In this document: one piece after another, positions 1-64,000 of the stretch
Numbering within the stretch: position 1 is the stretch's first letter
Layout: the number at the start of each line of letters is the position of its first letter
DNA from: Eledone cirrhosa
Taxonomy: Eukaryota
Direction of reading: 5' to 3'
DNA: 64,000 nt
Assembly (NCBI GenBank): GCA_964016885.1
Contig: OZ024760.1
Coordinates: 27,776,001-27,840,000 of the forward strand
Position numbers and translations under genes: made by a program
Notes under the pieces: model-generated
Told to the model about the DNA's origin: nothing
Seen by the model: the letters and a program-made list of their open reading frames with translations, nothing else
The model's database searches: none

Positions 1-54
1 CAGTAATGCACTGGGTAATTGCTGGCCTTGTGCCTAAAGTAGAAACAATTATTT

Positions 55-101
<47 letters not shown>

Positions 102-350
102 CGTCATCATCATCATCATCATCATCACTGTTTTACGTCCATTCTTCCACGCTAGCATGGGTTAGACGGGCTGACTTGTTGCGGGCAATGCCAGGTCAGG
201 TGACCTTGTCTTGCTCATACGGTAGACATAGATGCAATTTAATTCAAGCACTCAGTATCAAAATAAGAATGGCGGAATATATTTAGAAGAAAATATAAAT
301 ATCTGGTCCCTGGCAGTGTTGTAGATGTTAAAGAGTTCAATTTTAATAAA

Positions 351-423
351 GCTCTGATACATATTTCAATGACAATCTCGGTCACTTGATTATTTAACCA
401 TTTACGTGATCTCATCAGACAGC
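351..423 (-). ncRNA. Type I hammerhead ribozyme-like motif
   Basis: Minus strand: GCTGT-CTGATGA-(stem II)-GAAAT-ATGT-ATC-AGAGC; stem I GCTGT/AGAGC has one mismatch; AUC cleavage triplet. Confidence 0.55.
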
Positions 424-801
424 AACATTAGGTAAAAGGTTAGGTTACCGTGGCAGTCCAGGATGCAAAGGAATCGACAAAATATTATGTTTTTGCATTC
501 GCAACAAAAACAAAATGCTAAATCATTATGAGATGTTAAAAGGGTTAAAAGGGTTTCTGATTTAGGCACAAGCCCAACAATTTTGGGCGAGGAGAGTCGA
601 TTCAATCGACCCCCAGTGAATTACTGGTACTTTATTTTATCCACCTTGTAAGGATGAAAAGCAAAACTAACCTTGGCAGGATCTGAATTGAAAACATAAA
701 GGGCTGTAACTCTATGCCACAAAGTATGTTGTCCGACTACTACCAATTCCTCAACAATGGTCTGTATGTGTAATTTCCACGTATTCTCTTTCTTATCCCA
801 G

Positions 802-932
802 ATGATGTGTGCACTGTTGTGGATAGAATCCCTCCGTTTACTAACATAGTACCAGACAACCCAAATGATTTGGCCAGCGCATTCATTTTTTCAACCAAAG
901 AATTACTTCGGCTAACTGATGATGCCAAATGC
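802..932 (+). CDS. Host gene exon 1 of 18 in window (gene begins upstream); uncharacterised protein with tandem ependymin/LolA-like repeats
   Basis: ttatcccAG acceptor, GTAAGT donor; phase 1 to 0; (D)DVCTVVDRIPPFTNIVPDNPNDLASAFIFSTKELLRLTDDAKC; joins exon 2 in frame. Confidence 0.8.
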
Positions 933-999
933 GTAAGTAGAAATAGTAGCAGCTATTGCTACATCATTCATGCCAAATTATAGATGAATCACCCTACAT

Positions 1000-1095
<96 letters not shown>

Positions 1096-1620
1096 ATTAG
1101 AACCCTGTAACCATTAAGCTCTAAGTATAAAGTACAAATAAATACTGAGCCGATTAACAATATATAGTAAGAAACACAGTAAACCGTGTGTCTTGTAATT
1201 TTAGACACACGGTTTACTGTGTTTCTTACTATATATTGTATATATATATATATATATAACGAAGGAAATGTGGTAAGGAACCAGGTGGACCATAACGCAC
1301 CAAAGTACTCAATACTTAGGGTAGTAGAGTGGGTAATAGGAATAAGTCTTACTTGTTCCTATATCATCATCATCATCATCATCATCATCAACGTTTAACG
1401 TCCGTGTTCCACGCTTGCATGGGTTTGGACGGGGGTTTTCCCACTTGAGGCAAGAGTGATTATCTTGCTCACATAGGACTGTCTGGCGGGTTTTCTACAG
1501 CTGGATGCCCTTCCTAACACCAACCACATTTACAGTGTGGGGCTGGGAGGTTTTTACCATGTTGCCTACACGGCCACATTACAGCGTGGACTATATATAT
1601 ATAATAAATATATAGAATAA

Positions 1621-1693
1621 ATTCTTTCTGATGATTGAAGGCAGATGTAAATTTCAAGCTCGTCTGTCTTCATGAAACCTTTGGTAAATGAAT
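1621..1693 (+). ncRNA. Type I hammerhead ribozyme motif
   Basis: ATTCTTT-CTGATGA(1628-1634); 12-bp stem II TGAAGGCAGATG/CGTCTGTCTTCA; GAAAC-CTTTG-GTA(1684-1686)-AATGAAT; lies between two (TA)n tracts. Confidence 0.75.
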
Positions 1694-1870
1694 TAATTAT
1701 CTTATGTTGTTTAATGTATAACTATATATATATATAAAAACAATAAGTTTTATGGTTAACTGAGCTGATTTTATAACAGACATGAAGCACTCTACTCTAC
1801 AGTATTTATCTGGAGTATTATTAATGTTAACAATATTAATAAATGGAAAGTATCTATATAATACCATATT

Positions 1871-1930
1871 TATTTTATTATAAGTATTTCAAGGATACTA
1901 AATTTTAGTGTGCTTTCATCAGATAAAATA
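1871..1930 (-). ncRNA. Type I hammerhead motif (left arm of palindrome 1826-2140)
   Basis: Minus strand: TATTTTAT-CTGATGA-AAG..ACTAAA/TTTAGT..CTT-GAAAT-ACTT-ATA-ATAAAATA; perfect 8-bp stem I. Confidence 0.7.
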
Positions 1931-2024
1931 TAATATTTGGTGTTAAAATATTGACATACCTTAGTGTAAACTTATACTAGTAAGCTTACACTAAGGTATG
2001 TCAATATTTTAACACCAAATATTA

Positions 2025-2098
2025 TATTTTATCTGATGAAAGCATACTAAAATTTTGTGTCCTTGAAATATGTATAATAAATATGTATAATAAAATAA
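2025..2098 (+). ncRNA. Type I hammerhead motif (right arm of palindrome 1826-2140)
   Basis: CTGATGA 2033-2039, GAAAT 2065-2069, ATGT loop, ATA 2074-2076; mirror copy of 1871-1930 with a small tandem duplication. Confidence 0.65.
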
Positions 2099-2196
2099 AT
2101 ATGGTATTATAAATATACTTTCCATTTACTAATATTGTTAATATATATATTTATATACATATATATATATAAATACATATATATATATAAATATAA

Positions 2197-2266
<70 letters not shown>

Positions 2267-2268
<2 letters not shown>

Positions 2269-2627
2269 TCATCATCATTATCATTTTACGTCCGCTTTTC
2301 CCTGCTTGCAAGGGTGGGACGGGTCCTATTCAGCACAGCATCTCTCAACTTGTCACGGTCCTTCGTCAACTCCTCGGTGAGTTTCAGCGATCTGAGGTCT
2401 GCTCTCACCACCTCCGCCCATGTTTTTCTTGGTCTTCCTCTATTACGTCTTCCTTCAACTGGGATTTCTTAGCACTTCTTTACCCATCGGTCATCCTCCA
2501 TGTGCATCACATGTCCATACCACCGCAGTCTCCTCTCCCGTACACTACAATTTATCCCTCTTAAACACAGTTTCTCTCTCAACACATCCATACTTGGGCG
2601 TTGATGCACATTGACATTGCACGTCCA
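2267..2627 (-). mobile_element. RTE LINE 3' fragment
   Basis: Homologous to 22022-22370; (CAT)n tail. Other copies at about 13818-14110 (+), 47198-47500 (+), 60452-60940 (+). Confidence 0.88.
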
Positions 2628-2813
2628 AATTTAAGCAAAGAATCGCTGCTTTCACCCTTAATACGATCTTTTAAGCCCCTGAGGGAACTTTCTAGGTGCA
2701 AATCTCATGGCCATTCGTAACTGAAGGGGGTCTTTACACTTTACCCTTTTTTATCTATATACACACAAATAGATATATATATGTATACAGATATAGTCCT
2801 CTCTATCTTGCAG

Positions 2814-2925
2814 GTGAGTTGGTCAAACACAACTATAAGAGGCATTGAAGCCATACACAACCATAAGGAGATTGACCTGCAAGCTGATAAATTTAGCAAT
2901 TTTACGGCAGATTTGTACTTCACAA
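2814..2925 (+). CDS. Host gene exon 2
   Basis: tcttgcAG / GTATGT; phase 0 to 1; VSWSNTTIRGIEAIHNHKEIDLQADKFSNFTADLYFT; the IRGI and LYF motifs recur in exons 7 and 17. Confidence 0.85.
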
Positions 2926-3485
2926 GTATGTCATTTCAAATTTCTGTTTTTAAATTAAAACTCCTCTAACCTTTACTTTTGTTGTCATCCCTTTCCAGGA
3001 ACAAACCCTTCAAAGCATTTTAATCCTATGCTGTAAAGGGTTATGATGAACTGCACCCAGTTTACTCGGTAAAGGAAAGAAAGAATAGGGAAATATAGAA
3101 AAAGAAAAGAAAGAAAGAAGAAAAAAACAGGAAAGATGGCAAGATCTTTGGTGTCGCAGAAGAGAGGGGGGTGGGGGTGATTGGGCTTTGGGTCTAGGGC
3201 AAGGGGCAAGGGGTTGTTTGTTAGGAAAGGTAGGTACCAGGGATTCAAAAGCATGTGACAACCACCCTAGAGCTTCTTTTTCTCCTCCTCCTCCTTCTCC
3301 TCCTCCGTCTTCTTCTTCTTCTTCTTCTTCTTCTTCTTCTTCTTCTTCTTCTTCTTCTTCTCCTCCCCCCCTCCTCCTCCACCACATCTACAAATGCTAG
3401 ATACTCTTTTGTGAGATCCGGAACCTTCAAGCCTCTCACAACACAGCACATGTGCAAACCTTATCTTTCCTGCTTTTCCCCCTCT

Positions 3486-6400
3486 TCTAGATATACTGGC
3501 CCTCCTAGATATACTGGCCCTTCTTCTAGATATACTGGCCCCTCCTCCTAGATATACTGGCCCTCCTCCTAGATATACTGGCCCTCCTCCTAGATATACT
3601 GGCCCTCCTCCTAGATATACTGGCCCTCCTCCTAGATATACTGGCCCTCCTTCTAGATATACTGGCCCTCCTCCTAGATATACTGGCCCTCCTCCTAGAT
3701 ATACTGGCCCTCCTTCTAGATATACTGGCCCTCCTCCTAGATATACTGGCCCTCCTCCTAGATATACTGCCCCTCCTTTTAGGTATACTGTCCCTCCTCC
3801 TAGATATACTGGCCCTCCTCCTAGATATACTGCCCCTCCTCCTAGATATACTGGCCCTCCTCCTAGATATACTGGCCCTCCTCCTAGATATACTGGCCCT
3901 TCTCCTAGATATACTGGCCCTCCTCCTAGATATACTGGCCCTTCTCCTAGATATACTGGCCCTTCTCCTAGATATACTGCCCCTCCTTCTAGATATACTG
4001 GCCCTCCTCCTAGATATACTGGCCCTTCTCCTAGATATACTGGCCCTTCTCCTAGATATACTGCCCCTCCTCCTAGATATACTGGCCCTTCTAGATATAC
4101 TGGCCCTCCTTCTAGATATACTGGCCCTTCTCCTAGATATACTGGCCCTCCATCTAGATATACTGGCCCTTCTCCTAGATATACTGGCCCTTCTCCTAGA
4201 TATACTGGCCCTTCTCCTAGATATACTGTCCCTCCTCCTAGATATACTGCCCCTCCTTCTAGGTATACTGTCCCTCCTCCTAGATATACTGCCCCTCCTC
4301 CTAGATATACTGGCCCTCCTCCTAGATATACTGGCCCTTCTCCTAGATATACTGGCCCTCCTCCTAGATATACTGGCCCTCCTCCTAGATATACTGGCCC
4401 TTCTCCTAGATATACTGGCCCTCCTCCTAGATATACTGGCCCTTCTCCTAGATATACTGTCCCTCCTTCTAGGTATACTGGCCCTCCTCCTAGATATACT
4501 GTCCCTCCTCCTAGATATACTGGCCCTTCTCCTAGATATACTGTCCCTCCTTCTAGATATACTGCCCCTCCTCCTAGATATACTGTCCCTCCTCCTAGAT
4601 ATACTGGCCCTTCTCCTAGATATACTGGCCCTCCTCCTAGATATACTGACCATTCTAGATATACTGACCCTTCTAGATATACTGCCCCTGCTTCTAGGTA
4701 TACTGTCCCTCCTCCTAGATATACTGGCCCTTCTCCTAGATATACTGCCCCTCCTTCTAGGTATACTGTCCCTCCTCCTAGATATACTGGCCCTTCTCCT
4801 AGATATACTGCCCCTCCTTCTAGGTATACTGTCCCTCCTCCTAGATATACTGTCCCTCCTCCTAGATATACTGCCCCTCCTCCTAGATATACTGTCCCTC
4901 CTTCTAGATATACTGTCCCTCCTCCTAGATATACTGCCCCTCCTCCTAGATATACTGCCCCTCCTCCTAGATATACTGGCCCTTCTCCTAGATATACTGT
5001 CCCTCCTCCTAGATATACTGCCCCTCCTTCTAGGTATACTGTCCCTCCTCCTAGATATACTGGCCCTCCTCCTAGATATACTGGCCCTTCTAGATATACT
5101 GTCCCTCCTCCTAGATATACTGTCCCTCCTCCTAGATATACTGGCCCTCCTCCTAGATATACTGGCCCTCCTCCTAGATATACTGCCCCTCCTCCTAGAT
5201 ATACTGGCCCTCCTCCTAGATATACTGGCCCTCCTCCTAGATATACTGGCCCTCCTCCTAGATATACTGGCCCTCCTCCTAGATATACTGGCCCTTCTCC
5301 TAGATATACTGCCCCTCCTTCTAGGTATACTGTCCCTCCTCCTAGATATACTGGCCCTTCTCCTAGATATACTGCCCCTCCTTCTAGGTATACTGTCCCT
5401 CCTCCTAGATATACTGGCCCTTCTAGATATACTGTCCCTCCTCCTAGATATACTGTCCCTCCTCCTAGATATACTGGCCCTCCTCCTAGATATACTGCCC
5501 CTCCTCCTAGATATACTGGCCCTTCTCCTAGATATACTGGCCCTTCTCCTAGATATACTGGCCCTTCTCCTAGATATACTGCCCCTCCTCCTAGATATAC
5601 TGCCCCTCCTTCTAGGTATACTGTCCCTCCTCCTAGATATACTGCCCCTCCTTCTAGGTATACTGCCCCTCCTCCTAGATATACTGTCCCTCCATCTAGG
5701 TATACTGCCCCTCCTTCTAGATATACTGCCCCTCCTTCTAGATATACTGTCCCTCCTCCTAGATATACTGGCCCTTCTCCTAGATATACTGCCCCTCCAT
5801 CTAGATATACTGCCCCTCCTCCTAGATATACTGGCCCTCCTCCTAGATATACTGCCCCTTCTCCTAGATATACTGGCCCTTCTCCTAGATATACTGCCCC
5901 TCCTCCTAGATATACTGCCCCTCCTTCTAGGTATACTGTCCCTCCTCCTAGATATACTGCCCCTCCTTCTAGGTATACTGCCCCTCCTCCTAGATATACT
6001 GTCCCTCCATCTAGGTATACTGCCCCTCCTTCTAGATATACTGCCCCTCCTTCTAGATATACTGTCCCTCCTCCTAGATATACTGGCCCTTCTCCTAGAT
6101 ATACTGGCCCTTCTCCTAGATATACTGCCCCTCCTCCTAGATATACTGGCCCTCCTCCTAGATATACTGGCCCTTCTCCTAGATATACTGGCCCTCCTCC
6201 TAGATATACTGCCCCTTCTCCTAGATATACTGGCCCTTCTCCTAGATATACTGCCCCTCCTCCTAGATATACTGCCCCTTCTCCTAGATATACTGGCCCT
6301 CCTCCTAGATATACTGCCCCTCCTCCTAGATATACTGGCCCTTCTCCTAGATATACTGCCCCTCCATCTAGATATACTGCCCCTCCTCCTAGATATACTG

Positions 6401-9400
6401 GCCCTCCTCCTAGATATACTGCCCCTTCTCCTAGATATACTGGCCCTTCTCCTAGATATACTGCCCCTCCTTCTAGGTATACTGTCCCTCCTCCTAGATA
6501 TACTGGCCCTCCTCCTAGATATACTGCCCCTTCTCCTAGATATACTGGCCCTTCTCCTAGATATACTGCCCCTCCTTCTAGGTATACTGTCCCTCCTCCT
6601 AGATATACTGGCCCTCCTCCTAGATATACTGCCCCTCCTCCTAGATATACTGGCCCTCCTCCTAGATATACTGCCCCTTCTCCTAGATATACTGGCCCTT
6701 CTCCTAGATATACTGGCCCTCCTCCTAGATATACTGGCCCTTCTCCTAGATATACTGGCCCTTCTCCTAGATATACTGGCCCTCCTCCTAGATATACTGG
6801 CCCTTCTCCTAGATATACTGGCCCTTCTCCTAGATATACTGGCCCTCCTCCTAGATATACTGGCCCTTCTCCTAGATATACTGGCCCTTCTCCTAGATAT
6901 ACTGGCCCTTCTCCTAGATATACTGCCCCTCCTCCTAGATATACTGTCCCTCCTCCTAGATATACTGGCCCTTCTCCTAGATATACTGGCCCTCCTCCTA
7001 GATATACTGGCCCTTCTCCTAGATATACTGACCATTCTCCTAGATATACTGTCCCTCCTCCTAGATATACTGGCCCTTCTCCTAGATATACTGGCCCTTC
7101 TCCTAGATATACTGACCATTCTCCTAGATATACTGGCCCTCCTCCTAGATATACTGGCCCTTCTCCTAGATATACTGACCATTCTCCTAGATATACTGGC
7201 CCTCCTTCTAGGTATACTGTCCCTCCTCCTAGATATACTGCCCCTCCTCCTAGATATACTGTCCCTCCTCCTAGATATACTGCCCCTCCTCCTAGATATA
7301 CTGGCCCTTCTCCTAGATATACTGTCCCTCCTCCTAGATATACTGCCCCTCCTCCTAGATATACTGCCCCTCCTCCTAGATATACTGCCCCTTCTCCTAG
7401 ATATACTGCCCCTCCTTCTAGGTATACTGGCCCTTCTCCTAGATATACTGGCCCTCCTTCTAGATATACTGGCCCTTCTCCTAGATATACTGCCCCTTCT
7501 CCTAGATATACTGCCCCTCCTCCTAGATATACTGCCCCTTCTCCTAGATATACTGGCCCTTCTCCTAGATATACTGGCCCTCCTTCTAGATATACTGGCC
7601 CTCCTCCTAGATATACTGGCCCTCCTTCTAGATATACTGTCCCTTCTCCTAGATATACTGGCCCTTCTCCTAGATATACTGGCCCTCCTTCTAGATATAC
7701 TGCCCCTTCTCCTAGATATACTGGCCCTTCTCCTAGATATACTGGCCCTCCTTCTAGATATACTGCCCCTTCTCCTAGATATACTGGCCCTCCTTCTAGA
7801 TATAGTGCCCCTTCTCCTAGATATACTGGCCCTCCTTCTAGATATACTGCCCCTTCTCCTAGATATACTGGCCCTTCTCCTAGATATACTGGCCCTCCTT
7901 CTAGATATACTGCCCCTTCTCCTAGATATACTGGCCCTTCTCCTAGATATACTGGCCCTCCTTCTAGATATACTGCCCCTTCTCCTAGATATACTGGCCC
8001 TCCTTCTAGATATACTGGCCCTTCTCCTAGATATACTGGCCCTCCTTCTAGATATACTGCCCCTTCTCCTAGATATACTGGCCCTCCTCCTAGATATACT
8101 GGCCCTCCTTCTAGATATACTGTCCCTTCTCCTAGATATACTGCCCCTCCTCCTAGATATACTGGCCCTCCTCCTAGATATACTGGCCCTCCTCCTAGAT
8201 ATACTGTCCCTCCTCCTAGATATACTGCCCCTCCTTTTAGGTATACTGCCCCTTCTCCTAGATATACTGGCCCTCCTCCTAGATATACTGCCCCTTCTCC
8301 TAGATATACTGGCCCTCCTCCTAGATATACTGGCCCTCCTTCTAGATATACTGCCCCTTCTCCTAGATATACTGGCCCTCCTCCTAGATATACTGCCCCT
8401 CCATCTAGATATACTGCCCCTTCTCCTAGATATACTGGCCCTCCTCCTAGATATACTGCCCCTCCTCCTAGATATACTGGCCCTCCTCCTAGATATACTG
8501 GCCCTCCTCCTAGATATACTGGCCCTCCTTCTAGATATACTGGCCCTCCTCCTAGATATACTGGCCCTCCTCCTAGATATACTGGCCCTCCTCCTAGATA
8601 TACTGCCCCTCCTTCTAGGTATACTGCCCCTCCTCCTAGATATACTGCCCCTTCTCCTAGATATACTGGCCCTCCTCCTAGATATACTGGCCCTCCTCCT
8701 AGATATACTGGCCCTCCTCCTAGATATACTGGCCCTCCTTCTAGATATACTGCCCCTTCTCCTAGATATACTGGCCCTCCTCCTAGATATACTGCCCCTC
8801 CATCTAGATATACTGGCCCTCCTCCTAGATATACTGGCCCTCCTTCTAGATATACTGACCCTCCATCTAGATATACTGCCCCTTCTCCTAGATATACTGC
8901 CCCTCCTTCTAGGTATACTGCCCCTCCTTCTAGGTATACTGTCCCTCCTCCTAGATATACTGCCCCTCCTTCTAGGTATACTGCCCCTCCTCCTAGATAT
9001 ACTGCCCCTCCTTCTAGGTATACTGTCCCTCCTCCTAGATATACTGCCCCTCCTCCTAGATATACTGCCCCTCCTCCTAGATATACTGCCCCTCCTCCTA
9101 GATATACTGCCCCTCCTTCTAGGTATACTGTCCCTCCTCCTAGATATACTGCCCCTCCTTCTAGGTATACTGTCCCTCCTCCTAGATATACTGCCCCTCC
9201 TTCTAGGTATACTGCCCCTCCTCCTAGATATACTGCCCCTCCTCCTAGATATACTGCCCCTCCTCCTAGATATACTGCCCCTTCTCCTAGATATACTGCC
9301 CCTCCTTCTAGGTATACTGCCCCTCCTTCTAGGTATACTGTCCCTCCTCCTAGATATACTGCCCCTCCTTCTAGGTATACTGTCCCTCCTCCTAGATATA

Positions 9401-10991
9401 CTGCCCCTCCTTCTAGGTATACTGCCCCTCCTCCTAGATATACTGCCCCTCCTTCTAGGTATACTGTCCCTCCTCCTAGATATACTGCCCCTCCTTCTAG
9501 GTATACTGCCCCTCCTCCTAGATATACTGTCCCTCCATCTAGGTATACTGCCCCTCCTTCTAGATATACTGCCCCTCCTTCTAGATATACTGTCCCTCCT
9601 CCTAGATATACTGTCCCTCCATCTAGGTATACTGGCCCTCCTTCTAGATATACTGTCCCTCCTCCTAGATATACTGTCCCTCCATCTAGGTATACTGTCC
9701 CTCCTAGATATACTGCCCCTCCTCCTAGATATACTGTCCCTCCTCCTAGATATACTGGCCCTCCTCCTAGATATACTGGCCCTCCTTCTAGGTATACTAG
9801 CCCTTCTCCTAGATATACTGGCCCTCCTCCTAGATATACTGGCCCTCCTCCTAGATATACTGGCCCTCCTCCTAGATATACTGGCCCTCCTCCTAGATAT
9901 ACTGGCCCTTCTCCTAGATATACTGCCCCTTCTCCTAGATATACTGCCCCTCCTTCTAGATATACTGGCCCTCCTCCTAGATATACTGGCCCTCCTCCTA
10001 GATATACTGCCCCTCCTTCTAGATATACTGCCCCTCCTTCTAGATATACTGGCCCTCCTCCTAGATATACTGGCCCTCCTCCTAGATATACTGGCCCTCC
10101 TCCTAGATATACTGTCCCTCCTTCTAGATATACTGTCCCTCCTTCTAGATATACTGACCCTTCTAGATATATTGGCCCTTCTAGATATACTGCCCCTCCT
10201 TCTAGATATACTGGCCCTCCTTCTAGATATACTGCCCCTCCTTCTAGATATACTGTCCCTCCTTCTAGATATACTGTCCCTCCTTCTAGATATACTGGCC
10301 CTCCTCCTAGATATACTGGCCCTCCTTCTAGATATACTGGCCCTCCTTCTAGATATACTGTCCCTCCATCTAGATATACTGTCCCTCCATCTAGATATAC
10401 TGACCCTTCTAGATATATTGGCCCTTCTAGATATACTGCCCCTCCTTCTAGATATACTAGCCCTCCTCCTAGATTTACTGTCCCTCCTTCTAGATATACT
10501 GTCCCTCCATCTAGATATACTGGCCCTCCTCCTAGATATACTGGCCCTCCTTCTAGATATACTGACCCTTCTAGATATACTAGCCCTCCTTCTAGATATA
10601 CTGTCCCTCCTTCTAGGTATACTGTCCCTCCTTCTAGATATACTGGCCCTCCTTCTAGATATACTAGCCCTCTTTCTAGATATACTGTCCCTCCTTCTAG
10701 ATATACTGCCCCTCCTCCTAGATATACTGGCCCTCCTCCTAGATATACTGTCCCTCCATCTAGATATACTGTCCCTCCTCCTAGATATACTGGCCCTCCT
10801 TCTAGATATACTGTCCCTCCTTCTAGATATACTGGCCATCCTTCTAAATATACTGGCCCTCCTCCTAGATATACTGGCCCTCCTTCTAGATATACTAGCC
10901 CTCCTCCTAGATATACTGGCCCTCCTTCTAGATATACTGACCCTTCTAGATATACTAGCCCTCCTCCTAGATATACTGGCCCTCCTTCTAG
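3486..10991. repeat. 7.5-kb minisatellite, 21-bp unit TAGATATACTGGCCCTCCTCC
   Basis: About 355 units with a few 18-bp variants; source of the 2437-aa and 1066-aa ORFs. Confidence 0.98.
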
Positions 10992-11642
10992 CTATCTGTT
11001 ATTAGTTTCTCTTTCCTCCATTTTCTCTAGGCTCTTTCTTCCTTGCCTTTCCACCAGCATGTCACCCCCTGTCTTGGTAGGACCTTGTTCCAGTGGCTGA
11101 TCTGGCTTTTGGCGTCTGGCTTTTGGCGTCCTGTAGAAATTCCCCAATTTTTCTATCTATCTATCTATCTATCTATATGTCTGTCTTCTTTCTCTCTATC
11201 TAACCCCCTCTCTCTATATATATGTCTCCATCCCCTCCCACACATAGGAGAATATATAAAAAGGAGATCAATATTTATATTTTCATATATTCTCCTATGT
11301 GTAGAGAAAAAATACGTTGTTTTATGTTCTGGTATGTCAAATTGATACCATAGAACAACATCTGTACCATAAACACCCTATATATTTCCAGAGGTACTTA
11401 GTACCTATGGCAATATTGATCTCCTTTTTATATATTCCCCTATGTGTAGAGAAAAAATCCGTTGTTCTACCTAGCCACTAGTTTTAGTGGCGTGATAGAC
11501 AACACATTTATGTTTACTTTCGCTTATACTAAGGGCTAGTTCATGTGTAGGTCAAGTTTACGGCCTCATTCAATCCTGCACTAGCTGGCAGAATGCAATA
11601 TATTTTGCCGTTCGTGGGACTTTCGTTCTATGTAGGGGGAAA

Positions 11643-11724
11643 TGCTTTCTGAAGAACTGAACATTTCCATTGGAAGTCCATAGGACTTCCAATCTTTTGT
11701 GAGGTGAAACCATCGGTAAAAGCA
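11643..11724 (+). ncRNA. Type I hammerhead ribozyme motif
   Basis: Perfect stem I TGCTTT/AAAGCA; CTGAAGA 11649-11655; stem II includes 11-bp ATTGGAAGTCC/GGACTTCCAAT; GAAAC-CATCG-GTA, predicted cut after 11718. Confidence 0.8.
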
Positions 11725-11796
11725 AATGGAATAGGTAAATATTTAAATTATATTTTTTAATTTATTTTAAGGAATTGTTTGAATCTTACTTATTTC

Positions 11797-11836
<40 letters not shown>

Positions 11837-11882
11837 AAATAAAATAAATAAGTCAAATGTTTAAAATTTGGCTTCGTTTATT

Positions 11883-11937
11883 ACTGCTATATATATTTCG
11901 GTGACAGCCATCTTTGGCTGTGACCTCTTCAGGCAGT
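11883..11937 (-). ncRNA. Type I minimal hammerhead ribozyme
   Basis: Minus strand: ACTGC-CTGAAGA-GGTCACAGCCA-AAGA-TGGCTGTCACC-GAAAT-ATAT-ATA-GCAGT; perfect stem I, near-perfect stem II, palindromic stem III loop. Confidence 0.88.
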
Positions 11938-12089
11938 CCGAATTAGTGCGGTAGAGACGAGTACACATGTTGTTGAGGTGTTTAACTTTGTCAATACTCT
12001 GATATGCCCAGTTCCTGGTTGGGTTGTTATTTCACTGAGGAACAGGTGTTGGTATACAACCAACATATACTCAAAATATATATATATAT

Positions 12090-12669
12090 ATCATCATCAT
12101 CATCATCATCATCGTTTAACGTCCATATTCCACACTTGCATGGGTTTGGATGGGAGTTTTCCCACTTGAGGCAAGAGTGGTTGTCTTGCTCGCATAGGAC
12201 TGTCTGGCGTGTTTTCTATGGATGGATGCCCTTCCTAAGACCAACCACATTTACAGTGTGGAACTGGGAGGTTTTTACCGTGTTACCTACACGGCCACAT
12301 TACAGCGTGGACTGTGTGTTTTTTAGTCGTGACACCTACACGATCTCATTTGTTTCGGCCTGGATGTTGTGGCACCAACATAACTTTACGTATTTTGTTA
12401 GAGATACCTACTCTATTACTGAGTACCGCCAAAGATCTCGGTCCAGTGACATTGTCTTGGAGAGGTGTAAGTGTGTGAGGTCGGAATTTATCAAGTTGTC
12501 CCAGATTTTTCTGGGTCTGCCTACTCCGTGGCTCCCTTCTATTTTTATTGCCCTGCACTTTTTTATACAGCTGTCGTCTTTCATGCGCATCACGTGACCA
12601 TACCAACGTAGCCTTCTCTCTAGTAAACAACATCTGATCCCTCTTATTTCTAATTTTTCCCTTAGTTCG

Positions 12670-12670
<1 letters not shown>
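12090..12670 (-). mobile_element. RTE LINE end with extended 3' module
   Basis: [19 protein letters not shown] followed by a ~330-bp module; module-only copies at about 1365-1590 (-), 14768-15130 (+), 15439-15800 (+), 37108-37490 (+), 63760-63940 (+). Confidence 0.8.
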
Positions 12671-12744
<74 letters not shown>

Positions 12745-12804
12745 CATCGAGATTGACCATACGGAATGACCAGTTCTATCCAGTGGTGAACCAACAAACC
12801 TAAA

Positions 12805-12848
<44 letters not shown>

Positions 12849-12885
12849 ATATATTAATAAATGGAAAATATATTTATAAAACATA

Positions 12886-12955
12886 ATTATTTTATATTAT
12901 ATATATTTCAAGGGCAACCAAGGCAAATTATGGTGTGGTTTCATCAGATAAAATA
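12886..12955 (-). ncRNA. Type I hammerhead motif (same family as 1871-1930 and 56617-56682)
   Basis: Minus strand: TATTTTAT-CTGATGA-...-CTT-GAAAT-ATAT-ATA; flanks homologous to 1826-1960. Confidence 0.6.
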
Positions 12956-13159
12956 CAAAATATGTTTTATAAATGTTGACATACCTGTAGAACAACCTTG
13001 GCGTTTGGAGGATCGCTGGAGGTTCAAAATATAGTTTCCATTTATTAATATAATGAATATTTACTCCACTAAACTGTTGAGTGCTTTATATCAGTTATAA
13101 AACTCTTAAGTTTGTTGAATCCCAACAAATTAAATATAACCTTTGCATATATATATATA

Positions 13160-13651
13160 TCCTCTGTGTCACTTTTGAGCTGACTTTTGGGATGCTCCCA
13201 TACAGCTCTGAGTTTTTTCATCCTCAGTGTATACTGATTAATGTTCAGAGCCATCCTCAACATTCTCGTGTAGCACCCATCCACCATCTGAGTGAGTTTC
13301 TTGGTCAGTGTCCAAGTCTCAGACCCATACAGCAGCACAGACTCCACTACAGCAATGAAGAGGCGGACTTTCAGGTCTCTACAAAGGTCCGACTTCCACA
13401 CCGATCTCAAGCTGAGGAGACTGAGGTTAGCTGGACATGCTCACCGACATCCAGAGTTGACATTGCACTCAGTGCTCCTTTGGGAGCCCCTACATGGACA
13501 CACTAGAAGAGGAAGACCAAGGTTAACGTATGTTGATGCCCTAAGGACAGACACTGGGCTGTTGGAGACGCAGGACATGGCAGTGATAATGAGGGACAGA
13601 GACGGCTGGAGAGAACTCGTTCATGGATCTCGGGAATTTTACTCGCCTTAG
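13160..13651. mobile_element. RTE-clade LINE fragment with 5' inversion
   Basis: - strand 13160-13405 (VWKS..LLYGSETW..MLR) abuts + strand 13403-13651 (RRLRLAGH..RGRP..DRDGWR). Confidence 0.85.
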
Positions 13652-13783
13652 ATATATATATATATATATATATGTATATTTATTTAGGTTTGTTGGTTCA
13701 CCACTGGATAGAACTGGTCATTCTGTATGGTCAACCTCGATGTAATATTATGGAGGGCACTCGATGTAATGCAACTCACGTTA

Positions 13784-13821
<38 letters not shown>

Positions 13822-14134
13822 ATGTGCAATGTAAATGTGTGTGAACGACCAAGCATAGACAAGTTGAGAGAAAAACTGTGTATAAGAGGGATAAGCTGTA
13901 GTGTGTGGGAGAAGTGCCAATAAATCCCAGTAGAAGGAAGGCGCAGTAGAGGAAAACCACAAAGATCATGGGCAGAGGTGGTGAGAGCTGATCTCAGATC
14001 GCTGAAGCTCACAGAGGAGACTACGAAGGACCGCGACGAATGGAGAGATGTTGTGCTGAATAGGATTCGTCCCACCCTTGCTAGCAGGGGAAAGTGGATG
14101 TAAAATGATGATATATATATATATATATATATAT

Positions 14135-14685
14135 AAAATTTTGTCGTTTTGGAAGCCTCAACAATGCAGGTGAGTAAATCTCCGGGTAACAGAATCCAGT
14201 GGTGAAGAGAGAGATGTAAGAGGAAATGCAGAATGAGATGTATAGTGTGTAGAGGAACGTAGGAAAGAGCGTAAAAGATAAAAATAACACAAGATAGAGT
14301 TACCTTGGGAGAGATTTAATTGTCCCTATATTTCGGATTTCACATCCATCAACTGGGTTTTTTTCCGAGTGGGAAAGTTATCTGTCAGAGAGGAATGGTA
14401 CGTGGCCCCTGTTGTCCGCCGTTTGTTCCTCTCTGACAGATAACTTTCTCGCTCGGAAAAACCCCAGTTGATGGATGCGAAATCCGAAATATAGGGACAA
14501 TTAAATCTCTCCCAAGGTAACTCTATCTCGTGTTATTTTTATTTTTTACGCTCTTTCCTACGTTCCTCTACACACTATACATCTCATTCTGCATTTCCTC
14601 TTACATCTCTCTCTTCACCACCGGATTCTGTTACCCGGAGATTTACCCTCCTGCATTGTTGAGGTTTCCAAAACAACAACATTTT
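14135..14685. repeat. Long inverted repeat (about 260-bp arms, 30-nt spacer) between (TA)n tracts
   Basis: The ORF track shows near-identical peptides on opposite strands (14081-14290 - and 14530-14772 +). Confidence 0.92.
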
Positions 14686-14724
14686 TTATTATTCCCCAAT
14701 GCTTCAAGCAGTCTTCAATACTCT

Positions 14725-14765
<41 letters not shown>

Positions 14766-16096
14766 CAAGTAGGCATCTCTATCAAAACACACCCCCGTCC
14801 CACCACCCCCAACCCATCCACACCGCCCCTTTCAATGTAAATTTATGTTGGTGCCACAACATCCAGGCCGAAACAAATGAGATCGTGTAGGTGTCACGAC
14901 AAAAAACACAGTCCACGCTGTAAATGTGGCCGTGTAGGCAACACGGTAAAAACCTCCCAGCCCCACACTGTAAATGTGGTTGGTGTTAGGAAGGGCATCC
15001 AGCTGTAGAAAACCCGCCAGACAGTCCTATGCGAGCAAGACAACCACTCTTGCCTCAACTGGGAAAACCCCCATCCAAACCCATGCAAGCGTGGAACACG
15101 GACGTTAAACGTTGATGATGATGATGATGATGAACAACTAGAAATTGATTAACATATAAATAAAGTTATTTAGTTACCTACCTAGCTGTGTGTGCTTACA
15201 CACTTGTAAAAATTATCCCCTGTGATTGTTTCATATGTTTATTTATATGTTAATCAATTTCTAGTTGTTATAAAATGCTCGGACCTATTCATTAGAATCT
15301 TGGAGCTTATTTTACGGGTGATATGGCGCATGCCTTTCTGGCATGACACCCATAATTTTGATTTAGATTAAATTCATTTTGATTTATCTTAATTTTTGGA
15401 TATACTTACCTAAGTACAAAGTAAAACCTACTACAGTCAGTAGGCATCTCTAACAAAATACACCCCCGTCGCACCACCCCCACCCCTTCCACACCGCCCC
15501 TTTCAATGTAAAGTTATGTTGGTGCCACAACATCCAGGCCGAAACAAATGAGATCGTGTAGGTGTCACGTCAAAAAACACACAGTCCACGCTGTAATGTG
15601 GCCATGTAGGCAACACGGTAAAAACCTCCCAGTCCCACACTGTAAATGTGGTTGGTATTAGGAAGGGCATCCAGCTGTAGAAAACCCGCCACATAGTCCT
15701 ATGCGAGCAAGATAACCACTCTTGCCTCAAGTGGGAAAACCCTCCGTCCAAACCCATGCAAGCGTGGAACACGGACGTTAAACGATGATGATGATGATGA
15801 TGATATATATATATATATTCTCTTTTCTCTCCTCCACCAATTCATAAGAAAAACAAGTGTGAATCTAATATAACTGCGTACAAATGCCTCCTGAGTTTTG
15901 TTTTTTTAGATGGTTAGGGAGTATTGGTAGGGCATTGGACAACATGCTTTGCAGCATAGAGTTACAGCCTTTTATGATCTGAGTTCAAATCCCGCTGAGG
16001 TTAACTTTGCTTTCATCCTTAGGGCGTCGATAAAATAAAGTACCAGTAATGCACTGGGATAATTGCTGGCCTTGTGCCAAAGGTAGAAACAATTAT

Positions 16097-16134
<38 letters not shown>

Positions 16135-16436
16135 AGAAAACACAGGTAGGCATTAAAAAAAGGATTTTATCCAGGTATTTACAACCGTTTCATTGGTTAC
16201 AATAAGCAATTTTCTGCTTCCCTAACTATATATATATATATATATTTAGCTTTGTTCGTTCACCACTGGATAGAACTGGTCATTCCGTATGGTCAACCTC
16301 GATGTAATATTATGGAGAGTACTCGACATAATGCAACTCACCCATCTTCGTTTGTGTAGTTGGTGGTGTGAGTACGGAGTTAATTATTATAAAATAACAG
16401 GAGGCTGGACTGGTGTAAATCCTTAAAAGGTTTATT

Positions 16437-16494
16437 ATACTATGATCATTTCAATGACTCGGTTCAGTATGAATCCGGTGACATCATCAGGTAT
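16437..16494 (-). ncRNA. Type I minimal hammerhead ribozyme
   Basis: Minus strand: ATAC-CTGATGA-(stem II with CGG/CCG and TTCA/TGAA)-GAAAT-GATC-ATA-GTAT; stem I ATAC/GTAT; palindromic GATC loop. Confidence 0.78.
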
Positions 16495-16529
16495 TCGAAA
16501 TATTAAAAAAAAAAAATATATATATATAT

Positions 16530-16870
16530 GGAGGCACATGGCTTAGTGGTTAGAGCATTGGCCTTGCAATCGATAGGTTGTGAGTTCAATTCTCAGACCG
16601 GGTGATGTGTTGTTTCCTTGAGCAAGACACTTTATTTCACATTGCTCCAGTTTACTCAGCTGTAGAAATGAGATGATAGGGACTGAGGTCCCTATCATTC
16701 CACTGCAAAGTGGTCGTGGAGGTGCCACGGCAAAAAAGCACCCAGCACTCACTGTAAATGAGGTTGGTGTTAGGAAGGGCATCCAGCTGTAGAAATCAAG
16801 CCAGAATCAGTTCCCGTCCCACCCTTGCAAGCAGGGAAAAGTGGACGTAAAATGATGATGATGATGATGA
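16530..16870 (+). mobile_element. tRNA-derived CORE-like SINE with RTE 3' tail
   Basis: A box TGGCTTAGTGG, B box GAGTTCAATTC, CORE-like ccttgagcaagacactt; 3' end near-identical to the RTE tail cccacccttgcaagcagggaaaag..(ATG)n; copies at 54300-54598 (+) and 57628-57950 (-). Confidence 0.85.
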
Positions 16871-16959
16871 TGGTGATATGTATGTAAAAGGTAAACAGAA
16901 ATAACAACACAATTGGTACAGTATATGGAAGGTTAACGCTTGATATAGCAGGAAGAGGG

Positions 16960-16995
16960 TCATAACGTTTCGGACGCTTGTCCTTCATCAGAAGA
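16960..16995 (-). ncRNA. Hammerhead core, weak stem I
   Basis: Minus strand: CTGATGA-A-GGAC-AAGC-GTCC-GAAACGTT; core and stem II present, stem I poor. Confidence 0.5.
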
Positions 16996-17094
16996 AAGAA
17001 TGAGAAATAAGATAGATTGAGCAGACGGGCGGGATGGAATTGGAAAATAACAGGTCTATTTATGTTGACATCACTTGTGCATGTGTATTTTCAG

Positions 17095-17261
17095 GAGGTA
17101 ACTGGTCATCTGAGGACAGAAACACTAAACCTTACCCCCTCCGTATAGAACTTTCTGGTATCAACAGAGACACTGATGAGCCATTTAATCATTATTTTGA
17201 TTATTTCTATTTCAATCATGGTGATGTTTTCACATTTGAGGAGACAGAAAATGCCTTCGAG
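17095..17261 (+). CDS. Host gene exon 3
   Basis: attttcAG / GTAAGT; phase 1 to 0; (R)GNWSSEDRNTKPYPLRIELSGINRDTDEPFNHYFDYFYFNHGDVFTFEETENAFE. Confidence 0.88.
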
Positions 17262-18090
17262 GTAAGTCAGAGCAATGTTTCTTTCAAATGATATACAAGT
17301 TGTGGTGGTGATGGTGGTGGTGGAGGTGAAGGGGATAGTGGTGGTGGGGGCTAATGGTGGTGGTAGTGTTGATGGTGGTGATGGTGATGGTGGTGATGGT
17401 GGTGGTGGTGGTGAAGGGGATGGTGGTGGTGGTGAAGGGGATAGTGGTGGCGCTAATGGTGGTGGTAGTGTTGATGGTGGTAATGGTGGTGGTTGTGGTG
17501 GGGCTAATGGTGGCGGTAGTGTTAATGGTGGTAATGGTGGTGGTAGTTTGATGGTGTCATGATAAAATACACCTAGTACACTCTGTAAAGTGGTAGTGTT
17601 GGTGCCACTATAAAATACACCCAGTACACTCTGTAAATTGGTTGTCATTCGGAAGGGAAAATGGAACATATGGGCAAGGTGCAGTTCTCAACACAACCTA
17701 TCTTCTTAGTCATGAAGGGTGACAACCCATCCAACCCATGCCAGAATGTAAAAGAAGGTGTAAAATGATGGTGGTGGTGGTGGTGGTGGTGTTTGTGATG
17801 GTGATGATGGTTATAATAGTTTCACCTCTCTTTTCCTTCTTTTCATTTCATATTTTCAAAAAACAAAAAAAATCACTCTCACCTCACTTTCTCTCTCCTA
17901 CCCTCCTCTCTCCCCCTCTGTCTTTTCCCCTCTTTCACACACACTTTCATCCCCCTTCTCTCCCCCTCTCTCTCTTTCTCACTTTCTCTCTCCTACCCTC
18001 CTCTCTCCCCCTCTGTCTTTTCCCCTCTTTCACACACACTTTCATCCCCCTTCTCTCCCCCTTCTCTCCCCCCCTCTCTCTCTCTCTCTC

Positions 18091-18135
<45 letters not shown>

Positions 18136-18158
18136 GCACACTAACATATTAAAACTAG

Positions 18159-18281
18159 ACCCCTCCAGGAGTCTACTGCCCTGGAAGGAAACATCAATAT
18201 CCAATCCCAGATCTTCCTCGGACCTACTCGGTTACCATAGAGTTTGTCAACCCTGCCGAGAATTCTATGAAAGTTTCCAAG
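18159..18281 (+). CDS. Host gene exon 4
   Basis: CTAAC branch-like motif, aactAG / GTAATT; phase 0 to 0; TPPGVYCPGRKHQYPIPDLPRTYSVTIEFVNPAENSMKVSK. Confidence 0.88.
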
Positions 18282-18291
18282 GTAATTCTTT

Positions 18292-18982
18292 AATTATTCC
18301 TGAGTTATTTCGAGTTATTCCCGAGTTATTCCCGAGTTAGTCCTGAGTTATTCCTGAGTTATTTCCGAGCTATTTCCGAGTTATTCCTGAGTTATTCCCG
18401 AGTTATTTCGAGTTATTCCTGAATTATTCCTGAGTTATTCCTGAGTTATTCCTGAGTTATTTCCGAGTTATTCCTGAGTTATTCCTGAGTTATTTCCGAG
18501 TTATTCCCGAGTTATTCCCGAGTTATTCCTGAATTATTCCTGAGTTATTCCTGAGTTATTCCTGAGTTATTTCCGAGTTATTCCCGAGTTATTCCCGAGT
18601 TAGTCCCGAGTTATTCCTGAATTATTCCTGAGTTATTCCTGAGTTATTTCCGAGTTATTCCCGAATTATTCCCGAGTTATTTCCGAGTTATTCCTGAGTT
18701 ATTTCCGAGCTATTTCCGAGTTATTTCCGAGTTATTCCCGAGTTATTCCCGAGTTATTTCCGAGTTATTCCCGAATTATTCCCGAGTTATTTCCGAGTTA
18801 TTCCTGAGTTATTTCCGAGCTATTTCCGAGTTATTCCCGAGTTATTTCCGAGTCATTTCCGAGTCATTTCCGAGTTATTTCCGAGTTATTTCCGAGTTAT
18901 TCCCGAGTTATTCCTCAGTTATTTCCGAGTCATTTCCGAGTTATTCCCGAGTTATTCCTCAGTTATTCCTCAGTTATTCCAG
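18292..18982. repeat. 11-bp minisatellite TTATTYCYGAG
   Basis: Direct inspection; starts about 10 nt after the exon 4 donor. Confidence 0.95.
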
Positions 18983-19296
18983 AATTGTTTTGTTCCTCTA
19001 AAGATGAGATATGTTTGGACTTATTGTGTGACTGTTTGTGTCTATCTGTTTGTGTGTGTGTATGTGTGTGTGTGTATGTGCATGTGTGTGTGTACATATG
19101 TGATTCTGTGTTGATGAATTTGTATATATTTATGTATGTGAGTGTGTGTATATGCTTCTTTATGTGTAATCATGTATATGTGTGTGCATGTTTGTGTATA
19201 GTTATATAACTGATTGTGTGTGTATATGTATGTATGTATGTACGTGTGTATGTATGTATGTATATATGTATGTATATATGTATGTGTCTATGTATG

Positions 19297-20257
19297 TTCT
19301 CCTGGTTTTATAATTTCACAAAGTTTTACCAATAGAAAGAGTCGGTTTCTAACATAGACACAAGACTCTCTCATTGGAATTTACACATCAACTAGGTAGA
19401 TATGTATGTATGTGTAGATATGGATGTTATTGTATGTGTGGATGTGGATGTTTTGAGTTGTATGTGTGCATGTGTATATGCTTTGTATCTGTATACGTGT
19501 ATATGCAGTTATTAGATGCAAAATTTCTGGAATGTTTTACATATTTTTACTGTTCCATTATTGGATTGTACTTGTAATTTCCTAACTAGTTGTGTTCTTT
19601 CTGTTCCTGTGAAGCCTAGCTTCTCAAGATTTGTATTGAGGCAGTTACTAACATACCCCAGTGCCCCAATAATCACAGGCATAAATCTGAGGGTGTAATC
19701 AGGGTGGAGTATCTGCAGATTTCTCATCAGTTCTGCATAAATATTCTCCTTTTCGCTAATCTTTGATATTATATTGGCATCTGCTGGGCAGCTAATTTCC
19801 ACTACTGTGCATGTTTTCTTCTCCCTGTCCCATATCATAATATCTGGACTGTTATGCCTGTATTTTATTGGGGTTTTTATTAGAAGATTCCACCAGTACT
19901 TTTTCATATTACGTATATGGATGTCTTCCACATTGCTGCAGCTTTTAATGTATTTATTATCGGGGCTATCTTTTCTACGGTTTGCATTGTACAGTGTTTT
20001 GGCCACTACATCATGCCTCATAGGTAGATAGTACCGCGATGACATCTTTGGACAGCTGCTGATGACATGGGTGATATCCTCGATGTTAGTTCTGCAGAGT
20101 CTGCACTTGTTATCACATCTCGGTGTTTTGCCTGCATCCCTATCTCTTTTGTGAATCAGGTATTTCAACGTTAGAGGTAGTTACTAACATATCCCAGTGC
20201 CCCAATGATCACAGGTATAAATCTGAAGGTATAGTCAGGGTGGAGTATCTGCAGATT
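19297..20257 (-). mobile_element. R4/Dong-type non-LTR retrotransposon 3' fragment (CCHC plus restriction-like endonuclease)
   Basis: ORF 19512-20168: CRLC..E...H....C, RHD, PDI..D, EISCP, K..IY, PVIIGALG; flanked by (TATG)n on both sides. Confidence 0.85.
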
Positions 20258-20353
20258 GTATGTATGTATGTTTATATGTATGTATGTATGTATATGATTG
20301 TATATGTATGTATGTATAACTAAACATTAACACAATAACATCTTATCCAACAG

Positions 20354-20456
20354 CTATGGGTTGACACTCAGAATATGATGGTACGTCGTGATTTTCACCC
20401 GATTTCTTATGGTGATGCCGGGCACCCAGTTACAGAAATATTTAACTATATTACTG
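20354..20456 (+). CDS. Host gene exon 5
   Basis: ccaacAG / GTGAGT; phase 0 to 1; LWVDTQNMMVRRDFHPISYGDAGHPVTEIFNYIT(G); paralogous to exon 15. Confidence 0.88.
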
Positions 20457-20489
20457 GTGAGTTTTCATTATTATTATTATTATGTTACG

Positions 20490-21003
20490 TCCCTTTTCGG
20501 TATGAGTTCAAATCCCGCCGAGGTTAACTTTGCCTTTCATCCTTACGGGTTCGATAAAATAAAGTACCAGTAATGCACTGAGATAATTGCTGGCCTTGTG
20601 CCAAAAGTAGAAACGATTATTATTATTATTATGGCAGTATCAGTAGAGGGTTGGACGTTATGCTTTGACGCATAGAGTTACGTCCCTTTACTTTCTGAGT
20701 TCAAATCCCACCGAGGTTAACTTTGCCTTTCATCCTTACGGGGTCAATAAAATAAAGTACCAGTAATACACTGGGTTAATTGCTGGCCTTGTGCCAAAAG
20801 TAGAAACAGTTATTATTATTATGGCAGTATCGGTAGAGGGTTGGACGCTATGCTTTGACAACATAGAGTTACGGCCCTTGCCATTCTGAGTTCAAATCCC
20901 ACCGAGGTTAACTTTGCCTTTCATCCTTACGGGGTCAATAAAATAAAGTACCAGTAATACACTGGTTTAATTGCTGGCCTTGTGCCAAAAGTAGAAACAG
21001 TTA
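20490..21003 (+). mobile_element. Three tandem copies of a tRNA-derived SINE (Meta/Sauria-like core)
   Basis: B box GAGTTCAAATCC, core tttgcctttcatccttacggggtcgataaaataaagtaccag, (ATT)n tail; other copies near 1-52, 545-745 (-), 15915, 25733, 26348, 27113, 49335, 49520, 59590, 59776, 63300. Confidence 0.88.
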
Positions 21004-21356
21004 TTAGAACTGTGGGACCTTTTATCAACTACTGCGGTACTTCACCCAACACCAAGGAGTCATTGAACATGGCTGTGAGTATCGGGTGGAGAGATGTTAT
21101 AGTTTTACTCCAATATCCTTGCACACCATGCAGGCCTGGTGATTTCCAGTTGGTTGATTTATTGGCCTGCTTTTTAAGGGTTTCAACCGAGATACTCAAA
21201 TCAGGTTGTTGGTGTGCTTGTTATTGTTTACCGAATTTCTGAATATTTCTGAGACATTCATTAACCACAGGTACAGTGTATACCTGAGACATTCTGCTGC
21301 TGTTGCTGTTGTTTACCAAATTTCTGAATATTTCCCTGCCCATTGTTAATATGCAG

Positions 21357-21541
21357 GTACGGTACACACAAGGGATATTCTGCTATTAAACTGCTCCTAC
21401 AAAGCCTTGAAGAATGCTGACATCAACGACGATGATATTTTACAGCATGTGCTGGATACGATGAACAAGAATCCCAGCAACATGGTGGACACTTTAAAGA
21501 TACTGCAGCTGGACAGTGACAACTATTACTACAATGGTAAA
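21357..21541 (+). CDS. Host gene exon 6
   Basis: atgcAG / GTAAGT; phase 1 to 0; (G)TVHTRDILLLNCSYKALKNADINDDDILQHVLDTMNKNPSNMVDTLKILQLDSDNYYYNGK; paralogous to exon 16. Confidence 0.85.
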
Positions 21542-22021
21542 GTAAGTATTTTGCGGTACTACCCAGTGGTCACTTGCTCCAGCTGGACAGTGACAACTAT
21601 TACTACAATGGTAAAGTATTACAAAGACTAATGGAAACATTGCTTCCTTGGTCAAATCTAATGATTGGTTTCTTTCCTTACTGTCACGTTGCTCAAAGAA
21701 AATGAAGAACCAATACTGTTGAGCTCCTCCACAAGATTGGAATGTGAGCAGCCTGTCTGAGGAAGGAGTCCAGCAAGGTGGGTAGGTTTTAGCAGCAGGT
21801 GTCGCTGGCCATTGTCTGCAGGAATGCATTTGCAGTCTTGTCCATGGGACGCAGCCTCAATAACCACCACTTCCTAGCCTAGAGCCCTTGATCCTCCCCA
21901 CACCCTCTCCCCTCTCCATTTTTCTGTGACACTACAGCCCTTCTCTTTCCCTTCCTTTTCCATTTTCATAATCACAAAAGACACTTGAAATTTTTTTATA
22001 TCAATTCTTAGCATTAAACTA

Positions 22022-22915
22022 TCATCATCATCATACATTGACTTTTCCCTGCTTGCAAGGGTGGGACAGGTCCTATTCAGCATCTCTCCATTCGTCATGG
22101 TCCTTTGTCATCTCCTCCATGAGTTTCAGCGATCTGAAGTCTGCTCTCACCACCTCCGCCCATGTTTTTCATGGTCATCCTCTACTATGTCTTCCTTCTA
22201 CTGGGATTTCTTGGCACTTCTTTACCCAGCGGTCATCCTCCATGCGCAACACACGTCCATACCATCGCAGTCTTCTCTCCCACACACCACAGCTTATCCC
22301 TCTTATACACAGTTTCTCTCTCAACTCGTCTATTCTTGGTCATTCATGCACATTGACATTGCACATCCAACAGAGCATGCTTGCTTCATTTCTCTCCAGC
22401 CGTCGCATATCCTCCTGAGTTGCTGCCCATGTCTCACTACCATGCAGCATCGCGCATCTCACACAGGCATCATATAACCTTCCTTTCGTACGCAGGGAGA
22501 AACCCTTCTTTGTCAACAGAGGAAGCAGCTCCCTAAACTTCTTCCATCCTGTCCTCATTATAGATACTATGGCCTCGGAGCACCCTTCTCCCTTACTAAT
22601 CTGATTACCTAGGTACCGGAAGCTATCAACCACTTCTATAGATCCTACCTGCATTTGAAAAATGTGACTATCACTGCGACTTCTACTGTCAAATTTCCCT
22701 GAACATCTACTGCATATGTAGTTTTCCCTACCTGTTAGTTTGCCTGCTATCCTACTACATCTCTTGTGTACTCAAGATCTGCATCATGTACATTCTATAG
22801 AATTTATGCCAGTTCTTTTTCTACATATCAAACATGGACATTTCTCGGATGGAATCAGAGTTTTGTCCTCTTTAGTCTTAGCTATCTCAATTTTAATTCT
22901 TTTATTCTTGTTTTC
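22022..22915 (-). mobile_element. RTE LINE 3' fragment with (ATG)n tail
   Basis: EVVDSFRYLG..GWKKFRELLPLL..KGRLYDACVR..MLHGSETW; upstream Cys-rich CPCLICRK..VHKRCS segment. Confidence 0.9.
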
Positions 22916-22918
22916 TAG

Positions 22919-23023
22919 CGTGAAGTGAGAAATGTTGATTGCAATGTTTTCATATCACAGAGGTCTGTCCAAATGGAAACTGGCGGAAGCAAAAATGTTA
23001 CGTTTGAGTATTATTTTATGTCA
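22919..23023 (+). CDS. Host gene exon 7
   Basis: ttttctAG / GTAAGT; phase 0 to 0; REVRNVDCNVFISQRSVQMETGGSKNVTFEYYFMS; paralogous to exon 17. Confidence 0.88.
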
Positions 23024-23169
23024 GTAAGTAGATTTACTAATTTAGTGAACAATGTACCTTTAAAATACTAGTTGCAAATCAATGCAAACCTATGTGACCC
23101 TGTTTCATTTGTTAGTTAAAACAAGGATCATATTATTGATAATATTGACTTGGTTGAGTTCTTGAAGTC

Positions 23170-23930
23170 CTATAGGAACTAGGACCCTGTCAATTTTGTT
23201 TTTGGTGGGGTGAAAGTTTGAAGTGTCAAAAAGGGATCCTAAATACTTGAAAGCCTGGAGGACAGTTTATGTGTTAATTCAGCCCCAACTATCACCTATA
23301 GTGAGATGAAAGATTGAAATGTTTAAAAGGGGTCCTAAATACTTGAAAGCTTAGGGGACACATGCCGTGTGTTAGCACAGCTCAGGCTTTCATCTGAAGT
23401 GACCACAGGGGGCCTGGTACTTAAAATAATAGGGCCCCAGCTGTGGGTTAATTTCAGCTATAATGAGATGAAAGATTGTGCCAGAGGTGACACAAAATAC
23501 CTGAAAGCCAAGGCACCTCGTCATGGGTTTATACAATCTTGACTGCCAGATATATTGGGGTGGAATATTGAAGTGACACAGTAGACCCAGCCATGGGTTA
23601 ATACAAATCTAGCTGTTAGCTGTAGTGGGGAGAAAGATTGAGATGACAGAGGTGACCCTAAATACTTGAAATAATAGGTGCCCAGCTGAGGATTAATACA
23701 GCTCTGTCTTTCAGTTATAATGAAGTGGAAGATTGAAGTGCTAGAGGTGACCCTAAATACCTGAAAGTCTAGGGACTTTGTCATGGGTAAAATCTAGCTG
23801 TCAGCTGTATTGGGGCAAAAGATTTGAAATGCCAGAGGTGACCCTAATTATCTTAGGGACTCGGTCATTGGTTAATAAAGTCTTGATTGTCAGATATAAT
23901 GAGGTGAATGGTTGAAGAGCCAGGGGCCAT
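23170..23930. repeat. Old, diverged tandem repeat
   Basis: Recurrent gaggtgaccctaaatacttgaaagcctagg and gatgaaagattgaa blocks. Confidence 0.7.
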
Positions 23931-24025
23931 CCAACCACGTGGCATGTTGACACTATATCATTTCATTAACCCTAAACCTAACCCTAACCTGTTTGATACT
24001 CAGGTGTGTTTCCATTTATTTGCAG

Positions 24026-24124
24026 GAAGATTCTAAATTGCTTCCTGACAGAGGTGGACCTAGTGATGTTCTGCTTGATGTTCCAATGAGGCTGGAGATT
24101 TCCTACAAGCACAATGATGAGAAG
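24026..24124 (+). CDS. Host gene exon 8
   Basis: atttgcAG / GTGAGT; phase 0 to 0; EDSKLLPDRGGPSDVLLDVPMRLEISYKHNDEK; paralogous to exon 18. Confidence 0.85.
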
Positions 24125-24194
24125 GTGAGTGGCTAGTGTAGTGTTAAAGGTCACCAAGGTTACAGTGGTCACTAAATATATATATATATCGCGC

Positions 24195-24745
24195 AAAACT
24201 GTTTTGTGGCATGCCGACCATGCTAGTGCTTTTCTAACTTCAAAGTCCTTGTGTGAGCTGTGCATCCATGCACCAAGATACACCAAGTTCTCAACTGTTT
24301 TGATTGTTGTATCGTCCTTAGCAAGAACTGAAGCTGGATCAACCTGATTGTAGTGCATGATTTTGGTCTTTGCATTGAGATGCAGTCCTATTTTGCCTGA
24401 TTCAACCTTGACATGTGTGAGCAGTGCTTGAACTTGGCTGATTTCCTCTGTGATCAAGACATTTCTTGGAAACAGAAGCTGACAAATAATGAACTATAGA
24501 GATCACTACCACCAGTCTCAAGAAAAGTTGCCTGCAGACGAATGAAACTGGGTGGGCACTGTATCCGCCATCTAGAAGAGACAGCATCACAACTTGTGCT
24601 CTAGAAACTGATGGTCGGACGAAGAAGTGTGAGAAGACAGGCCACCTCATTCATTGATACCTTGCTGAGAGATGCCAACATTGATAACATCGATGAACTG
24701 AGAAATGTCATGGTTGACCGGGATGACTGGAGAAAGTGTGCTGAA
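24195..24745. mobile_element. RTE-clade LINE fragment with 5' inversion
   Basis: - strand 24195-24457 (IGLHLNAKTK..YLGAW..RKALAW) abuts + strand 24452-24745 (ISWKQK..RRMKLGGHCIRH..DRDDWRK). Confidence 0.82.
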
Positions 24746-25004
24746 TCTTTGGTAGTGTAAACTTGGCTGAAGAAGAGAAAACAGTTTTGCTGGTTTGAGA
24801 GCTGATGAGGGTAAAGATGTGTGTGAACTTGTCTTCTACAGCACCTTTCTTTCTTCCAGTCACTTCTATGTGCCAAAACCCTCCACCTTATCCCCCTCCT
24901 CTCCCTTTACTATATTTCATCTGCCTGTCACCCACTTTGTGGATTAACTCTCTGTTGACCACTGGTCTCTGTCCTCTCAGGCATTTTTGCCCATCACTGT
25001 CAGC

Positions 25005-25700
25005 ATTTGGATGTTTTAACAGACCCTTCTAAGGACTCCCATTTGACTGTTTTAACAGACCCTTCCAAGGAATCCCATTTTGGCTGTTTTAACAGACCCT
25101 TCTAAGAACTCCCATTTGACTGTTTTAGCAGACCCTTCCAAGGACTCCCATTTGGCTGTTTTAACAGACCCTTCCAAGGACTCCCATTTGACTGTTTTAA
25201 CAGACCCTTCCAAGGAATCCCATTTTGGCTGTTTTAACAGACCCTTCCAAGAACTCCCATTTGACTGTTTTAGCAGACCCTTCCAAGGACTCCCATTTGA
25301 CTGTTTTAACAGACCCTTCCAAGAACTCCCATTTGACTGTTTTAGCAGACCCTTCCAAGGACTCCCATTTGGCTGTTTTAACAGACCCTTCCAAGGACTC
25401 CCATTTGACTGTTTTAACAGACCCTTCCAAGGACTCCCATTTTGGCTGTTTTAACAGACCCTTCCAAGAACTCCCATTTGACTGTTTTAGCAGACCCTTC
25501 CAAGGACTCCCATTTGACTGTTTTAACAGACCCTTCCAAGAACTCTCATTTGACTGTTTTAGCAGACCCTTCCAAGGACTCCCATTTGACTGTTTTAGCA
25601 GACCCTTCCAAGAACTCCCATTTGACTGTTTTAGCAAACCCTTCCAAGGACTCCCATTTGACTGTTTTAGCAGACCCTTCCAAGGACTCCCATTTGGCTG
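25005..25700. repeat. 36-bp minisatellite CTGTTTTAACAGACCCTTCCAAGGACTCCCATTTGA
   Basis: About 19 units. Confidence 0.95.
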
Positions 25701-25956
25701 TTTGTATTTGATATTATAAAATGTTACCACCAGGGCGGTGGATTGGTAGTATCGGTAGAGGGTCCGACACCATGCTTTGCAAGTAAAGAGTTATGGCCCT
25801 TTATGGTCTGAGTTCAAATCCTGCCGAGGTTAACTTAACCTTTCATCCTTACAGGGTCGATAAAATAAAGTACCAGAAATACACTGGGATGATTGCTGGC
25901 CTTGTGCCAAAAGTAGAAACAATTATAATACGTTACAATTTATTTATGAATTTCAG

Positions 25957-26071
25957 GTGAATTATTTCTATAACTTCTTTGATTTCTCTGATGTTGTGAG
26001 CCCCTCAGACTTTGATACATCTGCCTGTTATAATGACACCAAAGATATCCTGGTCAAGATCTCATTTAAAG
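25957..26071 (+). CDS. Host gene exon 9
   Basis: atttcAG / GTGAGT; phase 0 to 1; VNYFYNFFDFSDVVSPSDFDTSACYNDTKDILVKISFK(G). Confidence 0.88.
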
Positions 26072-26563
26072 GTGAGTGCCTATGTTTTGTTTCTAAGATT
26101 TAAATTTTTTAAATTCTTTTACAGGTAAGGTGAAGTATTTGTTTATTGTTTTTCCATTTCTTGTATGTTTTTTTTTCTTCTCTTTTGTTTCTTACTTTTG
26201 TCTGTTCTTTCTTTTTCTTTGTTGCTGTTTCTTTTGTCCTAATATTTCGGGACTTAAAATCCTCTTCTTCAGAGTTTAAGGAACTCTCAGAGAAAAAGGT
26301 TCCAGTTTCCTCTCTTTGGAATTAAATTTAAGTCTAAATTTAATTAAGTATCGATAGCGGGTCGGACGCCATGCTTTGCAGCATAGAGTTACGCCCCTTT
26401 TCGGTCTGAGTTCAAATCCCGCCGAGGTTAACTTTGCCTTTCATCCTTACGGGGTCGATAAAATAAAGTACCAGTAATGCACTGGGATAATTGCTGGCCC
26501 CTTGTGCCAAAAGTAGAAACAATTATTATTATTATTATTATCATTATTATTCATTCGTTTCAG

Positions 26564-26728
26564 GCCAGTACATTCCATCATTAACCAACGCATTCATCAA
26601 GACTGTTGAAAGCCAGATTGCTGACTACAGTCATGTCCACCCACACAGGGTCCAATCAATTCATCTGGAATATGACGATACTTTTGTTTTTGTATATGCC
26701 AGTATTATTGATCCAGCTCCTCCAGAGA
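26564..26728 (+). CDS. Host gene exon 10 (SEA-like alpha/beta segment, inferred)
   Basis: cgtttcAG / GTAAGT; phase 1 to 1; (G)QYIPSLTNAFIKTVESQIADYSHVHPHRVQSIHLEYDDTFVFVYASIIDPAPPE. Confidence 0.85.
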
Positions 26729-26874
26729 GTAAGTAACATGAAGATCTTTGGCCTAACATCTATGAAGGGCCAGCTCTTCTATGTACCCTTTTCTTCCTAA
26801 ACCACCCTGGTTTTACTATACACAATATTTTGTTTTAAACTGTTTATATTTATCTAAAGACCTTTCAACATAAT

Positions 26875-27038
26875 TATATGTAAGAACCTTTGTTAAGTTA
26901 TGTTCCAAACACCAGCTATATGTAAGAACCTTTGTTATGTTATGTTCCAAACACCAGCTACATGTAAGAACATTTGTTATGTTATATTCCAAACACCAAC
27001 TATATGTAAGAACCTTTGTTAAGTTATGTTCCAAACAC
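26875..27038. repeat. 42-bp tandem repeat, about 4 copies
   Basis: tatatgtaagaacctttgttaagttatgttccaaacaccagc. Confidence 0.9.
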
Positions 27039-27311
27039 TATCCTGGTTCTCTGATACAAAAGTGTTCATTTTAAAGTATGTATATCTAAAAACCTTCCAT
27101 TATAATTTTATGAGGGTGGTGGATTGGCAGTATCGGTAGAGGGTCGGACGCCATGCTTTGACGCATAGAGTTACGGCCCTTGCCATTCTGAGTTCAAATC
27201 CCGCCGAGGTTAACTTTGCCTTTCATCCTTACGGGGTCGATAAAATAAAGTACCAGTAATACACTGGGTAATTGCTGGCCTTGTGCCAAAAGTAGAAACA
27301 ATTATAATTTT

Positions 27312-27770
27312 ATGTGTTATCACTGTCCTATGACTGTGCTATGACTGTGTTATGACTGTCCTATGATTGTGTTATCACTGTTATGACTGTTATCACTGTT
27401 ATGACTGTGTTATCACTGTCCTATGACTGCCCTATGACTGTCCTATGACTGTTATCACTGTTACAACTGTGTTATTACTGTCCTATGACTGTTATCACTG
27501 TCCTATGACTGTTATCACTATCCTATGACTGTGTTATCACTGTCTTATGACTGCCCTATGACTGTGTTATCACTGTGTTATGACTGTGTTATGACTGTGC
27601 TATGACTGTGTTATGACCGTGTTATGACTGTCCTATGACTGTTATCACTGTTATGACTGTGTTATCACTGTTATGACTGTTATCACTATCCTATGACTGT
27701 GTTATCACTGTCTTATGACTGCCCTATGACTGTGTTATGACTGTGCTATGACTCTGCTAGGACTGCACCA
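27312..27770. repeat. 9/11-bp minisatellite (TGACTGTGTTA / TCACTGTCCTA)
   Basis: Direct inspection. Confidence 0.9.
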
Positions 27771-27847
27771 TGACAGCAGTACTGAGCACCGCTCTAATAT
27801 CCTTGGCTACCTGTAAAACATCCATATTTTACCTGACTACATTGCAG

Positions 27848-28075
27848 CTCTGTTTACACTTCACAAGAACAAAATGGTAAAGAAACACAACTCCGACGCT
27901 CCACAGTTTAAACACACCACTAAGAACTTATGTGCCACAGAATGTGTTGAGTACGATGGATGTAATGCCTTTGAATTCACCTCTGAAAATGTGTGTACTC
28001 TGATAACCAACACATTCACCAACAGAAACGTCGATAGCAAGTTGACAGATAGCCAAGGAACTAACTTCTATGCCA
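27848..28075 (+). CDS. Host gene exon 11, PAN/Apple-like domain
   Basis: attgcAG / GTAAGT; symmetric phase 1 to 1; CATECVEYDGCNAFEFTSENVCTL matches the PAN/Apple Cys pattern C-x3-C-x5-C-x2-F-x-F-x5-C-x-L. Confidence 0.88.
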
Positions 28076-28098
28076 GTAAGTCCTTTCTTTCTTTCTTC

Positions 28099-28225
<127 letters not shown>

Positions 28226-28425
28226 ACTTACTTACTTTACTTACTTATATACCTTCCTTCCTTCCTTCCTTCCTTCCTTCCTTCCTCTACTTTGTCATTT
28301 CTTTCTTTTTCTTTCTTTCTTTTTCTTTCTTCCTTTTCTTTCTTGTTTATTCACCTTTCTGTGTATTCTTCTTCTTCTTCTTCTTCCCCGGGATTCACCA
28401 CACACACACATATATATATAATGTA

Positions 28426-28481
<56 letters not shown>

Positions 28482-28515
28482 AGAACAGTTAAATGAAACA
28501 GAGTACTCTATATAT

Positions 28516-31500
28516 CAGGCATGTCAAACTGAGGGTCCTCTGAGGGCCACATGGGTCACATACGTGTTGTCTGAGGGCGACATGGGTCACATGTGTGTTG
28601 TCTGAGGGCCATATGGGTCACATGTGTGTTGTCTGAGGGCCATATGGGTCACGTGTGTTGTCTGAGGGCGACATGGGTCACATATGTGTTGTCTGAGGGC
28701 AACATGGGTCACATGTGTGTTGTCTGAGGGCCACATGGGTCACATGTGTGTTGTCTGAGGGCCATATGGGTCACATGTGTGTTGTCTGAGGGAAACATGG
28801 GTCACATATGTGTTGTCTGACGGCAACATGGGTCACATGTGTGTTGTCTGAGGGCCATATGGGTCACGTGTGTTGTCTGAGGGCGACATGGGTCACATAT
28901 GTGTTGTCTGAGGGCCATATGGGCCACATATGTGTTGTCTGAGGGCCACATGGGTCACATATGTGTTGTCTGAGAGCCATATGGGTCACATATGTGTTGT
29001 CTGAGGGCGACATGGGTCACATGTGTGTTGTCTGAGGGCCATATGGGTCACATGTGTGTTGTCTGAGGGCCACATGGGTCACATATGTGTTGTCTGAGGG
29101 CCACATGGGTCACATGTGTGTTGTCTGAGGGCAATATGGGTCACATGTGTGTTGTCTGAGGGCCACATGGGTCACAGGTGTGTTTGTAAAGGGCCACAGG
29201 TGTGTTTGTAAAGGGCCGCAGGTGTGTTTGTAAAGGGCCATAGCTGTGTTTGTAAAGGGCCACAGGTGTGTTTGTAAAGGGTCATAGGTGTGTTTGTAAA
29301 GGGCCACAGGTGTGTTTGTAAAGGGCCGCAGGTGTGTTTGTAAAGGGCCACAGGTCTGTTTGTAAAGGGCCATAGGTGTGTTTGTAAAGGGCCATAGGTG
29401 TGTTTGTAAAGGGCCACAGGTGTGTTTGTAAAGGGCCATAGGTGTGTTTGTAAAGGGCCGCAGGTGTGTTTGTAAAGGGCCGCAGGTGTGTTTGTAAAGG
29501 GCCACAGGTGTGTTTGTAAAGTGAGGCAGGTGTGTTTGTAAAGGGCTGCAGGTGTGTTTGTAAAGGGCCGCAGGTGTGTTTGTAAAGGGCCACAGGTGTG
29601 TTTGTAAAGTGAGGCAGGTGTGTTTGTAAAGGGCTGCAGGTGTGTTTGTAAAGGGCCGCAGGTGTGTTTGTAAAGGGCCACAGGTGTGTTTGTAAAGTGA
29701 GGCAGGTGTGTTTGTAAAGGGCTGCAGGTGTGTTTGTAAAGGGCCGCAGGTGTGTTTGTAAAGGGCCACAGGTCTGTTTGTAAAGTGAGGCAGGTGTGTT
29801 TGTAAAGGGCTGCAGGTGTGTTTGTAAAGGGCCATAGCTGTGTTTGTAAAGGGCCACAGGTGTGTTTGTAAAGGGCCATAGGTGTGTTTGTAAAGGGCCA
29901 CAGGTGTGTTTGTAAAGGGCCGCAGGTGTGTTTGTAAAGGGCCACAGGTCTGTTTGTAAAGGGCCATAGGTGTGTTTGTAAAGGGCCATAGGTGTGTTTG
30001 TAAAGGGCCACAGGTGTGTTTGTAAAGGGCCATAGGTGTGTTTGTAAAGGGCCGCAGGTGTGTTTGTAAAGGGCCGCAGGTGTGTTTGTAAAGGGCCACA
30101 GGTGTGTTTGTAAAGTGAGGCAGGTGTGTTTGTAAAGGGCTGCAGGTGTGTTTGTAAAGGGCCGCAGGTGTGTTTGTAAAGGGCCACAGGTGTGTTTGTA
30201 AAGTGAGGCAGGTGTGTTTGTAAAGGGCTGCAGGTGTGTTTGTAAAGGGCCGCAGGTGTGTTTGTAAAGGGCCACAGGTGTGTTTGTAAAGTGAGGCAGG
30301 TGTGTTTGTAAAGGGCTGCAGGTGTGTTTGTAAAGGGCTGCAGGTGTGTTTGTAAAGGGCCGCAGGTGTGTTTGTAAAGGGCCACAGGTCTGTTTGTAAA
30401 GTGAGGCAGGTGTGTTTGTAAAGGGCTGCAGGTGTGTTTGTAAAGGGCCGCAGGTGTGTTTGTAAAGGGCCACAGGTGTGTTTGTAAAGTGAGGCAGGTG
30501 TGTTTGTAAAGGGCTACAGGTGTGTTTGTAAAGGGCCACAGGTGTGTTTGTAAAGTGAGGCAGGTGTGTTTGTAAAGGGCTGCAGGTGTGTTTGTAAAGG
30601 GCCGCAGGTGTGTTTGTAAAGGGCCACAGGTGTGTTTGTAAAGTGAGGCAGGTGTGTTTGTAAAGGGCTGCAGGTGTGTTTGTAAAGGGCTGCAGGTGTG
30701 TTTGTAAAGGGCTGCAGGTGTGTTTGTAAAGGGCCACAGGTGTGTTTGTAAAGTGAGGCAGGTGTGTTTGTAAAGGGCTGCAGGTGTGTTTGTAAAGGGC
30801 CGCAGGTGTGTTTGTAAAGGGCCACAGGTGTGTTTGTAAAGTGAGGCAGGTGTGTTTGTAAAGGGCTGCAGGTGTGTTTGTAAAGGGCCACAGGTGTGTT
30901 TGTAAAGTGAGGCAGTTGTGTTTGTAAAGGGCTGCAGGTGTGTTTGTAAAGGGCCGCAGGTGTGTTTGTAAAGGGCCACAGGTCTGTTTGTAACTGGCCA
31001 TAGGTGTGTTTGTAAAGGGCCATAGGTGTGTTTGTAAAGGGCCACAGGTGTGTTTGTAAAGGGCCACAGGTGTGTTTGTAAAGGGCCGCAGGTGTGTTTG
31101 TAAAGGGCCACAGGTCTGTTTGTAAAGGGCCATAGGTGTGTTTGTAAAGGGCCATAGGTGTGTTTGTAAAGGGCCACAGGTGTGTTTGTAAAGGGCCATA
31201 GGTGTGTTTGTAAAGGGCCGCAGGTGTGTTTGTAAAGGGCCGCAGGTGTGTTTGTAAAGGGCCACAGGTGTGTTTGTAAAGTGAGGCAGGTGTGTTTGTA
31301 AAGGGCTGCAGGTGTGTTTGTAAAGGGCCGCAGGTGTGTTTGTAAAGGGCCACAGGTGTGTTTGTAAAGTGAGGCAGGTGTGTTTGTAAAGGGCTGCAGG
31401 TGTGTTTGTAAAGGGCCGCAGGTGTGTTTGTAAAGGGCCACAGGTGTGTTTGTAAAGTGAGGCAGGTGTGTTTGTAAAGGGCTGCAGGTGTGTTTGTAAA

Positions 31501-32426
31501 GGGCCGCAGGTGTGTTTGTAAAGGGCCACAGGTCTGTTTGTAAAGTGAGGCAGGTGTGTTTGTAAAGGGCTGCAGGTGTGTTTGTAAAGGGCCGCAGGTG
31601 TGTTTGTAAAGGGCCACAGGTGTGTTTGTAAAGTGAGGCAGGTGTGTTTGTAAAGGGCTACAGGTGTGTTTGTAAAGGGCCGCAGGTGTGTTTGTAAAGG
31701 GCCACAGGTGTGTTTGTAAAGTGAGGCAGGTGTGTTTGTAAAGGGCTGCAGGTGTGTTTGTAAAGGGCCGCAGGTGTGTTTGTAAAGGGCCACAGGTGTG
31801 TTTGTAAAGTGAGGCAGGTGTGTTTGTAAAGGGCTGCAGGTGTGTTTGTAAAGGGCTGCAGGTGTGTTTGTAAAGGGCTGCAGGTGTGTTTGTAAAGGGC
31901 CACAGGTGTGTTTGTAAAGTGAGGCAGGTGTGTTTGTAAAGGGCTGCAGGTGTGTTTGTAAAGGGCCGCAGGTGTGTTTGTAAAGGGCCACAGGTGTGTT
32001 TGTAAAGTGAGGCAGGTGTGTTTGTAAAGGGCTGCAGGTGTGTTTGTAAAGGGCCACAGGTGTGTTTGTAAAGTGAGGCAGTTGTGTTTGTAAAGGGCTG
32101 CAGGTGTGTTTGTAAAGGGCCGCAGGTGTGTTTGTAAAGGGCCACAGGTCTGTTTGTAACTGGCCATAGGTGTGTTTGTAAAGGGCCATAGGTGTGTTTG
32201 TAAAGGGCCACAGGTGTGTTTGTAAAGGGCCACAGGTGTGTTTGTAAAGGGCCATAGGTGTGTTTGTAAAGGGCCGCAGGTGTGTTTGTAAAGGGCCATA
32301 GGTGTGTTTGTAAAGGGCCGCAGGTGTGTTTGTAAAAGGCCGCAGGTGTGTTTGTAAAGGGCCGCAGGTGTGTTTGTAAAGTGAGGCAGGTGTGTTTGTA
32401 AAGGGCCACATATTTGACAATGCCTA
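28516..32426. mobile_element. hAT-type MITE filled by 31-bp and 22-bp minisatellites
   Basis: TIRs CAGGCATGTCAAA / TTTGACAATGCCTA; 8-bp flanks CTATATAT and CTATAGAC (6 of 8 match). Confidence 0.75.
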
Positions 32427-32482
32427 CTATAGACCACATTATTTTCCCACGGACAGACTGAATTACCTCCCTTCTATTGCAG

Positions 32483-32592
32483 GAACTATGATGCGACATG
32501 TAAAATGGATCAGCAATGCCAACATCTGGAACACTTTATACCGAAATGTCTACAACAGGGTCCTTTCATTCACCCTAAAGGAACCCATAACT
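32483..32592 (+). CDS. Host gene exon 12
   Basis: attgcAG / GTGAGC; phase 1 to 0; (R)TMMRHVKWISNANIWNTLYRNVYNRVLSFTLKEPIT. Confidence 0.78.
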
Positions 32593-32719
32593 GTGAGCTT
32601 TACTATCATTCTCCGCTCTTGTTACTCAGGGTCGCCAGATTGTTTTGTTTTTTATTTTTTATTTTTTGTTAATTTTCTATTTTTTCTTTCTTTTTCTCTG
32701 AAAGTTCTTCTGGTTACGT

Positions 32720-33050
32720 TACCACCATTACCACCACCACCACCACCACCACTACTACTACCATCACTACTACCTCCACTACTACTACTACTACTGCTGC
32801 TACTACTACTACAACCACCACTACTACTACTACTGCTTCTACTGCTACTACTACCACCATTACCACCACCACCACCACCACCACCACCACCACTACTACT
32901 ACCACCACTACTACCTCCACTACTACTACTACTACTACTGCTGCTACTACTACTACAACCACCACTACTGCTACTACTGCTACTACTACCACCATTACTA
33001 CCACCACCACCACCACCACCACCACCACCACCACTACTACTACTACCACC

Positions 33051-33090
<40 letters not shown>

Positions 33091-33119
33091 TTACTACTAC
33101 CACTACTACTACTACCACG

Positions 33120-33178
<59 letters not shown>

Positions 33179-33441
33179 CACTACTACCACCACTACTACT
33201 ACTGCTACTATTACTACTACTATCACCAATACTACCACCACTACTACTGCTGCTGCTGCTGCTACTACTACTACTACCACTACTACTACTGCTACTGCCA
33301 CTACTTCTACTACCAGTACTACTACTACTAGTACTACTACTACTACTACTACCACCACCACCACCACCACCACCACTACTACTACTACTACTAGTATCAC
33401 CACTACTACCACCACTACTACGACCACCACTATTACTGCTG

Positions 33442-33476
<35 letters not shown>

Positions 33477-33575
33477 GCTACTACCACCACCACCACCACC
33501 ACCACTACTACTATTACTATCACCGCTACTACCACCACTACTACCACCACCACCACCACCACCACCACCACCACC

Positions 33576-33620
<45 letters not shown>
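32720..33620. repeat. (CTA/CCA)n trinucleotide tract
   Basis: Direct inspection; similar tracts at 17300-17555, 36330-36570, 60015-60270. Confidence 0.95.
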
Positions 33621-33621
<1 letters not shown>

Positions 33622-33671
33622 AAGTTTCAACATTTCAGTGACAATTATTTTATCCCAACTTTTCTCTGCAG

Positions 33672-33717
33672 AATGAGACCTATGATTATTATTCCTACCA
33701 CATAGAACTCCTATCAG
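33672..33717 (+). CDS. Host gene exon 13 (46 nt)
   Basis: tttctctgcAG / CAG|GTGAGT, both strong sites; phase 0 to 1; NETYDYYSYHIELLS(G). Confidence 0.78.
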
Positions 33718-34000
33718 GTGAGTAGAGCTCCTTCATTCAGCAACTTTTACACTAATCTTTCTTTACACAACTATTGTGTGTCTGTCTCTAATGTAAGACT
33801 GCCAAAACGGTGCATAAATGGGAAAATACTTTGAAAGGAAGTTGGCCCTGAAATGGGAATACAAGTGCAATAACACAAGTTTCATGTAAATCAGAGCATG
33901 GGGTCCCGAGATATGGGGTTTTTACGGGTACCTTCATAAATAGAGAGAAAAATAGATAGAAAGAGATAGTGGTTGTGAGAGAGTAGATTGAAAGAGAGAC

Positions 34001-34035
<35 letters not shown>

Positions 34036-34096
34036 GTCTCTCTTTCAATCTACTCTCTCACAACCACTATCTCTTTCTATCTATTTTTCTATCTCT

Positions 34097-34233
<137 letters not shown>

Positions 34234-34291
34234 AGAGATAGAAAAATAGATAGAAAGAGATAGTGGTTGTGAGAGAGTAGATTGAAAGAGA

Positions 34292-34396
<105 letters not shown>

Positions 34397-34454
34397 AGAG
34401 ATAGAAAAATAGATAGAAAGAGATAGTGGTTGTGAGAGAGTAGATTGAAAGAGA

Positions 34455-34514
<60 letters not shown>

Positions 34515-34575
34515 AGGAGAGATAGAAAAATAGATAGAAAGAGATAGTGGTTGTGAGAGAGTAGATTGAAAGAGA

Positions 34576-34623
<48 letters not shown>

Positions 34624-34684
34624 AGGAGAGATAAAAAAATAGATAGAAAGAGATAGTAGTTGTGAGAGAGTAGATTGAAAGAGA

Positions 34685-34777
<93 letters not shown>

Positions 34778-34934
34778 AAAATGGAAGAGAGAGAGAGAGC
34801 TGGTGGTGTTGTTGAATGAAATTATAACGGGTGACTTCAAAGAATCAAATACAGGATTAGTCACATATTTCCTGGCACTTCTTCACCCATTGATCATCAT
34901 CCATGCATATCACATGACTTCGGATCCCTCTTAA

Positions 34935-36066
34935 CCTTTTAGAATTTAAGCCGGCCGTATCCAGCTAGAGTTCTCTCATCTCTTTTTGTTCAAACTGGTT
35001 GTAAGTTTCTACTCATACTTATTTTAAGGTATTGTTCTCAAAATAAATAATATCAAAATCTCATAGATTTGATATTATGTGAGATATTATTTGAGATAAA
35101 GTCTTTACTGTGAAAATACAATAGTATATATAGAGTAATGTAAATATTATGTGAGATATTACTTGAGATAAAGCCTTTACTGTGAAAATACAATAGTAAA
35201 TATAGAGTAATGTAAATATTATGTGAGGTATTATGTGAGGTAAAGCCTTTACTGTGAAAATACAATAGTATATATAGAGTAATGTAAATGTTATGTGATA
35301 TATTATGTGAGGTAAAGCCTTTACTGTGAAAATACAATAGTATATATAGAGTAATGTAAATATTATGTGAGATATTATTTGAGATAAAGCCTTTACTGTG
35401 AAAATACAATAGTATATATAGAGTAATGTAAATATTATGTGAGATATTATGTGAGGTAAAGCCTTTACTGTGAAAATACAATAGTATATATAGAGTAATG
35501 TAAATATTATGTGAGGTATTATGTGAGGTAAAGCCTTTACTGTGAAAATACAATAGTATATATAGAGTAATGTAAATGTTATGTGATATATTATGTGAGG
35601 TAAAGCCTTTACTGTGAAAATACAATAGTATATATAGAGTAATGTAAATGTTATGTGAGGCAAAGCCTTTACTGTGAAAATACAATAGTAAATATAGAGT
35701 AATGTAAATATTATGTGAGGTATTATGTGTGGTAAAGCCTTTACTGTGAAAATACAATAGTATATATAGAGTAATGTAAATGTTATGTGAGGTAAAGCCT
35801 TTATTGTGAAAATACAATAGTATATATAGAGTAATGTAAATGTTAAGTGAGATATTATGTGAGGTAAAGCCTTTACTGTGAAAATACAATAGTATATATA
35901 GAGTAATGTAAATGTTATGTGAGATATTATGTGAGGTAAAGCCTTTACTGTGAAAATACAATAGTATATATAGAGTAATGTAAATGTTTTGTGAGATATT
36001 ATGTGAGGTAAAGCCTTTACTGTGAAAATACAATAGTATATATAGAATAATGTAAATGCTAAAGCG
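34935..36066. mobile_element. piggyBac-type MITE filled by a 72/60-bp minisatellite
   Basis: TTAA|CCTTTTAGAATTTA ... TAAATGCTAAAGCG|TTAA. Confidence 0.78.
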
Positions 36067-36172
36067 TTAAACCCAGTTTATTCCTCAGTTCACCTAAGCT
36101 CTGTCCGTCTTTCACATTTACGTTGCACAAATATGTTTCCTTCTTTTTTATTCTTTTTATATCTGATATCAG

Positions 36173-36270
36173 GGGAAGTGAGCAAAATTTCCATTCCTTT
36201 GTTTGGGAACCAGGTGTCTTACCATGAAGAGATAACTTTACCAACTTATCAAGAAACTGCATATCATGAG
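36173..36270 (+). CDS. Host gene exon 14 (probable GC donor)
   Basis: Polypyrimidine tract then atcAG; (G)EVSKISIPLFGNQVSYHEEITLPTYQETAYHE aligns with exon 4; GAG|GCAAGA gives the phase 0 needed for exon 15. Confidence 0.7.
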
Positions 36271-36382
36271 GCAAGAATTTTGCTTTCTACACTGTTCTGT
36301 TTTTGGTATGGTCACATGATTATGTGGTACCCATCATCATCATCATCGTATCATCATTATCTTCATCATCATTACCACCATC

Positions 36383-36414
<32 letters not shown>

Positions 36415-38530
36415 CATCATCATTATTACCATTATCAGCCCCGCCATCAATGTCACTGTCATCATCACCATCACCAACATCACCACTATCCCCACCATCA
36501 TCAACACCGCCACTATCATCATCACCATCATCATCACCATCATCATCACCACCACGACCACTACCACCAATATCAGTCGTAATGTCCACTTTCCTTTCAA
36601 TAAAAGATGTTAAAAGGTATTGAAATAGTTAGAAGGTATTTAAAAATTTACAGCACTTCAGTATAGACAATGAGTTAAATTTTTTTTCTTTGGAGTTTGT
36701 TGGCACCTTCCTAATCTGGAACAACCTATATACAATGGAGCATGTGAGAAATAGCCCTCTTATTGATGGAGACCGACAACCTACACAGTTTGGCCTTGGG
36801 ACTTATTGATAGTCATTGCATAACTGATTCTCATTGGGAATTACAATCGTTTGAAATGAAAGGGGACATCTGTTGGTCTTAACAACAATCAAGATATAAT
36901 GTGATCTCTCCCTTACCACATCCAATGAGGATTTTGGCTGTGATAATATGATGCTGTTCAGTCACAACCATATGCCCCATCCTCCCCATTGCACAATCTT
37001 GGCTGATCCAGGTTTCTGAGAAGACTGTGTCCTTCAATTCAGGATTGTGTGGTAGCATACAGGATGGTTCTAAACTTGAGAAATTCAGTGAAATAATGGA
37101 TAGCATCAGTAGACACCTCTTAACCAAATATACATCCCAACCCACTACCCCTACTCCATCCTCCCACCCCCACCAACACCACCCCTTTCTCTGTAAAGTT
37201 ATGTTGGTAGCACAACATCCAGTCCAAACTAATGAGATCGTGTAGGTGTCACAACAAGAAACACACAGTCACGCCGTAATGTGGTTGTGTAGGTAACACA
37301 GTAAAAAGGCTCCCAGTCCACACTGTAAATGTGGTTGGTGTTAGGAAGAGCATCCAGCCGTAGAAAACCTGCCAGATAGTCCTATATGAGCGAGACACGG
37401 TCACTCGACTAATCTTGCCTCAAGTGGGACAACTCCCGTCTAACCCATGCTAGCATGGAAGATAGACATTAAACGATGATGATGATGATAATGATTGTCT
37501 AACTCGACAACTTTGTTGATAGATTTATAGGTCTGGCTATCTCCAGGGCTGGTAAAATCCAAGGGATCCCTCCTCACCCACATTCTGTTTTTGTAAAAGA
37601 AGGCAATTTCAAGCATGTCACAGGTCAGATTAGTTGAAAATATATCCAAAAACCTAGGTGATCCCCAGCAGATGCTTTTCTATAAATTTAACCCTTTAGC
37701 ATTTAAACCAGCCATCATTCATTTTACGTCCGCTTTTCCCTGCTTGCAAGGGTGGGACTAATATTTGACCATAATTCTCTCACCTCTTTCTGTTCAAACC
37801 AGCTGTAACTGGCCACTCATACTGATGTTAAGGTGTTGTTCTCAAATTAAATAATTGTTTCTACTCAAATTAAATAATATCAAAATTTCATAGATTCGAT
37901 ATTATGTGAGGTAAAGCCTTTACTGTGAAAATAGAATAGTATATATAGAGTAATGTAAATATTATGTGAGACATTATGTGAGGTAAAGCCTTTACTGTGA
38001 AAATACAATAGTATATATAGAGTAATGTAAATATTATGTGAGACATTATGTGAGGTAAAGCCTTTACTGTGAAAATACAATAGTATATATAGAGTAATGT
38101 AAATGTTATGTGAAATATTATGTAAGGTAAAGCCTTTACTGTGAAAATACAATAGTATATATAGAGTAATGTAAATATTATGTGAGATATTATGTGAGGT
38201 AAAGTCATTACTGTGAAAATACAATAGTATATATAGAGTGATTTCTTTATTTGCCACTAGGGCACAAAAGGTAGGGACAGATACAAGGGGGGAAGTTTAC
38301 ATATAATTAACGAGTACAAAAATATAACAATGAAATAACAACAACAAACGAAGTCCTCAATAGGGAGGGGGCATTAACATGGGTTGCACACACCCCGGAA
38401 AAAATGTGCAACCCTTCTCCTCAGGAGCACAAAGAGTAGGTGCTTCCCTCGTCTCCTCTTTTTCCTCTTTCACCTACAGGCTGATATAGAAAGAAGACCC
38501 ATTCACTCTGGCCATTCTCCCTACTTTCAC

Positions 38531-41500
38531 TCACCTTTCATAAAACTTGCTGGGGTAGAGCACCTCTCTCTCCATTCTGATCCTTCTTTTAAAATGGTAT
38601 TTGAAAAAGGGGACCAGTTGTTGGCCGGAGAGAAAGGTGTCTGACCTCAGCCCTTTCAGCCTCGTCCACCATACAACTTCTTTAGCCATAGCTATCACAC
38701 AGAGAAAAACCGCCTCTCCTTCGTTTTTGAAAGGGGGAGGTGGTTTGATCGTGACAATGGACTCGGTGGTCAACTGGATTGGTGCCACCCTTGACAGTAG
38801 TCGTTCCACATAGCCCCACAGGTCAGCAATGCCTGGGCAGTGTACGAATGCGTGCGCAACGGTTTCGTCGTCATGCACACATCTCGGACAGATCTTATTC
38901 AAAGGATCCCTACCCAGGCTCCCATGCCTGTGGAGCTTGTCTCGAACGGGTAGAGCCCCTCGGTAGCACTGCCAAGCCAGGGACTTTTGGAAGTTGTCCA
39001 TCGGTCCAGGGCCAAACGTCCTACCGAACAGACTGGCCAGTTCATCTTCCTCCATGCCTAGAGCTTCTCCGAGAGCATCGTCGCACCTGCTGCGTACCAA
39101 CCCTCTATAGAATGTCGAGGTGGAGTCTCCACTGATTGCCGGGTCCGCTTTCCAGAGGGCCGTGAGCACCTGGGCACATTCAGTGTGCCAGTCGCCCACT
39201 TTTCTCGGTCTTTGCTTGACCCAGGATTGCAGCTCGGTGAGCGAGACGAGTCTGGGAAAGGCTCGCCTCACAAACGGGGCCCACACCGGTTGACCGGTGA
39301 GGAATACCTGGAGGTGCCGTAGCCTTAATGCGTGTTTACGTATCTGTAGCCACGGCATCCCCAGCCCTCCTTTCGAAAGGTGTTGACAGCAGATGGATCT
39401 CCTCACCAAAGGGGTCCGCTTGTTCCAAAGAAATTGGAACAGCGCGCACTCCATTTTGGCGAGTCTTTTCACTGGGCAAGGCACGACGGATGCTATATAA
39501 GTATTCGCCACCTCCGCTCGACCTTTCAGGGATAGTTTGTACTGGGCCCACTTCTGGGTGAGTGCAAACACCCTGGCCGTTACCTCGTTCCAGTTTTTCT
39601 CCACCTGGAGGTCTGGTCCGAACCAGACCCCAAGCAGCTTCACCGGGCCCTCCGTCCAGCATCCGACAACGTCGTTGGAGGCCATCGGTTTGCCTCTCCA
39701 TGTTCCGAGTTGCAAACCGACGGACTTGTCCCGGTTCAGCTTGGCCCTGTAAACCTTTCATATTCCTCCAGTAAGGTGCCGATCTCACCGATTTGCGAGG
39801 TTTTCGACACCATTACTGTCACGTCATCGGCGTAGGCCGACGCCGCTTTCTGCAATCCCGGTTCCAAAGGGATGCCCTGCAACCGCTCCAACTTCCGCAG
39901 TAGTGGCTCAAGAGCCAGCACATACAGAAGGGAGGAGAGAGGGCATCCCTGTCGGATGGATCGCATGATTTTGAACGGCTCCGAGAGGTGGCCGTTCACC
40001 TTGACCCTTGAGCAGACGTTGCTGCTGTGCATCGCAGCAATCCAACCCCTGAAAACGGGTCCGAAGCCTGCCGCCGCGAGCACCGCATCCAAGTAATGAT
40101 GGTCAACCCTATCGAAAGCTTTAGATTGATACAAGTTGATCAGGGCCCCACCAAAGCCGGGTTCATTCCCTACCCTCTCTATGATGTATCACATAAGGTG
40201 GAGATTGTCGTGAATGGACCTGAACGGGATTGCGCATGTCTGCGCTTCTCCCACCAGGTTTCCGACGACAAGTGCCAACCTCTTCGCTAACACCTTGGCC
40301 AAAATCTTTAACTCTGTATTTAGCAGAGTTATGGGCCTGAAGTTACTTATGTCATCCCCCTTGTTCTCATCCTTCCTCACCAGCGTAACTACGCCCTTGG
40401 TCACAGAACTGGGAATTCTCCCGTTCTGCTGCCAGTTGCAGTAGACCGCTTCGAGGATATCGGAGAACAAGTCCGGCATCGCTACATATAGCTCGTATGG
40501 TAGACCATCGAGACCCGGGGATTTGCGTTTGCCGCATTGGCTCAGCGCCGCCCCTATCTCAGCAGCTGAAATCGGCCTTTCGCAGGACTTCGCCTCCGCG
40601 TCCGAGAAGCGCGGCAGACCGTCGAGGTATGGATTGAAATCCATAGTCTCACCCGGTGCGCCGCCCCTCTCGAACAGTCGTGCAAAGTGCCGCTGAAAGG
40701 CCGCACACATCTGCCCAGGTTCAAGGATCACACGACCATCCTGGTCCTTCAAAGACCGAATCGTGAACTTGTTCCCACTTTTTGCCTCTGTCACTCGGGC
40801 CCAGCTAACAGCTTTGGCTCCCTCATTACCCAGAGCACGTATTTTACTCCTGACAACGCAGCCCTCGTTCTTCGCATCAAAGAACTGGTCTAAGGCCATT
40901 CTTGATGCCAGCACGCTTGCTACATTTCCACTCCTAATCGCCTCTTCTACTCTATCTACTAATTCCCTTTCCGTCTTGTTTTTATCCCTTGCTAATTCCT
41001 GACTAAAACCTATCGATTCTATTCTAATTGCTCTCTTAAGAGAGCTCCACCACCTGTTGTTGACAATTGCCCCTGTCAAACACTGCTTAACTAACGTGCT
41101 AATACGTTTACTGTAAGCTTTGCTTGTCGGTAAGGACAAGTTCAGCTTCCAGTAACCGGGTCCCTGTCTATGGGTTCTATCAAGGTTGACTATGCAGGTC
41201 ACTAACTTGTGATCCGAATAGTCAACCATGAACATTTTTGGACAGCTAAATGTGTCCCTATCCTTATCTCTAACTAGGACCCTATCTAGGTATGACCTAG
41301 ATGTTCCGCTGAGATTGGTCCACGTCCATAGTGGTACAGTCGGAAAATCTAGTCGATATCTATCGGCCAGGTCAAATCAGCCGATTAACCTTTTGAGGCT
41401 TTTACACCCCCCTCTATTGGCACATGCCCCTACATAGTCCCAACGTGCATCCAGGATACCATTCCAGTCCCCCACTAAAAGAAAGGAGCGGGACGTTCCC

Positions 41501-41888
41501 AGAAAAGTTTCCAGATGCTGGAAGTAGTCCGGTTGCGCTGCCCCAAAAGGGGCGTACACAGCAATTAGTCTAAGGGCTCCACTTTCACTACTGCCGATGT
41601 CTAAAACCACCTGTCGACCCTCCAGGTCCAGGTGCACCTTCTGTATGGCGAGGCCCAGGTGTTTTCGCAGCAGTACGACAACTCCACCCCACCCCCCGGT
41701 TGACAGAGAGATGCGAAGATCTCAAAGTCGTTGAAGAGGGGCGCTAGTTGCCGCTCGCTGCTGATCCTGGACTCGCAAATAGCCATTACATCCATTCTAT
41801 GCGACTTGAGATCGTTTAAAAGTTTGCCTTGTTTCCAAGACAGTCCCAGGCCGCGTACATTCAGACACCCAACTCTTATATCAGCCAT
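38531..41888 (-). pseudogene. Tx1 ORF2 (endonuclease / reverse transcriptase), several frameshifts
   Basis: Consecutive ORF pieces 41601-41888, 41377-41637, 40189-41235, 39736-40134, 38531-39715 carry EN, RT and zinc-knuckle motifs in order. Confidence 0.92.
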
Positions 41889-41909
41889 GTTGGTTAAAAG
41901 AGGAAGGAC

Positions 41910-43688
41910 CTACCTGTTCGGCTCCTGAGGAGCAGGTTGCACAATATCCATGGGCGTATTAGAGGGGTTGTTTGGTGGGGTGTTGTTCTGTGGTGGGGTG
42001 GGGGTGTTTGGTGAGGTGTGGGTGGGGAAACGTTTCAAGAGGACGCGGTTATAGGGTCGAGTACATGTTTTCCCCACGTTCTCAGGAAAGTTCTCTCTTA
42101 GTTTTGCATAGGTGTCCATTGGGAGTCTTATCATTTTTAAATGCGGTTTGTTGGCCGCGCTTGCAAACCGAAGGGTCTTTGTGTATTGTTTTTACTAGTT
42201 CTTTGTTATTTGTGTTAATGTATGTATGCTGTTTTATTTGTGTTGTGTTTGATTGTTGTTCTTGTATGTACTTGCGTTTTGTTGTATGTGTTATGTTTTG
42301 GGGTGGGGTGGATTTTGTTTCTTCTGTTTGTTTTGTTTTTGTTGGTGGTTGTGTGTTTGTTTTGTTTATGTTCGTGTGGTGTTTTCTTTTTTTCCTTTTT
42401 ACAGGTTGGAAGGGTTCCCCCTTTTCGTCACTAGGTGCCGTTTCAGCTGGGTCCTCGTTCGTGCTGTCGGGTAGTGGTGTATTTTGGGGTTTTGTTGTGT
42501 TTGTGTGTGTTTTTGGAGTTGTTTTGGGTTGGACTGTGTCTTGTGTTATTTTTCCGTGTTGTTTTTGTTGTTGTTGTTGTTTTTTTGTTGTTGTTGTTGT
42601 GGTGGTGGCGGTGGTGGTGTGTGGGGTGTAGGCAAAAGAGCCTTTTTTTTTGTCAATTGAGGACAGGCAGCCCTTAGATGACCCCTGCTTGAACAGTAGT
42701 AACATATGGGCCTCCTGCCCTCGGCTGAAATGTATATAAATGTTTCTCCATCGAGGGACACTCTCTGTGGCATTCTAGCTATTCGTTCTGGTTTCATTTG
42801 GACCAGAACCTCCACGCTCAAACCGCCGAAAACGTCTGTGGTGACTTCTCCTACTGAGAGGATTCCGTCCTCGTCTTCTAAAAATCCTGTTAGTACCCAG
42901 GAAATGCATGCATTTGGCCGGATTCCGGAGACTCTTATTTTTTGAGTTCTTTTCCCCAAATATGTGGGGAAAAATGTGTGTAGCTTGGAAACAATTGGCG
43001 ACACAGAGTATTTCCTGGCCGTCAATTGATCCTTCATTAGCACCGTTATATTCCCATAGAGTGGCCCTTTTTGTATGAACGATATATCACTCCACACATT
43101 TTTTAGGACCAGCTCAATTTCTTTTTGGGATAATTGAGCTGGTTTCCTTGTTATGTTGGAAATTGTTCTGAAAGATATCGTTCTTAGTGTCGTGTCTCTT
43201 TTGATTTCTTGTGGGGAGGTGATTGTGAAGTCTCCTCCTTCTTTGAAAGTTACATACTGTTTTGCTTCCTTCATCTTTTCTCTCAGAGTTGTAATGTCCA
43301 GTTGCTTGCAGGTCTGTGTTTTTCGGACCGCCTGTGCAAAGGAGGCACCAGTAGTGGGTTCGCTTTGTTTGGTGTTATCGTTATTTTTTCCTTGGTTGGT
43401 GTTGTGACTATTGCTGTTGTTGGTCGTGCTGTTATTGTCATTGTTGTTTTTGTCTGCGTTTATGTGACTTTCTGGGTTTTCACCCATTTTTACAAATTTT
43501 TCTTTTAATTCCGTGTTCCATGTTTCTTTTGCAGAAGTGGGGAGGGAAGACTTAGAGCATTGTGCTTCTAGCTTCTCTGTATCACCTTTCTTAGGGGGCG
43601 TGGCTTTCACGTTAGGATGAGATGTGAAAATTCCGTCCATTTCTATCAGTTTGCCGTAATAAATTTTTAAATGGAAAATTCGCCCCAA
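41910..43688 (-). pseudogene. Tx1 ORF1 (gag-like, zinc knuckle), split by frameshifts
   Basis: ORF track pieces 42546-43688, 42082-42705 and 41910-42134; the first break is at a T-run near 42642-42651. Confidence 0.85.
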
Positions 43689-44746
43689 AAAGTGGCGAAA
43701 ATAAATAAACTCAAAGTTTGACGACCAGGCAAGAGGTTAACGTATATTACAGTACAAAAACAATAAATCAAAACTCACTTTTGAGTAAGTAAATCCAACT
43801 CGGTAGCCGAGCTTGTTCACACACGTCAACACACGTCTCTCGTATACGAGATGTTATGTGAGATATTATGTGAGGTAAAGTCATTACTGTGAAAATACAA
43901 TAGTATATATAGAGTAATGTAAATGTTATGTGAGATATTATGTGAGCTAAAGCCTTTACTGTGAAAATACAATAGTATATATAGAGTAATGTAAATGTTA
44001 TGTGAGATATTATGTGAGGTAAAGCCTTTACTGTGAAAATACAATAGTATATATAGAGTAATGTAAATGTTATGTGAGATATTATGTGAGCTAAAGCCTT
44101 TACTGTGAAAATACAATAGTATATATAGAGTAATGTAAATGTTATGTGAGATATTATGTGAGCTAAAGCCTTTACTGTGAAAATACAATAGTATATATAG
44201 AGTAATGTAAATGTTATGTGAGATATTATGTGACGTAAAGCCTTTACTGTGAAAATACAATAGTATATATAGAGTAATGTAAATGTTATGTGAGATATTA
44301 TGTGAGGTAAAGCCTTTACTGTGAAAATACAATAGTATATATAGAGTAATGTAAATGTTATGTGAGATATTATGTGAGGTAAAGCCTTTATTGTGAAAAT
44401 ACAATAGTATATATAGAGTAATGTAAATGTTATGTGAGTTACTATGTGAGGTAAATAATTTACCATAGCATGACAAACTAACAGACAATATCTGGGTGCT
44501 AGAAATAGTAGTAAATTCTCCCCCAACTGCACCCCCACCATTCCGTTTTTAGAAAATAAGTTGACAGCAAGCTTGCTGGAGGTCAGATTAGTTGAAAACA
44601 CCCGAAAAACCTCAATTATTATCAATCCTATTTAGTGTTATTAGCACAGAACTTACAAACAAACAAACACATTTCCTTTTTATAAGGATATATAACAAAT
44701 ATATATATATAACAAATATATATATATTATATATATTTGTTTTCAG

Positions 44747-44858
44747 GTTTTTTATGACAGTCTACGTAAACTAATGCGAGAAGACCAATACATCACAACT
44801 TCCAAGCCTCCACTTTACGCTAAAGGGATGCTGACCACTATTCATGATTACAACACAG
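44747..44858 (+). CDS. Host gene exon 15
   Basis: gttttcAG / GTAAAT; phase 0 to 1; VFYDSLRKLMREDQYITTSKPPLYAKGMLTTIHDYNT(G). Confidence 0.88.
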
Positions 44859-44899
44859 GTAAATATTAATTTTATGACTAATATAGCAAAGATTTAGAG

Positions 44900-47093
44900 C
44901 AGGCATGGGCAACCGCTTTCGAGAAGCAGGCCCCATGAGATATGGCTCATCATCAGGCGGGCCACATGAGATATGGTTCATCATCATGCGGGCCACATGA
45001 GATATGGTTCATCATCATGCGGGCCGCATGTGAGATATGGTTCATCATCAGGTGGGCCGCATGAGATATGGCTCATCATCAGGCAGCCCACATGAGATAT
45101 GGCTCATCATCAGGCGGGCCACATGAGATATGGCTCATCATCAGGCAGCCCACATGAGATATGGCTCATCATCAGGCGGGCCACATGAGATATGGCTCAT
45201 CATCAGGCAGCGCACATGAGATATGGCTCATCATCAGGCGGGCCACATGAGATATGGCTCATCATCAGGAGGGCCACATGAGATATGGCTCATCATCAGG
45301 AGGGCCACATGAGATATGGCTCATCATCAGGAGGGCCACATGAGATATGGTGCATCATCAGGAGGGCCGCATGAGATATGGTGCATCATCAGGAGGGCCG
45401 CATGAGATATGGTGCATCATCAGGAGGGCCACATGAGATATGGTTCATCATCAGGAGGGCCACATGAGATATGGCTCATCATCAGGCGGGCCACATGAGA
45501 TATGGCTCATCATCAGGAGGGCCACATGAGATATGGCTCATCATCAGGAGGGCCACATGAGATATGGCTCATCATCAGGAGGGCCACATGAGATATGGTG
45601 CATCATCAGGAGGGCCGCATGAGATATGGTGCATCATCAGGAGGGCCGCATGAGATATGGTGCATCATCAGGAGGGCCACATGAGATATGGTTCATCATC
45701 AGGAGGGCCACATGAGATATGGCTCATCATCAGGTGGGCCGCATGAGATATGGTGCATCATCAGGAGGGCCACATGAGATATGGCTCATCATCAGGAGGG
45801 CCGCATGAGATATGGCTCATCATCAGGAGGGCCCCAAGAGATATGGCTCATCATCAGGAGGGCCGCATGAGATATGGTGCATCATCAGGAGGGCCGCATG
45901 AGATATGGTGCATCATCAGGAGGGCCACATGAGATATGGTTCATCATCAGGAGGGCCACATGAGATATGGCTCATCATCAGGTGGGCCGCATGAGATATG
46001 GTGCATCATCAGGAGGGCCACATGAGATATGGCTCATCATCAGGAGGGCCACATGAGATATGGCTCATCATCAGGAGGGCCACATGAGATATGGTGCATC
46101 ATCAGGAGGGCCGCATGAGATATGGTGCATCATCAGGAGGGCCGCATGAGATATGGTGCATCATCAGGAGGGCCACATGAGATATGGTTCATCATCAGGA
46201 GGGCCACATGAGATATGGCTCATCATCAGGTGGGCCGCATGAGATATGGTGCATCATCAGGAGGGCCACATGAGATATGGCTCATCATCAGGAGGGCCGC
46301 ATGAGATATGGCTCATCATCAGGAGGGCCCCAAGAGATATGGCTCATCATCAGGAGGGCCACAATGAGATATGGCTCATCATCAGGAGGGCCGCATGAGA
46401 TATGGCTCATCATCAGGAGGGCCGCATGAGATATGGCTCATCATCAGGAGGGCCGCATGAGATATGGCTCATCATCAGGAGGGCCGCATGAGATATGGTG
46501 CATCATCAGGAGGGCCACATGAGATATGGCTCATCATCAGGCGGGCCGCAAACGCTAATTTACATTCGTGCCCACATAAAAAAAAACAGGGCCGGTAACT
46601 CAGGTTGTTTTGATTTGTTTCTTCAGAATTCGTACATGTTGTTTTCCTTGATCGTAAAAATGATAGAAAGATAAATTATGACTGAAAAGTTGGGGGTAAA
46701 AAGAATCAGAAAGATTTCACTTGGGTGACTTAGGGGAGCCATTGAGAAAGATTTCACTTGGGTGACTTGGGTGAGCCATTGAGAAAGATTTCACTTGGGT
46801 GACTTGGGGGAGCCATTGAGAAAGATTTCACTTGGGTGTCTTGGGGGAGCCATTGAGAAAGATTTCACTTGGGTGACTTTGGCGAGCCATTGAGAAAGAT
46901 TTCACTTGGGTGACTTAGGTGAGCCATTGAGAAAGATTTCACTTGGGTGACTTGGGGGAGCCATTGAGAAAGATTTCACTTGGGTGACTTGGGGGAGCAA
47001 TTGAGAAAGATTTCACTTGGGTGACTTGGGTGAGCCATTGAGAAAGCTTCGCGGGTTGTATGTGGCCAGTGGGCCGCAGGTTGCCTATAATTG
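44900..47093. mobile_element. hAT-type MITE filled by ~31-bp and 37-bp minisatellites
   Basis: TIRs CAGGCATGGGCAAC / GTTGCCTATAATTG; 8-bp flanks ATTTAGAG and ATTTAGTC (6 of 8 match). Confidence 0.75.
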
Positions 47094-47732
47094 ATTTAGT
47101 CTAAATTTTTCTCTACTTCAAAATGTCGTGGTAAGAGAGTCAATCCATGTATTATGATAAGCAAAGAAAAATACCAGATTTCTATTAGAGTTGAGAGAGA
47201 AACTGTGTATAAGGGATAAACTGTAGTGTGTAGGAGAGAAGACTGCGATGGTATGGACATGTGATGCGCATGGAGGATGACTGCTGGGTAAAGAAGTGCC
47301 AAGAAATCCCAGTAGAAGGAAGACACAGTAGAGGAAGACCACAAAAAACATGGGCGGAGGTGGTTTGGAGCAGACCTCAGATCACTGAAATTCACTGAGG
47401 AGATAACGAAGGACCATGACTGGTGGAGAGATGCTGTGTTGAATAGGACTCATCCCACCCTTGCAAGCATGGAAAGTGGATGTAAAATGATGATGATGAT
47501 GCTTTCTTCGCCCCCTCAATCCAGCACGTTTTGTTGGCTGGTTTCATTTGTTGCAGTCTGGAAAGGTGTCCAAGAAAGCTAAAGTACCTTTTAGTTGGCT
47601 GGTCTCATTTGTGGCAGGCATTGTAGTCAGCATATGTAGACTATTACAATAGACACAGAAACATATGTTATAGCAAATAAATTCATAATCTCTTCATGCC
47701 GACGTTTTATCTTTCTTTGTGTAATACTTGCT

Positions 47733-48910
<1,178 letters not shown>

Positions 48911-49724
48911 TATATATATATATACTAGGTGTGGTAAGATACCAGGTGGACCATAATGCACCAGAGTACTTGATACTTAGGTTAGTAGAGTCAGGACCTC
49001 GACGGCTATCGAAACTGCCGGAGCTCAGCCGTTGGGGTCCTGACTCTTTTCCTATATAGATAGATAGATAATTGACACGTGGATAGCACTTTATTCCAGT
49101 AAACACGACGGCTTTTAGGAATTCATATGTCTGCTGGATGCATGAGCAGAAGGATGTGTTTTTCCTGCAGGCGGCATATCACAAAATCGAATTTTATCTG
49201 AGGATACCATTCTTATAACAACAACAAATGTATGACTTACATCTTGATTGCATGGGAGAACCGTTGAAATAATTAAAATGAATAAACGATTTATGTAACA
49301 TCGGCATCTTTATTAATGTTATTATTATAGATAGAAGGCAGCATAGAGTTACGGCTCTTTATGACCTGAGCTCAAATCCCGCCGAGGTAACTTTGCCTTT
49401 CATTCTTATGGGGTTGATAAAATAAAGTACCAGTCACGCACTGGGGTCGATTTAATCGACTTTCCCCTTCCCCCAAATTACTGGCCTTGTGCCTATATAA
49501 GAAACCATTATTATAGATAGAAGGGCGGTGGATTGGCAGAGTCGGTAGAGGGTCTGACGCCATGCTTTGCAGCATAGAGTTACGGCCCTTTATGGTCTGA
49601 GTTCAAATCCCGCCGAGGTTAACTTTGCTTTTCATCCTTACGGGGTCGATAAAATAAAGTACCAGTCACGCACTGGGATAATTGCTGGCCTTGTGCCAAA
49701 AGTAGAAACAATTATTATAGATAT

Positions 49725-49970
49725 GTTTCTTTTATTTGCCACCAGGGCATCAAAAGTGGGACAAGAACAATGGGGGGGGGGAGTTTAGAAAACAAGGCAT
49801 CCTCAATAAGGAGGAGGCAATAACAATATATAAAAATAAAATAAAATATAACAAAAAATAAAATTTATAACAAAGTCCTCAATAGAGAGGAGGCGCCTTG
49901 GGGGGTCGCACACACCCCCGAAAAAAAGTGTGCAACCCTTTTCCTCAGGAGCACAGAGAAGGGGTGCTCC
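49725..49970 (-). mobile_element. 5'-truncated Tx1 3'UTR copy
   Basis: Homologous to 38242-38430 (tttatttgccac.agggca ... gtcctcaatag ... tgtgcaaccct..cctcaggagcaca). Confidence 0.85.
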
Positions 49971-50021
49971 CTTATAATTAGATAGATAGATAGATAATCT
50001 TTCTTTTTTCCTTATTCATAG

Positions 50022-50188
50022 GGGTCGCTTACTACATGAACAAGAACTTGAGAAGCTGTGCTGTCATGCCAATATCTAACACAAGTGCTGATGCTGCAAT
50101 GCAACAGGTAGCCAATACATCTCTTGTGAGGATGAAGACAATACAGGAATTCTTTTATATTAATGCTCAATATAACATGATTGGACAG
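50022..50188 (+). CDS. Host gene exon 16
   Basis: ttattcatAG / GTAGGT; phase 1 to 0; (G)VAYYMNKNLRSCAVMPISNTSADAAMQQVANTSLVRMKTIQEFFYINAQYNMIGQ. Confidence 0.88.
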
Positions 50189-50219
50189 GTAGGTTACCTA
50201 CTGTTTCTTCAGTCAACTG

Positions 50220-51867
50220 CATATACACACATACATACACACACATATATACACACATACATACACACACATATATACACACATACATACACACACATAT
50301 ATACACACATACATACACACACATATATATACACACATACATACACACACATATATACACACATACATACACACACATATATACACACATACATACACAC
50401 ACATATATACACACATACATACACACACACATATATACACACATACATACACACACATATATACACACATACATACACACACATATATATACACACATAC
50501 ATACACACACATATATACACACATACATACACACATATATACACACATACATACACACACATATATATACACACATACATACACACACATATATATACAC
50601 ACATACATACACACACATATATACGCACATACATACTCACACACATATATACACACATACATACACACACATATATACACACATACATACACACACATAT
50701 ATATACACACATACATACACACACATATATACACACATACATACACACATATATACACACATACATACACACACATATATATACACACATACATACACAC
50801 ACATATATATACACACATACATACACACACATATATACGCACATACAAACTCACACACATATATACACACATACATACACATATATACACACATACATAC
50901 ACACATATATACACACATACATACACACACATATATACACACATACATACACAAATATACACACATACACACATATATACACACATACATACACACACAT
51001 ATATACACACATACATACACACACATATATACACACATACATACACACACATATATACACACATACATACACACACATATATACACACATACATACACAC
51101 ATATATACACACATACATACACACACATATATACACACACACATACACACACATATATATACACACATACATACACACACATATATACACACATACATAC
51201 ACACACATATATACACATACATACACACATATATACACACATACATACACACACATATATACACACATACATACACACACATATATATACACACATACAT
51301 ACACACACATATATACACACACATACACACACATATATACACACATACATACACAAATATACACAAATATACACACATACACACATATATACACACACAT
51401 ATACACACACATACATACACACACACATATACACACATACATACACACACATATATACACACATACATACATACACATATATACACACATACACACACAT
51501 ATATACACACATACATACACATATGTACACGCATACACACACATATACACCGATACATACACATATATATACACACATACATACGCACACATATACATCC
51601 ACACATACATACATCCACGCATACATAAAAACACATATATACACACATGCATACACACACATATACACATACATATATACACATACATACACACATATAC
51701 ACACATACATACACACATACATACACACATACATACACATACAAACACACATACATACACACACATACACACACATACATACACATATACACACATACAT
51801 ACACACACATATACACATATGCACACACCTTTATGTAAGAATGTATATATATATATATATGTCTCTC

Positions 51868-51955
<88 letters not shown>

Positions 51956-52107
51956 TATGTATATCTATATATGTCTATAAGTATATATGTCTACATGTGT
52001 CTATATGTATGTATATGTCTACATGTGTCTATATATATATATATATATATATGTCTACATATGCACACACCTTTATGTAAGAATGTATATATATATGTCT
52101 CTCTCAA

Positions 52108-52143
<36 letters not shown>

Positions 52144-52194
52144 ATATATGTCTATGTATATCTATATATGTCTATAAGTATATATATGTCTACA

Positions 52195-52250
<56 letters not shown>

Positions 52251-53990
52251 TACATGTGTCTATATATCTATATATGTCTACATGTGTCTATATATATATA
52301 TCTATATGTCTACATGTGTCTATATGTATATATATGTCTACATGTGTCTATATAAATATATATGTCTACATGTGTCTATATATATATATATATCTATGTG
52401 TCTATATATATGTATATGTCTACATGTGTCATTATGTATGTATATGTCTACATGTGTCTATATAAATATATATGTCTACATGTGTCTATATATATATATG
52501 TCTACATGTGTCTATATATATATATATCTACATGTGTCTATATATATGTATATGTCTACATGTGTCTATATGTATATATATGTCTACATGTGTCTATATG
52601 TATGTATATGTCTACATGTGTCTATATATATATATATATATGTCTACATGTATCTATATATAAATATATGTCTACACGTGTCTATATATATGTCTATATG
52701 TATGTATATGTCTACATGTGTCTATATGTATGTATATGTCTACATGTGTCTATTATATGTATATGACTACATGTGTCTATATGTATATATATATGTCTGT
52801 CTATATGTATGTATATGTCTACATGTGTCTATATATATATATATATGTGTGTCTACATGTGTCTATATATATATGTCTACATGTGTCTATATATATATAT
52901 GTCTACATGTGTCTATATATATATTTATATGTCTACATGTGTCTATATATATATTTATATGTGTACATGTGTCTATATATATATATGTCTACATGTGTCT
53001 ATATATATATGTCTACATGTGTCTATATATATATATGTCTACATGTGTCTATATGTATATATATGTCTGTCTATATGTATATGTCTACATGTGTCTATAT
53101 ATATATATATATGTGTCTACATGTGTCTATATATATATATATATATGTCTAAATGTGTCTATATGTATGTATATGTCTATATGTGACTATATATATGTCT
53201 ACATGTGTCTATATATATATATTTATATGTCTATATGTGTCTATATATATGTCTACATGTGTCTATATATATATATATATGTCTACATATGTCCATATAT
53301 ATATATGTCTACATGTGTCTATATATATATATATATATATGTCTAAATGTGTCTATATGTATGTATATGTCTATATGTGTCTATATATATGTCTACATGT
53401 GTCTCTATATATATGTTTACATGTTTCTATATATATGTCTACATGTGTCTATATATATACTTATATGTCTACATATGTCTATATATATGTCTACATGTGT
53501 CTATATATATATGTCTACATGTGTCTATATATATATATGTCTACATGTGTCTATCTATATATATATGTCTACATGTGTCTATATATATATATATGTCTAC
53601 ATGTGTCTATATATATATGTCTACATGTATCTATCTATATATATGTCTATATATGTCTACATGTGTCTATGTATATGTCTACATGTGCCTATATATGTGT
53701 ATATGTCTACATGTGTCTATATATGTGTATATGTCTACATGTGTCTATATATGTGTATATGTCTACATGTGCCTATATATGTATATATGTCTACATGTGT
53801 CTATATATATGTATATGTCTACATGTGTCTATATATATATATATATATGTCTACATGTGTCTATATATATGTATATGCCTACATGTGTCTATATATATAT
53901 ATGCCTACATGTGTCTATATATATGTATATGTCAACATGTGCCTATATGTATGTATATGTCTCTCTCTCTCAATATATATATATATATGT
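50220..53990. repeat. Compound CA/TA microsatellite followed by an ATGTCTACATGTGTCT(AT)n array
   Basis: Direct inspection. Confidence 0.95.
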
Positions 53991-54082
53991 AAGGTATTTC
54001 CGTGGAAAAGGTAAAGGAAAGAAGAGTGCTCTATGTATAGTACAGAGCTATTTCATTATGTCATAAACAACACAATATAGTT

Positions 54083-54155
54083 ATTCCATTACTCAAGGTT
54101 TCACGAAGTCAGACAATTCTAACAGAAGCATGTGATATCGTTCATCAGAAGGAAT
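54083..54155 (-). ncRNA. Type I hammerhead motif (left arm of palindrome 54049-54286)
   Basis: Minus strand: ATTCCTT-CTGATGA-ACGA...TCGT-GAAAC-CTTGA-GTA-ATGGAAT. Confidence 0.7.
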
Positions 54156-54180
54156 CTTTATTTGGAAATCCAAATAAAGG

Positions 54181-54251
54181 TTCCTTCTGATGAACGAATT
54201 CAGGCGCTTCTGTTAGAATTGTCTGACTTCGTGAAACCTTGAGTAATGGAA
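54181..54251 (+). ncRNA. Type I hammerhead motif (right arm of palindrome 54049-54286)
   Basis: CTGATGA 54187-54193; extended stem II ACGAA/TTCGT, TCAG/CTGA, TTCT/AGAA; GAAAC 54233-54237; GTA 54243-54245; stem I TTCCTT/ATGGAA with one mismatch. Confidence 0.78.
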
Positions 54252-54595
54252 TAATTATATTGTGTTGTTTATGACATAATAAAATATATATATTTATAGT
54301 GAAGGTGCATGGCTTAGTGGTTAGAGCATTGGGCTTGCAATCGAAAGGTTGTGAGTTCAATTCTCAGACTGGGTGATGTGTTGTTTCCTTGAGCAAGACA
54401 CTTTATTTCACATTGCTCCAGTTTACTCAGCTGTAGAAATGAGTACCAACCTGCCCGCCCGCTTATCTTATGGAAAAAAAGCACATAGCACTCACTGTAA
54501 ATAAGGTTGGGAAGGGCATCCAGCTGTAGAAATCAAGCCAGAATCAGTTCTCGTCCCACCCTTACAAGCAGGGAAAAGCGGATGTGAAATGATGA

Positions 54596-54638
<43 letters not shown>

Positions 54639-55030
54639 GTAATTAGGAGTATTCCAAAGCTTGGTAGAACAAGTTGTGAGGAAAGTTCTCAACATACGTT
54701 AAGGTGACTCGACAGGTTGGTAGGGATTCTGTAGTGGAAACACGAACAAACGAGGAGTGTAATCAAAGAAGAGAAATAGGACGAAGGTAAACAGTTACAA
54801 AAGAATTTAATCTACGTATTAACAATTGTTAAGACGTGGATTAAATCCTTTTGTAACTGCTTACCTTCGTCCTATTTCTCTTTTTTATATATATATATAT
54901 ATAGTTGTTGTATTGTTGCAATAAATGCGTCCGTAGGCGGTATGCCGTTTGAGCACTCAATGCTCGCGCAGAGCAGAGTATATTATTAGAGATAATGAGG
55001 AATCAGTGATGCATTAAAACACAATTTATT

Positions 55031-55129
55031 AACATATTACATATGTTTCTCCGATGATCAGCTCAAGGCAGGATCTATTTTATTACAGATCGAACCTGAC
55101 TCTGTGTTCGCAAGGTCCTCAGATATGTT
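55031..55129 (-). ncRNA. Type I hammerhead motif (left arm of inverted repeat 54988-55505)
   Basis: Minus strand: AACATAT-CTGAGGA-long stem II region-GAAAC-ATAT-GTA-ATATGTT; perfect 7-bp stem I. Confidence 0.7.
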
Positions 55130-55369
55130 TAGTATTTTCAAAGCATTTCATCTGATTGAAATCATTCGATCCATTCCATCGTCTACAATTGACATCATCC
55201 TGTTGATACGGCCTTTTCAGGCAGTGGACGTATTTGACCAGTCAAAGGACGGCGGTGACGCTTGAGATTCTAAACCAATGAGAAGGCCGTATCAACTGGA
55301 TGATGTCAATTGTAGACGATGGAACGGATCGAATAATTTCATTCAGATGAAATGCTTTGAAAGTGCAAT

Positions 55370-55461
55370 ACATATCTGAGGACCTTGCAAATGCAAAGTC
55401 AGGTTCAGTCTGTAATAGGTCCTGCCGTGAGCTACTCATCGGAGAAACATATGTAATATGT
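55370..55461 (+). ncRNA. Type I hammerhead motif (right arm of inverted repeat 54988-55505)
   Basis: ACATAT-CTGAGGA(55376-55382) ... GAAAC(55444-55448)-ATAT-GTA-ATATGT; palindromic ACATATGT stem III. Confidence 0.7.
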
Positions 55462-55520
55462 TAATAAATTGTGTTTTGATGTATCACTGATTCCTCATTA
55501 TCTCTCTCTCTCTCTCTCTC

Positions 55521-57237
<1,717 letters not shown>

Positions 57238-58121
57238 TGTAAGCAACAAGCCAACAATGATCCAGACATATAAGTGACTATACCATCAAGATGAACAAAT
57301 GTTTAACGTAAGATTTGGGATAAGTAATACAATCTTAAAATCAAGAAAAAATACTTAACCGTCAATTTCGGGAAAACTACAAATGCACTATATAGTCTTA
57401 AAAGACTATTTCACGAAAATTTTCAGTGGGGTTAGTTACGTTTGGCATCGATTTTCAGTAGTGTTCAATACATTAACTAAATCTCACTGCTCAAATGCCA
57501 GAGGGGAATTATAAGCAGGCAAGTGAACAGCGTGTAGAATTGAAATAACAAAACACACGTGGACACACGCTAGTGATGCCGGGATGAGACGAAAATCTGT
57601 TTACAAGAAACACCAGTCAAATATATATCATCATCATTTCATTTCATTTTACGTCCGCTTTTTCCCTGCTCGCAAGGGTGGGACGGGAACTGATTCTGGC
57701 TTGATTTCTACAGCTGGATGCCCTTCCTAACACCAACCTCATTTACAGTGAGTGCTGGGTGCTTTTTTGCTGTGGCACCTCCATGACCACTTTGCAGTGG
57801 TCCCTATCATCTCATTTCTACAGCTGAGTAAACTGGAGCAATGTGAAATAAAGTGTCTTGCTCAAGGAAACAACACATCACCCGGTCTGAGAATTGAACT
57901 CACAACCTTTCGATTGCAAAGCCAATGCTCTAACCACTAAGCCATGTGTTTCCATTATATATATATATTTATTAAAATAACAGATTCTTTGCTTAAACTT
58001 TAATCTGTTATTTTAATAAATATTTGCTCTACGGTTTTTATATATATTTATATATATTATCCTTATCGAGCCCTCTTCGGAATTTAGTCTTCACATATAT
58101 TATTATTACTATATATACATC

Positions 58122-58203
<82 letters not shown>

Positions 58204-59364
58204 CTTTTAAGCTTGTTGAATCCCAACAAATTAAATATAACTTCTGCATATATATACTAAGGTTTTAGTCTTCAAATTTATTATTATTACTATATATATA
58301 TATATATATATATATAACGTATCGCCCGGTCCAGGAATCGAGCTGACAACCTCAAGATTCTGAATCCAATTACCTAACCACTCAACCAGACGGTCTTCAC
58401 ATCTATTTTATATATATATATGTATGTATGTATGTATGTATTTATGTCGGGTCACCAGTTGGAGCTACTGGTAACATGTATCCCAGTACAACCTGTCTCA
58501 TGGTCGGGTCGTTGGTGACTAAACTAGCAACCCCACCAAGGTTTCTTGGTGAGGAGGGTGGCTTTGAACATCCTGCAGGACTAAAAACAAAACCTGTCAA
58601 AGGGCAAAAGACCTCTTAAGAGTCAATGGCCATCCAAAATCACCGGGAGAGATGACCCCTTAGCCTTTGTCAAGGCAGAATTCTAGGAGAAGGAAAACTC
58701 TGATATAACACCTGCAACCCTGATGGTATCCAATGATGTTGACTTGTTCTTCTTTTTGGTAAATATCATCTTGGTTAAGAGAGTGGGACTGGCTTTGTGC
58801 AGTGCCTTTGCTCACTATAAAAGCTTCACGGCACAGGCATTGCTTTATATCTGGAGATCTCTCTGCACTTGTCACATGGTACCATGGGCCCAGCACTATG
58901 TGTCAATAATTGTCACAAGTGTAGTGTTTGTACCAGAGTTTTCAAGTCGCTGGCTGGACTAAAAAGTCACACTCGTTCAGCGCATCGGTAGGGGTTCTCC
59001 TACATGGATATAAAGTAGTGGCCGTACTCGAAAACGAGTTGGCAGCCACCATGTATGTATGTATGTATGTATGTATAAAATAGATGTGAGGACCGTCTGG
59101 CTGAGTGGTTAGTTAATTGGATTCACAATCTTGAGGTTGTCAGCTCGATTCCTGGACCGGGCGATGCGTTATGTCCTTGAGCAAGACACTTTATTTCACG
59201 TTGTTCCTTCTACCTGGAGTTGCAACCGATAGATAGTGTTAGCAACTGGAAAGACTAACAGAAACATTGTTTCCTCGATCCGATTTGATGAAAGTCGATC
59301 GATCCTTTTTATATATATATATATATGTCTATGTGTATCTCTGTATTTATATTTGCTATTACAG

Positions 59365-59475
59365 AAAACAGTCCGAGGAATCTTATGTGACCTTTATGAG
59401 TCAATCCGTACTGACTATATTGTTCCAGGTAGAACGACACCAAGTCGGACCGCCATTATATATTACATGTCAAAT
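59365..59475 (+). CDS. Host gene exon 17
   Basis: tattacAG / GTAAGT; phase 0 to 0; KTVRGILCDLYESIRTDYIVPGRTTPSRTAIIYYMSN. Confidence 0.88.
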
Positions 59476-60230
59476 GTAAGTATCTCTCTCTCTATATATA
59501 CCATATTTCCTGGTGTCAAAGATGCTACTTTTTTCCTAAAATAAGTCTTTAAAGTCTACCGTGCGTCCTGGAGACCAAAGGTTGTTTATTATGGCAGTAT
59601 CGGTAGAGGGTCGGACGCCATGCTTTCCAGCATAGTTACGTCCTTTTACAATCTGAGTTCAAATCCCGCTGAGGTTGACTTTGCCTTTCATCCTTACGGG
59701 GTCGATAAAATAAAGTACCAGTAATGCACTGGGTAATTGCTGGCCTTGTGCCTAAAGTAGAAACAATTATTTTTGTGGATTGGCAGTATTGGTAGAGGGT
59801 CAGACGCCATGCTTAGCAGCATAGAGTTACGGCCCTTTATGGTCTGACTTCAAATCCCACCGAGCTTAACTTTGCCTTTCATCCTTATGGGGTTGATAAA
59901 ATAAAGTACCAGTAATACACTTGGATAATTGCTGGCCTTGTGCCAAATGTAGAAACAATTATTTTTTTCTTCAAATTTTTGGTTGTCAAAATTAGTCCAT
60001 GAAGACGAAGCGTCCACCACCACCACCACCACCACTACTACCACCACCTCCATCTCCACCACCACCACCACCACCACCACTACTACCACCACCACCACCA
60101 CCACCACCTCCACCTCCATCTCCACCACCACCACCACCACCTCCATCTCCATCACCACCACAACCACCACCACCACCAACATCACCACAACCACCACCAC
60201 CACCATTGCTACTACTACTACTACTATTAT

Positions 60231-60265
<35 letters not shown>

Positions 60266-60278
60266 TTACTATTTACAG

Positions 60279-60356
60279 GATCTACAGGCTGCAGAAAGCA
60301 GTGAGGTCAACAACATTGGTACTCAACCAATTCTGTTGGAGATTATTTCAGCACCG
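60279..60356 (+). CDS. Host gene exon 18 (gene continues downstream)
   Basis: atttacAG / GTAAGT; phase 0 to 0; DLQAAESSEVNNIGTQPILLEIISAP; P-x-x-LEI motif shared with exon 8. Confidence 0.82.
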
Positions 60357-60451
60357 GTAAGTTGAAGATTTCTATTTTTGGTAAAATATAGAACTGACCA
60401 TAGTCCCCCCCCCCCCCCCCCCCCGCCCTCTCTCTCAATATATATATATAT

Positions 60452-60940
60452 ACCTGGAGAGAAATGAAGCAAGCATGCTCTGTTGGATGTGCAATGTCAA
60501 TGTACGTGAACGACCAAGCATAGATGAGTTGAGAGAGATATTTTTCTCTACTTCAAAATGGCGTGGTAAGAGAGTCAATCCATGTATTATGATAAGCAAA
60601 GAAAAATAACAGATTTCTATTAGAGTTGAGAGAGAAACTGGGATAAACTGTAGTGTGCAGGAGAGAAGACTGCGATGGTATGGACATGTGATGCACATGG
60701 AGGATGACCGCTGGGTAAAGAAGTGCCAAGAAATCCCAGTAGAAGGAAGACGCAGTAGAGGAAGACCACAGAAAACATGGGCGGAGGTGGCGAGAGCAGA
60801 CCTCAGATTGCTGAAACTCACGGTGGAGATGACAAAGGACCACGACGAATGGAGAGATGCTGTGCTGAATAGGACCCATCCCCGCCCTTGCAAGCATGGA
60901 AAAGCAGACGTAAAATGATGATGATGTTGATGATGATGAT
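60452..60940 (+). mobile_element. RTE LINE 3' fragment with 84-bp internal insert
   Basis: ORF 60655-60918 [20 protein letters not shown]; (ATG)n tail. Confidence 0.88.
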
Positions 60941-61193
60941 GACCTATATATATTATACACAGGTGGAAGCTTTGTAAAATCGAACATCTATATATATATA
61001 TTTCTTTAATAAGCTCCATTGCTGTTGCCATCTCTTGGAAAACTGTTGGTGTTCTGTGTATGATATACTTTTTTTTGAAAAGGTGTCAGAAGTCTGCTGA
61101 GCTTTTGATTCCAGAGTCGGGCTAGATCAATACAGAATTGAGCTGATCAGATTGAACCTTGAGCTGATCAATAGCAAAACGCATGTCACTACT

Positions 61194-63280
61194 CAATAAA
61201 CGTAATCAATAAACGTAATGAATAAACATAATGAATAAACGTAATCAATAAACGTATTCAATAAACGTAATGAATAAACGTAATGAATAAACGTAATCAA
61301 TAAATGTAATGAATAAACGTAATCAATAAACATAATGAATAAACGTAATGAATAAACGTAATCAATAAACGTAATCAATAAACGTAATGAATAAATGTAA
61401 TCAATAAACGTAATGAATAAACGTAATCAATAAATGTAATGAATAAACGTAATGAATAAACGTAATCAATAAACGTAATGAATAAACGTAATGAATAAAC
61501 GTAATCAATAAACATAATGAATAAACGTAATGAATAAACTTAATGAATAAACGTAATGAATAAACGTAATGAATAAACGTAATGAATAAACATAATCAAT
61601 AAACGTAATCAATAAACGTAATGAATAAACGTAATGAATAAACGTAATGAATAAACGTAATGAATAAACGTAATGAATAAACGTAATGAATAAACGTAAT
61701 GAATAAACGTAATGAATAAACGTAATCAATAAACGTAATCAATAAACGTAATGAATAAACGTAATGAATAAACGTAATCAATAAACGTAATTAATAAACA
61801 TAATGAATAAACGTAATGAATAAACGTAATGAATAAACGTAATGAATAAACGTAATGAATAAACATAATGAATAAACGTAATGAATAAACGTAATGAATA
61901 AACGTAATGAATAAACGTAATGAATAAACGTAATCAATAAACGTAATGAATAAACGTAATGAATAAACGTAATCAATAAACGTAATGAATAAACGTAAGG
62001 AATAAACGTAATCAATAAACATAATGAATAAACGTAATGAATAAACGTAATGAATAAACGTAATGAATAAACGTAATGAATAAACATAATGAATAAACGT
62101 AATGAATAAACGTAATCAATAAACGTAATGAATAAACGTAATGAATAAACGTAATCAATAAACATAATGAATAAACGTAATGAATAAACGTAATGAATAA
62201 ACGTAATGAATAAACGTAATGAATAAACGTAATGAATAAACGTAATGAATAAACGTAATGAATAAACGTAATGAATAAACGTAATCAATAAATGTAATGA
62301 ATAAACGTAATCAATAAACGTAATCAATAAACGTAATCAATAAACATAATCAATAAACGTAATGAATAAACGTAATGAATAAACGTAATGAATAAACGTA
62401 ATGAATAAACGTAATGAATAAACGTAATGAATAAACGTAATGAATAAACGTAATCAATAAACGTAATCAATAAACGTATTCAATAAACGTAATGAATAAA
62501 CGTAATGAATAAACGTAATGAATAAACGTAATGAATAAACGTAATGAATAAACGTAATCAATAAATGTAATGAATAAACGTAATCAATAAACGTAATCAA
62601 TAAACATAATCAATAAACGTAATGAATAAACGTAATGAATAAACGTAATGAATAAACGTAATGAATAAACGTAATGAATAAACGTAATGAATAAACGTAA
62701 TGAATAAACGTAATGAATAAACGTAATCAATAAACGTAATCAATAAACGTAATCAATAAACGTAATGAATAAACGTAATGAATAAACGTAATGAATAAAC
62801 GTAATGAATAAACGTAATGAATAAACGTAATGAATAAACGTAATGAATAAACGTAATGAATAAACGTAATCAATAAACGTAATCAATAAACGTATTCAAT
62901 AAACGTAATGAATAAACGTAATGAATAAACGTAATGAATAAACGTAATGAATAAACGTAATGAATAAACGTAATGAATAAACGTAATCAATAAATGTAAT
63001 GAATAAACGTAATCAATAAACGTAATCAATAAACGTAATCAATAAACATAATCAATAAACGTAATGAATAAACGTAATGAATAAACGTAATGAATAAACG
63101 TAATGAATAAACGTAATCAATAAACGTAATCAATAAACGTATTCAATAAACGTAATGAATAAACGTAATGAATAAACGTAATCAATAAACGTATTCAATA
63201 AACGTAATGAATAAACGTAATGAATAAAAGTAATGAATAAACGTAATGAATAAACGTAATCAATAAACGTAATGAATACA
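61194..63280. repeat. 13-bp minisatellite AATAAACGTAAT(G/C)
   Basis: About 160 units. Confidence 0.97.
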
Positions 63281-64000
63281 TAACAAATTATCCTTATCAT
63301 GGTGGATTGGCAGTATCATTAGAGAGTCGGACGCCATACTTTGCAGCATAGTTACGGCCCTTTCCATTCTGAGTTCAAATCCCGCCGAGGTTAACTTTGC
63401 CTTTCATCTTTATAGGATCGATAAAATAAAGTACCAGTAATGTACTGGGATATTTGCTGGCCTTGTGCCAAAAGTAGAAACAATTATTATTATTATTATT
63501 ATTACACTCTGCTTAGTACTACACCTCTTTACAGACTGGAAACTACGTGTTGAGTGCTGACCCTGGTGAACCTACAGTAACTGGACGTTGCAATCCCCCC
63601 CCCTCTCTCTCTCTATTAGCTCACATGATCAAAAGGTCAGCATCAGCATCACTGTTTAACATCTGTGTGATGTGTCAGGCTCTGAAAACATGGTTCCGTT
63701 GTGAGAGGGGTTCGGCGCGACGAACTGGCCTGTCCCTCATAACGGAGCCATCCAGTTCCACACTGTAAACGTGGTTGGTGTTTAGGAAGGGCATCCAGCT
63801 GTAAAATACCCACCCAAATTTACAGTCCTCACCAGAGCAAGGTGCGACACATGGCCAACCTTGGCCAGAGTTGCCTCCAGGCGTGGGCGACCAGTCAAAC
63901 CCATGCAAACGTGGAAAAATAGATGTTAAACGGAAATGATGATAGTGGTGATGATGATGGTGATGATGATACATCTATGTATATAAAACTGAGGATGTCT

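Follow-up and report, generated by a model that had tools for sequence, protein, structure and literature searches.

Candidate type I hammerhead ribozymes from three sister Hydra-clade families of Penelope-like retrotransposons in Eledone cirrhosa

Hammerhead ribozymes have been described from Penelope-like retrotransposons of animals. The minimal hammerheads of metazoan Penelope elements (Cervera and de la Peña 2014, PMC4209133) are of type I, with a long stem II and a short palindromic stem III. A model in which such ribozymes act as dimers is already published (PMC4209133; review, PMC6765202), and the review cites Lünse et al. 2017 for dimer cleavage. The Hydra clade of Penelope-like elements is marked by a C-terminal endonuclease (EN), the motifs RWK and DKT, a CxCx5C linker, CxxC and CxH, the lack of CCHH, and (TA)n targets (PMC8557442). 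It includes a hammerhead-bearing element from Octopus bimaculoides, Hydra-1_Obim (Craig et al. 2021, PMC8557442).

We analyzed a window of 64,000 nucleotides from the Eledone cirrhosa assembly (contig OZ024760.1, positions 27,776,001 to 27,840,000). The four hammerhead motifs with common flanks reported in an initial annotation were found at 1930-1871 (-), 2025-2097 (+), 12955-12888 (-), and 56617-56682 (+), and are called A to D below. Judged by sequence, they are very probably type I hammerheads from the 3' ends (pseudo-LTRs) of Hydra-clade Penelope-like retrotransposon families. They had been taken for one family seen four times; they represent rather three sister families (A/B, C, and D) and three insertions, with proteins ~36-72% identical to the D protein. 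The best joint explanation, to which we give a probability of about 0.88, is that three sister Hydra-clade families left 5'-truncated remnants in (TA)n tracts and that their source elements likely self-cleave as dimers paired through loop 3. The kind of element is known and the families themselves appear to be new; a search of the open literature found no published description of these particular families.

According to PMC8557442, Hydra-clade elements combine a single ORF for reverse transcriptase (RT) and C-terminal GIY-YIG with (TA)n targets, a 3'-end hammerhead, a tail at a single end, partial tandems, and an inverted copy on the 5' side, all of which recur here, and a by-eye comparison with the supplement of that paper showed motif-by-motif agreement with the Hydra-1_Obim protein. 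The units are longer, at 3.9-4.1 kb (3856 and 4095 bp, owing to a 1.4-kb 3' UTR) against under 3 kb in the clade, where this size is a tendency rather than a criterion, and the tail measures ~90 nt against 30-40 nt. The Hydra-1_oBim hammerhead has the core CUGAAGA and the loop acca-a-tggt, whereas in those described here the palindrome is even and 8 nt long, stem I is AU-rich with 8 bp, and stem II contains a mismatch. The likeness to the hammerheads of PMC4209133 extends to many consensus families per genome, compensatory changes, proposed dimer action, and occurrence as single truncated motifs or opposite-strand pairs 100-700 bp apart. Stem I has 8 bp here against 4-5 there, and the first stem II pair, a conserved G10.1-C11.1 there, is variable and mostly A-U here; alternatively, this pair may correspond to the extra unpaired position of that study.

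Four motifs in three insertions

The features of the three insertions are as follows.

1737..2140, no strand assigned: one inverted insertion of the A/B family (arms A and B) between two (TA)n tracts
1871..1930, minus strand: hammerhead A, with stem I 1930-1923/1878-1871, core CUGAUGA 1922-1916, stem II 1915-1891, GAA 1890-1888, and predicted cut after A1879
1887-1880, minus strand: loop 3 of hammerhead A, ATACTTAT, where the family mode is ATACGTAT; palindrome broken
1737..1828, minus strand: 3' extension ("tail") of arm A, positional homolog of the ribozyme-ORF leader in full-length elements
2025..2097, plus strand: hammerhead B, with core 2033-2039, stem II 2040-2064, and loop 3 ATATGTAT at 2068-2075
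2077-2089, plus strand: damage in hammerhead B, a 13-nt duplication displacing the stem I 3' strand; short 3' end at ~2140
12847..13147, minus strand: C-family insertion, an inverted tail fragment (~13147-13023) followed by a 5'-truncated forward copy
12888..12955, minus strand: hammerhead C, with core 12947-12941, G>C in the stem II base, and a 2-nt insertion at 12897-12896, past the cut site
56534..56723, plus strand: 5'-truncated copy of the young D family, within a 1.7-kb (TA)n tract (55525-57217)
56617..56682, plus strand: hammerhead D, the modal sequence of its family, with stem I 56617-56624/56675-56682, core CUGAGGA 56625-56631, and stem II 56632-56662
56666-56673, plus strand: loop 3 of hammerhead D, ATATATAT; predicted cut after A56674

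Each motif runs in the order stem I (8 nt), CUGANGA, stem II, GAA, an 8-nt A...U segment, A, and the 3' strand of stem I. The type I core (C3 U4 G5 A6 N7 G8 A9 / G12 A13 A14 A15.1 / U16.1 H17) is present in all four window copies and retained in the family majority sequences of BLAST-picked copies. Position 7 varies as initially described, being U in A, B, and C and G in D. The type I topology, in which stems I and II flank the core and the ends meet in stem I, was found in A, D, and the family modes and is disturbed in B and C. Copies A, B, and C are damaged and D is intact; hammerhead C is likely inactive, given its broken stem II pair and 2-nt insertion.

A strict hammerhead descriptor matched seven places in the window, while 100 shuffles averaged 0.11 matches (maximum 1); copy C was missed because of its 2-nt insertion. 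A simple core pattern occurred 18 times where 2.7 were expected, four of the 18 coming from an 11-bp tandem repeat. We also searched the window, and the window alone, with a covariance model of 13 genomic representatives, among which the window copies were not included, although D is identical to one modelled sequence; A-D scored 76-105 bits, and the next match 44. An Rfam scan of the window at E ≤ 1 returned 137 matches, nearly all microsatellite artefacts and none of them to a hammerhead family.

The remnants are 190-400 bp long, 5'-truncated, and embedded in (TA)n tracts. Motifs A and B occupy opposite arms of a single inverted repeat (101 nt, 94% complementarity, center 1977/1978), so that the four motifs represent three insertions and are not independent samples. 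The inversion point lies at a 4-nt CTTA/TAAG microhomology near 1971-1984, a junction type that recurs in other loci. Searches of the 3.0-Gb assembly gave 2064 (B), 1058 (C), and 1063 (D) DNA-search candidates, which are not copy numbers; 40 were scored for each. For D, 43 of the 49 matches listed were identical over all 158 nt, and this near-complete identity indicates a very young family. Relatives of A/B and C are ~80-94% identical to the window copies.

A second inverted insertion (L004, G000:C21:27873615-27876756), ~97 kb away, has the same inversion point as the window pair. Arm A (1826-1974) is closer to both L004 arms than to B, sharing with them four variants, including the broken palindrome, that its partner B lacks. 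A and B disagree at 5 of 12 family-polymorphic sites, while 14 other pairs do so at 9 of 70. Possible causes of the sharing are gene conversion, the copying of a source whose ribozyme was already damaged, or the use of two templates. Segmental duplication of the window pair and L004 was rejected, as matches of 70-84% lay in repeats alone and a common unique flank was not seen. A two-template origin was likewise rejected for the D inverted pairs: of 306 polymorphic cells, 35 distinguish the two arms where 100.7 would be expected at random, and most of the 35 apparently stem from end position. The arms of C inverted pairs differ at 34 of 113 cells against 38.9 at random, a figure inflated by end sites and very short overlaps.

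The window holds further repeats of this and other kinds. Hammerheads of two unrelated families face each other across a (TA)n tract at 11649-11726 (+) and 11884-11937 (-), with loops ACCATCGGT and ATATATAT; the family of the latter recurs in L136, L142, and L161. An inverted pair of another hammerhead family with a long stem II lies at 54993-55500 (cores 55122 (-) and 55376 (+), loop ACATATGT) and, bounded by TA-type repeats, is probably another Penelope-like inverted insertion. The inverted pair at 54030-54290 has hammerhead cores at 54148 (-) and 54187 (+) and failed the strict descriptor. Further CUGANGA...GAAA cores, some with weak model scores, lie at 916-943, 1628-1677, 16449-16490, 16968-16991, and 26245-26272 and are possibly decayed hammerheads; weak covariance-model matches include 16411-16524 (E = 0.009) and 1593-1715 (E = 0.36). 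A 7.5-kb minisatellite (3480-10995, 21-bp unit, ~360 copies) produces spurious 2500-aa open frames on both strands, and other arrays occupy 29175-32407, 44929-46547, and 61195-63278. A broken non-LTR retrotransposon lies at 38531-41376 (-), with matches to RVT_1 (below cut-off) and zf-RVT. Rfam tRNA-like matches at 54308-54371 (+, 33 bits) and 57887-57944 (-, 27.5 bits) are probably the heads of tRNA-derived SINEs.

Covariation, selection, and the loop 3 palindrome

We aligned 13 representatives of the clan with these flanks. The descriptor used to choose them requires the core together with five pairs in stem I and two in stem II, so the invariance of the core among them is circular. RNAalifold recovered stems I and II from these sequences unprompted, and 97% of 270 cells pair in the hammerhead structure. 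Covariation across aligned genomic copies was borne out by pair counts against shuffles: both sides have changed in 10 of 21 pairs, amounting to 38 cells against 14.1 ± 3.4 in shuffled data, a value reached in 0 of 500 shuffles, though the relatedness of the 13 sequences means that these counts are not probabilities. By helix, both-sided change was seen in 0/8 pairs of stem I, 5/6 of the stem II base, 3/3 of the stem II distal helix, which is only 86% paired, and 2/4 of loop 3. Four stem I pairs vary, each on one side only.

Compensatory change, as initially proposed, therefore holds for stem II (8 of 9 pairs) and fails for stem I; it is also seen in loop 3 (2 of 4), whose self-complementarity, the strongest signal, was absent from the initial annotation, as was the identity of the source element. 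The change there from TATTTTAT/ATAAAATA to TATTTTGT/ATGAAATA does keep the pairing, but by two separate one-sided A>G changes that give G·U wobbles, with none of eight pairs compensatory. Stem II had been said to differ completely; instead, it retains a base of 3 bp, then a mismatch and a further 3 bp, with true compensatory swaps. Nor can ACTAAA/TTTAGT pair in full, since this would require a 1-nt loop; it forms five pairs at most, one of which B breaks.

We next consider variation within families, in 181 BLAST-picked copies (47 A/B, 53 C, and 81 D), leaving out CpG columns and ragged ends and setting aside nine likely segmental-duplicate loci, which removed five copies. The copies are best matches and non-independent, so that all P values here are indicative. 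Private changes had a density of 5.1 per 1000 cells for the core and 7.6 for the flanks (P = 0.27); for core, stem I, and loop 3 together the counts were 35 in 6046 cells against 95 in 12544 for the flanks (P = 0.19). Alleles found in four or more copies showed a different distribution, occurring in 0 of 100 columns of core, stem I, and loop 3 and in 13 of 213 flank columns (P = 0.011), and the 2 × 2 test of private against shared gave P = 0.038. The 12 catalytic core positions had no shared allele in 36 columns, which alone is not significant (P = 0.22), while stem II had 13 shared alleles in 85 columns and the free position 7 had one. An excluded CpG change in loop 3, present in 6 of 46 A/B copies, yields a G·U palindrome. 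Within families, then, shared alleles avoid the core, and private changes are not significantly rarer there than in the flanks. As shared variants avoid core, stem I, and loop 3 and private changes do not, this contrast joins the covariation in supporting the earlier suggestion of selection on RNA structure in the source elements.

The segment from A15.1 to U16.1 is self-complementary, reading ATACGTAT in the A/B mode, ATATATAT in C and D, and ATGCGCAT in a further family; the descriptor does not require a palindrome in loop 3. Across 31 clusters with 283 descriptor matches, drawn from 193 loci and the window with overlapping loci counted more than once, the inner loop-3 pairs are Watson-Crick in 83 of 89 cases, against 37 ± 5 when shuffled. 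Among 19 distinct loops the figures are 49 of 53 against 20.6 ± 3.9, and the innermost pair, which is unable to close a hairpin, is Watson-Crick in 16 of 19 against 7.5 ± 2.1. The predicted probability of a stable intramolecular stem III was at most 0.002 in all seven sequences folded. Since the inner pairs are impossible within one molecule and an intramolecular stem III is this improbable, the pattern points to pairing between ribozymes. The self-complementary loop would take over the role of stem III, as in dimeric Penelope hammerheads, and the ribozymes are predicted to cut only as pairs; dimer cleavage is likely in the source elements. The motifs are very rich in A and U, and folding of monomers does not favor the hammerhead shape even in D, with stem I probabilities of 0.46 (A), 0.04 (B), 0.00 (C), and 0.01 (D). 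The self-duplex energy of ATATATAT is only -3.2 kcal/mol, and that of the arm A loop 3 is +2.0, against -6.5 kcal/mol for the A/B family mode.

Insertion ends and the role of the ribozyme

Copies end at two fixed points, ~50 and ~140 nt beyond the predicted cut site. TA-like letters follow at both points, and a few of them are included in the aligned ends. The two ends account for 40 and 28 of 72 D copies and for 32 and 15 of 51 C copies. Among loci chosen by upstream sequence only, 27 of 30 (A/B) and 19 of 21 (C) continue beyond the cut site; one C copy goes no further than +2, and there another repeat apparently begins. For D, 16 of 17 loci that reach the ribozyme continue beyond it, and 12 of 29 did not reach it. 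In 35 of 41 inverted pairs as counted, one end is long and the other short; D contributes 23 of 27, C 6 of 8, and A/B 6 of 6, where one D case is an A/B locus caught by the pattern and one C place was counted twice. Because the insertions run past the cut site, the template must span the ribozyme, uncut or religated.

The long and short ends match the one-end tail of Penelope-like elements described by Craig et al. (PMC8557442). The two end points match the pair of internal sites, 3' of the hammerhead, at which RT starts and by which the tail is defined in PAc (Poseidon) of Anolis carolinensis, an element that also has AT-rich targets and a template spanning the ribozyme (Frangieh et al. 2024, PMC11167929). 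PAc belongs to another clade and its ribozyme overlaps the start codon, whereas the cut site here lies ~190 nt upstream; the ~90-nt distance between the two ends also differs from PAc. Based on these observations, we propose that the GIY-YIG enzyme would nick (TA)n DNA and that RT would start at one of two sites inside an RNA still spanning the ribozyme, uncut or religated. Early termination with fold-back could then yield the short inverted remnants. Two ribozymes of a partial-tandem transcript would pair via loop 3 and excise a unit-length RNA, which would explain why the structure is kept in replicating elements and decays in inserted copies.

The structure could instead be kept for another reason, such as protein binding, a dimerization or packaging signal, or hitch-hiking on the element, which we regard as unlikely while still giving it real weight. 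It would fit insertions that nearly always span the cut site, as well as the PAc results, where ribozyme mutants showed no reduction of in vitro insertion and reads ending at the cut site were absent (PMC11167929). Craig et al. call the function of EN+ hammerheads unclear and describe Naiads without canonical hammerheads (PMC8557442). It would also fit the palindrome-breaking loop 3 common to arm A and both L004 arms, three arms at two loci, so that damage to its ribozyme may not have stopped a source from being copied. Nevertheless, shared variants spare the 12 catalytic positions and hit the free position 7, as expected if catalysis matters, and a circular RNA that was cut and then ligated would span the cut site too.

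Source elements and their clade

D copies spaced a few kb apart enclose an ORF. L128 has a ribozyme at 2662, an intact ORF at 2874-5114, and a second ribozyme at 6518, giving a unit of 3856 bp; L129 shares this layout and has, in addition, an inverted ribozyme at 2492, immediately 5' of the first, in an arrangement like A/B. The D ORF (L127-L129) encodes 739 aa from the first Met and reads as an RT with YRDD and a GIY-YIG-type C-terminus, and a search with its C-terminal part gave at least 150 scored matches at 96-100% identity. For C, L192 has a ribozyme at 1768, a broken ORF, and a ribozyme at 5863 (unit 4095 bp), the ORF matching D at 70% identity across most of the RT region and at 56-63% in EN. 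A full-length A/B element was not recovered among the examined loci; in seven of them (L006, L132, L144, L151, L155, L156, and L159), pieces of EN-coding sequence, 36-69% identical, precede the ribozyme or its upstream segment in the sense orientation. In full-length copies, the motif lies ~1.4 kb past the stop codon and again just 5' of the start codon, with the predicted cut ~190 nt before the ATG. Partial tandems (pseudo-LTRs) with hammerhead, an inverted 5'-truncated copy, and a one-end tail were found in L095, L128, L129, and L192. The flanking repeats resemble octopus SINEs.

The Hydra-clade call rests on motifs and by-eye comparison with published proteins rather than on a tree. The element ORF has RWR (a variant of RWK), SDKT, CNCRDRSKC, CDLC, and CKH, no CCHH, and a C-terminal EN, and all three window insertions and most loci examined lie in (TA)n. 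The Naiad/Chlamys clade, with N-terminal GIY-YIG and without a canonical hammerhead, was rejected, since EN is C-terminal here and a hammerhead is present. Full-length homologs of the 739-aa protein are 31-36% identical; the nearest named homolog, at 38%, is from Argonauta hians. Pfam at E ≤ 0.1 matched none of four ORF pieces.

Two side observations concern related ORFs. In L095, L091, and many ORF-search matches, a poly-C run that separates RT from EN is often the site of a frame shift in the D ORF, with open frames of 220-226 aa starting there; this could be real slippage or long-read assembly error. A fourth Hydra-like family (L093:6000-7001 and L096:1-1791, G000:C2:314697000-314699800), with RT 49-55% identical, has an inverted hammerhead with loop ATGCGCAT just 5' of its ORF.

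The ORF linkage largely refutes the idea of a free-standing non-autonomous element (an animal retrozyme, or a hammerhead SINE or MITE) that would move as a short RNA circle with a borrowed Penelope RT, a reading we hold to be very improbable. Most copies are indeed just 150-400 bp long and very numerous (1058-2064 candidates per query), the inverted pairs look MITE-like, and animal non-LTR retrozymes, short and non-autonomous, are known to carry type I hammerheads in many copies (PMC7229834). However, 5' ends are ragged, longer copies extend into 3' UTR and ORF in all three families, and no short non-coding unit independent of the ORF was found: the motif is the end of a coding element of ~4 kb. 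Head-to-tail arrays of 170-400 nt were not noticed in the examined loci, where direct repeats are spaced 3.86 and 4.10 kb apart. That the pairing is chance in AT-rich repeats with unselected RNA structure is scarcely credible despite the GC content of 18-22%, weak predicted folding, and absent Rfam hammerhead match, being refuted by the descriptor excess (0 of 11 chance matches were palindromic), the both-sided G-C to A-U swaps in stem II and loop 3, and the fixed position of the motif relative to the Penelope ORF.

The finding of Hydra-clade sources with hammerheads is in itself ordinary: earlier papers report pseudo-LTR Penelope hammerheads, the palindromic loop, and its covariation, and an octopus has already yielded a member of the Hydra clade. 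Because Rfam does not detect these motifs, nor Pfam the ORF, families of this sort are prone to misannotation. The shared-versus-private contrast provides sequence evidence of purifying selection on core, stem I, and loop 3 in replicating elements, although ribozyme mutants left in vitro insertion unaffected in PAc (PMC11167929). A very young Hydra family with intact ORFs offers a ready substrate for tests of ribozyme function. At least 19 different self-complementary loops are co-resident among the Penelope families of this genome, and, as a speculation that we think will probably prove wrong, the loop-3 palindrome could be a family-specific pairing code by which each family's ribozyme dimerizes and cuts only with its own kind. 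If so, the still-amplifying D family, with its intact ORFs and thousands of near-identical remnants, would offer a population test of the need for dimer cleavage in vivo.

Follow-up and report, generated by a model that had tools for sequence, protein, structure and literature searches.

The hammerhead motif at positions 11883..11937 (minus strand) of the window, the whole 64,000-nt stretch of Eledone cirrhosa DNA analyzed here, is very probably the terminal-repeat ribozyme of a Penelope-like element with Hydra-clade motifs, lying in a TA microsatellite as part of a short insertion with two arms. By prediction, the ribozyme cuts only when two copies form a double hammerhead, which in a full-length transcript would likely join the two terminal repeats (pseudo-LTRs, pLTRs), and the isolated copy at this site is likely inert.

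By sequence, the motif was confirmed as a genuine, intact type I hammerhead, parsed as in the initial annotation. The core is complete, with CUGANGA, GAAA and UH arranged around three helices of which stem I is open. On the minus strand, the 5' arm of stem I (11937-11933) is followed by the CUGAAGA core (11932-11926), the 5' arm of stem II (11925-11915), an AAGA loop (11914-11911), the 3' arm of stem II (11910-11900), the GAA core (11899-11897), the self-complementary stem III made of the 8-nt palindrome AUAUAUAU (11889..11896), A17 (11888) and the 3' arm of stem I (11887-11883). All 5 pairs of stem I and 10 of the 11 pairs of stem II are present, the exception being a single C-C mismatch. The predicted cleavage site follows A17 at the canonical NUH position, between 11888 and 11887, exactly where it had been placed before. 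The fold energy of the 55-mer was -17.6 kcal/mol (z = -3.09), a value equalled by none of 200 shuffles, and the pair probabilities of stems I and II in the isolated sequence were 0.72-1.0. The z-score dropped to -1.08 with 141 nt of context, and stem I was weak in longer contexts. Loop 2 differs among subfamilies, being AAGA in the 55-mer and AUGA in 802 matches.

The genome is TA-rich, stem III of this motif is itself a TA repeat, and an Rfam search at the locus found no hammerhead at the gathering score or at E <= 10, as would be expected of a chance hairpin next to an AT microsatellite. The comparative data contradict that reading, to which we assign next to no probability. A hammerhead descriptor search returned five motifs in the window, whereas each of 20 shuffled versions gave zero. 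The core and the C-C mismatch recur in a sister family, in which a compensatory U-A pair replaces a C-G pair, other families carry different palindromes at the equivalent place, and the position matches the hammerhead site described for Hydra elements (PMC8557442).

In folding predictions, stem III had a probability of 0.006 in the monomer, and cutting by the 55-mer is expected only from a double hammerhead of two copies. The initial annotation had stated that a palindromic stem III allows dimeric cleavage; in agreement with it, the minimum-energy fold predicted for two copies is exactly the double hammerhead, joined by an 8-bp stem III duplex (-42.4 versus -35.2 kcal/mol for two monomers). 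This fold was dominant with flanks of up to 20 nt and weaker beyond. Within a local context of 100-290 nt, the probability of stem I was 0-0.24; in the two longer of these contexts the palindrome was predicted to pair with flanking (UA)n, and in a dimer of the whole fragment the predicted probability of an intermolecular stem III was 0.0. With 110 nt of upstream and 140 nt of downstream sequence, the double hammerhead was probable in one of four real pLTR pairs (that of locus L134), and by this modeling a pLTR pair within a full element could form it. Self-complementary stems III were found in 33 of 37 motifs of other families (shuffle mean, 11.4; maximum, 21) in a scan that did not require a palindrome, although the 37 motifs are not independent because they group into about six families. 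In published work, the minimal hammerhead of Penelope-like elements was inactive as a monomer and had low activity as a dimer (Cervera and de la Pena 2014, PMC4209133), one of nine Xenopus hammerhead dimers cleaved, and the hammerhead of an Anolis Penelope element needed the element's protein for cleavage (Frangieh et al. 2024, PMC11167929).

The exact 55-mer is present in 997 copies in the 3.0-Gb genome, as opposed to 0 for the reversed control. A 27-nt half of it had 14,081 genome matches with <=2 mismatches, sister families possibly among these. The window holds one copy of the family, with neither a same-family partner nor a matching ORF. This copy is a 245-bp two-armed fragment within (TA)n. 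Its main arm (11832..12043, minus strand) is a 5'-truncated pLTR piece with ~95% identity to the pLTR of the full element L134; with the hammerhead start as reference, it covers -106 to +105 and terminates in a 3' end of class A, as defined below. The inverted second arm (12044..12076, plus strand) comprises the final 33 nt of an ~95-nt tail, spanning about +169 to +201, and terminates in a 3' end of class B; it was assigned from its sequence, its inverted match to the L134 tail and the pairing rule for the two classes of ends. The (TA)n target site is seen on both sides, as a microsatellite detected by Tandem Repeats Finder beside the main arm (11800..11831) and as a shorter run beside the inverted arm (12077..12091).

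The window copy is thus a typical truncated family member at an ordinary locus, since cutting is predicted only when two copies pair. The initial annotation, sound on the hammerhead type, the cut site and the dimer, had overlooked the retrotransposon behind the motif and had put this locus first among candidate active ribozymes. That ranking was not supported: the sequence is common to the family and resides in a truncated fragment lacking a partner in the window. An active window copy, cutting host or read-through RNA either by itself as a monomer or in trans with other copies, has an intact core and stems, thousands of near-identical possible partners and a dimer fold that dominates with <=20 nt of flank. 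We nevertheless give it very little credence: the monomer forms stem III with a probability of 0.6%, and stem I is as weak in the local context, and intermolecular stem III as absent from the whole-fragment dimer, as described above. Moreover, post-insertion changes affected 16 of 827 core bases (1.9%) and 155 of 5,448 flanking bases (2.85%), which does not amount to clear protection of the core.

Longer copies of the family run upstream via a 3' UTR of 1.3-1.4 kb into an ~885-codon ORF. At 39 places the sequence 3' of the hammerhead continues into the 5' UTR. Among 30 of these junction loci that were examined, 13 had an upstream direct hammerhead, with the upstream pLTR reaching a variable 34-383 nt beyond it. 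Fourteen long loci were selected from the junction loci. Nine of them contained two direct hammerheads 3.6-4.6 kb apart, and the distance from the cut to the ATG was 204-216 nt in two-hammerhead loci; a wholly open ORF was found in none of the 14. The ORF encodes the motifs RWK (aa 37), DKT (120), TLKDHK, YRDD (352) and CxCx5C (751), followed toward the C terminus by [LV]YG..YIG (770-785), CxxC (848) and CxH (877). Position 120 is DKT in L067 and L134 and DKA in L131. Read from broken copies, the domain order places the endonuclease C-terminal to the reverse transcriptase (RT). Searches of the longer ORF pieces against Pfam yielded sub-threshold matches only, among them a weak GIY-YIG at E 0.062, with no match to an RT and none of any kind for the endonuclease piece; a PDB sequence search gave nothing below E 0.23. 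The Atlas neighbours of the ORF, at 0.93-0.97, were eukaryotic clusters that carry HTH_animal, DUF8422 or RVT_1, some of them with RT domains.

These features are those of a Penelope-like element: RT and GIY-YIG-type endonuclease motifs in a single (broken) ORF, direct pLTRs with a hammerhead, inverted truncated arms and an optional tail. The ORF motif set is listed among Hydra-clade features by Craig et al. 2021 (PMC8557442), who describe canonical hammerheads and (TA)n targets in this clade and include the octopus element Hydra-1_Obim in it. As in that clade, the family has RWK, DKT in place of DKG, and an RT followed by a C-terminal endonuclease with CxCx5C, CxxC and CxH around E and N. The 3' flanks of the sampled copies and the window copy further indicate insertion into (TA)n, and the hammerhead near the 3' end, the tail at one end and the inverted 5'-truncated arms are likewise shared with Hydra-clade elements (PMC8557442). 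By eye, the RT tracks the Hydra rows of the published alignment. Motifs and this alignment comparison, rather than a tree, thus point to a Penelope-like parent with Hydra-clade motifs.

The family departs from the clade as described there in several respects (PMC8557442). Its units are 4.0-4.6 kb long, or 3.6-4.6 kb as measured between direct hammerheads, with the ~885-codon ORF and the long 3' UTR, and so exceed the <3 kb general among Hydra elements; its tail is about 95 nt as opposed to 30-40 nt; and its hammerhead has an 11-bp stem II and an even, 8-nt, all-AU palindromic stem III. It is a family distinct from Hydra-1_Obim, as both the protein and the hammerhead differ by eye. A literature search, with Repbase and Dfam outside its scope, found no published description of the element family of the 55-mer. 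The family is therefore new, whereas its kind is already known, hammerheads having been published for Hydra-clade and other Penelope elements. Two other classes were considered and rejected. The Naiad clade, first suggested by the endonuclease motifs, was ruled out by the domain order (Naiad elements have an N-terminal endonuclease and no canonical hammerhead). A non-LTR retrozyme would be a short, non-coding, head-to-tail tandem unit; the motif is solo in the window, and no close direct pair of 55-mers was present among the first 100 exact copies listed.

Like the metazoan Penelope-like hammerheads described in PMC4209133, this one is of type I, with a long stem II, a short stem I, G10.1-C11.1 and a palindromic helix III; it likewise occurs mostly in solo truncated copies and is predicted to act as a dimer. 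It differs from them in copy uniformity, ~1,000 being identical where the published set is heterogeneous, and in having an 8-nt stem III rather than the minimal form. With non-LTR retrozymes (Cervera and de la Pena 2020, PMC7229834; Li et al. 2026, 10.64898/2026.07.22.740005), it shares the type I hammerhead, the link to pLTRs and, for some families, the dependence on dimers. Unlike the elements in these reports, it is a fragment of a protein-coding element and not a short tandem array.

To characterize the insertion footprints, we fetched 60 stretches from the first 100 listed places and obtained 71 anchored copies. Their 3' ends fell into two classes, with 32 copies terminating at +104 to +111 (class A), 38 at +201 to +205 (class B) and 1 elsewhere. 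Back-to-back two-armed insertions were found at 30 of 110 loci. In 29 of these 30, an A end was combined with a B end; the remaining one combined a B end with another end, and neither A + A nor B + B was observed. At the 5' side, 24 of the 71 copies started at -106 to -119 and 18 extended beyond the stretch examined. The 5'-truncation hotspot, situated in the window at about 12043, coincides with a palindromic CATATG at the base of a hairpin; microhomology to (TA)n and endonuclease cutting are candidate causes.

That 24 of the 71 copies start at the CATATG site, with a similar cluster in a sample of 30 copies, might also point to a short, self-amplifying subfamily of ~230-320 nt, non-autonomous and resembling retrozymes or SINEs, that multiplies from tandem arrays. 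We consider this unlikely, however. The identical start cluster appears in different sequence subfamilies, other copies are continuous into the 3' UTR and the ORF, and the first 100 exact copies listed included 0 short head-to-tail pairs as opposed to 9 close inverted pairs. The window copy is better read as a truncated piece of the Penelope-like element.

Genomic copies almost never begin or finish at the hammerhead cut site. The 29-mer downstream of it occurs in 920 copies, and the base before the cut was A in 905 of them, a number among which cut-site starts that follow an A would be hidden. The 15 copies with another base comprised 12 small changes of the TA tract, 2 internal deletions and 1 junction with microhomology. 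A long TA run at stem III was found in 5 copies, 2 of which end there. Two uses of the cleavage products were examined and discarded: priming at (TA)n by the cleaved 3' end (ending in AUAUAUAUA) was ruled out, as only 2 copies end there, and run-off at the cleaved 5' end was unsupported, with 1 of the 15 non-A copies, itself showing microhomology, as its sole candidate. Because sequence continuity across the cut site is preserved in nearly every copy, we infer that the template is uncut or re-joined.

Two fixed internal ends combined with rare ends at the cut site fit the published initiation of reverse transcription within uncut RNA. Frangieh et al. 2024 (PMC11167929) reported two internal RT start sites for an Anolis Penelope element, the tail being the region between them, with both DNA strands cut and extended. 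In the same work, hammerhead mutants inserted unaffected, and uncut RNA was the dominant substrate in vitro. A tail frequently present at one end only was described by Craig et al. 2021 (PMC8557442). Like the Anolis element, PAc of the Poseidon clade, the family has a tail delimited by two fixed 3' ends past the hammerhead, inserts into AT-rich targets and has copies that run unbroken through the cut site. Unlike PAc, it is of a different clade: the PAc ORF starts inside the hammerhead and its reverse transcription inside the ORF, whereas both RT start sites proposed here lie in the 5' UTR before the ATG. In addition, PAc in vitro used its start sites without a strand difference (PMC11167929), whereas here the opposite arms differ in 29 of 30 insertions.

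In the mechanism suggested by these footprints, the protein of the element would nick both strands of (TA)n, and reverse transcription would begin at two internal RNA sites, at +105 for one strand and at +200 for the other. Both cDNAs would stop early and be joined back to back to yield a copy like that in the window, from an RNA template whose hammerhead is presumably either uncut or re-joined. Any cleavage that does occur would trim read-through transcripts to a unit beginning ~210 nt upstream of the ATG. Such cutting is probably slow or helped by protein, and insertion probably does not require it in cis.

Some shared variants may indicate a larger role for cleavage. A 7-nt duplication inside the hammerhead has 2 occurrences in the genome, which are the two direct pLTRs of L136 (positions 829 and 4998; G000:C2:16650357 and 16654526). 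The three hammerheads of L141 (G000:C2:81504316, 81505103 and 81509451) all carry G8U. These single cases show that a common source copy can underlie all pLTRs of an insertion. One RNA primed at two sites from both sides of a DNA break, with both terminal repeats rebuilt from a single hammerhead copy, would be such a route, most simply if a 4.2-kb RNA circle were excised by a double hammerhead between pLTRs; we regard this as a tentative proposal that is rather less than likely. In its strict form, the unit-length RNA freed by the inter-pLTR double hammerhead is ligated into a circle that serves as the normal template, so that cleavage is required and both pLTRs are regenerated from one copy by reverse transcription. 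We put this version, too, at roughly one chance in four. A circular template was put forward by Cervera and de la Pena 2014 (PMC4209133), and it is consistent with the duplication confined to L136, with the G8U common to L141 and with the variable reach, 34-383 nt past the hammerhead, of the upstream pLTR at 13 of 30 loci. However, the shared variants are equally well accounted for by gene conversion, by a template jump or by loss of the source copy, and each of these fits the data as the circle does. A G8U core would be expected to be incapable of cutting its partner site, and the in vitro preference of another Penelope element is for uncut RNA (PMC11167929). We therefore favor the Penelope-like insertion from an uncut or re-joined template.

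Core mutations common to all arms of one insertion were also seen at L180 (G8A+G12U) and L191 (G12A), in two copies each; the G8A+G12U variant was confined to the two arms of L180 itself. In the Anolis ribozyme, G8C abolishes cleavage (PMC11167929). The spread of a core-dead subfamily was ruled out, as the six G8U copies outside L141 belong to different sub-lineages among the 802 copies.

The window and the loci of the family contain further motifs and repeats. Another abundant hammerhead family is represented in the window at 1879-1922 (minus strand), 2033-2089 (plus), 12947 (minus) and 56625-56674 (plus), the first two forming an inverted pair; it has an AT-rich stem I and a stem III of ATATATAT or ATATGTAT. 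A mixed dimer of the 55-mer with this family's copy at 12947 was ruled out by mismatched stem I arms. At 11640-11725 (plus), about 160 bp from the 55-mer, lies a hammerhead-like motif with a long hairpin within a weak stem II and a stem III, ACCATCGGT, that resembles the one in Hydra-1_Obim. Hammerhead or hammerhead-like motifs of other families were also present at 16490 (minus), 16991 (minus), 54148 (minus)/54187 (plus) and 55122 (minus)/55376 (plus), the last four as two inverted pairs. The CUGAUGA sister family, which has the compensatory U-A for C-G replacement and shares the C-C mismatch of stem II, was found at L014 (upstream of the match), L069 and L086, and an RT fragment of a different Hydra-like family adjoins at L068 (8484-9044, on the opposite strand of the oriented locus). 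A tRNA-like match in the window (54308-54371, plus strand, 33 bits) is probably the head of a short interspersed repeat, and an array of a 21-bp unit, with about 360 copies in 7.5 kb, occupies 3480-10995.

A single motif of this type carries little weight, since the terminal repeats of Penelope elements, an octopus Hydra element among them, have well-documented hammerheads. More can be learned from the family than from the locus, in that its thousands of young copies constitute countable footprints. With one fixed end per arm, a near absence of ends at the cut site and private variants in both terminal repeats, these footprints make the question of a circular template testable by RNA analysis.
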